Shown: piece after piece, positions 1 to 64,000 of the stretch | Numbering within the stretch: position 1 is the stretch's first letter | Layout of the letters: every line of letters begins with the position of its first letter | NCBI GenBank assembly: GCA_965235655.1 | Contig: CBDDYU010000001.1 | Coordinates: 203,791 to 267,790, forward strand | Direction of reading: 5' to 3' | DNA: 64,000 bases | Source: Candidatus Pelagibacterales bacterium | GTDB taxonomy: Bacteria > Pseudomonadota > Alphaproteobacteria > Pelagibacterales > Pelagibacteraceae | The notes under the pieces: generated by a model | Database searches by the model: none | What the model saw: the letters and a program-made list of their open reading frames with translations, nothing else | What the model was told of the DNA's origin: nothing | Made by a program: the position numbers and the translations under genes

Positions 1-139
1 TGCTGACAGTTTAGATACTGTGGAATTAGTTATGGCATTTGAAGAAGAATTTGGTGCTGAAATATCAGATAGTGAAGCAGAAAAAATATTAACAGTAGGT
101 GATGCTATCAGATTTGTTGAAAGTCATTCATCAAAATAA
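1..139 (+). CDS. acpP: acyl carrier protein, C-terminal part (5' end outside window)
   Basis: Frame-2 translation is [49 protein letters not shown] is the phosphopantetheine-serine motif of ACP. Confidence 0.9.
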
Positions 140-144
140 TTTTT

Positions 145-738
145 TTGTTAAAAAAAAATAATAGAGGAAGATTAATAGTTATATCATCCCCATCCGGGGC
201 TGGAAAAACAACCATCACTAAGAAACTAGTATCTAAAAAAAAAAATATTGAATTATCAGTTTCAATAACCACCAGAAAGCCAAGACCAAACGAAGTTGCA
301 AATAAAGATTATACTTTTGTTAATAAAGAAACTTTCCAAAAATTAATAAAAAAAAAATCTTTTTTAGAATACGCTAAAGTTTTTGGAAATTATTACGGAA
401 CACTAAAAAAAAATATTAATAGAAAAATCAGACAAAATAAAAAAATTATTTTAGATATTGATTGGCAGGGAGCTAGGCAAATTAAAAAACAATTACCCAA
501 ATCAACAACTACAATATTTATATTACCACCATCTCTTAAAGAACTAAAAAAAAGATTAACAAAAAGAGAGAGTAGTAAAGAGTTTATAAAATTAAGAATG
601 TCAAAAGCAAAAAAAGAAATTACTCATTGGAAAGAGTATGATTATGTAGTGGTAAACGACAATTTAAACAAATGTGTAAATGAAATAAAAAAAATTTTAC
701 ACTCGATAGATAAACAGCCAAAATATTTAGGTTTTTAA
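145..738 (+). CDS. gmk: guanylate kinase
   Basis: 197-aa ORF (TTG start in the track) with P-loop SSPSGAGKTT and guanylate kinase length and layout. Confidence 0.9.
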   Translation: MLKKNNRGRLIVISSPSGAGKTTITKKLVSKKKNIELSVSITTRKPRPNEVANKDYTFVNKETFQKLIKKKSFLEYAKVFGNYYGTLKKNINRKIRQNKKIILDIDWQGARQIKKQLPKSTTTIFILPPSLKELKKRLTKRESSKEFIKLRMSKAKKEITHWKEYDYVVVNDNLNKCVNEIKKILHSIDKQPKYLGF

Positions 739-1523
739 TTTTTTTTTAATAGCAAAGCTAATTTACAATACATTTGTGGCGTTATATTTTCTGCCCTTAA
801 ATCAAATAGTTGTTCAAGAAAATTTTTATTTATCATTTCATTTGAAAATATTGTTTGTAATTTTTTTTTTAATTTTTTTCTTCTATTATTAAATAATTCC
901 AAGGTAATTTTTTGTAAATTTTCAATATTAGAAATATCAAGCATTGGTTTTTTTAAAAGATCAAATACTAGTACTGATGAGTTTACTTTTGGTATTGGAA
1001 AAAAATTTTTTTTATCAACATCTATAATTTTTTTTATATCGTAAAAAACAGAGCTTAATATACTTATTCGGCCATATTTTTTAGAATTTATTTTTGCCAA
1101 GATTCTCTCTGCAACTTCTTTTTGAAACATTAAAATCATTTTTTTAGCAACTGGATATTTATTAAGTTGGTTAATCCATTTTATTAGCAATGGCAAAGAT
1201 ACATTATAGGGAAGATTGCTAATAATTTTAAAATCATTATTAAATTTTGATGTTTCATCAAATTGAAGCGCATCCTTAAATAGTATTTCATATTCATGAT
1301 TAGTTTTTTTGTAAAATAAACTATCTAGATTTTCTTTAAGTGACTTATCTATTTCAATAGTAATAAATTTTTTTGGTTTTTTATTAATTATTTCTTTTGT
1401 AAGAATTCCATCTCCAGGACCTATTTCTAATATTTCGTCGCTAGTTTTAATATCTGCGGCTTCAATGATTTCTTTAACGATAGATTTATTTATTAAAAAG
1501 TTTTGCCCATATTTTTTTTTCAT
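735..1523 (-). CDS. rsmA: 16S rRNA (adenine1518/1519-N6)-dimethyltransferase
   Basis: 262-aa ORF with KKYGQNFL and SAM-binding EIGPGDGILT motifs. Lies in the conserved lptD-surA-pdxA-rsmA arrangement. Confidence 0.9.
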   Translation of the reverse strand: MKKKYGQNFLINKSIVKEIIEAADIKTSDEILEIGPGDGILTKEIINKKPKKFITIEIDKSLKENLDSLFYKKTNHEYEILFKDALQFDETSKFNNDFKIISNLPYNVSLPLLIKWINQLNKYPVAKKMILMFQKEVAERILAKINSKKYGRISILSSVFYDIKKIIDVDKKNFFPIPKVNSSVLVFDLLKKPMLDISNIENLQKITLELFNNRRKKLKKKLQTIFSNEMINKNFLEQLFDLRAENITPQMYCKLALLLKKN

Positions 1524-2424
1524 ATTGTTTTATGAAATTTTTCAAAAAAATTTAAACAATATAAAAAACTTTTTGGATCAGCTTTGTTTTTTCCAATAAT
1601 ATCAGTTGCTGTACCATGATCAGGAGAGACTCTAATAAAAGGAAGACCCAATGTTATATTGATAGCAGAAAATTGATTAATATATTTAAATGTTGTTAAA
1701 ACTTGATCATGATACATGCCAATTAAAGAATTAATGTTATTCTTTTTTCTTTTGACAAAGCTAATATCGGGACTAATTGGTCCAATTATATTTTTTTTAT
1801 ATTTTTTTTTTAATTTTTTTAATGTTGGGATTATAATTTTTGTTTCTTCTGAATTAGAAAAAAAATCTATAGCGTTATGTGGATTGAATCCTAAAATACC
1901 AATTGTAGGATTTTTTTTTTTAATAATATTTTGATAAAAAGTTAATATATTTATAAAATTATTTATAATTTTTTTACTAGTTAAATTTTTTGAAATATCT
2001 TTAACTTTTAGGTGAGTTGTTAAAGGTGATACAGAAAAATTATGATTATATAGTAGCATTGTTTCTTTTCCTGAACATTGAAATTTATTTGAAATGTATT
2101 CCGTTACTCCAGGAAAAGAATTGTCTAAAAAATCTTTTTTATTTAATGGAAGATTAATTAACCCATGTACTTTTTTTTCTTTATATAGATTAATAAATTC
2201 TTCAAAACTTTTTATTAAGTATTCTTTTTTTTTATGCTTATTCCATTCTATATTTTTTATATTTAAAATATTTGTATTAATAGAGTTTTTTAACAGTAGT
2301 TTTTTAGATCCTATAAATAAATAATTATTTTTATTTTTTTTTTAAAAAAAAAAAGAGATTTTTTTATTATTTCATAATTTATACTATTTGGATCTGAAGT
2401 TATTATAGCGATAGTTTTTTTCAT
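1520..2424 (-). pseudogene. pdxA: 4-hydroxythreonine-4-phosphate dehydrogenase PdxA, one frameshift (real or sequencing error)
   Basis: The C-terminal ORF 1520..2059 carries GFNPH and SPDHGTA motifs, and its frame stays open upstream. The N-terminus MKKTIAIITSDPNSINYEIIKKSL starts at ATG 2424..2422, in another frame. The span is 905 nt, not a multiple of 3. The frame break lies in the T10A12 tract 2334..2355. Confidence 0.8.
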
Positions 2425-3002
2425 TTATAAAATTTTATTAAGGATTGTTCTTTTAATTTATTTAAATGATATCTTGAAAAAACACCTAACTTTTTATTTT
2501 TTTCTTCTAAAATTAAATTATCTTTAATTTGATTTGAATAATTTTCTTTATATTTTTCTTTTAGTTTTTGATCAATTTCTTTCATATTTATACTTATTTT
2601 CCATCCATATTTTTTAATTATCAAATCATTCCATAGTTTATCAATTTTTATTTTTTCTTTGATAAGAAAAATTAAATTTTGATCTATATTGTTTAGATTT
2701 AAATTTAAATTTTTAGATATTTGAAGGAAATGATTATTTATTAAACTATTATCTATTTTTAATTTTTCATTTATAATTTCTTTTTTTTTTATACTTTCTT
2801 CAATTAAATTATTTAAAGCAATATTAACTTGTTGTTTTGAAATATCTCTATTATTTAAAATAGATAATATTTTCATTTCATAATCTAAGTCTATTTGAGT
2901 TATTGGATCATTATTAACTGTTACTATAATTTTATATGGGCTAGCATATAAATAATTAAATAAATTTATGATAATATAAAAAAAAAAAAATTTTTTTACC
3001 AT
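2421..3002 (-). CDS. SurA N-terminal-domain-like periplasmic chaperone (no PPIase domain)
   Basis: 193-aa ORF with an N-terminal hydrophobic signal-like segment. It occupies the surA position between lptD and pdxA, and its stop overlaps the pdxA start (ATGA). Confidence 0.5.
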   Translation of the reverse strand: MVKKFFFFYIIINLFNYLYASPYKIIVTVNNDPITQIDLDYEMKILSILNNRDISKQQVNIALNNLIEESIKKKEIINEKLKIDNSLINNHFLQISKNLNLNLNNIDQNLIFLIKEKIKIDKLWNDLIIKKYGWKISINMKEIDQKLKEKYKENYSNQIKDNLILEEKNKKLGVFSRYHLNKLKEQSLIKFYK

Positions 3003-3010
3003 CTTAGTCT

Positions 3011-5425
3011 TTAATTAGACTCGCTCAAATTAGGTGCGATAGGTTGCCCAAATGGTTTTAATGTAAAAAATAGAGTTAAGTTATTACTTTTTTTGACATC
3101 ATCACTTTCATAGAATTTTTTTGATAAATTTAAGCCAATTTTAAAGCAATCGCTTTCATAATTTGCTTCTATGTAGTTATTTTCGGTATACTCTAATTCA
3201 AGATTTTTTCTTGCTCCAATTAAAAAATTCAAATTATTTTTAAAAGATTTTTGTATATTAGCTTCGATATATTGCTGATTTCCAATATCATGAAGTTCAT
3301 AGTATTTAGTAGTTATGCTATGTCTACCATCGCCATAAGACATGGTAGCCTCATTTTTGAGTATTTTATCTAAATCATTAGATACATTAAAATTATAGTT
3401 CAAATTAAAACCAGGTGATATTTGACTCAATGCAAAATTCTTCTTTATTTCTTCATTTTTAGCTTCACTTTTAAAAATAGATTGATCTAAAAAAAAATTA
3501 AAATTTCCAACTATGTTTGAAGTTTTTTCATTTAAAGATGATTTTGTTGGCATTTTTGAATTTCTTACATCAGATAAAACTTGGCCAATAGAAAAATTAG
3601 TTTTTAAAATATTTAAATTTTCAGAATTTTTTTTATTTAATTCATAGTCAAAGCCATATCCTAAACTACCTCCAGTTTCTGGATTATCAATATTATTTAA
3701 TCTATCCATTGAATATATATCTGCGTAATTTAAAATTTTATTGGTGCTACTTGCATTATTCATTGATCCAGTTGTAAATTTTGTAAAAATTTTAGGTGAT
3801 AGTGTTTCTTCGGTAGTTTTTGTTAATCTTATTAATGGAATAGAGGTTTCTAATCCAATAGTTGAATATAGTTCATTATTTAAGTTTGACTTTGCTCCAG
3901 TTACTTTTTCATTATAAATAGTTTAAGTTAGATACTTTTAATTTAATTGTATTTGAAGCTCCAATTTTTTTTATAATTTTTTGTTCACTATCTGCATGTA
4001 CAACATTTCTTTGAATTATTTGTTTTGTATCTCCATTGTAATTATTAGCTTCAAATAAATTTGATAAAGTTATATTTTGATTAAATTTATTGAAAAAATT
4101 ATTATACTCTAAGGATGGTATTTTATATTGGTATTTAGTATTTGGATCGTCATTCGATAAATTTTCATAAATTGCTGAAGAAATTTTTAATTTTTCATTA
4201 TTTTTATAAGAATTAATTATAACTTGATTTGTTAATTGATTAACATCTTGTTTTACTAATTCAGTATTAATTTCATTTACGTTAAGATAATTTTTTTGAG
4301 AAATTCTTTGTATTTGTAAAGATAAGTCATTATTTCCAAACAAAATATTATTATTATACTGACCAGAAAAATTTAGAAAAAAATGATTTCTTGAACCACT
4401 AGTTCTATTTAGAGACTGTCCGTCATCAGTAGTTTTATTTAAGTCTCTGTATCCTGATGAATAACTGGTATCTATGTAAAGCGAACTATTTTGATTTTGT
4501 TTTCTATATTCTGTTAAGTAAATATCATTTTCATTTATCATAAAAAATTGGCGAAAATGTTAAATCGCTATTATCATCAATCGCCCAAAAATAGGGTGTT
4601 TTATAGGTTCTTCCTAAATTAGAAAAATTTTTTGTTGATACTGGTAAAAATCCACTTTTTCTAGAAACAGTAGGATCTGGATGGGAAAAATATGGGGTAT
4701 AAAATACTGGTATATTTCTAATTTTTAAAACTGCATGTTCATGGTAGACCATCTTTTTTTTAGAATCTTGTGTTGTTTGATAGGTAGAAAGGCTCCAGTC
4801 TGGACACTGTTCTTTGATATTTTTTTTACCCTCAAAATTTTCACAAGTTGTGTATCTATTTTCATTATTAAATAATGATTTAAGTTTATTAAATAAATTT
4901 ACTTTTTTTGTATCTGTTTTTATAGTTATGGTATCAGTATTATTATCAATTTCAGCAAATCTACTTTCAAATGAGCTTTTGTCAGTCAATAATCCTTTTA
5001 CATTTTTACCAAAACCTTTGCTTGAATTTTCAAAATATTCAAATTCAGAAAATAAAAAAATATTTCCCTGCTTTTTCTTTATATTTTACATTATTAATTG
5101 CTTTAATTTTTTTTATATTTAAATCATAAAAAAAATCATCAGCATCTATTTCATTACCTTGTGTATCTTTGTACTTTGAATTTGATTTCGTTTTGATTAA
5201 GTTGTTTGCCTTATCATAAATAATGAAGTCAGAATAAATTTCTTTTCCAAATTGATCTTTTGCACTAGCCTCGCCCTCAGCTATTATAATTTTATTATTA
5301 TCTTTATAAGTTAGTTTGATAGCATTAAGAATGTACAGAGGTCTTTCCGCATGTAAATTTTTAATTGTTAAATTAAAAATTAAAATTGTACAAATAAATA
5401 TAGATATTTTATTTTTAATTTTCAT
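3011..5425 (-). pseudogene. lptD: LPS-assembly outer-membrane protein LptD, at least 3 frame breaks
   Basis: Four consecutive same-strand ORF fragments: 5045..5425, 4531..4989, 3912..4541 and 3011..3763. The N-terminal fragment has a signal peptide and an OstA-like domain. The second fragment has the LptD-like segment IPVFYTPYFSHPDPTVSRKSGFL. The combined span of about 805 codons fits LptD. Confidence 0.8.
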
Positions 5426-6524
5426 TAATTTTAATTAAATTTATAGCACTTATAACAAGTATTAAAAATATTGGTATCCATACAGATATCGCTAGTGGCA
5501 TTTTTCCAGCAATACCAAGTGCAATAGATAAATCATTTAAAAAATAAATGACAATTCCCAAAATTATTCCAAAAAAAACATAAATAAAATTACTATAATT
5601 TTTTTTTATATTAATTGTAAAAACAGTGGCTAAAATTATCATTGAAAATAAATAAATTGGTAGAGATAAATATTTATGAAACTTTATTTTTAATTCATCA
5701 CCAGAATAACCTCTGTCATTAAGCTTTTTTATACTGTTTAAAATCTCCCAAAAAGAAATTGTGTTAGCATTGGTAAATAAATTTTTAAGTTCATTTATGT
5801 CTATAGATGAATTTAAGGTGTAATCCTTTTCTTCTTTTTTTTGTGCATTATCATTTCCAGATAAAAGTTTCGTATTTTCTAATATCCACTCTTTTTTATT
5901 AATGAAAACTAACTTACTATCATATCTATTAATAAAATTAAAATCTGTATCTAGAGTATATATTGTTGAATTGTAAAATTTAGAAAAATCATTATCGACA
6001 ATTTTATCAGCTCTAATTATTTTATAATTTTGTTCATTTTTTTCCATAAACCAAAGTCCAGAGTCATTAATGACAATTAAATTATCGTTCTGAGAATAAT
6101 TTCTTTTATATTTTTCGTAAAATTTTATACCCTCAGCAGAAATAGGTGTTATTGCGAAAATAATAAATAATCCAATACCAAAAGATAACAAGGCAGGAGT
6201 CAAAATTGATAATAAGTTAGAAATTCCCGATAGTTTTATTGAATTAAGTTCATTATTTTTTAAAAATTTTACAAAGAAAAATATCCCGGTAAATAAAAAA
6301 ATAAAGATAGAGGTTTCTATTAAAGTGTTGATTGTTTTTAAGGTTGTTAAAATTATCAAACTTAATAAAAAATTTTCTATTTGTTTATCTTTAAAAAAAA
6401 TTAATTCTTCTACAAAATTTGTTAATAATGAAATAGATAAAAAAACAAGTAATACTATTAAAAAACACTTGGTAAATTCATAAGATAAATATTTAATTAG
6501 CGTTTTTGGTAAATATTTTTTCAT
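5415..6524 (-). CDS. lptG: LPS export ABC transporter permease LptG (YjgP/YjgQ family)
   Basis: 369-aa ORF with a TM cluster, a periplasmic domain and a second TM cluster. It lies directly downstream of the lptF-like gene. Confidence 0.75.
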   Translation of the reverse strand: MKKYLPKTLIKYLSYEFTKCFLIVLLVFLSISLLTNFVEELIFFKDKQIENFLLSLIILTTLKTINTLIETSIFIFLFTGIFFFVKFLKNNELNSIKLSGISNLLSILTPALLSFGIGLFIIFAITPISAEGIKFYEKYKRNYSQNDNLIVINDSGLWFMEKNEQNYKIIRADKIVDNDFSKFYNSTIYTLDTDFNFINRYDSKLVFINKKEWILENTKLLSGNDNAQKKEEKDYTLNSSIDINELKNLFTNANTISFWEILNSIKKLNDRGYSGDELKIKFHKYLSLPIYLFSMIILATVFTINIKKNYSNFIYVFFGIILGIVIYFLNDLSIALGIAGKMPLAISVWIPIFLILVISAINLIKINEN

Positions 6525-7598
6525 TTATATATCGGCTCTTTCTTTAAAAAGTTTTTTAGTAAAAAAAAAGTTAAGGCAGTTCCCAATAAGTGGAAGCATA
6601 TAAAAAAAACTTTGTAGTAAATAATTTTTCGCACTAAGACCTATTAAAATTTCAATAAATATAATTAGTAATGTTGATAAAGAAAAAATAAATATTTTTA
6701 ATTTTGTTAAATTTATTTTTTCATTATTTGTGTATAGTAAAAAACAACAAAGAAAAGCTACGAATGGAATAAATAGTGGTTTAACAATTCTTTTATGTAT
6801 TTCTTCCAAGTATATCTTTATTATTTTTTCTTAATTTATAATTTTTAAAAAGCCATAAAGTACTTCGTTCTGCTAATTTTGTATATTTTGTTATTTCTGT
6901 TTGGTATTTTGTAAAATCAAAAATTGTTTTTTCAAATTTTACAACTGTAATATTTTGCTGTTGATTTTTTTCATGAATAAATCCATCAATTAACTCTAAA
7001 TAATTATTATCATTAATATTTACAACTCTGCCTTTTTTTGCAATGATAGTTTTGAACTCTTCAAATATATAAATTTTTTCCAAGTTTCCTTTGTTGTCAT
7101 TTTTATTAACAAAAATAGTTAATTTTTTTAAAGGAGAGTTAAAATTATTTTTTTTTACTAAAGAATTTATCATAGAAAATTCTGAATTAGCCAATATCTC
7201 TCTTGATTTAAAATTTGTGTGATGGAACTAAATATACATAAAAAAATAGAGCTAAGATTAGTTGGTAAAAAAGAAATTTTGAAAATTGTAAAAGCAATAT
7301 TTAGTTTGCTAATTCCTGCAAGCCAATATATTTCAATTTCTTTAGTATCTAGTAGTTTAAGTATTGTTAAAAAAGCTCCAATTAAAAAGCTTATAATCAT
7401 TAGTTGTGATATAATTTTTGGAAATATTAATAATATAAAATAACAATAGGTTTTAATAGATAGGCCAGATTCTGTAATTAAATTTAAATTTTTGGCAGCT
7501 TGCGCAATCCAAATTAGTAATGAAAACGAAATTAAAACAAGCGCATATGATTTTAAAATTTCTGAGACAATGTAATTGTTTAGCTTGTTTTTAAACAT
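6525..7598 (-). pseudogene. lptF: LPS export ABC transporter permease LptF, two compensating frameshifts
   Basis: Three fragments: 7170..7598, 6793..7194 and 6525..6809. The first and third share a frame and the middle one is shifted. The total span is 1074 nt (358 codons). It is divergent from pepA, as in E. coli. Confidence 0.7.
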
Positions 7599-7634
7599 AA
7601 TTTATGTATTTAGTGATCTCGTTTATATTTACAT

Positions 7635-9102
7635 ATGATTAATATTTCTTACAAATTAAATAAAAAAATTAATACTCACATTTTTTTTGCTGATGAAAAT
7701 TTCAATTTTTTAAGCAATTCAAGCAATATACTAAAAAAAAACATTAATATTATTAATTTATATAAAGAAGATTTTAAAAATTCTGAAAACGTTTTAATTG
7801 AAATTGTTGAAAATAGAACAAAGCATCAAATTTTTATTTTTAAAATTACATCAACTACGCTTGATTATGATTATCAAAAATTAGGAGGAACTGTATTTGA
7901 TAGAATATCTAAATTTGAGAAAGTTAATTTATTTTTAGATAGTTCAGAATTAGTTAAAAAAAATTTCAATATTTTTATTAGTAACTTTTTTTTAGGTTTG
8001 TTTTCAAAAAGTTACCATTTTTCTGATTTTAAATATAAAAAAGAAAATAAAAATAAATTAAATAATATCCACATTATCACTGTAAATGAAAAAAGTGTTC
8101 AAAAGTTTAATAAAAGAATCTTTAAATATATATTTAGGTATTGAGGAAACAAGAAATTTAGTTACTCAACCTGCGAATATTTTAAATCCAAAAAAATTTG
8201 TTGATGAAATTTTACGGTTAAAAAAAATTGGTTTGCAAGTAGAAATTTTAAACGAAAAAAAAATGAAATCATTAGGCATGAATGCTTTACTTGGAGTGGG
8301 GCAGGGAAGTTCAAATGATTCTTATATGGCAATCATGAAGTGGAATGGAAATAAATCTTCAAAAGAAAAACCTTTGGCATTTGTGGGCAAGGGTGTTTGT
8401 TTTGATACCGGTGGTATTTCACTTAAGCCAGCAAAATTTATGGAAGACATGAAGTATGATATGGGTGGAGCAGGAACAGTTACTGGATTAATGAAAACTT
8501 TAGCTTTGCGTAAAGCAAAAGTTAATGCCGTAGGTGTTGTTGGATTAGTTGAGAATATGGCTGATGGAAATGCTCAGAGACCAGGCGATGTTGTTAAAAG
8601 TTATTCAGGACAATCCATTGAAATTTTAAACACTGATGCCGAAGGTAGGTTAGTACTAGCTGATGCAATTGCTTACACAGAAGATAAGTTTAAACCAAAA
8701 TTTATAATAAATTTAGCTACGTTAACTGGAGCAATTGTAGTAGCGCTTGGCAATGAGTATGCTGGGTTATTTTCTAATGATGATAAATTAGCTAATCAAA
8801 TTCAAGAAGTAAGTTTAAAAGATAATGAAAAAGCATGGAGATTACCTCTCAATGAAAATTTTGACAAACTGATGGACTCAAAAATTGCAGATATGCAAAA
8901 TATAAATTATTCAGGTGGAGCAGGATCAATAACTGCAGCTCAGTTTCTTCAAAGATTTATAAGAAACAAAACTCCATGGGCGCATTTAGATATTGCAGGT
9001 ATGGCTTGGACAAAAAAAAATACAGAAGTAACTCCAGAAGGAGCAACTGGGTATGGAGTAAAATTATTAAACAGACTAGTAAGGGAGCATTACGAGAAAT
9101 AA
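7635..9102 (+). pseudogene. pepA: leucyl aminopeptidase (M17), one frameshift near 8086..8144
   Basis: ORFs 7635..8144 and 8086..9102 lie in different frames, and the span is 1468 nt. The C-terminal part has the M17 signature [12 protein letters not shown] and metal-ligand context. Confidence 0.85.
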
Positions 9103-9103
9103 T

Positions 9104-9502
9104 ATGGAACAAACATTATCTTTAATTAAACCAGATGCAGTAGAAAGAAATCTAATAGGAAAAATTATAAACGTTTTTGAGGACAATAATCTTAAAATTG
9201 GTCATATGAAAAAAATACATGTAGACCGACAATTTGCAGAAAAATTTTATGAAATGCATAAAGAAAGACCATTTTTTAACGATCTTTGTAATTATATTAG
9301 CTCAGGTCCTTTGGTTGCTATGGTTTTAGAGGGTGAAAACGCTATTCAAAAAAATAGAGAATTAATGGGAGCTACCAATCCAAGCGAAGCAAAAGAGGGT
9401 ACTATCAGAAAAATGTTTGCAATATCTATTGATAAAAATTCAGTTCATGGCTCAGATTCAGCAGAAAGTGCAAAAAGAGAAATAGAACTATTTTTTAGTT
9501 AA
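9104..9502 (+). CDS. ndk: nucleoside diphosphate kinase
   Basis: 132-aa ORF with LIKPDAV and the active-site NSVHGSDS motif. Confidence 0.95.
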
Positions 9503-10072
9503 TTTTTACAAATTTTATCTAAAGTTTCAGGAAAGAGTTTATGTTCTAATTGAAGAATTTTTTTCTGCTAAACTTATCGCATTATCTTTTTTTAAAATTT
9601 TAACTTTTTTTTGGGAGATTATTTTTCCACTATCTAATTTTTCAGTTACATAATGAACTGTGCAACCAGAGAATTTTTCATTATTGTCTATAGCTCGTTG
9701 GTGAGTATTTAATCCTTTATATTTTGGCAACAACGAAGGATGTATATTAATAATTGGAATTTTTAATTTTGTAATAAAATTAGAACTAAGAATTTTCATA
9801 AAACCAGCTAAGCACAAAATATCAATTTTTTCTTTTTTAATTATTTGAAAAATTTTTTTTTCAAAAGTTTCTTTATTGTCATTAATAACAATTGATTTAA
9901 TTTTTTTATTTTTAGAAAAAGTTAATCCTTTTGCCTTTTTTTTATTTGAAACTACTAAATGAATTTTATAATTAGATTTTTTTAATAGAGAATATTTGTA
10001 CAGTGATTGTAAATTTGAGCCTTTTCCAGAAATAAAAACACAAATTTTTTTTTTAAAATTTAATTTTTCCAT
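9499..10072 (-). pseudogene. purN: phosphoribosylglycinamide formyltransferase PurN, 3'-terminal frameshift in a homopolymer
   Basis: ORF 9539..10072 is PurN-like (FISGKGSNLQ, NIHPSLLP). Shifting frame at the T7 run 9558..9564 restores a typical C-terminus, [22 protein letters not shown], ending at 9499. The span is 574 nt. Confidence 0.85.
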
Positions 10073-11096
10073 TAAATTTTATTTTTGTATTTTTATCTTT
10101 TTTTATAGATCCTAAAATATATGGTTTAAATTGTTTTGAAAAAAAAGATTGAATTTTTTTAACATTATTTTTTTTTGCAAATAAAACAAAACCAACACCA
10201 CAATTAAATGTTTTGAGCATTTCTTTTTCTTCAACACCCTGTTTATTTATCCAACGAAATATATTTTGTACTTTTATATTGTCTAAATTTATATGAGCGC
10301 AAATTCCTTTTTTTAAAACTCGAGGAATATTTTCCAAAAGTCCACCGCCGGTAATATTACAAGAACCATTAATTAAATTTAGATTTACTAGTTTTGTTAT
10401 TTCATTCACATAAATTTTTGTAGGAGTTAACAAATCATGAAAAAGTTTTTTATTTTCTTTTGTATATTTAATTTTTTTATCTTTTAAAATTTTTCTAATT
10501 AATGAATACCCATTAGAATGAATACCTGATGATGGAATTGCTAAAATTATATCGTTATTTTTAATTTTATTTCCACTTATAATTTTTTTTTTATCTATCG
10601 CACCAACAGAAAAACCGGCTAAATCAAATTTATTTCCGGTGTAGACTCCTGGCATTTCAGCAGTCTCTCCACCTGCTAAATAACAATTTGAAATCTTACA
10701 TCCTTTTGCAATTCCCTTGAGAATATCTTTATATTTTTTTGCAATTACTCTTCCTATTGCAATATAGTCTAGAAAGTACAAAGGTTTTGCTCCCTGGACA
10801 ATTAGGTCATTCACGCACATTGCAACCAAATCAATGCCAATTGTATCAAATTTTTTCATTTCATTAGCGATTTCAAGCTTAGTGCCCACACCATCAGTAG
10901 AACTAACCAATACTGGATTTTTAATATTATATTGAGATAGATCAAATAAAGAACCAAAGCCGCCAATATTTTTAAAATTTCTTATTGAAGAACCTTTGAT
11001 CTTTGTTTTATTTGATAAATTTGAAATATATTTTACAAGTCTTGTTGTATTATTAATATCAACACCACTTTGTTTATAGGTAAATTTTTTTTGCAC
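10053..11096 (-). CDS. purM: phosphoribosylformylglycinamidine cyclo-ligase (AIR synthetase)
   Basis: 347-aa ORF with the STDGVGTK motif, in a purM-purN tandem. Confidence 0.95.
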   Translation of the reverse strand: MQKKFTYKQSGVDINNTTRLVKYISNLSNKTKIKGSSIRNFKNIGGFGSLFDLSQYNIKNPVLVSSTDGVGTKLEIANEMKKFDTIGIDLVAMCVNDLIVQGAKPLYFLDYIAIGRVIAKKYKDILKGIAKGCKISNCYLAGGETAEMPGVYTGNKFDLAGFSVGAIDKKKIISGNKIKNNDIILAIPSSGIHSNGYSLIRKILKDKKIKYTKENKKLFHDLLTPTKIYVNEITKLVNLNLINGSCNITGGGLLENIPRVLKKGICAHINLDNIKVQNIFRWINKQGVEEKEMLKTFNCGVGFVLFAKKNNVKKIQSFFSKQFKPYILGSIKKDKNTKIKFNGKIKF

Positions 11097-11098
11097 AA

Positions 11099-12172
11099 AT
11101 GAATATTTTAGAATTTAATTTTTTAAAAAAATATGAAGTAATTTATAAACTATTTTTAATTTTATTAATATTAATAATTTTATCTAACAAATCTTATAGT
11201 GATATCTTTAAAGTTGAAAACACTATTCTTAAAACAGACTATAGCAAAGAAAAATATAGTAGAAATGAAGCTATAATAGAAGCAATAAATAGTTCTTTTG
11301 ATACTTTTGCAAAAAGAGTTTTGGTGGAGGACGAGTACTGGAAGATTAAAAATATTGATTTTAACAATATAAATGAATCAATAGTAAAATTTAATATTCT
11401 GGCAGAAGAAAAAAATAAAAAAAATTTTATTTTTAAAACATCAATAACTTTTCACAAAAAAAAAATACAAAATTTATTAAATAGTAGAAATATTATTTAC
11501 ACAGATACAGTAAGTTCACCAGTTTTGGTAATACCTATACTTAAATATAATAATACTATTAAGTTATGGGAAGATAATTTTTTTCTTTCTAATTGGAATC
11601 TGGATGAAGATAAAACTAAGTTAGTCAAATATTTAATTCCAACTGGAGATTTGGAGGATCAAAAAAATATAGATCTAAATTCGTTTGATATTAATTATTA
11701 TGATAGTTCCTATTTTTTAAAAAAATATGGTTTAAAAAATTCATTAATTTTATTTATTAATTTTGATAAAGATTTAGATAATATTCAGTATAAATTAACT
11801 TTGAACAAAACTAATTATTATAAAGTTTTTTCACATACAATAAGTGATTTGCAGTTATCTAAACTAATTAATACAATTAAAATTGAAACAGAAAAGATAT
11901 GGAAAAAGAAAAATACAATTTTTTCTAGTTTGGTTACATCCCTTGAATTCACAACCAATATTCAAAATATTAGACAATTAAATATTATTAGATCAAAATT
12001 ACAAAAACTAAACAACATTAAGCAAATTAAGGATATTGAAGTATCTTCTAAAGCTTATAGGGGAAAGATTTATTATTCAGGCACAATTAATGATCTTAAT
12101 AAAAACTTAGAGGAAATAAATTTTATTTTGAAAGAAAATTTTAATTCTTGGAGATTGTTAACTAATGAATGA
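11099..12172 (+). CDS. conserved hypothetical protein with N-terminal TM/signal segment (possibly DUF2066-like)
   Basis: 357-aa intact ORF with a hydrophobic N-terminus. It sits between purM and hda, as I recall for DUF2066 proteins in alphaproteobacteria. No catalytic motif recognised. Confidence 0.4.
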   Translation: MNILEFNFLKKYEVIYKLFLILLILIILSNKSYSDIFKVENTILKTDYSKEKYSRNEAIIEAINSSFDTFAKRVLVEDEYWKIKNIDFNNINESIVKFNILAEEKNKKNFIFKTSITFHKKKIQNLLNSRNIIYTDTVSSPVLVIPILKYNNTIKLWEDNFFLSNWNLDEDKTKLVKYLIPTGDLEDQKNIDLNSFDINYYDSSYFLKKYGLKNSLILFINFDKDLDNIQYKLTLNKTNYYKVFSHTISDLQLSKLINTIKIETEKIWKKKNTIFSSLVTSLEFTTNIQNIRQLNIIRSKLQKLNNIKQIKDIEVSSKAYRGKIYYSGTINDLNKNLEEINFILKENFNSWRLLTNE

Positions 12173-12824
12173 GCAGCAGGTATTTAATTTTACGGAAGAA
12201 AATTTCTTTTTAGAAGATGATTTTTGTGTCTCAAAAAGTAACGAGGAAGTTTATCATTTTTTAAATACTTGGCCAAATTGGGATGAAAATATAGTAAATA
12301 TTTTTGGTCCAGAAAAATCAGGCAAAACTTTTTTATTATCAATTTTTGCAAAAAAAAATTCTTTTGTAAAAATTTCAAAAAAAGAAATTAATAAAAGCAA
12401 TATTGACAATGTTTTAAAACAAAAAAAAATAATTATAGAAGATATTACCAATGAAATTGACAATGAATTGTTATTTTTGATTTATAATCATTTTAAATCA
12501 AATGGTAATTTTTTAATATTTTCTTCCTTGCATGATACCGCAAAACTTCATTTTGCTTTAAATGATTTGAGCTCAAGATTTAAATCAATTTTTAATATTG
12601 AAATACACAATCCTTCAGACAATTTACTTTACTCTATTTTGTTAAAAAGTTTTTCTGACAGACAAATTGCCCTAGAGCCAAAAATGATTGATTTTATTTT
12701 AAGTAAAATCGAAAGATCTTATCTAGCTATAAACACTTTTGTTAAGTTGATAGATAGGAAGAACTTGGTTGATAAAAAAAAAATTACAAAAAGGGTAATT
12801 AATTCAATCCTTGAAAAAAATTAA
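12165..12824 (+). CDS. hda: DnaA-related regulatory inactivator (Hda-like AAA+ protein)
   Basis: 219-aa ORF with P-loop GPEKSGKTFL. It has AAA+ length only, without DnaA N-terminal or DNA-binding domains. Confidence 0.7.
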   Translation: MNEQQVFNFTEENFFLEDDFCVSKSNEEVYHFLNTWPNWDENIVNIFGPEKSGKTFLLSIFAKKNSFVKISKKEINKSNIDNVLKQKKIIIEDITNEIDNELLFLIYNHFKSNGNFLIFSSLHDTAKLHFALNDLSSRFKSIFNIEIHNPSDNLLYSILLKSFSDRQIALEPKMIDFILSKIERSYLAINTFVKLIDRKNLVDKKKITKRVINSILEKN

Positions 12825-13879
12825 AAAATAATTTTATTATTATTTATTTTTATATTTATTCCTTTTTTAATTAATTTTTCAATTGGTTTATAAAATATCT
12901 TATTTCTCCATTTTGATTGAACTATAATATCATTATCTAAAAATAATTTAATTTCATTTTTTGTAGCTATTAACTGTTCTGCAATTATATATTTTTTTGA
13001 AATTTCTGATTTTAATATATTAACTAGTTTTTCAATATTACTATTAAAATTTATTTTTATTTTTTTTAATTTTATTTTTTGAAACAAACTTATTATTTTT
13101 TTTCTTTCATTTATGTTTAAATTTTTATTTTTTTTTAAGTTTAGATAATTTTTATTTTCAATAATGTTATTGATATCTTCATCTTTAAAAACCCAATTTT
13201 TAGGTATATTTTTTTGTTTTGCTATTTTTTCTCTAAATTTTAATAAATCTTGAAATTGTTTTAGTTTAATATTTTGATGATTTATTTTTTTTCTTATAGC
13301 ACTACTAGAAATTAAATTAGAAATAACATTAATATTATTCATTTCTTCATTAAAAAATTCTAAATTTTTATTTTTTTTTAGTTTTCTATTAAAAAATTTA
13401 TAGATTTTGTTCAAATATTTTACATCTGATTCTAAATATGAAATCATTTTTTTATTTACTGGTCGCTTAAGCCAATCACTGTTTTGCAAAGTTTTATCGA
13501 TATTTATTTTGCAAATATCACTAGCTAAATTTGCATACGAAGGAGCATTTTTATAACCACAAAATTGTGCTGCTATTTGAGTATCAAATATGGAGTGTAT
13601 TTGTATTTTCATATTTCTAAAAATCTCTAAATCTTGTTGCGATCCATGAAACACTTTTGTAATTTTTTTATTACTAATAATTTTCTCTAATGGATTTAAC
13701 GATAGTTTTTTCTGTAAGCAGTCTATAATATTAGTTTTTTTGCCGTCCGATATAGTTATGAATGATAATTTTGAAAAATATGTGCTTCTTCTGTCAAATT
13801 CGGTGTCCATGAATACAATTTTTTTTTTAGAGAGCTCTTTGCAATAAGATTCTAAAGATTGGTTTGTTTCAATAATCAT
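12821..13879 (-). CDS. rnd: ribonuclease D
   Basis: 352-aa ORF with DEDD 3'-5' exonuclease motifs (MDTEF, YLESDVKYL) followed by an HRDC-like region. Confidence 0.8.
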   Translation of the reverse strand: MIIETNQSLESYCKELSKKKIVFMDTEFDRRSTYFSKLSFITISDGKKTNIIDCLQKKLSLNPLEKIISNKKITKVFHGSQQDLEIFRNMKIQIHSIFDTQIAAQFCGYKNAPSYANLASDICKINIDKTLQNSDWLKRPVNKKMISYLESDVKYLNKIYKFFNRKLKKNKNLEFFNEEMNNINVISNLISSSAIRKKINHQNIKLKQFQDLLKFREKIAKQKNIPKNWVFKDEDINNIIENKNYLNLKKNKNLNINERKKIISLFQKIKLKKIKINFNSNIEKLVNILKSEISKKYIIAEQLIATKNEIKLFLDNDIIVQSKWRNKIFYKPIEKLIKKGINIKINNNKIIF

Positions 13880-13924
13880 TGTTTTTTTTAGTTATTAAAT
13901 GTATTTAATTTTCGGAGCTTTGTA

Positions 13925-15706
13925 GTGAATATTTATCGAACACATAATTGTTATCAACTTAACGCTAAAAATGATGGCGAAGAAGTTATTCTTTCAGGTT
14001 GGATACACAAAAAAAGAGATCATGGAAACCTATTATTTTTAGATTTAAGAGATCATTACGGAATTACCCAATGTGTAATTCAAAATGATAATCCTAATTT
14101 TAATTTAATTGAAAAAACGTCACTAGAAACTGTTGTTAGAGTATCGGGTGTAGCTAGCAAAAGATCAGTAGAGACTATCAATAAAGATTTGCTTACAGGT
14201 GAAATTGAAATCAAAGTTAGTAATTTTGAAATCTTGTCTTATTGCAAAGAGTTACCAATGCCTGTGTTTAGTGACCAAGATTATGCTGAAGACATTAGAT
14301 TGAAGTATAGATTTTTAGATTTGCGAAGAAAAAAACTTCATCAAAACATTATTCTTCGTTCAAATGTAATTTCTTTTATTAGAAAAAAAATGAAAGAATT
14401 AGGATTTTTAGAATTTCAAACTCCAATATTAACAGCCTCCAGTCCAGAAGGGGCAAGAGATTTTTTAGTTCCAAGTCGTTTGAATCCTGGAAAATTTTAT
14501 GCATTACCACAAGCACCTCAACAATTTAAACAATTAATAATGGTAGCTGGCTTTGATAGGTATTTTCAAATTGCTCCATGTTTTCGTGATGAAGATGCTA
14601 GAGCAGATAGAAGTCCTGGTGAATTTTATCAATTAGATATTGAAATGTCTTTTGTTGAACAAAAAGATGTGTTTCAAGTAGTTCAGCAATTGATTGTTGA
14701 TGTCTTCAAAGAATTTTCAACTAAGAAAATATTACAAGAAAATTTTCCACAAATTACTTATGAAGATGCACTTTTAAAATATGGGTCTGATAAACCTGAT
14801 TTAAGAAATCCTTTAATTATTTTTGATACAACTAAATTGTTTTTAGAAGATGATGTAAAATTTGAAATTTTTAAAAAACTTGTAAAAAGTGGATCGGTTG
14901 TTAGAGCTTTAAAAACACCCAAAACATTTGATAAGCCCAGAAGTTTTTTTGATGGAATTGATAAGTGGGCTAAAGAGCAGGGTGCTTCGGGCTTAGCATA
15001 TTTAACTATTGAAAAAGAAAATAATGCGCTTTCAGCAAAAGGACCAGTTGGTAAACTTTTTTCTGAAAATGCAATTAAAAATTTAATGAAATTATGTGAG
15101 GCAGAAGTAGGAGATAGTATATTTTTTGCTTGTGGAAATAAATCTGAAGTTGAAAAAATCATGTCATTGGCAAGAGACAAAGTCGGAAGAGATTTAAATT
15201 TGATTGATGAAAATACTTTTGCTTTTTGTTGGATAGTTGATTACCCAATGTTTGAAATAGACCCAACTACTAAAAAAATTGAATTTAGTCACAACCCTTT
15301 TTCAATGCCACAAGGTGATATTAGTAAACTAGATTTTGATAATCCTCTTGATATTAAAGCCTACCAGTATGACATCGTCTGTAATGGGATAGAACTTTCT
15401 TCTGGAGCAATTAGAAATCACATACCTGAATTGATGTATAAACTGTTCAATATAGCTGGTTATTCAAAAGAAGATGTTGATAAAAAATTTATTGGAATGA
15501 TAAATGCTTTATCTTATGGCGCTCCTCCACATGGAGGTATAGCTCCTGGTCTTGATAGAATTGTAATGCTGCTAGCCGATGAAAAAAACATTAGAGAAGT
15601 TACCATGTTTCCAATGAACCAAAGCGCTCAAGATCTAATGATGAATGCACCAAGTGAAGTTAGTGACAATCAGTTAAAAGAACTTAATTTAAAATTACTA
15701 AAATAA
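13925..15706 (+). CDS. aspS: aspartate--tRNA ligase
   Basis: 593-aa ORF (GTG start) with class II motifs FRDED, QLDIEMSF and GGIAPGLDR. Confidence 0.95.
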   Translation: MNIYRTHNCYQLNAKNDGEEVILSGWIHKKRDHGNLLFLDLRDHYGITQCVIQNDNPNFNLIEKTSLETVVRVSGVASKRSVETINKDLLTGEIEIKVSNFEILSYCKELPMPVFSDQDYAEDIRLKYRFLDLRRKKLHQNIILRSNVISFIRKKMKELGFLEFQTPILTASSPEGARDFLVPSRLNPGKFYALPQAPQQFKQLIMVAGFDRYFQIAPCFRDEDARADRSPGEFYQLDIEMSFVEQKDVFQVVQQLIVDVFKEFSTKKILQENFPQITYEDALLKYGSDKPDLRNPLIIFDTTKLFLEDDVKFEIFKKLVKSGSVVRALKTPKTFDKPRSFFDGIDKWAKEQGASGLAYLTIEKENNALSAKGPVGKLFSENAIKNLMKLCEAEVGDSIFFACGNKSEVEKIMSLARDKVGRDLNLIDENTFAFCWIVDYPMFEIDPTTKKIEFSHNPFSMPQGDISKLDFDNPLDIKAYQYDIVCNGIELSSGAIRNHIPELMYKLFNIAGYSKEDVDKKFIGMINALSYGAPPHGGIAPGLDRIVMLLADEKNIREVTMFPMNQSAQDLMMNAPSEVSDNQLKELNLKLLK

Positions 15707-15713
15707 TAAAAAG

Positions 15714-16556
15714 TTAAGCTTTTTTACTTTTTATATTTAATCTTACATTGCTAAGATCAACCAATTTTTCTTTGTATTGGTTTCTAACAAATCCCTTACT
15801 TGTAATATTTTTTAAGACATCAAGGAATTTACTTTCTTCTAGATTTTCTTCTCCAGCTGTAGTTTCAATTTTTTTAATCGATGGGGTGTGAGCAAGATCC
15901 TCTCTATTTAAATAAGATATTGCAAGCTCTCTAAAAATATAGTCAAGAATAGAAGTGGCACTTAAAATTCGGTCATTACCTTGAATTTTTCCTGATGGTT
16001 CAAATTTAGTATCAATGAATGCATCAACAAACTCCTCTAAAGGAACCCCGTATTGCAAACCTAATGAAATAGCTATTGCGAAGTTATTCATTAGAGCTTT
16101 TACAAGCTCTCCTTCTTTATTTGTATCAATGAAAATTTCTCCAACTTTACCATCATCATATTCTCCGATATGAAGATATACTTTGTGGTCTCCAACGGTT
16201 GCTTTTTGAATATATCCTTTTCTTCTGTCTGGCATTTTTCGTCTACCTGCAGCAAGTTTTGTTTCTAATTTGTTTAGATTTTTATTTTCTGAAAAATTCT
16301 CTGATAATTTTTGTGAAGTTTGTAACATTTCTTGAAGAGAGTTTTCTTTATCAGAAATATCGGTAGTTTTGCTTTGAGTATTAGGAATATCGCTTAATGA
16401 TCTTGTTTTTCTTTTGTTGAATTTAATATCGATTAAATCAAATTTTCCGTCTTTTCGATTTTCTAAATTTTTAAGACTTTCGTTTGTTACTTCTTCTAAC
16501 TGATGGGTAATTTTAAATAAACAAGTGTAAAAACTTTCTGCTAAATATTTGCTCAT
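15714..16556 (-). CDS. stand-alone protein resembling the C-terminal (TSCPD-type) module of class II B12-dependent ribonucleotide reductase
   Basis: The segment [85 protein letters not shown]...[15 protein letters not shown] matches, from memory, the C-terminal module of long NrdJ proteins. No RNR catalytic domain lies upstream, and the next gene is divergent. Confidence 0.55.
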
Positions 16557-16650
16557 AATTTTTAATAAGAATCAATAATTGGATTTATATTGTCTTCTAT
16601 TTTACAATATGAGATAAGTCTAACAAAAATTTAACAACCTAAGCACGAAC

Positions 16651-17019
16651 ATGTTAACAAATTTTTTAAAATCTATTTTTACGTGGTGGAACAATCAAAC
16701 CGTTGGAACTTTTTTATTCACTTTGTTCTATGGAAAAAAAGTTGGCGAAGATCAGTTTGGAAATGAATATTACAAAAATCTAAAAGATACTAAAAGATGG
16801 GTTATTTATAAAAATGAAATAGAAGCGTCTAAAATTCCACCCGAATGGCACATGTGGATACATAAGACAGTTATTTCAACACCTGATAAAACAAATCTAG
16901 TTGATTACCCCTGGATAAAACCGCATCATGAAAATTTAACAGGATCTGATCACGCTTATCATCCGAAGAAAATTACTAAAGAAAAAAAAGAAAATTATAA
17001 AAAATGGCTTCCAGATTAA
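16651..17019 (+). CDS. NDUFA12 (B17.2)-family Complex I accessory subunit homologue
   Basis: 122-aa ORF with GTFLFTLFYGKKVGEDQFGNEYY, KRWVIY and IPPEWHMWIH, a pattern typical of the NDUFA12 family. Confidence 0.75.
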   Translation: MLTNFLKSIFTWWNNQTVGTFLFTLFYGKKVGEDQFGNEYYKNLKDTKRWVIYKNEIEASKIPPEWHMWIHKTVISTPDKTNLVDYPWIKPHHENLTGSDHAYHPKKITKEKKENYKKWLPD

Positions 17020-17390
17020 TATTTCTGGTTTTATTTTTCTTTATAATTCCATTGTCAGCTTTAACAGATGATAATATTTTAGTTTATGATAAATCAAATA
17101 ATCAAGCTCAAATTATAATTTTAGACAAAATAACCTCCAAAAAAACAAATCATTCTTTAAATATTGGAAAAATTAAAATAATAAATGACTTGAGGATTAA
17201 AATAACAAAATGCGTAATTGATAATAAAACTGGATCCTCTGATATCTATGCTTTTTTACAAGTACAAGATCAAACAAAAGCAAATAAAGATATAGTCTAT
17301 ATTTATAATGGTTGGATGATTAACAAATATCCTTCCGTAAATCCTTTTGAGCACGCTAACTATGATTTGTGGATTGAAAATTGCTATTGA
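17004..17390 (+). CDS. secreted hypothetical protein (DUF2155-like)
   Basis: 128-aa ORF with a signal peptide. It overlaps the NDUFA12 homologue by 16 nt. I recall this pairing in alphaproteobacteria. Confidence 0.4.
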   Translation: MASRLIFLVLFFFIIPLSALTDDNILVYDKSNNQAQIIILDKITSKKTNHSLNIGKIKIINDLRIKITKCVIDNKTGSSDIYAFLQVQDQTKANKDIVYIYNGWMINKYPSVNPFEHANYDLWIENCY

Positions 17391-18730
17391 TCAAGAATTT
17401 TTGAATTTGCTAGCCAATTAACATCGTAACGAGATTGTAAAAAATCTTCATGTCTTAATATTTTTTTATGCAGATTTATAGTGCTTTCAATTCCATTAAT
17501 AACAAATTCATCAAGTGCTCTTTTGAGTCTAGTCACTGCTGAATCTCTATCTTTTCCATAGCAAATTAATTTAGCTATCAAACTATCGTAGTAAGGTTGA
17601 ACTTTTACACCTTGGAATAAGCAGCCATCAACTCTAGTTCCCGGACCTGAAGGTTGGTGATAAATTTGAACAATGCCTGAGCTTGGTTGAAAATTTTTTA
17701 AATAATCTTCAGCATTAATTCTACATTCAATAGCATGACCATTAAATTTTATATTTTCTTGTTTTAAACTTAACTCTCCAGTTGAAGCTATCTCTATTTG
17801 TCTTTTAACAATATCTACACCAGTAACTACCTCTGTAACAGGATGCTCAACTTGCAATCTTGTATTCATTTCTAGAAAATAAAATTTTCCATCTTCGTAG
17901 ATAAATTCTAGAGTTCCAGCACCTTCATAACCAAGCTTTGAAATAGCTTTAACGCATGTATTTAATAATTCATTTCTTTGGTCTTCACTAAGTACGGGGC
18001 TTGGAGTCTCCTCAATTACTTTTTGATGCCTTCTCTGAATGGTGCAATCTCTTTCTCCAAGATGGACAGTATTATCTTTTCCATCAGATAGTATTTGCAC
18101 TTCTATGTGTCTTGGATTTTTAAAATACTTTTCAATAAATACCTCGTCATTACCAAAAAATTTTTTTGCTTCATTTTTAGCCATTTGTAGATTTTCGAGA
18201 AGGTCTGATTCTTTATCTACTATTCTCATTCCTTTGCCGCCACCACCTCCAGCAGCTTTAATCAATACTGGATAGCCAATCTTATTAGATATTTCGATCG
18301 CATCTTCAATCTTTGATATACCTTTTTCAGATCCTTCTATTGTAGGCAAACCTAGATCTTTTGCTATACGTTTAGCCTCAATTTTATCACCCATTTTTTT
18401 TATCAATTCTGGAGATGGACCTATAAATTTAATTTCGTGCTCTTTTAAAATTTTAGCAAATTCGTAATTTTCGGATAAAAATCCATATCCTGGATGAATT
18501 GCGTCGGCTCCAGATATTTCAAAAGCTGAAATTAGTGACGGTATGTTTAAATAACTATCCTGAGCTTTGTGAGGACCGATGCAAATACTTTCATCTGCAA
18601 GTTGAACATGCATTGATTCATGATCAACATTAGAATGAACTGCAACAGATTTAATATCTAATTCTTTACAAGCTCTAATAATTCTAACTGCCACCTCACC
18701 TCTATTGGCAATTAATATTTTTTTTATCAT
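17384..18730 (-). CDS. accC: acetyl-CoA carboxylase biotin carboxylase subunit
   Basis: 448-aa ORF with ATP-grasp GGGGKGM and N-terminal KILIANRGE motifs. Confidence 0.95.
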   Translation of the reverse strand: MIKKILIANRGEVAVRIIRACKELDIKSVAVHSNVDHESMHVQLADESICIGPHKAQDSYLNIPSLISAFEISGADAIHPGYGFLSENYEFAKILKEHEIKFIGPSPELIKKMGDKIEAKRIAKDLGLPTIEGSEKGISKIEDAIEISNKIGYPVLIKAAGGGGGKGMRIVDKESDLLENLQMAKNEAKKFFGNDEVFIEKYFKNPRHIEVQILSDGKDNTVHLGERDCTIQRRHQKVIEETPSPVLSEDQRNELLNTCVKAISKLGYEGAGTLEFIYEDGKFYFLEMNTRLQVEHPVTEVVTGVDIVKRQIEIASTGELSLKQENIKFNGHAIECRINAEDYLKNFQPSSGIVQIYHQPSGPGTRVDGCLFQGVKVQPYYDSLIAKLICYGKDRDSAVTRLKRALDEFVINGIESTINLHKKILRHEDFLQSRYDVNWLANSKILDQ

Positions 18731-18733
18731 TAT

Positions 18734-19153
18734 TTATTTTATTTTAGCTAGAGCTTGCTCAAATTCTACAGCTTCACCATCATTGATTAAAATTTCTATT
18801 ACTTCTCCATCAACAGTAGATTGAATGTGATTCATTGTTTTCATGGCTTCGATAATCAAGATCGTATCTCCTTTTTTTACTTTATTTCCAACCGACACAA
18901 ATGGTTTTGCACCAGGTTCTGGAGAAAGATAAGCTGTACCAACCATCGGACTACGAACAATGTTTGAAGAAGTATCTTCTTTTTGAGCTTGTGTTTTTAC
19001 TGAGGATTCGGTTGTGGGTGATGTTGCTGTTATAGCTTTGGATCCTTTTCCTACTTTTATAGTTGTTTTTCCGTCTGAGTATTCTAATTCTGTCAAATGA
19101 AATTCATTAAGAGAGTCTGAAAGTTGTTTAATTAAATCTTTGTCTATCTTCAT
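18734..19153 (-). CDS. accB: acetyl-CoA carboxylase biotin carboxyl carrier protein
   Basis: 139-aa ORF with the biotinyl-lysine motif EAMKTMN, directly upstream of accC. Confidence 0.9.
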   Translation of the reverse strand: MKIDKDLIKQLSDSLNEFHLTELEYSDGKTTIKVGKGSKAITATSPTTESSVKTQAQKEDTSSNIVRSPMVGTAYLSPEPGAKPFVSVGNKVKKGDTILIIEAMKTMNHIQSTVDGEVIEILINDGEAVEFEQALAKIK

Positions 19154-19168
19154 TTTTTTAAAATATTT

Positions 19169-19593
19169 TCAATTGCATCTACTAGCTAATATATAACTAT
19201 TTAAACCAAATCCGCAAATAACTCCATTTACAGATTTGCTAATCATAGATTTGTGTCTAAATTCTTCTCTTGCATAAATATTTGATAAATGGATCTCTAT
19301 TTTTGGGATTGTTAAAGTGTTTAGCGCATCTAATATTGCAACAGATGTATGAGTGAAAGCTGCAGCATTAATAATTAAACCGCTCAACTTTTTCACTAAC
19401 ATCCTGTATCTTTGTTAACAATTTCTCCTTCTATATTTGATTGATAAAAATCTACATCAATATTTTTTTTTGATGAATGTTCTTTAGTCTTTGTTTCAAT
19501 TTGTTCCATTGTTAAATGACCATAAATCTCAGGCTCTCTTTTTCCAAGTAGATTTAGATTTGGTCCATTGATTATTTGAATTTTTATATTCAT
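19169..19593 (-). pseudogene. aroQ: type II 3-dehydroquinate dehydratase, one frameshift near 19400..19420
   Basis: Fragment 19396..19593 encodes IINGPNLNLLGKREPEIYGH. Fragment 19169..19402 encodes [18 protein letters not shown]. The span is 425 nt. Confidence 0.85.
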
Positions 19594-19620
19594 AAAGATA
19601 CAATCGTAAATATATTAAAA

Positions 19621-19825
19621 ATGATTGAAATACAATTAAATGGAAAACCACATAAGTTTGAGCGAGGGTGTTAATATAGATTCTTTGCTTGAAGAATTAT
19701 CCATTCCTAAAGGTAAAGTAGCAATTGAACTAAATAGAAAAGTGCTTCATAAAGAAAATTATACGAAAACAGTTTTGAAAAATAATGATCAAGTTGAAAT
19801 TGTTACTTTTATAGGTGGTGGTTAA
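19621..19825 (+). pseudogene. thiS: sulfur carrier protein ThiS, N-terminal frameshift
   Basis: ATG 19621 gives MIEIQLNGKPHKFE, a typical ThiS start, then hits a stop. The frame of ORF 19640..19825 continues with GVNIDSLLEEL and ends in the C-terminal GG. The span is 205 nt. Confidence 0.7.
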
Positions 19826-19828
19826 AAT

Positions 19829-20604
19829 ATGGATGAATTTAAAATTGGAAAAAGAGTATTTAATTCAAGGCTTAATTGTAGGAACTGGAAAATATAAAGA
19901 TCTTAAACAAACTTCAGATGCCGTAAGCGCATCAGGAGCTGATATTGTTACTGTTGCAGTAAGAAGAGTAAATATAACCGATCCCAAAGAGCCAATGTTG
20001 ATGGATTACATAGATCCAAAAAAAATAACTTATTTACCAAACACTGCAGGTTGTTATTCTGCTGAAGATGCTTTGCGAACATTACGTTTAGCAAAAGCAA
20101 GTGGAGGATGGAACTTAGTAAAGCTAGAGGTATTAGGTGATGAGCAAACATTATATCCAAATATGCAAGAAACTTTAAAAGCTGCAAAAGTATTAGTGGA
20201 TGAAGGATTTGAGGTGATGGTCTATTGCGCAGATGATCCTATAGCATGTAAAGAATTAGAAAAAATTGGCGTAGTAGCAATTATGCCTCTAGGTTCTTTA
20301 ATTGGATCAGGCCAAGGAATACCAAATAAAATAAATATACAAATTATTAAACAACAATCAAAAATTCCCGTCATTGTAGATGCAGGCATCGGCACTGCTT
20401 CAGATGCTGTTATTGCAATGGAATTAGGATGTGATGGTGTATTAGTTAATTCTGCTATTGCAAAAGCAAATAACCCAATTCTTATGGCAGAAGGCCATGA
20501 AAAATGCAGTTATTGCTGGTAGGCAATCATTCCTATCTGGAAGAATGGAAAAAAAAATATTAGCGAATCCATCATCGCCAGTAGAGGGAAAAATTAATAA
20601 CTAA
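19829..20604 (+). pseudogene. thiG: thiazole synthase ThiG, two frameshifts (about 19873 and about 20494)
   Basis: ATG 19829 gives [15 protein letters not shown], which joins the LIVGTGKY frame of ORF 19815..20522 (PNTAGC, DAGIGT). After MAE the typical tail [35 protein letters not shown] is in another frame and ends at 20604. Confidence 0.9.
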
Positions 20605-22551
20605 GCAACATCTTTTTTAGAAGTATCTTCGTTTTGTTTTTCATGAAAGTTGCTTCTTTTTTTAAAAAACTTTTTTTTAAAAAATTTCTTTTTTTTATAA
20701 AACTTTTTATTCTTGTTATCTTCAGAGCTATTTTCTGTGCCTGAATCTACAGAAATATTTTCTTGAATGATTAATTCCTCAATATAATTAACTGTTTCTA
20801 TTTCTTTATTTTTATTATCTTTAAATGATATTTTATATTCGTAAGATAAAAGATCTTCATTTTTTTCAAATTTAATTTTAAATTTATACTTTTTTTCAAA
20901 ATAATTAATTTCTTCTTTTTGATAAGTTTCTAAGTAATCAATAATTTTTTTTGATAATTCTACTTTTACGATTTTAATTCTTGATAAAGTAAATATTTTT
21001 TCTTCTATAATTTTTAATATTTTTTGTGAAAAAGAATCAATGGATAAAATTGTTTTCCATTGAATAGAGCTTTCTCTTAGTCTTTGTCTTGTCATTTCAA
21101 GTAATCCAAAGTTACTTATTTTACCTACTTGAACTCTAGCTTTATCATGTCGTAAGAGCTTCTTTTAATTTTTTCTCTACAAGTCTTCTGTTGGAATAGT
21201 TTTCCATATCAATAAAATCGATAACAATTAATCCTGCCAAATCTCTTAGTTTTGCCTGCCTTGCTATTTCTTGGGCCGCTTCAACATTAGTTGCTAAAGC
21301 AGTTTTTTCGATATTTCTTTCTTTAGTAGATTTTCCAGAATTAATATCAATTGAAACTAATGCCTCTGTAGGGTTAATTATTAAATATCCACCCGATTTT
21401 AAATTTATTCTTGGTTCAAAAATTTCATTTAAATATTTTTCAATTCCTTTTGAATGGAATAGAGGAACTTTTCCTTTGTATTTTTTTATTTTTTTAACTT
21501 GTTCTTTAGCAATTATTTCTGCATATTTTTTAGCTTTTTCATAACCATCAGCGCCATCAATAATAACTTCTTTTACTTCGCTACTAAAAAAATCTCTAAT
21601 ACTTCGATAAATTACATCTCCCTCTTCATGAATTAGGCTAGGAGCATTTGAACTAAGTGTTTTTTGTTTAATCTCCTCCCAAATTTGAATTAATACATCT
21701 AAGTCGTTTTTAATTTCATTTTGAGTTTTTTTTGCACCTGCGGTTCTTACTATTAATCCCATAGTATCAGGAATATTAAGTTCATTAATTATCCCACGCA
21801 CATGTTTTCTATCTTGAGAGTTAAATATTTTTCTGGAAATCCCACCGCCCTTAGCAGTGTTAGGCATCAAGACAATATATTTTCCGGCTAAAGATAAAAA
21901 AGTTGTAAGCGCTGCTCCTTTTTTTCCTCTTTCTTCTTTAACAATTTGAATCAAAATAACTTGACCTGGTTTTATTACTTCTTGAATTCTATATCTTTTA
22001 AATTTTCTTCTTGATCGAATATCGTTTATTTTTTTTTCATATTCAGAATTTTCAGAGTTATTATCTGGTAGTTTCATATTCATTTTCATCCTCTGTTTTT
22101 TGAACATCATTCAACAACTTCCTCATGATGAGAATCTAATTCTTCATTAGTTGCTTCTACTTCTTTTTCATCCTCTTCATCACTTGGATTTTCAAAGTTT
22201 TCATGATTTTCAACTTGTGATATCAACATTTAGATCTTTAGTTTCTTCAACAAGTTGTTTTCTTATTTCTTCTTCTTCTTTTAGAATTGACTCTTTATCT
22301 GCAATAGGGATTTGATAATATTGAGTTTGTATGTCGTTAAAAGCCAAGAAGCCATGACGTTCGTTTCCAAAGTCTACAAAAGCAGCTTGTAATGATGGTT
22401 CTATTCTACTTATTTTACCTAAGTATATATTGCCCTTAAGTTGTTTTTTTTGTTCATTTTCATATTCATATGCTTCAACACCATTGTCAGATTTGATAGC
22501 GATACGAGTTTGCTTCTCTTGAGAAGCATCAATAAGAATCTCTTTTTCCAT
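20601..22551 (-). pseudogene. rne: ribonuclease E/G family endoribonuclease, about 3 frame breaks
   Basis: Fragment 22210..22551 is the S1 domain (QAAFVDFGNERHGFL). Fragment 21145..22110 is the catalytic core (GGGISRKI, SIDINSG). RVQVGKISNFGLLEMTRQRLRESS bridges 21144 to 21095 in a shifted frame. An acidic linker at 22111..22209 is in a third frame. Confidence 0.85.
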
Positions 22552-22704
22552 TTGTTTAATATCCAGTTAGTTATTTTTGATGTAATTTTCATAAAAAGTT
22601 TTAAAGCTTAATAAACAATACTATTTCAATAACATTCTTAATGAAAGTGTTAAAATGCAATTGGAGCAAAATATCAAAAAAAAGACAATTTTTTATGGAT
22701 AAAT

Positions 22705-25068
22705 ATGAATATGTTTAGAAGCCTAAAGTCTTTTGTAATCATTATATTTTCACTAAGTTTTTTATCCTTTTTTTCTGTATTATTAATTTTATGGTTTTTT
22801 GCATTAGACCTGCCAAATTACAGATTTTTAGAAAATTATAAGCCACCCGTATCTACAAAAGTTTATAGCGCAAGTGGTAATTTAATAGCTAATTTTTCTA
22901 CTGAAAATAGAACCTTTGTATCAATCGATAGTATTCCCAAGAATGTAATTAATGCCTTTTTGTCAGCTGAAGATAAAAATTTTTTTGCTCATCCTGGTAT
23001 TGATGCCAAAGGCATAACTAGAGCTGTATTTAAAAATATTAAAAACTTTATTTTAAACCAAAGGCTCGAAGGTGCGTCTACTATCACTCAGCAAGTGGCA
23101 AAAAATTTTTTATTAACTTCTGATATTTCATTTTCAAGAAAGATTAAAGAAGCAATTTTAGCTTTTCGAATTGAAAAACATTTAACAAAAAAAAGAATTT
23201 TAGAACTTTATTTAAATGAAATATATCTAGGAGAAAGATCTTATGGTGTAGCTGCTGCTAGTATGACCTATTTTGACAAGCCTCTCCAAGAATTATCGAT
23301 TGCTGAATCTGCATTATTGGCAACTTTGCCAAAAGCTCCCAGTACATACAATCCCTACCGAAACTTTTCCTCAACTTTAAAAAGAAAAAATTGGGTTTTG
23401 GAACGAATGTTAGAAAATAATTTTATAGATAAAGATCTATATAGTTTTGAAGTAAATAGAAAAATAGTTTTAAAAAAAAAATTAATTAATTTAAAAAAAG
23501 AAAACTCTTTTTATACAGAAGAGGTTAGAAGAAAATTATTTTCTCTTTATGGAAATGATGTTTTATACAAAAATGGGCTATATGTTAAAACTTCCCTCGA
23601 TGAACAATTGCAAAAAATAGCCTCTGACGCATTAAGAAAAGGGTTGGAGCAATACGATAGAAGGCATGGCTGGAGGGGTCCATTAATAAATATTGAAAAC
23701 AAAAATAATTGGAAAAAATATTTAGAAAAAATACAATTAGATAATTTTAATAACTGGGATTTAGCAATCGTAAATGAGGTTGATAAAAATTATGCATCAA
23801 TCACAACTCAAAGCGATGTTGTTGGAAAAATTTTTCTTAAGAATATAGCTTGGGCAAGGTCTTATATTTCAGCGGACTCGCTTGGTCCTAAGATAGATGA
23901 TGTAAATTTAGTTCTTAAAAAAAACGATATTATCTATGTTAATTATAACGATTCATCAAAATCCTGGGAATTAAAACAAATACCAAAAGTTAATGGATCC
24001 GTTATAGTTTTAAACCCTTGGAATGGAAATATTTATAGTAATGTTGGAGGATATAGTTTTGATTTAAGTAAATTTAATAGAACTAATCAGGCCAATAGAC
24101 AGCCTGGATCGGCGTTTAAACCATTTGTATATGCCCTGGCATTAGAAAATAAATTTAAACCAACTACAATTTTACTAGACGCTCCATTTGTTAGCAAAAA
24201 TCGAGGGGAAGAGACAAAGTGGAAGCCAAACAATTACGGAAATAAATTTTATGGATTAAATACTTTGCGTAATGGAGTAGAGCAATCTCGAAATTTAATG
24301 ACAGTTCGTCTTGCACAATTAATAGGGAATAAGAAAATTTTAGATTTTTCTGAAAATTTAAATATTTATAAAAAACCATCAAATATTCTATCATTTTCAC
24401 TAGGGTCAGATGAAACTACCTTATTAAAATTAACAGCAGCTTATTCGATATTTCCAAATGGTGGATTTATAGTCGATCCGACAATGATTGATTTTATACA
24501 AAATCAAGATGGAAAAACTATTTATAAAAAAAAATCATATGATTGTACAGATTGTAATAAAATCTCAAGTGAAACTATTCAGTTACCAAAAATTGATAGT
24601 AAAAATAAAAAAATAATTTCTGAAGAAACTGCTTTTCAAATTTCGTCAATTTTAGAGGGAGTTGTTGAAAGAGGTACTGGAAAAAAATTAAAAAATTTAA
24701 ATATTCGTCTTGCAGGCAAAACCGGAACAACAAATAATAATTTCGACGCCTGGTTTGTTGGATTTAATCCTAAATTAGCAATAGGTGTATATGTTGGATT
24801 TGATGAGCCGCAAACTTTAGGTAAATACGAAACAGGAGCCAGGGCTGCTTTACCCATATTTCAAGATATAGTTGAAAATTTACCAGATAAATATAATGCC
24901 TCTTTTTTTAAAATACCAGAAACTATCAATTTTTTTTATGCTGATATAAATACAGGATCGTTAAATTTGGATAAAAAAAATAATAATGTTTTAGAAAGTT
25001 TTAAATATGATTATATACCTAATAAATATATTTATAATAATAATATTAAAATCTCTACTATATATTAA
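22705..25068 (+). CDS. mrcA: penicillin-binding protein 1A (bifunctional transglycosylase/transpeptidase)
   Basis: 787-aa ORF with an N-terminal TM segment, glycosyltransferase motif EDKNFFAHPGID, and transpeptidase motifs SAFKP, SRN and KTGTT. Confidence 0.9.
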   Translation: MNMFRSLKSFVIIIFSLSFLSFFSVLLILWFFALDLPNYRFLENYKPPVSTKVYSASGNLIANFSTENRTFVSIDSIPKNVINAFLSAEDKNFFAHPGIDAKGITRAVFKNIKNFILNQRLEGASTITQQVAKNFLLTSDISFSRKIKEAILAFRIEKHLTKKRILELYLNEIYLGERSYGVAAASMTYFDKPLQELSIAESALLATLPKAPSTYNPYRNFSSTLKRKNWVLERMLENNFIDKDLYSFEVNRKIVLKKKLINLKKENSFYTEEVRRKLFSLYGNDVLYKNGLYVKTSLDEQLQKIASDALRKGLEQYDRRHGWRGPLINIENKNNWKKYLEKIQLDNFNNWDLAIVNEVDKNYASITTQSDVVGKIFLKNIAWARSYISADSLGPKIDDVNLVLKKNDIIYVNYNDSSKSWELKQIPKVNGSVIVLNPWNGNIYSNVGGYSFDLSKFNRTNQANRQPGSAFKPFVYALALENKFKPTTILLDAPFVSKNRGEETKWKPNNYGNKFYGLNTLRNGVEQSRNLMTVRLAQLIGNKKILDFSENLNIYKKPSNILSFSLGSDETTLLKLTAAYSIFPNGGFIVDPTMIDFIQNQDGKTIYKKKSYDCTDCNKISSETIQLPKIDSKNKKIISEETAFQISSILEGVVERGTGKKLKNLNIRLAGKTGTTNNNFDAWFVGFNPKLAIGVYVGFDEPQTLGKYETGARAALPIFQDIVENLPDKYNASFFKIPETINFFYADINTGSLNLDKKNNNVLESFKYDYIPNKYIYNNNIKISTIY

Positions 25069-26161
25069 ATGTTTGAACAAAAAAAAATTATAGAAAATTT
25101 AGAAAAATCAATTTCTAATATATGGAGTTATCTTTGACAAGATTCAGTCAAAGGAAAAATTACAAGAACTTGAAAAAAAAATAAACTTACCCGAATTTTG
25201 GAATGATAATAAAAATGCTCAAATCATTCTTAAGGAAAAAAATTTTCTAGAAAAAATAATAGAAGACACAAAATCATACAATACCGAACTGCAAGATATA
25301 AAAGAACTAATCACTCTTTCAGAGAAAGATTCTGATAGTAAGTTTATTTCTGAAATTGAAAGTAACTTAGTTTCATTAGAAAAAAAAATAAAACAAATAG
25401 AGTTATTTTGTTTCTTGTCTGGAAAAAATGATGAGCGTGATGTTTATTTAGAAATACATGCTGGCGCCGGTGGAACAGAAAGTCAGGATTGGGCAGAAAT
25501 GTTAAGAAGAATGTATATTAGATGGGCAGAAAAAAAATCTTATAATTATTCACTTATAAGCGAAACAAAGGGCGAGGAGGCTGGTTTTAAATCTTCAACC
25601 ATAAGAATAAATGGAAAATATTGTTATGGATTTTTGAAATACGAGTCTGGTGTACATAGACTGGTTCGTATTTCTCCATTTGACTCAAACAAAAGAAGAC
25701 ATACAAGTTTTTCCAGTGTTTGGGTCTACCCAGTCGTTGATGAAAATATTGATATAGAAATTAATGATAAAGATTTAAGGATTGATACTTATAGGTCTAG
25801 TGGAGCTGGTGGGCAGCATGTTAATACGACGGATAGCGCAGTTAGAATAACCCACATACCATCCAATATAGTGGTTCAATGTCAAAATGAAAGATCTCAA
25901 CATAAAAACAAAGAAACAGCTATGAATATGCTAAAAGCTAGATTGCACGAATTAGAAATTAAAAAAAAAGAAGAAGAGAATAAAACTATAGAGTCAAATA
26001 AAACTGATATTGGATGGGGTCATCAAATAAGATCATATGTACTTCAGCCATATCAATTGGTAAAAGATAATAGAACTGGATATGAAAGATCCGATCCAGA
26101 AAAAATACTTGATGGTGACATAGACTCATTCTTGGAAAGTGCGTTATATAAATTAAAATAA
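25069..26161 (+). CDS. prfB: peptide chain release factor 2, requires programmed +1 frameshift (25069..25134 joined to 25136..26161)
   Basis: ATG 25069 gives 22 codons ending TAT CTT TGA C. The +1 frame continues uninterrupted into ORF 25415..26161, which carries the SPF and GGQ motifs. Confidence 0.95.
25124..25138 (+). promoter_or_regulatory. prfB: RF2 autoregulatory +1 ribosomal frameshift site
   Basis: GGAG TTAT CTT TGA C: an internal Shine-Dalgarno-like GGAG lies 4 nt upstream of the slippery CTT, followed by an in-frame TGA and then C, as in the E. coli prfB site. Confidence 0.85.
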
Positions 26162-26162
26162 A

Positions 26163-28439
26163 ATGAATACATTTATTAAATTTTTTTCAGTTATTTTTGT
26201 AATATTTTTTTTATTATTTCTTGTATTAATAAATGGAATAAGCACTTCTTATTTTAATTCAACAATTCAAAAAAAAATTAGTGAAAAGTTTCCACTTTCT
26301 AAACTACAATTCGATACAATCACTGCATCACTAGAATTAAAAAATTTAGATATTAAACTAAAAATTAATAACCCTAATTTATCTTATAATAAAAAAATAA
26401 TTAATATTAAAAAAATCGAGGTTACGACAAGCTTGTTGTCAATTATTCAAAAAGAAAATAAGTTAAAAAAAGTATATTTAGATTTAAATCGAACACAAAT
26501 AAATGATTTTTTACCAATCATAGAAACATTTAAGATAGATAATTTATTAGATTATTTGAAAAAAGTTAAATCAGGTGAAGTAGAGGGAGTTTTTTCCATA
26601 AACTTAGATAACTTTGATGATATATCTGCCGGAGGTTTGATAAAAAATTTAGGTTTTGAAATTAATAATAAATTACCCTTATTCAGTTCAATTAACGCAA
26701 ATTTTAATTTTAAAAAATCTAAATTAGATATTAACATCAATAAAGGTACTTTTGACGAATTAAAGATTAAGGATAGTATTTTTGAAATAGATATCAAAGA
26801 TTCGCTAACAAAAATTTTTAAAACAAGAATTTTAGTAGATGGTCAAATTAATAATATTCTAAAACTAAATGAAAAAAATAATATTTATAAAATTCAACTG
26901 CCAAAAGGACTGGATAATTTAAACGGAAGAATAGAAGCAGACATACTTATAGATGGAGCTTTAAATAAAGATTTTTCTTTAAAAAACTACAACAGCAATA
27001 GTCAGATTAAATTACTAAATGGTAGCGCCGAATATACAATTTTAAATAAAGATTCAAAAAAAAATCATATTTTTAAACTATCAGATTTAGCTGTCAAAGC
27101 TGCTTTGATAGATAAAAAAATTACAATTGATGGTTCTGTATTATTTGAAAAAAACATTTTTAGCTTTGGTTTTAATCAAAATTTAGACTCAGATAAATTT
27201 GAGAGCAATATTCAAGGAAAAGTAGATACAAAGGTTTTGAATAATATAATTCAAAATAAATTTATTTCAGGACTAGTTGGTTTAAAAGTTAATTTTATAA
27301 AAAATAAAAATTTATTAATTGATGTAAATTTAAATTTAGATCAAGCGGAATTTAAAATTGATACGATCAATTATAAAAAAAATAAAGAAATAGCTTCTCA
27401 GTTAAAATTTAAAATTACACCAGAAACAAACTTTTATTTAATAACTGACTTTAATTATTCTGCCAATCAAGATTCAATTTATTTTGATGATCTAAATTTA
27501 AATAAAGATTTTTATGTTAATGATTTAAGAATACTAAAAATAAATACTAAAGATAACAATTTTTCAATCACCAAACAAAAAAAACAGTTTTTAATTAGTG
27601 GAGAAAAAATTAACTTAACAAACTATATTAAATCTTTAACTTCTAGAGATACGAAAAGATCACTTTATTCTAAAAATTTTAATTCTGAATTTAATGTGAA
27701 TTTTAAGCAAGTTATTATTGCTGATGACTTTCTAAAAGATGTAAAAATGTCTGCAAAGTTACAAGGAGGAAAAATAATAAATTTAAATGGCTTTGGTGCA
27801 TTCTCAAACACAGAAACAGCTCAGGTTCAAATCAAAAAAAATAATAATAATAATTTAGAAACAATTTTAACTTCTGACAAATCTAAGCCTTTTTTAATTG
27901 GTTTAAATTTTGCTAAAGATTTTTCGAATGGGAAATTAAATTTTGTAAGTGAAAAATTTAATGACGATAAATCTTATTCAAAGATAACTTTATCTAAATA
28001 TTATGTAAAAAAAATGCCAATATTAGCAAATTTACTATCCTTGACATCTTTCACTGGAATTATTGATACTCTCGAAGGTAAGGGTGTTTTTTTTGATAAA
28101 TCTTACCTCGAGTTTGAAGTTATTAATAAACAATTGGAAATTAAAGAAGCGTACGGCACTGGAGATTCGCTTGGTTATACTTTGGAAGGTGTCATAAATC
28201 CTGATGGCTTTGTAAGTTTAAGTGGAAATTTAGTGCCCGCATACATGCTTAACAATATTATTAGGCAAATTCCGTTAGTTGGAAAAGTTTTAACTGGCAA
28301 AAAGGGCGATGGAATTTTTGGAGCAAGTTTTAAAATTAAAGGTCAGCCAGATTCATTAAAAACTACTGTAAATCCAATCAGAACTTTAACACCTAGATTT
28401 ATCCAAAGATTTATTGATATTTTTAGAAGTCCTAATTAA
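26163..28439 (+). CDS. large membrane-anchored protein, AsmA/YhdP-like (function unknown)
   Basis: 758-aa intact ORF with a single N-terminal TM helix and a long Asn/Lys-rich body. The C-terminal segment GNLVPAYMLNNIIRQIPLVGKVLTGKKGDGIFGASFKIKG is reminiscent of AsmA-family C-termini. Confidence 0.45.
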   Translation: MNTFIKFFSVIFVIFFLLFLVLINGISTSYFNSTIQKKISEKFPLSKLQFDTITASLELKNLDIKLKINNPNLSYNKKIINIKKIEVTTSLLSIIQKENKLKKVYLDLNRTQINDFLPIIETFKIDNLLDYLKKVKSGEVEGVFSINLDNFDDISAGGLIKNLGFEINNKLPLFSSINANFNFKKSKLDININKGTFDELKIKDSIFEIDIKDSLTKIFKTRILVDGQINNILKLNEKNNIYKIQLPKGLDNLNGRIEADILIDGALNKDFSLKNYNSNSQIKLLNGSAEYTILNKDSKKNHIFKLSDLAVKAALIDKKITIDGSVLFEKNIFSFGFNQNLDSDKFESNIQGKVDTKVLNNIIQNKFISGLVGLKVNFIKNKNLLIDVNLNLDQAEFKIDTINYKKNKEIASQLKFKITPETNFYLITDFNYSANQDSIYFDDLNLNKDFYVNDLRILKINTKDNNFSITKQKKQFLISGEKINLTNYIKSLTSRDTKRSLYSKNFNSEFNVNFKQVIIADDFLKDVKMSAKLQGGKIINLNGFGAFSNTETAQVQIKKNNNNNLETILTSDKSKPFLIGLNFAKDFSNGKLNFVSEKFNDDKSYSKITLSKYYVKKMPILANLLSLTSFTGIIDTLEGKGVFFDKSYLEFEVINKQLEIKEAYGTGDSLGYTLEGVINPDGFVSLSGNLVPAYMLNNIIRQIPLVGKVLTGKKGDGIFGASFKIKGQPDSLKTTVNPIRTLTPRFIQRFIDIFRSPN

Positions 28440-29670
28440 TTTTTAAGACAAAATGTTTTTTTTTTCCAAATGAAATTTTAATTTCATTATTAATAATATC
28501 ATGTGAATTAATGATTTTATTTTCATTATTTTCTATGATGTTATTTATTCTATAAGCGTTATTGCTTAGATTTCTTTTAAAATCGCCTCCTGAAGAGGCA
28601 AAATTAATTTCCAATAAAATCTGTTTAAAATTCAATCCATCTTCAATTTCAGTTTTGCTTACTTTTTTAGTTGGAAGTTCACCGCCAGTTGATTTGTTCA
28701 CAAATGTCTGATGAGATGTTGCTTCTGCTTTTGTAGCAGCTGTTGCTCCATGTAGAAGCTTGGTGGCTTCATTAGCTAATTTAATTTTTGCCTTGTTTAT
28801 TTCATCTCCACTTAAATTTTTATAAGATTCAATTTCTTTCTCACTTAATTCGGTAAATAATTGCAAATATCTGATTACATCTCTATCATCAGTATTTCGC
28901 CAAAACTGCCAATAATCAAAACTACTTAATTTTTTTTCATCAAGCCATACCGCTCCCTTTTCTGTTTTGCCCATTTTAGTACCTTGAGATGTGGTAATGA
29001 GAGGAGTTGTTAAGCCTATAGCTTCTTCTTGAACCTCGCGCCTAACCAACTCAACACCATTAACTATATTTCCCCACTGATCGGAACCTCCAATTTGCAA
29101 ACAGCAATTATTTTTTTTGAATAAATGTAAATAATCATAAGCTTGAAGAATCATATAATTAAATTCTAAAAAACTTAGAGATTGCTCTCTATCTAATCTC
29201 AATTTAACACTGTCAAATGATAACATTTTATTAATAGTAAAATGTTTTCCGTAATCACGTAAAAAATTAATATAATTTAATTGCGAAAGCCATTTCTTAT
29301 TATTAACATAAACAACCTTATTCTTTCCTTTATGATCAAGAAATTTTGAAAATACTTTTTTAATAGATTTTATATTATTATTAATCTCTTTTTCGGATAA
29401 AATTTTTCTAGACTCTTCTTTGCCAGATGGATCGCCAACTAAAGTTGTACCACCACCAAGTAAAACAATAGGTGTGTGCCCATGTTTCTGAAATAGGCGT
29501 AAACACATTATTTGAATTAAGCTACCAACGTGCAAACTAGGCGCTGTGCAATCAAAGCCAATATAAAAAGCTATTTTTTTACTTGAAAGTAATTTTTCTA
29601 AGTATTTTTCATTTGTACATTGAAAAAAATAACCGCGGTTTTTAAATTCTGTTAAAATATTAGTATTCAT
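28432..29670 (-). CDS. tyrS: tyrosine--tRNA ligase
   Basis: 412-aa ORF with HIGH-type PSLHVGSL, KMSKS-type KMGKT and a C-terminal S4-like domain. Confidence 0.95.
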   Translation of the reverse strand: MNTNILTEFKNRGYFFQCTNEKYLEKLLSSKKIAFYIGFDCTAPSLHVGSLIQIMCLRLFQKHGHTPIVLLGGGTTLVGDPSGKEESRKILSEKEINNNIKSIKKVFSKFLDHKGKNKVVYVNNKKWLSQLNYINFLRDYGKHFTINKMLSFDSVKLRLDREQSLSFLEFNYMILQAYDYLHLFKKNNCCLQIGGSDQWGNIVNGVELVRREVQEEAIGLTTPLITTSQGTKMGKTEKGAVWLDEKKLSSFDYWQFWRNTDDRDVIRYLQLFTELSEKEIESYKNLSGDEINKAKIKLANEATKLLHGATAATKAEATSHQTFVNKSTGGELPTKKVSKTEIEDGLNFKQILLEINFASSGGDFKRNLSNNAYRINNIIENNENKIINSHDIINNEIKISFGKKKHFVLKIN

Positions 29671-29731
29671 TTTGAAATGCAGATAATAAATAAATTAATA
29701 TACATTATTAAACAATTGTAAAATATCAAAT

Positions 29732-30835
29732 ATGTCTATTAAATTTAATGCAATTGGCCTGATGAGCGGAACATCATTTGATGGAATTGACGTTTCTATT
29801 ATTAGTACAGATGGTGTAAATGTTTATAAAATATATCAAGAATTTTATTTTCCTTTTAATAAAAATTTTCAAATTAAATTAAAAAAATTTAAAGAAAAAA
29901 TAAATTTTTTGAATAATAAAAAAAACGTCAAGAGCAGCAAGGAATTTAAAGAATTAAGCCATGAATGTACAGCGTACCACATTAGCGCCGTTAAAAAAAT
30001 TTTATTAACTTTTAAAAAAAAAATTGATGTTATTGGATTTCATGGAATAACTGTTTTACACAAACCACAAAAAAAATTTACATTGCAACTAGGCGAACCT
30101 CAGTTAATTAAAAAAAAATTTAATTGCAAAGTCGTCTTCAATTTTAGAGATAATGATTTGCTTAATGGAGGCGAGGGCGCTCCTTTAACGCCAGTATATC
30201 ATCAGGCTCTATGCAAAAAATTTAAAAGTGATAAGCCATTTTTTTTTATTAACATTGGTGGTATTTCAAATTTAACCTATATATTTAATAAAAAAATTCA
30301 TGCCTTTGATATTGGTCCAGGTAATTGTCTTTTGGATTCTTGGATTGATTATTTTGATAGATATAGCAAAAATGATTTAAATGGCTCTATTTCAAAAAAA
30401 GGAAAAGTTAATATTTCAATGGTCAATTCCTTTATTGATAAATTGGATTATTTAAAAAAAAAGAAAATTTCTTTTGATACATCGGACTTTTCTTTGTCTG
30501 AATTTAGAGGTCTTGATTTATTTGATGGGGCTGCCACCCTAGCTTTTCTTACGGGAAAAATTATTGCCAATGCTATTAATGAATTAAATTATAAAAATAA
30601 AGTTGCCGATGTTTACATTGCTGGCGGTGGTAGAAAAAATTTATCTATTATTAAATCAATACAGGAGAATTGTGTACAAAAAATTAATTTAATTGATGCA
30701 AAAAATATTAATGGTGATTTTATAGAATCGCAGGCTTTTGCTTACCTGGCTACTAGGTGTGTTAAAAACTTACCTATTACTTTCCCTTCCACAACCGGTG
30801 TAAAGAAAAAAATATCGGGTGGTATTATTTATTAA
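29732..30835 (+). CDS. anmK: anhydro-N-acetylmuramic acid kinase
   Basis: 367-aa ORF with the N-terminal GLMSGTSFDGIDV motif. Confidence 0.9.
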   Translation: MSIKFNAIGLMSGTSFDGIDVSIISTDGVNVYKIYQEFYFPFNKNFQIKLKKFKEKINFLNNKKNVKSSKEFKELSHECTAYHISAVKKILLTFKKKIDVIGFHGITVLHKPQKKFTLQLGEPQLIKKKFNCKVVFNFRDNDLLNGGEGAPLTPVYHQALCKKFKSDKPFFFINIGGISNLTYIFNKKIHAFDIGPGNCLLDSWIDYFDRYSKNDLNGSISKKGKVNISMVNSFIDKLDYLKKKKISFDTSDFSLSEFRGLDLFDGAATLAFLTGKIIANAINELNYKNKVADVYIAGGGRKNLSIIKSIQENCVQKINLIDAKNINGDFIESQAFAYLATRCVKNLPITFPSTTGVKKKISGGIIY

Positions 30836-30837
30836 GA

Positions 30838-31494
30838 CTAAAATAATCGAGATTCTTTTTTAATATAATTATCTAGTATTTTGATAAACTCTTTATCTTT
30901 ATTCAAAAAAAAGTGATTTGCATTTTTTATTTCTTGAAAGTCCACTGTAATATTTTTTTGACTTGTAAGTTTATTTTTTAATCCTTTGATAGAATCTTCA
31001 GTAACTAATTGATCTTGATTTCCATGAATTACAAGACCTGAAGTAGGACAGGGTGCTAAAAAATTAAAATCAAAAATATTTGGTTGGGGAGAAATTGACA
31101 CAAATCTAAAAATTTCTGGTCTTCTCATTAATAACTGCATACATATCAAAGCACCAAATGAAAAACCAACTACCCAACTTTCATTAGAATTTGGATTGTT
31201 TCTTTGAATAAAATCTAATGCGGCTGCTGCGTCGGATAGCTCTCCTAGACCGTTATCAAATTTTCCCTCACTTTTCCCAACCCCTCTGAAGTTGAATCTG
31301 CAAACAGAAAATTCATTTTGTAAAAAAGTATGGTAAGCATTGTAAACTACCCTATTGTTCATAGTGCCACCATATTCAGGATGAGGATGAAGAATAAGCA
31401 CTACTGGAGCATTATCTTTTTTACTTTGAATATATTTAGCTTCAAGTTTTCCATCAGGACCGTTAATAAAAATTTCTGCGTTGTTGTGCTTCAT
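30838..31494 (-). CDS. alpha/beta-fold hydrolase
   Basis: 218-aa ORF with the nucleophile elbow GFSFG and a late His (NANHFF). Confidence 0.7.
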   Translation of the reverse strand: MKHNNAEIFINGPDGKLEAKYIQSKKDNAPVVLILHPHPEYGGTMNNRVVYNAYHTFLQNEFSVCRFNFRGVGKSEGKFDNGLGELSDAAAALDFIQRNNPNSNESWVVGFSFGALICMQLLMRRPEIFRFVSISPQPNIFDFNFLAPCPTSGLVIHGNQDQLVTEDSIKGLKNKLTSQKNITVDFQEIKNANHFFLNKDKEFIKILDNYIKKESRLF

Positions 31495-31612
31495 AAAGGT
31501 TAATTGAATTATTTTGAAAATGGCTTATATCATAACTAAATAATAATAAGGTAAAATAATTTACATTTTATTGTATTTTTAATTATTAAAGCCTTTAAAT
31601 AATGACATCATT

Positions 31613-33065
31613 ATGAGCGATAGCCAGGAAATAATAACAAATTATAATCAAAACTCTGAGTACAGTCATGGTTTTGTAACTGATATTGAGACCATTGATG
31701 TTCCTAAAGGTTTAAATGAAGATACGATTAAATTCATATCTGATCAAAAAAAAGAACCAAAGTGGATGCTAGACTGGCGTCTCAAAGCCTATTCTAGATT
31801 ACAAAGCATGAAAGAACCAAATTGGCAAAAACCAAAATATCCAAAAATTAATTATCAAGATCTTTATTACTATTCAGCTCCGAAAAGCATGAAGGATCAA
31901 CCAAAATCTTTAGATGATATTGATCCTGAAATTAGAAAAACCTATGAAAAACTCGGCATCCCTCTTTTGGAGCAAAAAAGATTGGCTGGAGTTGCGGTTG
32001 ATGCTGTTTTTGACTCTGTATCAGTTGCAACAACTTTTAAAGAAAAATTAAAAGACATTGGAGTAATTTTTTGTTCTATTTCTGAGGCAACTAGAAATCA
32101 TCCTGAGCTTGTCCAGAAATATTTAGGTTCTGTAATACCTATGTCAGATCATTTTTTTGCGACATTAAACTCTGCAGTTTTTACCGATGGATCCTTCGTA
32201 TACATTCCACCAGGAGTAAGATGTCCAATGGAACTTTCAACGTACTTTAGAATTAATGCAGAAAATACAGGACAGTTTGAAAGAACGTTAATAATTGCAG
32301 ATAAAGGAAGTTACGTAAGTTATTTAGAGGGTTGTACAGCTCCAATGCGAGATGAAAATCAATTACATGCTGCAAATGTAGAGCTGATTGCTTTAGACGA
32401 TGCAGAAATTAAATATTCAACAGTTCAAAATTGGTATCCAGGCGATAAAAATGGAAATGGAGGAATTTATAATTTTGTAACTAAAAGGGGAGCTTGCAGA
32501 GGAAGAAATTCAAAAATTTCATGGACGCAAGTCGAGACTGGTTCTGCAATAACCTGGAAATATCCTAGCTGTATTCTTCAGGGTGATAACTCTCAAGGAG
32601 AATTTTATTCAGTTGCAATTACGAACAATTATCAAAAAGCTGATACTGGCACTAAAATGATACATTTAGGAAAAAATACAAAAAGTAAAATTATCTCAAA
32701 AGGAATATCAGCAGGTCATGCTGATAATACTTACCGAGGCCTAGTAAGTATCCACCCTAAAGCAACAGGAGCAAAAAACTTTACTCAATGTGACTCATTA
32801 TTAGTTGGTAATAAGTGTGGAGCACACACTGTTCCATACATAGAAAATAAAAATTCCTCATCTGAAGTTGAGCATGAGGCAACTACTTCAAAAATAAGCG
32901 ACGACCAGTTATTTTATTGCAGACAACGTGGTCTTAATCAAGAAGAAGCAGTGAGCTTAATTGTAAATGGTTTCTGCAAAGAAGTTTTGCAGCAGCTTAC
33001 CAATGGAATTTGCTGTAGAGGCTCAAAAGTTAGTTGGAATTAGCTTAGAAGGCAGTGTTGGTTGA
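31613..33065 (+). pseudogene. sufB: Fe-S cluster assembly protein SufB, frameshift about 70 nt before the end
   Basis: The 476-aa ORF is SufB-like throughout. After EVLQQL the expected tail [21 protein letters not shown] lies in another frame and ends at TGA 33063..33065, overlapping the sufC start. Confidence 0.9.
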
Positions 33066-33799
33066 TGATTAATATTAAAAATTTAAAAGCAAGCGTTGAT
33101 AATAAAGAGATTTTAAAAGGTCTTAATTTAACTATTGGAAAGGGAGAGGTTCATGCAATTATGGGCCCCAATGGATCAGGAAAAAGTACCTTATCTTACG
33201 TTTTGTCTGGCAAAGAAGGATACAATGTTACTGGTGAAGTTAGTTTTAATAAAAAAAATTTACTTGAGTTAAATACCGAGGAAAGAGCCAGAGAAGGAGT
33301 TTTTTTAGCTTTTCAATACCCCATAGAAATACCAGGTGTTTTTACTAATAATTTTTTAAGAACTTCTATTAACTCAATCAAAAAATCTAAAGGCGAAAAA
33401 GAAATTAATGCAATCGAATTTTTAAAATTAGTAAAAGAAAAATCTCAAGAACTTAAGATTGAACAAGAAATGTTATCTAGGCCTTTAAATGTAGGATTTT
33501 CAGGTGGTGAAAAAAAAAGAAATGAGATTTTACAAATGGCACTGCTGGAACCAAGTTTTGTTATTATGGATGAAACTGATTCAGGTTTAGATATCGATGC
33601 ATTAAAAATTGTTTCTAATGGTGTGAACGCCTTAAGAGATCCAGATAGATCTTTTTTAATTATCACTCATTACCAAAGACTATTAAATTATATAAAACCT
33701 GATTTTGTACATATTTTGTCGGACGGACAAATTGTTAAAACGGGGGATTGGAAATTGGCTTTAGAGTTAGAAAATGAGGGATATGCAAAATTTATTTGA
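33062..33799 (+). CDS. sufC: Fe-S cluster assembly ATPase SufC
   Basis: Walker A GPNGSGKST, ABC signature GFSGGEKKR and Walker B VIMDETDSGLD. The start may be ATG 33065. Confidence 0.95.
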   Translation: MMINIKNLKASVDNKEILKGLNLTIGKGEVHAIMGPNGSGKSTLSYVLSGKEGYNVTGEVSFNKKNLLELNTEERAREGVFLAFQYPIEIPGVFTNNFLRTSINSIKKSKGEKEINAIEFLKLVKEKSQELKIEQEMLSRPLNVGFSGGEKKRNEILQMALLEPSFVIMDETDSGLDIDALKIVSNGVNALRDPDRSFLIITHYQRLLNYIKPDFVHILSDGQIVKTGDWKLALELENEGYAKFI

Positions 33800-33802
33800 T
33801 AA

Positions 33803-35042
33803 ATGGAAAATTATTCTAATATAAAAAACTGTTTTGATGCATTTATAAAAAGTTTTCAAAGCAATGATACAGATCTAGAGTTTAGAAAAAGATCAATTAA
33901 TCATTTTTTAGAAAATGGTTATCCAGGTATTAAAAATGAAGATTGGAAGTACTCTCCATTAACTAAAGACCTTCCGAAATTTAACAATTTTAATATTTCA
34001 AAATCTTTATCAAATGATTTACCCGTTTCACACAATGAAGCATTTGACCATTATAGTATTGTTTTTTATGACGGTAACTTGGTTAGCAAAAGTATTTTAA
34101 TTGAAGGATTAAAAATTGAAAAAAATAGCAATTATTTAAAATCAATTAAAAAAGAAGGAGAGAACCCAGTCTTAAATTTAAATAATGCCTTTGCTGAAAA
34201 TGGTTATTTAATAGAAGTAGAAAAAAACGCCAAGATCAATAAGCCAGTTGTCATTTATTATTATTATTCTAATCATTTTAATTCAAATTATTTTGGTTAT
34301 AAAAATTTTATCTTAGTTAATGAGAATTCTTCTATAACTATCTACGAAAAACCTATTTATGAAAATGATAGTGAATATCTGACAACCAGCAATACAGAAA
34401 TTTTTTTATCTAAAAATTCAATTTTAAAAAAATTTGATAATAATATTTCAAATAAAAATTCTACTATTTATAATTTTCTTAAATGTAATTTAGATGAAGA
34501 CTCGTATTTTGAATTGTTTAATTTTTCTAAAAATATCAATTCAAGAAGAGATGAAACAATTGTCAATTTAAATGGAAAAAACAGTTTTGCTTCCGTCAAT
34601 GCAATCCAATTACTACATGAAAAATGTAACCATGAAATTAAGCTATTAATGAACCACAATGAGGAAAATACTAAAAGCTCTCAATTTGTAAAAACAGCTT
34701 TATATGACCAGTCAATACTCAAGTTTTCAGGGAAAAATTTTTGTAGATTCTAAAGCACAAAAAACAGACGGTTATCAGTTATCACGAGCTCTACTATTAT
34801 CAGATAATGCAAAATTTTTTTCCAAACCAGAATTGGAGATATATGCAGATGATGTAAAATGTAGTCACGGTTCCTCTTCAGGTAATATTGATAATGAATC
34901 CATATTTTATCTACGTTCTAGAGGTATTGATGAAAAAGATGCTAAAGATATGATGATTAAAGGTTTTTTAGCTGAGGTAATTGATAAAATCACTGACAAC
35001 AACTTTCAGAACAAAATTCTATCAACAGTTAGGACATTATAA
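33803..35042 (+). pseudogene. sufD: Fe-S cluster assembly protein SufD, one frameshift near 34715..34740
   Basis: ORFs 33803..34753 and 34704..35042 lie in different frames. The second has the SufB/D C-terminal pattern KAQKTDGYQ...LEIYADDVKCSHGSSSG. The span is 1240 nt. Confidence 0.85.
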
Positions 35043-35045
35043 GTA

Positions 35046-36269
35046 ATGATATCTAAAAATATTAAGGATCAATTTCCAATTTTTAACAATAAAATCAAAG
35101 GAAAAAAATTAATCGTATCTTAGATAGTGCAAATTCTTCACAAAAACCACAAACCGTAATTGATTCAATCAGTGATTTTTATACTAATCGATTTTCAAAT
35201 GTAGGTAGGGGAATTTATACTTTAGCTGTCAATGCATCAGAAGATTATGAAAAAACAAGAAGTAGTATTAAAAAATTTATAGGATCTGGAAAAGATTATG
35301 AACTAATTTTTACTAAAAATGCAACCGAGTCTTTAAATTTAGTTGCTAGCTGTTTTGGAGAAAAATTTATCAATAAAGGAGATGAAATTATTTTAACTGA
35401 TATGGAGCATCATGCCAACTATGTTCCGTGGCATTTTTTAAGAAAAAAGAAAGGTGCCAGTTATTAAATTCATTCCAATTGACAAGGATGGAAACTTACA
35501 ATTGGATAAACTTCCATCATTAATCACATCTAAAACTAAAATTATTTCTGTAACACATATGTCGAATGTTACTGGAGCTATTAATCCACTTAAGAGAAAT
35601 TATTGAAATAGCAAAAAATAAAAATATTCCTGTCTGTGTAGATGGAACGCAAGGAGCCGGACATCTTGAATTTAGCATTAACGACCTAGAATGTGATTTT
35701 TATGCTTTTTCAGGACACAAAATGTATGGCCCAACTGGTGTTGGTTTACTATCGATTAAGTATAAATGGCTAGAAGTCATTTGATCCTTTCATCGGCGGT
35801 GGAGGAATGATTGATTATGTTAGCAAAAAGGACATTGCTTATGCTAGGGGAGTTTGGAAAATGGAAGCTGGAACTATGCCTACAGCTGAAATAATAGCAC
35901 TTAATGAATCAGTAAATTTTATCAATAATTTAAGCAAAAAAGAAATTTTTAAACATGAAGAAAAATTAACAAAAATAGCAATTGATAAATTAAGATTGAA
36001 TAATTCAGTAAAGATTATTGCTCTTCCTAAAAATCAAGGCGGTGTATTTCTCCTTTAATATAGATAAAATTCATTCTCATGATGTATCTACAATTTTAGA
36101 TCAGGAGGGAATAGCGGTCAGAGGTGGACATCATTGTTGTCAAGTTTTGCATGAAGTAATGAATGTTAATTCTTCTGTTAGAGTTTCTTTTGGCGTTTAT
36201 AACAATGAAGAAGATATTGACTGTCTTTTTGACGGTATAAAAAAATGTCAAAAAATATTTTCAAATTAA
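35046..36269 (+). pseudogene. sufS: cysteine desulfurase SufS, 5 frameshifts
   Basis: The manual three-frame read is colinear with SufS: MISKNIKDQFPIF..YLDSANSSQKPQ..HHANYVPW..HMSNVTGAINP..SGHKMYGPTG (PLP Lys)..GGGMIDYV..RGGHHCCQ. The frame switches near 35115, 35460, 35593, 35780 and 36050. Confidence 0.9.
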
Positions 36270-36744
36270 ATGGAATTAAAATCTCTTATATCAAGATTTA
36301 ATTCTAGATCATGGAAAAAATCCAAGAAATTTTAAAAGTTTAGACAAACCTATGTGATAGTATTGTTGCTCACAATCCATTATGTGGTGACAAAATAGAA
36401 ATTTTCGCATTACTTGAAGAGAGATACTAATTAAAGATATTTCTTTTCGAGGTAACGGTTGTGCTATTTGCATTGGCTGCTTCATCTAGTAATGACTGAA
36501 TTAGTAATAAAAAAAAATGATTAACGAAACAAAGCACTTAATTGATTTTTTTCTAAAAAAAATTAGATAAAATAGATACTTCCAAACCTACCCAAAATTA
36601 GCAAAGAAGAATCTGTTAAAAATCAATTCTTTTTCTAGTGTTAGTGATTTTCCAATGCGCATTAAATGTGCTACATTACCCTGGCTTGGCTTGAATTCAT
36701 TACTATTTGAAAATAAAAAAGAAATTAATATAGATAAAGTATAA
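36270..36744 (+). pseudogene. SufU/NifU-N-like Fe-S scaffold or sulfur-transfer protein, multiple frameshifts
   Basis: Pieces in three frames read MELKSLYQDLILDHGKNPRNF..HNPLCGDKIEIF..ISFRGNGCAIC..FPMRIKCATLPW, colinear with B. subtilis SufU as I recall it. Confidence 0.7.
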
Positions 36745-36747
36745 ATC

Positions 36748-37059
36748 ATGAAACCAGAAGATTCTTTGTTAATGGATAAAATTGTTGAAAAACTTAAAAG
36801 TGTTTACGATCCAGAAATACCAGTGGATATTTATGAATTGGGTTTGATTTATGATGTGAGAATTAATGAAAAAAAAGTTTCAATGGATATGACATTAACT
36901 AGTCCGCACTGTCCTGTTGCAGAGTCATTGCCAATGGAAGTAAAAAGATCTGTGGAAGAAATACCTGAAATTGAAGAAGTTGAAGTTAAAATTGTTTGGG
37001 ACCCACCTTGGGATAAAACAAAAATGTCAGAATCGGCAAAATTAGAATTAAATTTATAA
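36748..37059 (+). CDS. DUF59/SufT-type Fe-S assembly protein
   Basis: 103-aa ORF with VYDPEIPVDIYELGLIY and TLTSPHCP motifs. Confidence 0.8.
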   Translation: MKPEDSLLMDKIVEKLKSVYDPEIPVDIYELGLIYDVRINEKKVSMDMTLTSPHCPVAESLPMEVKRSVEEIPEIEEVEVKIVWDPPWDKTKMSESAKLELNL

Positions 37060-37062
37060 TTT

Positions 37063-37402
37063 ATGAGTAATGCAATTATTACAATTACAGATGCTGCCGC
37101 AGAAAGAATTAAGGAAATTTTAAGTAAAGCACAAGAATCTAATGTTGCTGGAGTGAGAGTTTCAGTTGTTACAGGAGGATGCGCCGGTATGACTTATGAG
37201 ATGCATTATTTAAAAGAAAAAAAGGTAGGTGATGAAGTGATTAAAGATAAAGGTGTTGAGGTTTATATTGATCCTAAAGGCAATAATGTATTTATTGGGA
37301 ACAACTATGGATTATAAAAAAGAAAAATTTTCTTCTTCTTTTGTATTTAACAATCCAAATGAAACAGAGCGTTGCGGCTGTGGGGAGTCTTTTAAAATTT
37401 AA
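37063..37402 (+). pseudogene. A-type Fe-S carrier (HesB/IscA/SufA family), one frameshift near 37275..37315
   Basis: The N-terminal part has VTGGCAGMTYEM. The C-terminal MDYKKEKFSSSFVFNNPNETERCGCGESFKI* is in another frame and ends at 37402. The span is 340 nt. Confidence 0.85.
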
Positions 37403-38162
37403 ATTGTTCTGCTAAGATTTCTTTCCTGCAATCCAAATTTTTTATTATATAATAGTTTAAATTGAATTTTCCAATTTACGGAAATTTTAACTATTAGTGC
37501 ATTTTTTATTTCGTTATTATCTGCAACTGCACTTACAGGTCTTTTTTTTGAGTCTAAATTTTTTATTACTATTGTAGATTTGTTTGAAACAATTGCGCCT
37601 CTCCAGCCTCTTGGTCTGAATGGGCTAATAGGTGTAATGGTTAAATGTTGACTATCTAGGTTTAATATAGGACCTTGTAGCTGAAAGATTGTATGCGGTG
37701 CTACCGGCAGGTGTTGCAACCAAAGCTACCGTCGCCAGTTAATTCTTTAATTCTAATTTTTCCATCTACAGCTATTTCTAATTTCGCTGCTTGTTTAGTT
37801 TTTCTATAGATTGACACTTCATTGATTGCTATCTGTTTTTTTATAGTTTTGTCTTTTGAAACAACAGTCATTTCAAGTGGATGTAAAATTAATTGATTAG
37901 TTTTTTTTATTTTATTAGATAAATCTTTTATTGAAAATGGATTTAGTAAAAATCCATGATTGCCTTTGTTCATTCCATAAAAGGGTTTATTAAATTTATA
38001 ATATTTTTTTAAGGATTGCAGCATGAACCCATCACCACCAATAACGACAATAGCATCACATTTATTTACGGGAGAATTGTTATAAAATTTTAAAATTTGT
38101 TTTTTAGCTAAAATCGCTTTACTTGTATTATCTGTAATAAGGCAAATTTTTAAATTGTTCAT
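37399..38162 (-). pseudogene. nadK: NAD kinase, one frameshift near 37701..37719
   Basis: Fragments 37701..38162 (GGDGFML) and 37399..37719 span 764 nt. Confidence 0.85.
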
Positions 38163-38197
38163 ATGATATTAAAGCATAGCATAATTTATCTAAAAAA

Positions 38198-39295
38198 ATG
38201 CATATAAAAAATTTGAAAGAAAATTTTCTAAATTTTTGTATTGAAAAAAAATACAAACAAAACAAATTTCAGATTGAAATTATTGAAGATTTGTCACTTT
38301 TTTATCATAGTAATGGAAAACCTCAACATCTTTGCTTAAAAAATTACTGAGGCAATAATCAGGCTAAGCTTGGATTTTATTTATATGGCGATGTGGGTGT
38401 TGGAAAAACAATGTTGTTAAATTTTTTTTATGAATTCGTTGAATTGAGAAAAAAAGTTAGACTTCATTTTAATGAATTCATGATTGAAGTTCATAATTTC
38501 CTACACATTAATAAAGACAAATCAAAATCAGAAAATTTACTAGATTTGTATGCAAAAAAATTAAGAAAAAATTATGAATATATTTATTTTGATGAATTTC
38601 AAGTTACTAATATTGTTGATGCAATGATTTTAGGAAAATTATTTTCCTCATTATTTAATGAACATATAAAAGTTATAGTTACATCAAATACAAAAATTGA
38701 TGATCTCTATCAAGATGGGTTGCAAAGAGAGCAATTTATTCCATTTATTAAAATTTTTAAAAAATTTTGTATAGAAAAAGAGCTAAATATTGGTGAAGAT
38801 TATCGAAAATCAACAATTAATAATTTAGATCGTTTTTTTTATCCTATTAATGAGGAAAATAATTTCAAAAAAAATAAGCTCTTCAGAGAATTGACCAAAA
38901 ATAAAACCAATAAACCAAAAAGAAGGATAGTAATAAAAAGTAGAGAGTTTGTTATTGATGATTATTTCGAGGGTGTTGCAAAATTTGATTTTGATGATCT
39001 GTGTAAAAAAAACCTTGCGGGCGGAAGATTATATTAAAATTGCAGAACAGTGTAATTGTATTGTTATTAGAAAACATACCCAGTTTTAGTGATGATAATT
39101 TGGATGAACAGCATACAGGTTTATCACTCTAATAGATATTTTGTATGAAAAAAAAATATTATTAATTGCGACTTCCGAATATTCAATTCATCAATATAGG
39201 TTCATGCTAATAAACTTACAAAACCATTTAAAAGAACTTTGAGTAGATTGCATGAATTAACATCAGTCAATTTTCTTAAAATAACTTCTATTTAG
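38198..39295 (+). pseudogene. zapE: AFG1/ZapE-family ATPase, several frameshifts
   Basis: ATG 38198 starts MHIKNLKENF. The P-loop GFYLYGDVGVGKTML is in the frame of ORF 38393..39037. The C-terminal pieces DYIKIAEQCN, RFITLIDILYEKKILLIATSE and LSRLHELTS are spread over other frames to 39295. Confidence 0.8.
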
Positions 39296-39691
39296 ATAGG
39301 TTGTATCAAAGTATCAATTAAGTTTGATAAACCGCTTTGTCTTTGGGGAGTTAGAAGTTCTAAAATTCCCAGACTTTTAAAATCTTCTTTTTTTAATTTG
39401 GAAATTTCTATCTGCAGATTCATTATTTAAAATATCTATAACTAATTTAGCAGTCCCTTTGGTTATGAAAGCATCAGCATCAAAAATATATTTCATATTA
39501 CCATTTTGATTTTTCATACCCACCACCCACAAGATTAGAAGCACAACCAATTATTTTATTTTGTTCAATTTTATGTATTCGCCTCTAATGGTTCTGCATC
39601 TTTTGCGATATCTATCAAATATTGCAGTCTATCAGTCCCTTCCAGAATTGAAATTTCCTCTCCTCTTTGCTATAATTTTTTTAATTATCAT
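39292..39691 (-). pseudogene. sufE: SufE-like cysteine desulfuration protein, about 4-5 frameshifts
   Basis: Minus-strand pieces read EGTDRLQYLIDIAKDAEPL, IGCASNL, MKYIFDADAFITKGTAKLVIDILNNESAD and KKEDFKSLGILELLTPQRQSGLSNLIDTLIQPI*, colinear with SufE. Confidence 0.7.
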
Positions 39692-39787
39692 TTTTTGAAA
39701 TAATTTTTAAAATAGCATTTATTGGCAAGGTAATACATTCTTTTCTTGGGTAGTTTTTTTTTTTAACGATTAGTGAAAATTTTTTAA

Positions 39788-40087
39788 TTACATAAAAATT
39801 TTAAATTTAATTTTGTTATTAAAAAAATCATAGATTTGCTTTTGAATTTTTTTTAAGTTCTGCTGATGTAAATTTATTTTGGTATTTGCAATAATAGATG
39901 CAGATGCCTGACAATATATGCACATTTCACCTTCATATCTAAAATTGGTAATGCAATTTTTTTTAATATTAAATTCAATTTGTATCTCATCACCACAGTT
40001 TTTATTTTTAAGTTTACCATGATAATTGGCTTTATTAGTCAATCCATAACATTTTGTATTTGCAGCTATTTGTATCGCTTCTTTCAT
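39788..40087 (-). CDS. small NifU-N/IscU-like protein
   Basis: 99-aa intact ORF with NCGDEIQIEF and EGEMCIYCQASASII, resembling the Cys-ligand regions of IscU/SufU scaffolds. Confidence 0.55.
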   Translation of the reverse strand: MKEAIQIAANTKCYGLTNKANYHGKLKNKNCGDEIQIEFNIKKNCITNFRYEGEMCIYCQASASIIANTKINLHQQNLKKIQKQIYDFFNNKIKFKIFM

Positions 40088-40150
40088 AATAAATGCTTTA
40101 TGAATATTTATTGAAACTTTATTTTTTTATAATTGTTAAAATTTTTTGAA

Positions 40151-40448
40151 TCAGCTGTTCTTTGGCAACATAGTAGTTCTTGAAATTGAGTATTTAAAGA
40201 AATAAAAAATTCTTCTCAACATATCTACAATTCCAATAATTGATAAAATTATAATAATATAAATAATTAATTGATATAAAAATGGATTTTTAAAACTTTT
40301 ATTGATTGAAAGTTTATTGTTTTGTGATCCCTGAGCCGTGAAACCATATTTCATTGCATATTCCACATTGAACTTCTCTACCATTATTTGGCATGTCTGA
40401 TTTTTTTATAGTAAATTGATATTTTCCACACTTGCAACTTATAATCAT
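40151..40448 (-). pseudogene. MJ0042-type zinc-ribbon protein with C-terminal TM helix, one frameshift
   Basis: ATG 40448..40446 gives MIISCKCGKYQFTIKKSDMPNNGREVQCGICNEIW (CxC..CxxC). The TM tail LYQLIIYIIIILSIIGIV lies in the frame of ORF 40151..40384. The span is 298 nt. Confidence 0.5.
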
Positions 40449-40822
40449 TTATTCATCCTTGGTGTTTTCATTGTAATTATCTGCAATTTAGAATTATGTA
40501 ATTTGTTTAAAAATAAATATTTATTATTAACTGGCTGATACTTGATAATTTTATTTAATAAAAGAGGTTTATCATAAAATTTTTGCTTCTTTAATTAGTT
40601 TTTTTTACAACTTCTTTTTTATCTAATCTTCTTCAATTTGAATACTTGTTGATATTCCAAAATATTAGAATTTTCTAACTTCTCTTTTTAGCAGACTAAT
40701 AACTCAATTTGATTAATAGATTCTAAAATTTCTTTGTTATCAAATTTTTTTAAACTTTTGTTTTCAGGGTAAATTTCATTTACCGATTCTAATATTTCGT
40801 CGATTGTAAATTTATTTTTCAT
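40445..40822 (-). pseudogene. degenerate small ORF (N-terminus faintly DUF2497-like)
   Basis: ATG 40822 gives MKNKFTIDEILESVNEIYPENK. The stop at 40445 is in the same frame and overlaps the next ATG as ATGA, but three in-frame stops lie between. Confidence 0.25.
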
Positions 40823-40903
40823 AGATTCCTAGATAATTATACCATTTTTTGCAAATAAATATAATTTTACATATTTCAAAAATAAGTAGATACAGAGTTT
40901 TAC

Positions 40904-41793
40904 ATGTTTAAAAATGCTTTATTATTTGTATCTACTTTACTTTGTTGGTCTCCCACATGGTATATTATAAAATTTCAATTAGGTTACGTGGATCCTTTAA
41001 TATCGGTTTTTTATAGAATTGGTCTTGCCTGTATTATTATATTTGCAGTTTTATTTCTTACTAATCAGAAATTAAAATTTAAATTGTACTGATCACGTAT
41101 GGTTTTTGGCACTTGGCCTTTGTCTTATTTTCTTCAAATTATATTTTTTTTTATTTAGCCAATACTTATCTTATTAGCGGTGTTGTTTGCATTGCATTTT
41201 CAGCTAATCTTATTTTAAATATTATTGGTGAAAAAATTATTTATAAAACTAATGCTACTTATCAAACTTGGATAGCAGGTGTTTTAGGTGCAATCGGAAT
41301 TTTTATAATTTTTAATAAAGAAATTTTGAATTTTAATTTAAATAACTCAACACATATTGGAATAGTTTTGTCTTTTATTGCTACTTTTTTTTGGTCATGT
41401 GGAAACATGATACATGTTAGGAATTCAAAAAATAAAATGCCTTTCTTTTCTACTATAGCTTATGGAATGCTATACGGATGCATTTTTACATTGTGCGTTG
41501 CTAAAGTTAGGGGTGCTGAGATTTTATTTGAAATTTCGCTACCTTATATTTCTGCTTTATTGTTCTTATCTGTTTTTGGCACTGTTTTTGCATTTTATTT
41601 ATATTTAAATTTAGTTAACAATATTGGCGCAGGTAGAGCCGGATACGTTGGAGTTTTTATGCCTGTTCTTGCACTTTTGATATCTACTTATTTTGAAAAT
41701 TTAGAATGGTCTCAAAGTTTAATTATTGGTTTACCTATTTTAATACTAGGATCCATTTTGATCATTAATCAAAAAAATAAACTTGTTATTTAA
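40904..41793 (+). pseudogene. EamA/DMT-family transporter, one frameshift near 41092..41113
   Basis: Two adjacent ORFs, 40904..41092 and 41113..41793, together give about 10 TM segments, typical of the EamA duplication. The span is 890 nt. Confidence 0.75.
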
Positions 41794-41852
41794 TATCAAC
41801 AATTCTTTTATATTGTTTCTATTTGATTAATTATGTAAAAAACACGTCAATT

Positions 41853-41928
41853 GCCCCTTTAGCTCATTAGGTAGAGCAACTGATTTGTAATCAGTAGGTG
41901 GCCTGTTCGAATCGGGCAAGGGGCACCA
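41853..41928 (+). tRNA. tRNA-Thr (anticodon UGU)
   Basis: The sequence folds by hand as a cloverleaf. Acceptor GCCCCTT pairs with AAGGGGC. The D arm is GCTC/GAGC. The anticodon stem ACTGA/TCAGT carries the loop TTTGTAA. The T arm GCCTG-TTCGAAT-CGGGC is followed by an encoded CCA. Confidence 0.9.
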
Positions 41929-41977
41929 TTCTTACTCTATTAATCAGATAATTTTATTATTCATATGTATAATAATT

Positions 41978-43021
41978 TTGTTAGTATCAACTTGTAAAAT
42001 GAACAATATTTTAATTATTGGTTTTGGCGTTGCGAGTACAGCTTATGCATCCTTATTAGATTATAATAAAAATAAAATTTTTATTTTAGGAACGCCCCTA
42101 GATAAAAAAAAAATTATCAAGATTAATAAAAATAAAAAAAAAATAGATCCTATTTTTCGAGTTAATTTTTCTAATAATGTTCAATTTTTTTCAAATATAA
42201 AAAAATTAGAAAGTATCAAGTTTTCTTTAGTTGTTGTGGGAGTAAATACAAACGGCTTAGAGTGGGCTATAAATCAAATAAACCTAATTAATTTAAATTG
42301 TCCAATTTTGCTTCTAACAAAAGGACTTTGTGTTTTTAATAATAAAATTCAAACTATTAGTGATTATTTTAAATCTAAAACAAAAATTAAACATATTGTT
42401 TCTGCTACAGGACCATGTTTGGCTGGCGAGTTAATTAAAAGAACTCATACACGTACATTGCTTTCATCTACAAGTATTAAAGTAGCTAATTTTGTTAAAA
42501 ATATTCTTAAAAATAATTTTTATCATCCTGTGATTAGCAATGACTACAAAGGTTCAGAAATTTGTGCTGCTATTAAAAACATTTATGCAACCGTAATAGG
42601 TGCGGCTATGGGTCAATCTAATTCATACTTAAAATTTAAAGATAAAAAAAATAATTATTTCAATGCAGCCTCTTTTTTATTTGAACAATCATTAAAAGAG
42701 ATGACTATCATTGTTAAGAAATACAAAGGCAAACCAGACACTGTATTGGGACCAGCTGGAGCAGGAGATTTGTATGTAAGCGCCTTGGGCGGTAGAAATA
42801 GTAAGTTAGGTTTTTTTTTAGGCCAAGGATTTAATTTTAAAAAAATAATTTCTTCCCAAATGAGAAATATTACAGTTGAAGGATCTGATTTAATATTGAA
42901 AATTGGATCAATACTAATTAGAGAAATTGGCAGCAAAAAATTACCTTTGTTAAATTTTTTATTTACAGCCATTGTTAAAAATCAAAAATTTATTATTAAC
43001 TGGAAAAAAATATCAAATTAA
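41978..43021 (+). CDS. NAD(P)-dependent glycerol-3-phosphate dehydrogenase family protein
   Basis: AAIKNIYATVIGAAMG and GAGDLYVSALGGRNSKLGFFLGQG resemble GpsA motifs. The likely start is ATG 41999 (MNNILIIGFGVAS), and the dinucleotide motif is atypical. Confidence 0.6.
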   Translation: MLVSTCKMNNILIIGFGVASTAYASLLDYNKNKIFILGTPLDKKKIIKINKNKKKIDPIFRVNFSNNVQFFSNIKKLESIKFSLVVVGVNTNGLEWAINQINLINLNCPILLLTKGLCVFNNKIQTISDYFKSKTKIKHIVSATGPCLAGELIKRTHTRTLLSSTSIKVANFVKNILKNNFYHPVISNDYKGSEICAAIKNIYATVIGAAMGQSNSYLKFKDKKNNYFNAASFLFEQSLKEMTIIVKKYKGKPDTVLGPAGAGDLYVSALGGRNSKLGFFLGQGFNFKKIISSQMRNITVEGSDLILKIGSILIREIGSKKLPLLNFLFTAIVKNQKFIINWKKISN

Positions 43022-43105
43022 TAAGGATTTTACTGACTTTTTTTGTGGGTAATTGCTAAAATGGCTTATTTATCAGTTAATAATTTAAGTGTATAGACTT
43101 GGGCC

Positions 43106-43474
43106 ATGGAAATTAGTTTTTTAAGAGATTACGCTACAATTTTAATCTTTCTTGTTATTTCAGTTTCTTTAGGATTTGGTTTTATAGTAATTAATTTTCT
43201 TTTTTCACCTAGCAACCCAGACTCTGAAAAATTATCTGCATATGAATGTGGTTTTGAAGCTTTCTCTGATTCTAGAATGAAATTTGATGTACGTTTTTAT
43301 CTTGTTGCAATCTTATTTATTATATTTGATCTAGAAGTTGCTTTTTTATTTCCTTGGGCAGTTTCTCTTGGAAAAATTGGTGCCCTAGGTTTTTGGTCAA
43401 TGATGATTTTTTTATCAGTTTTAACAGTGGGGTTTATTTATGAATGGAAAAAAGGAGCGCTAGATTGGGAATAG
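43106..43474 (+). CDS. nuoA: NADH-quinone oxidoreductase subunit A
   Basis: 122-aa ORF with 3 TM segments and an ND3-like YECGFE motif. It is the first gene of the nuo operon. Confidence 0.9.
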
Positions 43475-43992
43475 AATTAACAAACAAACTGGACAAAATA
43501 CCTTCAGAATTTAGAGAGGTTGCCGAGGAGTTTACTGAAAAAGGTTTTGTAACGATTGCAAGTAACCGATTAATCAACTGGGCAAGAACAGGATCTTTAC
43601 ATTGGATGACTTTTGGATTGGCATGTTGCGCTGTTGAAATGATGCAAACTTCGATGCCTAGATATGATTTAGAGCGATTTGGTGCTGCACCAAGAGCTTC
43701 ACCAAGACAATCTGATGTAATGATAGTTGCTGGAACCCTCACTAATAAAATGGCGCCAGCTCTAAGAAAAGTTTACGACCAGATGCCAGAGCCTAGATAT
43801 GTAATATCAATGGGAAGCTGTGCTAATGGAGGTGGTTATTATCATTATTCTTATTCAGTAGTTAGAGGTTGTGATCGAATTGTACCAGTTGATATTTATG
43901 TGCCAGGATGCCCTCCGTCTGCAGAGGCTTTGCTCTATGGTATTTTACAACTTCAAAAAAAAATTAGACGCGAAGGTAGTTTGCAAAGATAA
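43444..43992 (+). CDS. nuoB: NADH-quinone oxidoreductase subunit B (only full-length copy)
   Basis: [19 protein letters not shown] and VPGCPP are the N2-cluster Cys motifs. The start is uncertain because of a 31-nt overlap with nuoA. Confidence 0.95.
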
Positions 43993-43994
43993 AA

Positions 43995-44603
43995 ATGAAA
44001 GAAGAATATAATAATCTAAAGAGTTTAATAGAAAAAAATCAAAAAATAAAATTAACTAATTTAGAGCTAAATGACGATAATTTAATATTATCATCCTCTA
44101 AAGAAGATTTATTATTTAATATTGATTTTTTAAAAAGAAGTTCAGATTTTAAGTTCAGACAATTAGTTGATATTCTTGGAGTTGATTATCCTCAAAGAGA
44201 AATTCGTTTTGAGATTATTTATTTATTACTAAGCCATGAAAAAAATTTAAGAATTTCTATTAAAATTTGTGTTAGTGAAAATGATTTAGTTCCAAGTCTG
44301 ACCGATATTTTTCCTTCGGCAAATTGGCAAGAAAGAGAAGTTTTTGACATGTATGGTATTAAATTTTCTAATCACCCAGATTTAAGAAGAATATTAACGG
44401 ATTATGAGTTTGAAGGATATCCTTTAAGAAAAGATTTTCCTCTTACGGGTCATAAAGAAGTTAGGTACGATTCGGAGTTACAAAAAGTAGTTTATGAACC
44501 TGTTAAATTAGCTCAAGACTTCAGAGATTTTGATTTTGAAAGTCCTTGGGAAGGTTCTGAATATATAAATAAAGAGCAATTAAAAATAGAAAAAGAAAAA
44601 TAG
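43995..44603 (+). CDS. nuoC: NADH-quinone oxidoreductase subunit C, copy 1
   Basis: 202-aa 30-kDa subunit with [14 protein letters not shown]. Confidence 0.95.
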
Positions 44604-44607
44604 AATA

Positions 44608-45783
44608 ATGGCTAAGCATACAAAAACGATGAATCTAAATTTTGGACCTCAGCATCCAGCTGCCCATGGTGTTTTGAGATTAATTTTAGAATTGGATGGT
44701 GAGGTAATTGAAAGAGCAGATCCTCATATTGGTTTGCTTCATAGAGGAACAGAAAAATTAATTGAGCACAAAACTTATACCCAAGCTATTCCTTACTTTG
44801 ATCGATTAGATTATGTAGCTCCAATGAACCAAGAGCATGCATTTGCTCTGGCAGTTGAAAAATTACTTAAAATTGAAGTGCCTTCGAGAGCTCAGCATAT
44901 AAGAGTGATTTTTTGTGAAATAGGAAGAATTTTAAGTCATATACTTAATATTACAACTCAAGCTCTCGATGTGGGTGCTCTTACTCCATCATTGTGGGGA
45001 TTTGAAGAAAGAGAAAAGCTTATGGTTTTTTATGAAAGAGTTTCAGGATCAAGATTGCACGCTAATTATTTTAGACCAGGAGGTGTTCATATAGATATGC
45101 CTCACGGTTTAGCAGAAGACATTTATGATTTTTGTAAAAATTTTCCAAAGGTTATAGACGACTTAGAAACTTTGTTGACGGATAATCGCATTTTTAAACA
45201 GCGAAACGTAAATATAGGAATTATTTCTAAACAAGAAGTTTTAGATCATGGTTTCTCAGGTGTAATGTTAAGAGGTTCAGGTATTCCCTGGGATATAAGA
45301 AAATCAAATCCGTATGAATGTTATGAAGAGTTTAATTTTAAAATTCCTGTAGGAAAAAATGGAGATTGTTACGATAGATATTTATGCAGGATCGAAGAGA
45401 TGAGAGAAAGTACAAATATAATAATGCAAGCATTAGAAAAACTTCCTAAAGGACCGATCATGACTACGGACTCAAGAATTGGACCTCCTAAAAGACAAGC
45501 AATGAAGACTAGTATGGAAGCTTTGATAAATCATTTTAAACTGTATACGGAAGGTTACCACGTTCCATCAGGAGAGGTTTATGCAGCAGTAGAGGCTCCT
45601 AAAGGAGAGTTTGGAGTTTATCTTATTTCAGATGGCTCTAATAAGCCGTATAGATGCAAAATTAAAGCACCGGGTTTTGTTCATCTTCAGGCAATGAATT
45701 ATATGATTAAAGGTCATATGTTAGCTGATGTACCTGCAGTTTTAGGCTCAATGGACATTGTATTCGGAGAAGTGGATCGATGA
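44608..45783 (+). CDS. nuoD: NADH-quinone oxidoreductase subunit D, copy 1
   Basis: 391-aa 49-kDa subunit with [14 protein letters not shown] and HRGTEKL. Confidence 0.95.
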
Positions 45784-46379
45784 GTGGAAAACACATAGCA
45801 AAAGAACAACCTAAAAGCTTTATTTTTTCAGAAATTAATTTGAAAAAAAAAGATGAAATTTTAAAAAAATATCCTGAACAAAGAAAAAAAAGTGCAGTTA
45901 TGCCTTTATTGTATTTAGCTCAAAAACAAAATGATGGATGGATACCTTTGGCAGGAATTCAGTATATTGCTGACCTACTAGAAGTGCCGTACATAAAAGT
46001 TTTTGAAGTTGCAACGTTTTACACCATGTACAATCTTGCTCCGGTTGGAAAATACTTTGTTCAAGTATGCACTACAACTCCATGTATGATTAGAGGATCT
46101 GGAAAAATTGTAGATATGTGTAAGAAATATATTTCTGAAAAAGAAGGTCATTTGAGCGAGGATAAAAAAAGCTCTTGGATTGAGGTGGAGTGTTTGGGGG
46201 CTTGTGTAAATGCTCCCATGATACAAATTAATGATGATTATTATGAAGATTTAGATGAGCAGTCTGCTAAAAAAATTTTTCAAAGTTTTAATGATGATAG
46301 TTTACCCAGTATCGGATCTCAAAAAGGAAGAAAAGGTTCTGAACCCATAAGAGATCGTTTAACTTTAATAAAAAATTAG
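45780..46379 (+). CDS. nuoE: NADH-quinone oxidoreductase subunit E, copy 1
   Basis: 199-aa 24-kDa subunit with 2Fe-2S Cys motifs VCTTTPC and ECLGAC. Confidence 0.95.
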
Positions 46380-47642
46380 ATGCTAAAAGATAAAGATAGA
46401 ATTTTTACAAATTTATATGGCGACGATAGTTTTGATCTAAATTCATCTATAAAGCGTGGTGATTGGAAAGATATAAAAGAAATTACCAATAAAGGAAAAG
46501 ACTGGATTATAGATCAAATAAAAAAATCAGAATTAAGAGGAAGGGGTGGCGCTGGTTTCCCGACAGGTGTTAAATGGTCTTTTGCTCCTAAAGAAGTTAA
46601 AGAAGGAAGACCTCACTATCTTGTAATTAATGCAGATGAATCTGAACCTGGCACATGTAAAGATAGAGATATTATTCGCTATGAACCGCAAAAATTAATC
46701 GAAGGATGCTTGATTGCTTCATATGCAGTTAGTGCAAACACTTGTTATGTTTACATAAGGGGAGAATATGTAAATGAGGGTAAAATTTTACAGCAGGCGA
46801 TTGATCAAGCCTATGAGAAAGGTTATTTGGGAAAAAATGCTGCTGGCACTGGATGGGATTTGGATATGTATATCCATTTTGGAGCAGGAGCATATATTTG
46901 TGGAGAAGAGACTGCTTTACTTGAAAGCTTAGAAGGTAACAAGGGCCAACCTAGATTAAAACCTCCATTCCCAGCTTTGGTAGGGCTTTATGGCTGCCCA
47001 ACCATTGTCAATAATGTAGAAACTGTAGCAGTTGTTCCAACTATTTTAAGAAGAGGAGCTGATTGGTTTGCGTCTTTTGGAAGACCAAAAAATAGAGGTA
47101 CAAAAATTTTTTGTATTTCAGGAAATGTAAACAACCCTTGCAATGTTGAGGAGGAAATGAGCATACCTCTAAAAGATTTAATTGAAAAACATGCTGGCGG
47201 AGTAACAGGAGGTTGGGACAATCTTCAAGCTGTTATTCCAGGTGGATCTTCGATGCCTTTATTGCCAAAAAGAGTTTGTGAAACAATATTAATGGATTTT
47301 GATTCTTTAATAGAAGCGAAGAGTGGACTTGGGACCGCAGGCATTGTTGTCATTGATAAATCGCAAGATATTGTTAAATGCATTTCTAGAATTGCAAGAT
47401 TTTATAAACACGAAAGTTGTGGACAGTGCACTCCTTGTAGAGAAGGCTCTGGGTGGATGTGGAGAATGTTAGAGAGAATTGGAAGGGGAGAAGCGGACAT
47501 AGAAGAAATAGATATGTTAATGGATGTTACTAAGCAAATTGAAGGTCATACAATTTGTGCTTTTGGTGAGGGTTCTTCATGGCCAGTGCAAGGTTTATTA
47601 AGACATTTTAGAAAAGAAATGGAAGAGAAGTGTAATGCCTAA
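46380..47642 (+). CDS. nuoF: NADH-quinone oxidoreductase subunit F, copy 1
   Basis: 420 aa with the FMN site [10 protein letters not shown] and the N3 motif [12 protein letters not shown]. Confidence 0.95.
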
Positions 47643-49647
47643 AGTTAAAGTAGATGGAATAGAAATTGAAGTTGAGAATGGAACCACGGTTTTACAAGCT
47701 TGTGAAATAGCTGGAAAAGAAATTCCAAGATTTTGTTATCATGAAAAATTATCCATAGCAGGAAATTGTAGAATGTGTTTAGTAGAAATGGAAAAATCAC
47801 CAAAGCCAGTTGCATCATGTGCAATGCCAGTAGCAGAAGGGCAAGTTATTTATACGAATACACAAATGGTAAAAAAAGCAAGAGAAGGGGTAATGGAGTT
47901 CTTACTTATTAATCACCCCCTTGACTGTCCAATATGCGATCAAGGCGGAGAGTGTGATTTACAAGATCAATCAATGAAGTTTGGTGGTGGTAATTCTCGA
48001 TACGAATTAAATAAAAGATCAGTAAAAGAAAAATATATGGGTCCTTTAATTAAAACCCAAATGAACCGTTGTATTCACTGTACTCGATGTATTCGCTTTT
48101 CAGAGGAGTTAGCTGGCGTACCTGATTTAGGTGCAATAAATCGAGGTGAAAATATGGAGATTACTACTTTTCTTGAAAAAACGATTAATAGTGAGTTGTC
48201 AGCTAATGTAATAGATCTCTGCCCTGTAGGTGCATTAACATCAAGACCTTATGCATTTGAAGCAAGACCTTGGGAGCTAACAAAAACTGAAACCATTGAT
48301 GTGATGGATGCGGTTGGGTCCAATATTAGAGTTGATACTAAAGGCTGGGAGGTGAAAAGAATTTTACCTCGCACAAATGAAGAAATTAACGAAGAGTGGA
48401 TTTCAGATAAAACAAGATATGCTTGTGATGGTCTGTTAAATAATAGGATAGATAGTCCTTTTGTACGAAAAAATGGAAAATTAATCGAGTGTTCTTGGGA
48501 TGACGCATTTGTAGAAATTTCAAATCAAATTAACAAAACTGTTCGAGTAGGTGGAATAATTGGATCTACAGTTGATCTAGAGAGCATATATGCTTTTAAA
48601 CTTTTAATTAATAGTTTGGCAGGTTCAAATTCTATAGATTTTAGACAAAAAGATTTTTATTTTAATCCATCGCATCCTGGAAATTATTTATTCAATAGTT
48701 CAATTGAAGGAATTGATCATTCAGATTTGATTTTATTAATTGGCGCAAATCCTAGAACTGAAGCTACTATGGTTAATGCTAGAATTAGAAAAAATTATGC
48801 TCAAAAAAAACTAGATATTTTTTCTATAGGCTTACCTGAAGATCAAACTTATAAAATTAATTTCTTGGGAGATAATTTAAGTATCTTAAGGGATATTCTA
48901 AATGAAAAAAATTCTTTTTTTGAAAAGTTAGCAAAAGCAAGAAAACCAATGTTTATTATTGGTGAGTCTGTTTTAAATTCGCTTCAAGGTCAATTTGTAA
49001 TTGAAACTTCAAAATTAATTTTAAAAAAATATAATCAACTCAATGCTTTAAATATTCTTCATCAATCCGCCTCATCAGTTGGAGCTATAATGATAGGAGC
49101 ATATAATTTAATAGAAAATGTTGTTCAAAATGAAATTTTGTATTTGTTAGGAGCTGATGAAATTAACATCGATAAAAAAAATAAGTTTATTATTTATCAA
49201 GGATCACATGCTAGTAAAAACGCAAAAATTGCTGATGTAATTTTACCAGGAGCAGCTTTTACTGAAAAAGATGGACTGTATGTAAATCTCGAAGGAAGGG
49301 TTCAGTCAGCTTATAGGGCCTCATATCCTCCAGGAAATGCAAAAGAGGATTGGAAAATATTAAGAGCTTTATCAGAAACGTTAAACAAAACCCTTAAATT
49401 TAATACAATTGAGGAACTCAGAATTAAATTATTCGAGTCCTTTCCTTCATTATCAAAAATCGATGAACTGCCGATTATAGATTATTCCAATTTAGATATT
49501 AGTGAAAAAAAATTAGATTTAGACTCTGTAGTTCACTACCAATATCTTGATTATTATCAATCCAATGAAATTGCTAGATCATCAGCTACAATGATGGAAT
49601 GTAAAATTGCAAGAGAAAAATTAAAAAAAACTGGAACTGATGATTAG
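47635..49647 (+). CDS. nuoG: NADH-quinone oxidoreductase subunit G, copy 1
   Basis: 670 aa with the motifs [29 protein letters not shown] and RCIHCTRC. Confidence 0.95.
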
Positions 49648-50641
49648 TGAATATTTAAATATAATATTTTTTGACAGCTTAAAAATTTTAGCTTTACTAA
49701 TGCCAGTGTTAATTGCTGTTGCATTAATCGTTTGGGTTGATCGAAGAGTTTGGGGTTTGGTACAACTTAGAAAAGGTCCAAATGTAGTTGGTCCTTTTGG
49801 TTTATTACAAACAGCAGCTGATGCACTGAAATATATTTTTAAAGAAATTATTATTCCTGCTGGAGCAAATAAGGTTATTTTTGTTTTAGCTCCAGTCGTT
49901 ACAATGTCACTTGCTCTATTGGCTTGGGCGGTAATACCTTTTGGTGAAAATCTTTATGTAACTAATATTAATGTAGGTATTCTATATTTATTCGCTGTTT
50001 CATCTCTCGGTGTATATGGAATAATTATGGCTGGCTGGGCATCGAATTCTAAATATCCTTTTTTAGGTGCCTTAAGATCAGCTGCACAAATGGTTTCATA
50101 TGAAGTTTCTATAGGTTTTATTATTGTTACTGTGTTGTTGTGCGTAGGTTCATTAAACTTAGTGGATATTGTGGTTGCTCAAAAAAAAATATGGTTTGCT
50201 ATTCCTTTATTTCCAATGTTTGTAATTTTTTTTATTTCTGCACTTGCAGAAACAAACAGACCTCCATTTGATTTGCCAGAGGCGGAAGCGGAATTAGTTT
50301 CTGGATATCAAACTGAGTACTCAGGAATGATGTATGCATTATTTTGGCTAGGTGAATATGCAAATATTCTTCTTATGTGTGCCCTAGGTTCAATTTTGTT
50401 TTTAGGCGGGTGGTTACCACCACTTGATATCTCACCTTTTAATTTAATACCTTCACCGATATGGTTAATTTTAAAAATTTTATTACTTTTTTTTGTTTTT
50501 GCATTGGTTAAGGCAATAGTACCTCGATATAGATATGATCAATTAATGAGATTAGGATGGAAAGTATTTTTACCTATTTCGTTATTATGGGTAATATTAA
50601 CCTCATCTGTGTTATTTTACTTTAACCTTCTACCTAATTAA
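49640..50641 (+). CDS. nuoH: NADH-quinone oxidoreductase subunit H, copy 1
   Basis: 333-aa ND1-like polytopic protein with [14 protein letters not shown]. Confidence 0.95.
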
Positions 50642-50643
50642 TT

Positions 50644-51129
50644 ATGAAATTTAGTCGAATTGTTAAAACAGTCTTTTTATTAGAATTTGTTAAAGGATTA
50701 TTGTTGGCAATTAAGTATATGTTTAAACCTAAAGCTACAGTCAACTATCCATTTGAAAAAGGACCGTTAAGTCCAAGATTTAGAGGTGAACATGCATTAA
50801 GAAGATATCCAAATGGAGAGGAGAGATGTATAGCCTGCAAATTATGCGAAGCCATTTGCCCCGCCCAAGCAATTACAATTGATGCAGAGCTTAAAGAAGA
50901 TGGCTCAAGAAAAACAACTCGTTATGACATTGATATGGTTAAATGTATTTACTGTGGTTTGTGTCAAGAGGCTTGCCCAGTAGATGCAATTGTTCAGGGT
51001 CCAAACTTCGAATTCTCAACCGAAACTAAAGAGGAATTATATTACAATAAAGAAAAACTTTTAGATAACGGTGATCGATGGGAGAAAGAAATAGCTCATA
51101 ATATAAAAACAGATAAATCCTATAGATAA
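50644..51129 (+). CDS. nuoI: NADH-quinone oxidoreductase subunit I, copy 1
   Basis: 161 aa with two 4Fe-4S motifs, [12 protein letters not shown] and [12 protein letters not shown]. Confidence 0.95.
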
Positions 51130-51131
51130 CA

Positions 51132-51741
51132 ATGTTAGCGCACGCAATTATTTTTTACTTTTTTTCTTTTGTAGTAATAGCTTCTTCGGTGATGGTTATA
51201 TCATCAAAAAACACAGTGCATGCTGTTTTCTTTTTAATATTAGATTTTGTAAGTGTTGCTTGTCTTTTTATAATGCTTGGAGCAGAATTTTTAGGAATGA
51301 TAACCTTAATTGTTTATGTTGGAGCAGTTGCGGTGTTGTTTTTGTTCGTTGTTATGATGATTAATATTAATTTTTCAGAACTAAAAACTGGATTTTTAGA
51401 TTATTTGCCATTTGGAATGTTGATTGGAGTTGTCATTTTTATTGAATTAGTAATGATGATAAGTGCATGGAAATATAAAGCTGAATTTATTGTTACCAAA
51501 AAAATAGCCAAACCACTCGTGAGTAATACTGAAAGTCTTGGAATGATTATTTACACAGATTATATTTTATTTTTTCAAATTTCGGGTTTGATTTTATTAG
51601 TAGCAATGATTGGAGCAATCGTTTTAACATTTAGAAGGAAAGATTCTTTAAGAAGGCAGGATATAACTACTCAAGTTTCCAGAGAAAGAGACGAATCTGT
51701 TGAATTGCGAGATGTTCCAAATTTTAAAGGTGTTAAAATTA

Positions 51742-51749
<8 letters not shown>
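51132..51749 (+). CDS. nuoJ: NADH-quinone oxidoreductase subunit J, copy 1
   Basis: 205-aa ND6-like membrane protein in the conserved operon position. Confidence 0.9.
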
Positions 51750-52283
<534 letters not shown>

Positions 52284-52285
52284 AA

Positions 52286-52894
52286 ATGAAAGAAGAATAT
52301 AATAATCTAAAGAGTTTAATAGAAAAAAATCAAAAAATAAAATTAACTAATTTAGAGCTAAATGACGATAATTTAATATTATCATCCTCTAAAGAAGATT
52401 TATTATTTAATATTGATTTTTTAAAAAGAAGTTCAGATTTTAAGTTCAGACAATTAGTTGATATTCTTGGAGTTGATTATCCTCAAAGAGAAATTCGTTT
52501 TGAGATTATTTATTTATTACTAAGCCATGAAAAAAATTTAAGAATTTCTATTAAAATTTGTGTTAGTGAAAATGATTTAGTTCCAAGTCTGACCGATATT
52601 TTTCCTTCGGCAAATTGGCAAGAAAGAGAAGTTTTTGACATGTATGGTATTAAATTTTCTAATCACCCAGATTTAAGAAGAATATTAACGGATTATGAGT
52701 TTGAAGGATATCCTTTAAGAAAAGATTTTCCTCTTACGGGTCATAAAGAAGTTAGGTACGATTCGGAGTTACAAAAAGTAGTTTATGAACCTGTTAAATT
52801 AGCTCAAGACTTCAGAGATTTTGATTTTGAAAGTCCTTGGGAAGGTTCTGAATATATAAATAAAGAGCAATTAAAAATAGAAAAAGAAAAATAG
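52286..52894 (+). CDS. nuoC: NADH-quinone oxidoreductase subunit C, copy 2
   Basis: DNA identical to copy 1 at offset 8291. Confidence 0.9.
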
Positions 52895-52898
52895 AATA

Positions 52899-54074
52899 AT
52901 GGCTAAGCATACAAAAACGATGAATCTAAATTTTGGACCTCAGCATCCAGCTGCCCATGGTGTTTTGAGATTAATTTTAGAATTGGATGGTGAGGTAATT
53001 GAAAGAGCAGATCCTCATATTGGTTTGCTTCATAGAGGAACAGAAAAATTAATTGAGCACAAAACTTATACCCAAGCTATTCCTTACTTTGATCGATTAG
53101 ATTATGTAGCTCCAATGAACCAAGAGCATGCATTTGCTCTGGCAGTTGAAAAATTACTTAAAATTGAAGTGCCTTCGAGAGCTCAGCATATAAGAGTGAT
53201 TTTTTGTGAAATAGGAAGAATTTTAAGTCATATACTTAATATTACAACTCAAGCTCTCGATGTGGGTGCTCTTACTCCATCATTGTGGGGATTTGAAGAA
53301 AGAGAAAAGCTTATGGTTTTTTATGAAAGAGTTTCAGGATCAAGATTGCACGCTAATTATTTTAGACCAGGAGGTGTTCATATAGATATGCCTCACGGTT
53401 TAGCAGAAGACATTTATGATTTTTGTAAAAATTTTCCAAAGGTTATAGACGACTTAGAAACTTTGTTGACGGATAATCGCATTTTTAAACAGCGAAACGT
53501 AAATATAGGAATTATTTCTAAACAAGAAGTTTTAGATCATGGTTTCTCAGGTGTAATGTTAAGAGGTTCAGGTATTCCCTGGGATATAAGAAAATCAAAT
53601 CCGTATGAATGTTATGAAGAGTTTAATTTTAAAATTCCTGTAGGAAAAAATGGAGATTGTTACGATAGATATTTATGCAGGATCGAAGAGATGAGAGAAA
53701 GTACAAATATAATAATGCAAGCATTAGAAAAACTTCCTAAAGGACCGATCATGACTACGGACTCAAGAATTGGACCTCCTAAAAGACAAGCAATGAAGAC
53801 TAGTATGGAAGCTTTGATAAATCATTTTAAACTGTATACGGAAGGTTACCACGTTCCATCAGGAGAGGTTTATGCAGCAGTAGAGGCTCCTAAAGGAGAG
53901 TTTGGAGTTTATCTTATTTCAGATGGCTCTAATAAGCCGTATAGATGCAAAATTAAAGCACCGGGTTTTGTTCATCTTCAGGCAATGAATTATATGATTA
54001 AAGGTCATATGTTAGCTGATGTACCTGCAGTTTTAGGCTCAATGGACATTGTATTCGGAGAAGTGGATCGATGA
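52899..54074 (+). CDS. nuoD: NADH-quinone oxidoreductase subunit D, copy 2
   Basis: DNA identical to copy 1 at offset 8291. Confidence 0.9.
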
Positions 54075-54670
54075 GTGGAAAACACATAGCAAAAGAACAA
54101 CCTAAAAGCTTTATTTTTTCAGAAATTAATTTGAAAAAAAAAGATGAAATTTTAAAAAAATATCCTGAACAAAGAAAAAAAAGTGCAGTTATGCCTTTAT
54201 TGTATTTAGCTCAAAAACAAAATGATGGATGGATACCTTTGGCAGGAATTCAGTATATTGCTGACCTACTAGAAGTGCCGTACATAAAAGTTTTTGAAGT
54301 TGCAACGTTTTACACCATGTACAATCTTGCTCCGGTTGGAAAATACTTTGTTCAAGTATGCACTACAACTCCATGTATGATTAGAGGATCTGGAAAAATT
54401 GTAGATATGTGTAAGAAATATATTTCTGAAAAAGAAGGTCATTTGAGCGAGGATAAAAAAAGCTCTTGGATTGAGGTAGAGTGTTTGGGGGCCTGTGTAA
54501 ATGCTCCCATGATACAAATTAATGATGATTATTATGAAGATTTAGATGAGCAGTCTGCTAAAAAAATTTTTCAAAGTTTTAATGATGATAGTTTACCCAG
54601 TATCGGATCTCAAAAAGGAAGAAAAGGTTCTGAACCCATAAGAGATCGTTTAACTTTAATAAAAAATTAG
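54071..54670 (+). CDS. nuoE: NADH-quinone oxidoreductase subunit E, copy 2
   Basis: Protein identical to copy 1, with 2 synonymous differences. Confidence 0.9.
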
Positions 54671-55933
54671 ATGCTAAAAGATAAAGATAGAATTTTTACA
54701 AATTTATATGGCGACGATAGTTTTGATCTAAATTCATCTATAAAGCGTGGTGATTGGAAAGATATAAAAGAAATTACCAATAAAGGAAAAGACTGGATTA
54801 TAGATCAAATAAAAAAATCAGAATTAAGAGGAAGGGGTGGCGCTGGTTTCCCGACAGGTGTTAAATGGTCTTTTGCTCCTAAAGAAGTTAAAGAAGGAAG
54901 ACCTCACTATCTTGTAATTAATGCAGATGAATCTGAACCTGGCACATGTAAAGATAGAGATATTATTCGCTATGAACCGCAAAAATTAATCGAAGGATGC
55001 TTGATTGCTTCATATGCAGTTAGTGCAAACACTTGTTATGTTTACATAAGGGGAGAATATGTAAATGAGGGTAAAATTTTACAGCAGGCGATTGATCAAG
55101 CCTATGAGAAAGGTTATTTGGGAAAAAATGCTGCTGGCACTGGATGGGATTTGGATATGTATATCCATTTTGGAGCAGGAGCATATATTTGTGGAGAAGA
55201 GACTGCTTTACTTGAAAGCTTAGAAGGTAACAAGGGCCAACCTAGATTAAAACCTCCATTCCCAGCTTTGGTAGGGCTTTATGGCTGCCCAACCATTGTC
55301 AATAATGTAGAAACTGTAGCAGTTGTTCCAACTATTTTAAGAAGAGGAGCTGATTGGTTTGCGTCTTTTGGAAGACCAAAAAATAGAGGTACAAAAATTT
55401 TTTGTATTTCAGGAAATGTAAACAACCCTTGCAATGTTGAGGAGGAAATGAGCATACCTCTAAAAGATTTAATTGAAAAACATGCTGGCGGAGTAACAGG
55501 AGGTTGGGACAATCTTCAAGCTGTTATTCCAGGTGGATCTTCGATGCCTTTATTGCCAAAAAGAGTTTGTGAAACAATATTAATGGATTTTGATTCTTTA
55601 ATAGAAGCGAAGAGTGGACTTGGGACCGCAGGCATTGTTGTCATTGATAAATCGCAAGATATTGTTAAATGCATTTCTAGAATTGCAAGATTTTATAAAC
55701 ACGAAAGTTGTGGACAGTGCACTCCTTGTAGAGAAGGTTCTGGGTGGATGTGGAGAATGTTAGAGAGAATTGGAAGGGGAGAAGCTGACATAGAAGAAAT
55801 AGATATGTTAATGGATGTTACTAAGCAAATTGAAGGTCATACAATTTGTGCTTTTGGTGAGGGTTCTTCATGGCCAGTGCAAGGTTTATTAAGACATTTT
55901 AGAAAAGAAATGGAAGAGAAGTGTAATGCCTAA
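54671..55933 (+). CDS. nuoF: NADH-quinone oxidoreductase subunit F, copy 2
   Basis: Protein identical to copy 1, with 2 synonymous differences. Confidence 0.9.
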
Positions 55934-57938
55934 AGTTAAAGTAGATGGAATAGAAATTGAAGTTGAGAATGGAACTACGGTTTTACAAGCTTGTGAAATA
56001 GCTGGAAAAGAAATTCCAAGATTTTGTTATCATGAAAAATTATCCATAGCAGGAAATTGTAGAATGTGTTTAGTAGAAATGGAAAAATCACCAAAGCCAG
56101 TTGCATCATGTGCAATGCCAGTAGCAGAAGGGCAAGTTATTTATACGAATACGCAAATGGTAAAAAAAGCAAGAGAAGGGGTAATGGAGTTCTTACTTAT
56201 TAATCACCCCCTTGACTGTCCAATATGCGATCAAGGCGGAGAGTGTGATTTACAAGATCAATCAATGAAGTTTGGTGGTGGTAATTCTCGATACGAATTA
56301 AATAAAAGATCAGTAAAAGAAAAATATATGGGTCCTTTAATTAAAACCCAAATGAACCGTTGTATTCACTGTACTCGATGTATTCGCTTTTCAGAGGAGT
56401 TAGCTGGTGTACCTGATTTAGGTGCAATAAATCGAGGTGAAAATATGGAGATTACTACTTTTCTTGAAAAAACAATTAATAGTGAGTTGTCAGCTAATGT
56501 AATAGATCTCTGTCCTGTAGGTGCATTAACATCAAGACCTTATGCATTTGAAGCAAGACCTTGGGAGCTAACAAAAACTGAAACCATTGATGTGATGGAT
56601 GCGGTTGGGTCCAATATTAGAGTTGATACTAAAGGCTGGGAGGTGAAAAGAATTTTACCTCGCACAAATGAAGAAATTAACGAAGAGTGGATTTCAGATA
56701 AAACAAGATATGCTTGTGATGGTCTGTTAAATAATAGGATAGATAGTCCTTTTGTACGAAAAAATGGAAAATTAATCGAGTGTTCTTGGGATGACGCATT
56801 TGTAGAAATTTCAAATCAAATTAACAAAACTGTTCGAGTAGGTGGAATAATTGGATCTACAGCTGATCTAGAGAGCATGTATGCTTTTAAACTTTTAATT
56901 AATAGTTTGGCAGGTTCAAATTCTATAGATTTTAGACAAAAAGATTTTTATTTTAATCCATCGCATCCTGGAAATTATTTATTCAATAGTTCAATTGAAG
57001 GAATTGATCATTCAGATTTGATTTTATTAATTGGCGCAAATCCTAGAATTGAAGCTACTATGGTTAATGCTAGAATTAGAAAAAATTATGCTCAAAAAAA
57101 ACTAGATATTTTTTCTATAGGCTTACCTGAAGATCAAACTTATAAAATTAATTTCTTGGGAGATAATTTAAGTATCTTAAGGGATATTCTAAATGAAAAA
57201 AATTCTTTTTTTGAAAAGTTAGCAAAAGCAAGAAAACCAATGTTTATTATTGGTGAGTCTGTTTTAAATTCGCTTCAAGGTCAATTTGTAATTGAAACTT
57301 CAAAATTAATTTTAAAAAAATATAATCAACTCAATGCTTTAAATATTCTTCATCAATCTGCCTCATCAGTTGGAGCTATAATGATAGGAGCTTATAATTT
57401 AATAGAAAATGTTGTTCAAAATGAAATTTTGTATTTGTTAGGAGCTGATGAAATTAACATCGATAAAAAAAATAAGTTTATTATTTATCAAGGATCACAT
57501 GCTAGTAAAAACGCAAAAATTGCTGATGTAATTTTACCAGGAGCAGCTTTTACTGAAAAAGATGGCCTGTATGTAAATCTCGAAGGAAGGGTTCAGTCAG
57601 CTTATAGGGCCTCATATCCTCCAGGAAATGCAAAAGAGGATTGGAAAATATTAAGAGCTTTGTCAGAAACGTTAAACAAAACCCTTAAATTTAATACAAT
57701 TGAGGAACTCAGAATTAAATTATTCGAGTCCTTTCCTTCATTATCAAAAATCGATGAACTGCCGATTATAGATTATTCCAATTTAGATATTAGTGAAAAA
57801 AAATTAGATTTAGACTCTGTAGTTCACTACCAATATCTTGATTATTATCAATCCAATGAAATTGCTAGATCATCAGCTACAATGATGGAATGTAAAATTG
57901 CAAGAGAAAAATTAAAAAAAACTGGAACTGATGATTAG
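55926..57938 (+). CDS. nuoG: NADH-quinone oxidoreductase subunit G, copy 2
   Basis: Differs from copy 1 by V->A, I->M and T->I, plus 9 synonymous changes. The ORF is intact. Confidence 0.9.
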
Positions 57939-58932
57939 TGAATATTTAAATATAATATTTTTTGATAGCTTAAAAATTTTAGCTTTACTAATGCCAGTGT
58001 TAATTGCTGTTGCATTAATCGTTTGGGTTGATCGAAGAGTTTGGGGTTTGGTACAACTTAGAAAAGGTCCAAATGTAGTTGGTCCTTTTGGTTTATTACA
58101 AACAGCAGCTGATGCACTGAAATATATTTTTAAAGAAATTATTATTCCTGCTGGAGCAAATAAGGTTATTTTTGTTTTAGCTCCAGTTGTTACAATGTCA
58201 CTTGCTCTATTAGCTTGGGCGGTAATACCTTTTGGTGAAAATCTTTATGTAACTAATATTAATGTAGGTATTCTATATTTATTCGCTGTTTCATCTCTCG
58301 GTGTATATGGAATAATTATGGCTGGCTGGGCATCGAATTCTAAATATCCTTTTTTAGGTGCCTTAAGATCAGCTGCACAAATGGTTTCATATGAAGTTTC
58401 TATAGGTTTTATTATTGTTACAGTGTTGTTGTGCGTAGGTTCATTAAACTTAGTGGATATTGTGGTTGCTCAAAAAAAAATATGGTTTGCTATTCCTTTA
58501 TTTCCAATGTTTGTAATTTTTTTTATTTCTGCACTTGCAGAAACAAACAGACCTCCATTTGATTTGCCAGAGGCGGAAGCGGAATTAGTTTCTGGATATC
58601 AAACTGAGTACTCAGGAATGATGTATGCATTATTTTGGCTAGGTGAATATGCAAATATTCTTCTTATGTGTGCCCTAGGTTCAATTTTGTTTTTAGGCGG
58701 GTGGTTACCACCACTTGATATCTCACCTTTTAATTTAATACCTTCACCGATATGGTTAATTTTAAAAATTTTATTACTTTTTTTTGTTTTTGCATTGGTT
58801 AAGGCAATAGTACCTCGATATAGATATGATCAATTAATGAGATTAGGATGGAAAGTATTTTTACCTATTTCGTTATTATGGGTAATATTAACCTCATCTG
58901 TGTTATTTTACTTTAACCTTCTACCTAATTAA
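57931..58932 (+). CDS. nuoH: NADH-quinone oxidoreductase subunit H, copy 2
   Basis: Protein identical to copy 1, with 4 synonymous differences. Confidence 0.9.
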
Positions 58933-58934
58933 TT

Positions 58935-59420
58935 ATGAAATTTAGTCGAATTATTAAAACAGTCTTTTTATTAGAATTTGTTAAAGGATTATTGTTGGCA
59001 ATTAAGTATATGTTTAAACCTAAAGCTACAGTCAACTATCCATTTGAAAAAGGACCGTTAAGTCCAAGATTTAGAGGCGAACATGCATTAAGAAGATATC
59101 CAAATGGAGAGGAGAGATGTATAGCCTGCAAATTATGCGAAGCCATTTGCCCCGCCCAAGCAATTACAATTGATGCAGAGCTTAAAGAAGATGGCTCAAG
59201 AAAAACAACTCGTTATGACATTGATATGGTTAAATGTATTTACTGTGGTTTGTGTCAAGAGGCTTGCCCAGTAGATGCAATTGTTCAGGGTCCAAACTTC
59301 GAATTCTCAACCGAAACTAAAGAGGAATTATATTACAATAAAGAAAAACTTTTAGATAACGGTGATCGATGGGAGAAAGAAATAGCTCATAATATAAAAA
59401 CAGATAAATCCTATAGATAA
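58935..59420 (+). CDS. nuoI: NADH-quinone oxidoreductase subunit I, copy 2
   Basis: One V->I difference and one synonymous change relative to copy 1. Confidence 0.9.
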
Positions 59421-59422
59421 CA

Positions 59423-60040
59423 ATGTTAGCGCACGCAATTATTTTTTACTTTTTTTCTTTTGTAGTAATAGCTTCTTCGGTGATGGTTATATCATCAAAA
59501 AACACAGTGCATGCTGTTTTCTTTTTAATATTAGATTTTGTAAGTGTTGCTTGTCTTTTTATAATGCTTGGAGCAGAATTTTTAGGAATGATAACCTTAA
59601 TTGTTTATGTTGGAGCAGTTGCGGTGTTGTTTTTGTTCGTTGTTATGATGATTAATATTAATTTTTCAGAACTAAAAACTGGATTTTTAGATTATTTGCC
59701 ATTTGGAATGTTGATTGGAGTTGTCATTTTTATTGAATTAGTAATGATGATAAGTGCATGGAAATATAAAGCTGAATTTATTGTTACCAAAAAAATAGCC
59801 AAACCACTCGTGAGTAATACTGAAAGTCTTGGAATGATTATTTACACAGATTATATTTTATTTTTTCAAATTTCGGGTTTGATTTTATTAGTAGCAATGA
59901 TTGGAGCAATCGTTTTAACATTTAGAAGGAAAGATTCTTTAAGAAGGCAGGATATAACTACTCAAGTTTCCAGAGAAAGAGACGAATCTGTTGAATTGCG
60001 AGATGTTCCAAATTTTAAAGGTGTTAAAATTAATGATTGA
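59423..60040 (+). CDS. nuoJ: NADH-quinone oxidoreductase subunit J, copy 2
   Basis: Identical to copy 1. Confidence 0.9.
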
Positions 60041-60344
60041 AATTACTTTAGCTCACTATCTTTTTTTATCAGCTGTAGTTTTTACTATAGGAATTATAGG
60101 AATTTTTTTAAATCGAAAAAATGTAATTGTTATTTTAATGTCAGTTGAACTTATATTAATAGCAGTAAATATAAATTTAGTTTCGTTTTCAGTTTATTTA
60201 AATGATTTAGTAGGACAGGTATTTACCATGTTTGTTTTAACTGTTGCCGCTGCAGAAGCGGCAATAGGCCTAGCTATATTAGTTGTTTTTTTTAGAAACA
60301 AAGGAAGCATTCACGTTGAGGATATAAATTCTCTAAAGGGTTAA
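60033..60344 (+). CDS. nuoK: NADH-quinone oxidoreductase subunit K, copy 2
   Basis: Protein identical to copy 1, with 1 synonymous difference. Confidence 0.9.
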
Positions 60345-60346
60345 TT

Positions 60347-62257
60347 ATGGCTTATTTACTTATTTTTTTACCGTTAGTAGCTTCTTTTGTAGCCGGTTTT
60401 TTTGGTAGATCGCTCGGTGATAAGAAGTCCCAATTAATAACTTGCTCAGCTGTAACTATATCGGCTTTAATCTCCATCTATTATTTTTTTGATGTTGCCT
60501 TAGGAAAACAAATTTACAACTATAAAATAATTAATTGGATAAGTTCTGATAAATTAATTTTAAATTGGTCAATTTATATTGATACTTTGACCTCAGTGAT
60601 GCTGGTAGTTGTTACTAGTGTTTCTGCATTGGTTCATATTTATTCTATTGGATACATGAGTCATGATCCAGACAAGCCAAGGTTTATGTCTTACTTATCG
60701 TTATTTACTTTTATGATGTTAATGTTAGTGACATCAGATAATTTTTTACAATTATTCTTTGGCTGGGAAGGAGTTGGTCTTGCCTCTTATTTATTAATAG
60801 GGTTTTGGTTTAAAAAACCATCCGCAAACGCTGCAGCAATAAAAGCATTTGTAGTTAATAGAGTAGGAGATTTTGGTTTAGCAATTGGAATTTTTCTTCT
60901 TTTTAAATACCTTGGTACACTAAATTTTTCTGAAGTATTTCAACAAATATCTTCTTTGCAAAATGAAAAATTATCCATGTTAGGTATGGAAGGTTCTTTG
61001 ATTACTTTTATTTGTGTTTTTTTATTTATCGGTGCAATGGGAAAGTCTGCACAAATAGTTTTGCACACATGGTTACCAGACGCCATGGAGGGACCAACTC
61101 CAGTATCGGCCCTTATTCATGCTGCCACAATGGTTACAGCTGGAGTTTTTTTAGTTGTAAGATGTTCTCCAATTTTTGAATATTCTCAATTTGCATTAAA
61201 TCTAATTGTTTTTATTGGTGCAACCACTGCTTTTTTTGCAGCAACAATCGGTTTAGTTCAAAATGATATCAAAAGAGTTATTGCTTATTCTACTTGTAGC
61301 CAGTTAGGTTACATGTTTTTTGCAGCAGGATTGGGCGCTTATCATATTGCAATATTTCATTTATTTACCCATGCTTTTTTTAAAGCTTTGCTTTTTTTAG
61401 GAGCGGGATCTGTAATACATGCTTTTCACGAGGAACAAGATATGCGTAACATGGGAGGCGTTTGGAAAAAAATTCCTTACACTTATGCTTTAATGATCAT
61501 TGGAACTCTCGCATTAACAGGATTTCCATTTCTTGCTGGTTTTTATTCTAAAGACGCAATTATTGAAGTTGCATTTCAATCTAAATCAATTTTAGCAAAT
61601 TATGCCTTATTTATTGGTATTTTTACTGCATTCATGACTTCATTATATTCATGGAGATTAATTTTTAAAACATTTCATGGAAATTTCAGAAACAAAAATA
61701 TCGATTTATCTAAAGTTCATGAGTCACCTTTTGTGATGTTATTGCCATTGGTAGGCTTATCCATTGGTGCAATATTTTCAGGATTTGTTTTTAAAGATTA
61801 TTTTATTGGAAGTTATTTCATGGAATTTTGGAATAATTCTATTTTCTTTATGAAGCAATTTACATTGAATCATCCTCCTTTGTGGTTTTTATTAATTACG
61901 CCAACTTTAGTCTTGGCCGCAATACCTATTGCATATTATTTATTTGTTAAAAATGAAAATTTCCTAAAGCAATTTATTGATACAAATAAACCTTTATATA
62001 ATTTTTTATTGAACAAATGGTATTTTGATGAGTTATATGATTTTATTTTTGTTAATCCTGCAAAAAAAATTGGAAAATTTTTTTGGAATATAGGAGATAT
62101 ATTAATTATAGATGGTTTTGGTCCTAATGGATTTGCAAAGATAGTTAAATTAGTTTCTGATAGAGCAGTACAATTTCAAAGTGGTTTTTTATATCACTAT
62201 GCTTTTGTAATACTTATAGGTTTATCTATTTTATTAACATACATCATTATTTTTTAA
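60347..62257 (+). CDS. nuoL: NADH-quinone oxidoreductase subunit L
   Basis: 636-aa ND5-like antiporter-type subunit (WLPDAMEGPTPVSALIHAATMV), single copy. Confidence 0.95.
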   Translation: MAYLLIFLPLVASFVAGFFGRSLGDKKSQLITCSAVTISALISIYYFFDVALGKQIYNYKIINWISSDKLILNWSIYIDTLTSVMLVVVTSVSALVHIYSIGYMSHDPDKPRFMSYLSLFTFMMLMLVTSDNFLQLFFGWEGVGLASYLLIGFWFKKPSANAAAIKAFVVNRVGDFGLAIGIFLLFKYLGTLNFSEVFQQISSLQNEKLSMLGMEGSLITFICVFLFIGAMGKSAQIVLHTWLPDAMEGPTPVSALIHAATMVTAGVFLVVRCSPIFEYSQFALNLIVFIGATTAFFAATIGLVQNDIKRVIAYSTCSQLGYMFFAAGLGAYHIAIFHLFTHAFFKALLFLGAGSVIHAFHEEQDMRNMGGVWKKIPYTYALMIIGTLALTGFPFLAGFYSKDAIIEVAFQSKSILANYALFIGIFTAFMTSLYSWRLIFKTFHGNFRNKNIDLSKVHESPFVMLLPLVGLSIGAIFSGFVFKDYFIGSYFMEFWNNSIFFMKQFTLNHPPLWFLLITPTLVLAAIPIAYYLFVKNENFLKQFIDTNKPLYNFLLNKWYFDELYDFIFVNPAKKIGKFFWNIGDILIIDGFGPNGFAKIVKLVSDRAVQFQSGFLYHYAFVILIGLSILLTYIIIF

Positions 62258-62260
62258 TTT

Positions 62261-63763
62261 ATGAATTTTCCGATTTTATCAATAATTATTTTTTTACCAT
62301 TGGTAGGCGTACTTTTTATTTTATTGAATAGCGGAGATGAAATAAAAGTTAAAAAAACTAGCTTTAGAGTTTCTCTACTAACATCATTGCTTGTTTTTAT
62401 AATGTCACTTTTTTTGTGGTTACAATTTGATAACACAACAAAAGATTTTCAATTTGTTGAAAATAAAAAATGGATTGTAGACTTTATTAATTATAGGGTC
62501 GGTGTCGACGGTATCTCAATTCTATTTGTTGTTTTAACTGCTTTTATAACTCCAATTTGTATTGTTGCCACTTACAATAGCGTAACAAATAGAACAAAAG
62601 ATTTTTTTATTGCTTTGCTGGTCATGGAAACAATGATGCTAGGTGTTTTTTGTTCTTTAGATTTATTTATTTTTTATTTATTTTTTGAGGCAGGCTTAAT
62701 TCCAATGTTTTTAATCGTTGGGATTTGGGGTGGTATAAGAAGAGTTTATGCAGCCTTTAAGTTTTTCTTGTACACGCTTTTTGGTTCTGTGTTTATGCTT
62801 GTTGCAATTATTTTTATATATTTAGAAACCGGCACTACTGATATTCAAACAATTTTATCTTTTAATATTGATCAAAAATATCAATATTGGTTATGGCTTG
62901 GTTTTTTTGCTTCTTTTGCAGTTAAAACTCCCATGTGGCCTGTACATACTTGGTTACCAGACGCACACGTTGAAGCACCAACTTCTGGTTCAGTTATTCT
63001 TGCAGCAATTTTATTAAAAATGGCTGGATATGGTTTTATTAGATTTTCATTAGGATTTTTTCCAATTGCATCAGCTTATTTTGCCCCTCTTATTTTTGCT
63101 TTGAGCATTGTTGCCGTAATTTACACTTCCTTAGTTGCATTGATGCAAAAAGATATGAAAAAATTAATTGCTTATTCGTCTGTAGCTCATATGGGTTTTG
63201 TTACTATTGGTATTTTTGCTTTTAATTCACAAGGAATAGAAGGAAGTATATTCCAAATGATTAGCCATGGAATTGTGTCTGCAGCATTATTTTTATGCGT
63301 AGGAGTTGTTTACGACCGAATGCATACCAGAGAAATTTCAGAATATGGTGGAGTGGTTAATACGATGCCAAGATATTCAGTTATTTTTTTAGTATTTATT
63401 CTTGCAGGCTTAGGTCTTCCCGGAACAAGTGGATTTGTTGGAGAGTTTTTGGTTTTGATAGGTGCTTTTAAAGCAAATTATTTAGTTGCTTTTTTTGCTG
63501 CTACAGGAGTCGTATTATCAGCATGCTATAGTTTGTGGCTTTATAGAAGAGTAATATTTGGTGCCGTCGCAAATGATAATGTAAAATTATTGAAAGAAAT
63601 AAACAAAACTGAATTAGCGACACTTTTGCCTTTAGTTTTTTTAACTATTTTACTTGGCGTTTTTCCAAATATTATTTTAGATACAATCTCAGTCAGTGTG
63701 GAGAATGTTATTTCTGTCTATAATGAAAAATTACTAATCTTAAAACAGGCCTCTATTAAATAA
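62261..63763 (+). CDS. nuoM: NADH-quinone oxidoreductase subunit M
   Basis: 500-aa ND4-like subunit with WLPDAHVEAPTSGSVILAAILLK. Confidence 0.95.
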   Translation: MNFPILSIIIFLPLVGVLFILLNSGDEIKVKKTSFRVSLLTSLLVFIMSLFLWLQFDNTTKDFQFVENKKWIVDFINYRVGVDGISILFVVLTAFITPICIVATYNSVTNRTKDFFIALLVMETMMLGVFCSLDLFIFYLFFEAGLIPMFLIVGIWGGIRRVYAAFKFFLYTLFGSVFMLVAIIFIYLETGTTDIQTILSFNIDQKYQYWLWLGFFASFAVKTPMWPVHTWLPDAHVEAPTSGSVILAAILLKMAGYGFIRFSLGFFPIASAYFAPLIFALSIVAVIYTSLVALMQKDMKKLIAYSSVAHMGFVTIGIFAFNSQGIEGSIFQMISHGIVSAALFLCVGVVYDRMHTREISEYGGVVNTMPRYSVIFLVFILAGLGLPGTSGFVGEFLVLIGAFKANYLVAFFAATGVVLSACYSLWLYRRVIFGAVANDNVKLLKEINKTELATLLPLVFLTILLGVFPNIILDTISVSVENVISVYNEKLLILKQASIK

Positions 63764-64000
63764 ATGGAAAACTTAAATTTAATTTATCCTGAAATTTTTT
63801 TATCTCTACTTACTATAGGTTTATTAATGCTGGGTGTTTTTAAGAAAAATAGTTTTAATCTAATAATAAGATTTTCAAGCATAGGCCTATTATTACTTAT
63901 ACCTGTTGTTTATATTAACAATGACATAAGTAACGAATTATTTTCACAAAATTATCTAGTAGATTCTTTTTCTATATTTATGAAAATTCTTATTTTGGGT
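63764..64000 (+). CDS. nuoN: NADH-quinone oxidoreductase subunit N, N-terminal part (runs off window)
   Basis: ATG 63764 immediately follows the nuoM stop. MENLNLIYPEIFLSLLTIGLLMLGVF is a hydrophobic ND2-like start in the operon position. Confidence 0.8.
   Translation, partial: MENLNLIYPEIFLSLLTIGLLMLGVFKKNSFNLIIRFSSIGLLLLIPVVYINNDISNELFSQNYLVDSFSIFMKILILG

Follow-up and report, generated by a model that had tools for sequence, protein, structure and literature searches.

A head-to-tail repeat within the nuo (Complex I) operon of a brackish-water SAR11 genome probably joins two strain variants of a single-copy locus

Some bacteria possess genuine second Complex I clusters, which are divergent paralogues found at separate loci, usually as complete sets. 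The locus described here resembles such paralogous nuo operons in presenting more than one nuo gene set per genome, but differs from them in that the additional set is partial, 99.7% identical to the first and nested within one operon. Two other described systems should be considered. The first is false heterotype duplication (Ko et al. 2022, PMC9516828), the purge_dups/purge_haplotigs problem, where false assembly duplications arise mainly from haplotype divergence and, when located on the same scaffold, typically carry a gap. With this system the locus shares adjacent, near-identical copies in one sequence, real haplotype alleles, a single copy in other assemblies and an error-prone source assembly, although its source is a mix of bacterial strains instead of a diploid and it has a blunt, in-frame join with no N gap. 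The second is the spontaneous RecA-independent tandem duplication or amplification described in Salmonella and Pseudomonas (PMC12607827), with which the locus shares the head-to-tail arrangement, the kilobase scale, a novel junction showing little or no homology, and a mode of origin for which a mobile element is not needed. Fresh duplications of this kind are, however, identical and unstable, the loss rates of tandem duplications of 2.6-18 kb being 1e-4 to 9e-4 for each generation (PMC12607827), whereas here the copies differ by 0.28% and carry population-derived alleles, with neither an independent sighting nor an evident selective agent.

The window (the whole stretch of 64,000 nucleotides analysed) contains an alphaproteobacterial-type 14-gene nuoA-N operon, the ORF order of which is collinear with loci of 99.3-99.8% identity. 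In those loci, the genes match PF00507, PF01058, PF00329, PF00346, PF01257, PF01512, PF00384 and others, PF00146, Fer4, PF00499, PF00420 and PF00361 (three times). The sole departure of the window from the nuoA-N order is an inserted second 'B-K block, and the gene map of the preliminary description, A-B-C..K-[L'::'B]-C..K-L-M-N, proved correct, with the junction ORF being an in-frame fusion. The ORF list likewise bears out that nuoA, full-length nuoB, nuoL and nuoM are present once, and that nuoC to nuoK are intact in each copy (18 ORFs, of equal lengths between the copies). The coordinates of all features are collected in Table 1.

Table 1. Positions of the operon genes, the repeat and the upstream error patch in the window.
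Feature	Position	Strand	Basis and content
Dense single-base insertion patch	34717..41124		Comparison with all independent assemblies; no deletions
nuoA, single copy	43106..43474	+	ORF; orthologue in 99.6%-identical loci matches PF00507 Oxidored_q4
nuoB, full length, 182 aa	43444..43992	+	Translation; PF01058 in orthologues
Repeat copy 1	43795..52085	+	Self-comparison; 3' third of nuoB, nuoC-D-E-F-G-H-I-J-K and first 30 nt of nuoL
Chimeric ORF NuoL(1-10)::NuoB(118-182)	52056..52283	+	Translation; in-frame, 75 aa
Novel junction TTTTTACCGTTA/AGATATGTAATA	52074..52097	+	Blunt fusion of nuoL codon 10 with nuoB codon 118; no bases in common
Repeat copy 2	52086..60376	+	Content as copy 1, from which it differs by 23 substitutions (54478..60260)
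nuoL, single copy	60347..62257	+	ORF; gene order in orthologous loci
nuoM, single copy	62261..63763	+	ORF; gene order in orthologous loci
nuoN start	from 63764, cut by the window end (64000)	+	ORF; gene order in orthologous loci

The repeat is direct, with two head-to-tail copies at a period of 8,291 bp, no spacer and no N between them, and one novel junction at 52085/52086. Equality at an offset of 8,291 spans exactly one period, and the junction is without microhomology. The coordinates and the lack of a spacer given in the preliminary description thus stand, whereas its statement that the same segment is repeated does not, as the copies differ at 23 sites (99.72% identity). By boundary arithmetic, the left boundary cuts nuoB between codons 117 and 118, and the join is in frame with codon boundaries on both sides, for which the chance is roughly 1/3 to 1/9. 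The fusion ORF keeps the GSCA and GCPP cysteines and lacks the CC motif, the truncated NuoB piece holding half of the N2 cluster ligands. A cluster look-up found this protein recorded once only, on the source contig (NCBI, 460,702 bp), and an exact look-up in a gene-position index gave no match. In agreement with the earlier reading that no IS element, transposase, integrase or long flanking repeat is involved, neither another repeat of at least 40 nt nor a mobile-element ORF or transposase was found at the repeat boundaries.

The differences between the copies are informative as to their origin. All 23 lie within 46187-51969 in copy 1 coordinates, the first 2,392 bp being identical, and 19 of them are transitions. 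Nineteen are synonymous and four non-synonymous (pN/pS 0.056, binomial p = 5e-10). When compared with same-population contigs, copy 1 approximates the population consensus, while copy 2 carries minority alleles, of which 20 of the 23 recur in independent assemblies from other samples of this ~99.5%-identical population, partly in linked blocks (nine in contig L110). The exact copy 2 NuoG and NuoI proteins are also present on other contigs with ordinary single-copy operons. The copies are thus neither identical nor set apart by private mutations acquired after a duplication; the allele sharing and the synonymous excess led us to reject such mutational divergence, and they indicate two natural strain haplotypes rather than a fresh duplication that has mutated. 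For comparison, copy 1 differs from the genomes L092, L088 and L084 at 17, 18 and 19 sites, respectively, and from copy 2 at 23. Private and rare alleles together number 1.1/kb over the upstream flank and copy 1, as compared to 5.7/kb in the central part of copy 2 and 3.0/kb over the downstream flank (p = 0.015), a contrast that fits a switch of haplotype at or after the junction. The rare allele 44231A, seen in 1 of 15 other contigs, is common to both copies; together with the 2.4 kb of identity, this indicates that the two haplotypes are close relatives.

We searched for the duplication elsewhere, including the comparison with nuo operons of related genomes proposed in the preliminary description. 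No self-repeat of at least 300 bp was found in 80 related genomes. The junction was absent from 27 same-population contigs (23 with an uninterrupted nuoK-nuoL site and 21 with an uninterrupted nuoB site) and from 119 fetched loci, and scanning JGI metagenome contigs with the junction 24-mer gave no matches. A search of the literature on tandem duplication in SAR11 likewise yielded no pertinent paper. When referring to these counts, it should be considered that short-read assemblies collapse tandem repeats and that most of the single-copy contigs are, therefore, weak evidence. The operon is also single-copy in two indel-laden, long-read-type assemblies of the population, GCA_965235715.1 (a 279-kb contig) and JGI 3300066022.

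Signs of weak assembly are found near the repeat. Relative to independent assemblies, to which five loci from a gpsA-anchored metagenome scan, of no use for the junction, were added for this mapping, the window contains 68 single-base insertions and no deletions at 19184..41124, and none from position 41125 onward. The preliminary description had called the rest of the window extremely compact; this does not hold throughout, as the dense part of this tract frameshifts sufD, sufS, nifU, sufT, sufA, the NAD kinase and the AFG1 ATPase, as well as sufE, a second nifU, two small ORFs and EamA, thereby wrecking the essential genes of the suf operon. The inserted bases are uniform in composition within a region of 72% A+T, and the substitutions beneath them are mostly synonymous, and we therefore regard the insertions as sequencing errors over a real haplotype. 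To judge from this patch, parts of the contig rest on very thin read support. The insertions stop 2.7 kb upstream of the repeat, and no such errors occur in either copy or in the flanks.

Taken together, we consider it quite probable that the repeat is an assembly artefact in which two co-occurring strain variants were stitched end to end. Of the two origins offered in the preliminary description, recent amplification is weakened by the 0.28% divergence and the population alleles, while an artefact gains because the junction is absent elsewhere and clear assembly errors adjoin the repeat. The source would be a long-read or hybrid assembly of the metagenome type, made from a brackish SAR11 population with much micro-diversity, in which two variants of one single-copy nuo operon were placed head to tail, with variant A providing everything up to nuoL codon 10 and variant B everything from nuoB codon 118 on. 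The join could go back to a chimeric long read, or to two assembly pieces whose overlap was left un-merged. The true genome would then have one nuoA-N operon, the 75-aa ORF would be absent from the cell and, we infer, no real molecule would stand behind the junction.

Some observations count against an artefact. The join is seamless and blunt, with neither a gap nor an obvious contig boundary between the copies; this lowers the artefact reading but is not fatal to it, since no gap is left where a join was gap-closed or came from a chimeric read. Overlap and graph assemblers require a read containing the junction, and at least one molecule or chimeric read thus probably carried it. The insertion-free copies and flanks suggest good read support there; in a false duplication, the read depth per copy would be halved. 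The in-frame join at codon boundaries would keep translational coupling into the second nuoC. The sharing of 44231A and the 2.4 kb of identity were also counted on this side. If the repeat is an artefact, the consequence is a practical one. A public genome, apparently a species representative, then contains 8.3 kb of false sequence with nine spurious paralogues, a fusion protein that does not exist and about 70 errors that shift reading frames, all of which would inflate paralogue counts and pseudogene calls in a group famous for having neither.

A real duplication of either kind is, in our view, unlikely. It is improbable that 'nuoB-nuoK underwent a heritable tandem duplication in one SAR11 lineage, presumably kept because the dosage of the peripheral arm and H/J/K was selected for, and long enough for one copy to gain population alleles via homologous recombination. 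Read-through of the operon would extend from A-B to L-M-N, with the in-frame fusion preserving translational coupling. SAR11 recombination is very frequent, and two copies could drift to population-level diversity; the identical flanks around a 4.6-kb divergent centre do resemble a recombination tract. The in-frame codon-boundary junction, the rare allele found in both copies and the lack of the upstream errors in the repeat region also speak for such a duplication, as do the 18 intact genes with differences under strong purifying selection, although such selection is equally expected if the differences arose in separate single-copy genomes. Against it, no second sighting was made in any other assembly of this widespread population, two long-read-type assemblies included, and the junction is missing from the JGI contigs. 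To our knowledge, streamlined SAR11 genomes are essentially without large paralogous duplications. A 1:1 complex would be left with an odd stoichiometry, and the NuoB piece has only half of the N2 ligands. Loss at ~1e-4 to 1e-3 per generation would be expected, and gene conversion would homogenise tandem copies. Interpolating the published loss rates (PMC12607827), the half-life of an 8-kb tandem duplication would be about 10^3 generations, which is far too short for the divergence seen. A brackish SAR11 (subclade IIIa-like) lineage with two functional, selectively maintained nuoC-K sets that recombine with the population is unlikely. Such a lineage, if real, would provide the first case of a large paralogous amplification among streamlined SAR11 genomes, together with a natural variant in the dosage or isoforms of the electron-input and quinone modules of Complex I. 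It would put the current view of SAR11 genome streamlining in question and would allow the stoichiometry of Complex I subunits to be studied in a natural experiment, but the evidence here does not support a real duplication.

It is highly improbable that the duplication was real but transient, arising as a spontaneous RecA-independent event in a single cell or molecule, with one long read fixing the contig path and reads from different strains serving to fill or polish the copies; the repeat would then not be a property of the population. Frequencies of 1e-2 to 1e-5 per locus and cell are given for spontaneous duplications (PMC12607827). By our own rough estimate, a random ligation chimera of two fragments from the same 10-kb locus in the same orientation would be rarer per read than that. 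The blunt, homology-free junction fits illegitimate joining, and the contig has stretches resting on very few reads. A fresh duplication should, however, yield identical copies, and symmetric polishing of such copies with mixed reads should give the same consensus twice rather than 23 consistently minority alleles in one copy, some of them linked. The scenario also requires that reads from different strains were tiled in a special way.

Synthetic alteration of the window, considered because the uniform composition of the insertions resembles simulation, was rejected as the 23 copy differences match natural alleles and as the same insertion-type errors are seen in L116, a publicly available JGI contig from this population. 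Duplication mediated by a mobile element or a long repeat was dismissed given the lack of repeats of at least 40 nt and of a transposase. As to the left repeat boundary, contig L093 begins 31 bp inside it, which we judged to be a coincidence (roughly p = 0.08).

Comparison of the window with itself at an offset of 8,291 bore out the preliminary description of an 8,291-bp head-to-tail direct repeat in the nuo (Complex I) operon, with no spacer, N or microhomology at the join (52085/52086). The copies had been described as the same segment; they are a direct repeat but are not identical, as 23 substitutions and no indels separate them (99.72% identity). All 23 lie within 46187..51969 (copy-1 coordinates), such that the first 2,392 bp contain no difference and the last 1,298 bp a single differing site. 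As had been claimed, the duplicated genes are intact and no further long repeat, transposase or integrase was found at either boundary. Only NuoG (three residues) and NuoI (one residue) differ between the copies at the protein level. The left boundary falls exactly between nuoB codons 117 and 118 and the right one between nuoL codons 10 and 11, and the ORF at the junction is therefore in frame, ending at the normal nuoB stop, 2 bases upstream of the second nuoC. Its translation, compared with full-length NuoB, is without the CC motif, and of the four cysteines that ligate cluster N2 the chimera would thus presumably keep only two.

Coordinates of the repeat and of other features in the window
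Feature	Position	Strand	Remark
Low-GC region	2000..7300	−	GC 0.20-0.23; run of short minus-strand ORFs
Putative NDUFA12-family ORF (PF05071)	16651..17019		122 aa
AFG1-family ATPase gene	38198..39284		
tRNA-Thr(TGT)	41853..41928		flanked by EamA and gpsA; close to nuo operon on its upstream side
Repeat copy 1	43795..52085	+	
Repeat copy 2	52086..60376	+	
nuoC-nuoK	both copies	+	intact, lengths equal between copies
NuoL(1-10)::NuoB(118-182) chimera	52056..52283	+	75 aa; in-frame junction ORF

NuoH assigns the window to Pelagibacterales, its best species-representative match having 93% amino-acid identity (Fonsibacter, 83%). Exact-protein look-ups gave 27 contigs with 99.3-99.8% identity to the window over the nuo operon; their sample labels, as interpreted here, suggest Baltic, Caspian, estuarine and other brackish-water origins. 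Alleles are shuffled among these contigs as a mosaic, and they and the window are one cohesive, highly recombining population.

Of the 23 copy differences, 19 are synonymous and the other four conservative replacements (pN/pS = 0.056; binomial p = 5e-10 against random placement), with 19 transitions and four transversions, and neither sequencing errors nor decay of a redundant copy can therefore be their source. Other single-copy contigs of the population carry 20 of the 23 copy-2 alleles, some in linked runs, such as 48117T, 48183A and 48222T in one contig (L095) and nine alleles from 48183 to 50787 in another (L110). Copy 1 has the majority allele at nearly all 23 sites, and differs from several other genomes at 17-19 sites as compared with 23 from copy 2. 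In the central 4.6 kb, private-or-rare alleles amount to 5.7/kb in copy 2 versus 1.1/kb in copy 1 and the upstream flank; the 3.0/kb found in the downstream nuoL-M flank (p = 0.015) hints that, beyond the repeat, the right flank continues the copy-2 haplotype and the left flank that of copy 1. Some uncommon alleles are common to both copies (e.g. 44231A, which 1 of 15 other contigs has), and these haplotypes are therefore close relatives, differing mainly by one tract. NuoG codon 375 (48757..48759 in copy 1, 57048..57050 in copy 2) has three states in the population. Ten contigs read ACA (Thr), copy-2-type contigs read ATT (Ile), and copy 1, with ACT (Thr), thus has the majority base at 48758 next to a minority base at 48759.

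The comparison with nuo operons of related genomes that had been proposed went against the duplication, as none of 80 had a self-repeat of at least 300 bp around nuoH. Among the 27 same-population contigs, the nuoK-nuoL site is uninterrupted in 23 and the nuoB site in 21, and none contains the junction 24-mer (52074..52097) or 16-mer; the 24-mer also had no match among JGI metagenome contigs. The only record of the 75-aa fusion protein is on the source contig, an NCBI contig of 460,702 bp where both NuoG variants are found as well. It should be considered that most comparison contigs are short-read assemblies, in which tandem repeats collapse, and the absence of the junction is thus only moderate evidence. 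GCA_965235715.1 (a 279-kb contig) and JGI 3300066022 are more informative, both being indel-laden, of long-read type and with a single-copy nuo operon. An independent short-read contig with copy-2-type NuoG (ENA ERZ23486330 scaffold_4429) starts at 43826, 31 bp inside the left boundary, which we judged a coincidence (about p = 0.08); alternatively, the assembly graph may branch there in that sample.

Alignment to independent same-population assemblies revealed 68 extra single bases and no missing ones in 19184..41124 (sparse in 19184..22218, one at 32996, dense in 34717..41124), a few occurring in adjacent twos or threes; 41125..64000 is free of insertions. Insertion-type differences extend also to 7219..9565, and the window as a whole has 68 or more single-base insertions and no deletions. 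The inserted bases (A19/C17/G18/T14, in a region of 72% A+T) adjoin an identical base in only 16 of 68 cases, which rules out homopolymer slips, and they frameshift sufD, sufS, nifU, sufT, sufA, NAD kinase, the AFG1-type ATPase, sufE, a second nifU and EamA. After their removal, the remaining substitutions in this stretch are mostly third-position (for the AFG1 gene, 40 of its 55), and the stretch is therefore a real haplotype on which insertion-type sequencing errors are superimposed. The insertions look like unpolished long-read error, and this stretch shows the contig to be a long-read or hybrid one, parts of which are supported by very few reads. The AFG1 gene differs by ~5% of nucleotides from all other population contigs (neighbours, <1%) and is probably a tract acquired by recombination with a more distant lineage. 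Two single-base indels, at 8105 and 9565, are common to the window and GCA_965235715.1 and are not in two short-read contigs (L118, L119); one splits pepA into ORFs of 169 and 338 aa and the other changes purN at its 3' end. Either these are genuine lineage-specific frameshifts, or the read errors are shared or systematic, in which case the two public assemblies may not be independent.

We consider the repeat to be most likely an assembly artefact. A false heterotype duplication, the commonest duplication error type in assemblies (PMC9516828), would arise if two strain variants had their DNA joined, whether in vitro or in silico, and where reads are so few, one chimeric read or un-merged overlap could set the contig path. 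A fresh duplication would give identical copies rather than 23 differences. Tandem duplications of 2.6-18 kb are lost at a measured 1e-4 to 9e-4 per generation (PMC12607827), i.e. with half-lives of roughly 10^3 generations, and mutation after duplication could thus not reach 0.28% divergence; the alleles are, moreover, borrowed from the population and not new. A heritable duplication, kept long enough for recombination to overwrite one copy, is unlikely. In favour of a real duplication, the join is in frame and codon-exact, no gap lies between the copies, both are clean in sequence, and graph or overlap assemblers normally require at least one junction-bearing read. Nonetheless, a heritable duplication would require that selection for an odd dosage of subunits be sustained, that a truncated NuoB fragment be tolerated, and that the repeat persist yet escape sampling everywhere else in a population that has been sequenced widely. 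Still less likely is a transient single-cell duplication caught by one read, its copies filled in from different strains.

If real, the repeat likely originated, as we infer, from blunt illegitimate joining of sister chromosomes or from homology-facilitated illegitimate recombination with other-strain DNA, in which nuoB codon 118, where the incoming DNA begins on the left, would be fused to nuoL codon 10 and a homologous crossover farther downstream would complete the event. The transcript would then read through A-B-C..K-[L'::'B]-C..K-L-M-N, so that, relative to A, B, L, M and N, template dosage would be twofold for H, I, J and K and for all of the N and Q modules but NuoB. The repeat is most likely no biological feature. 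In practice it is of value as a warning flag on a public genome.

Elsewhere in the window, the ORFs of the low-GC region include fragmented LptF/LptG, a truncated PdxA and several without a Pfam match; L118 and L119, of the same population, end at about 7.1-7.3 kb, and the region may be hypervariable or hard to assemble. The tRNA is the only RNA gene found within the 64 kb. The putative NDUFA12 ORF matches, in place and size, the PF05071 gene of near-identical loci, whose family is that of a Complex I accessory subunit, and lies ~26 kb upstream of the nuo operon.
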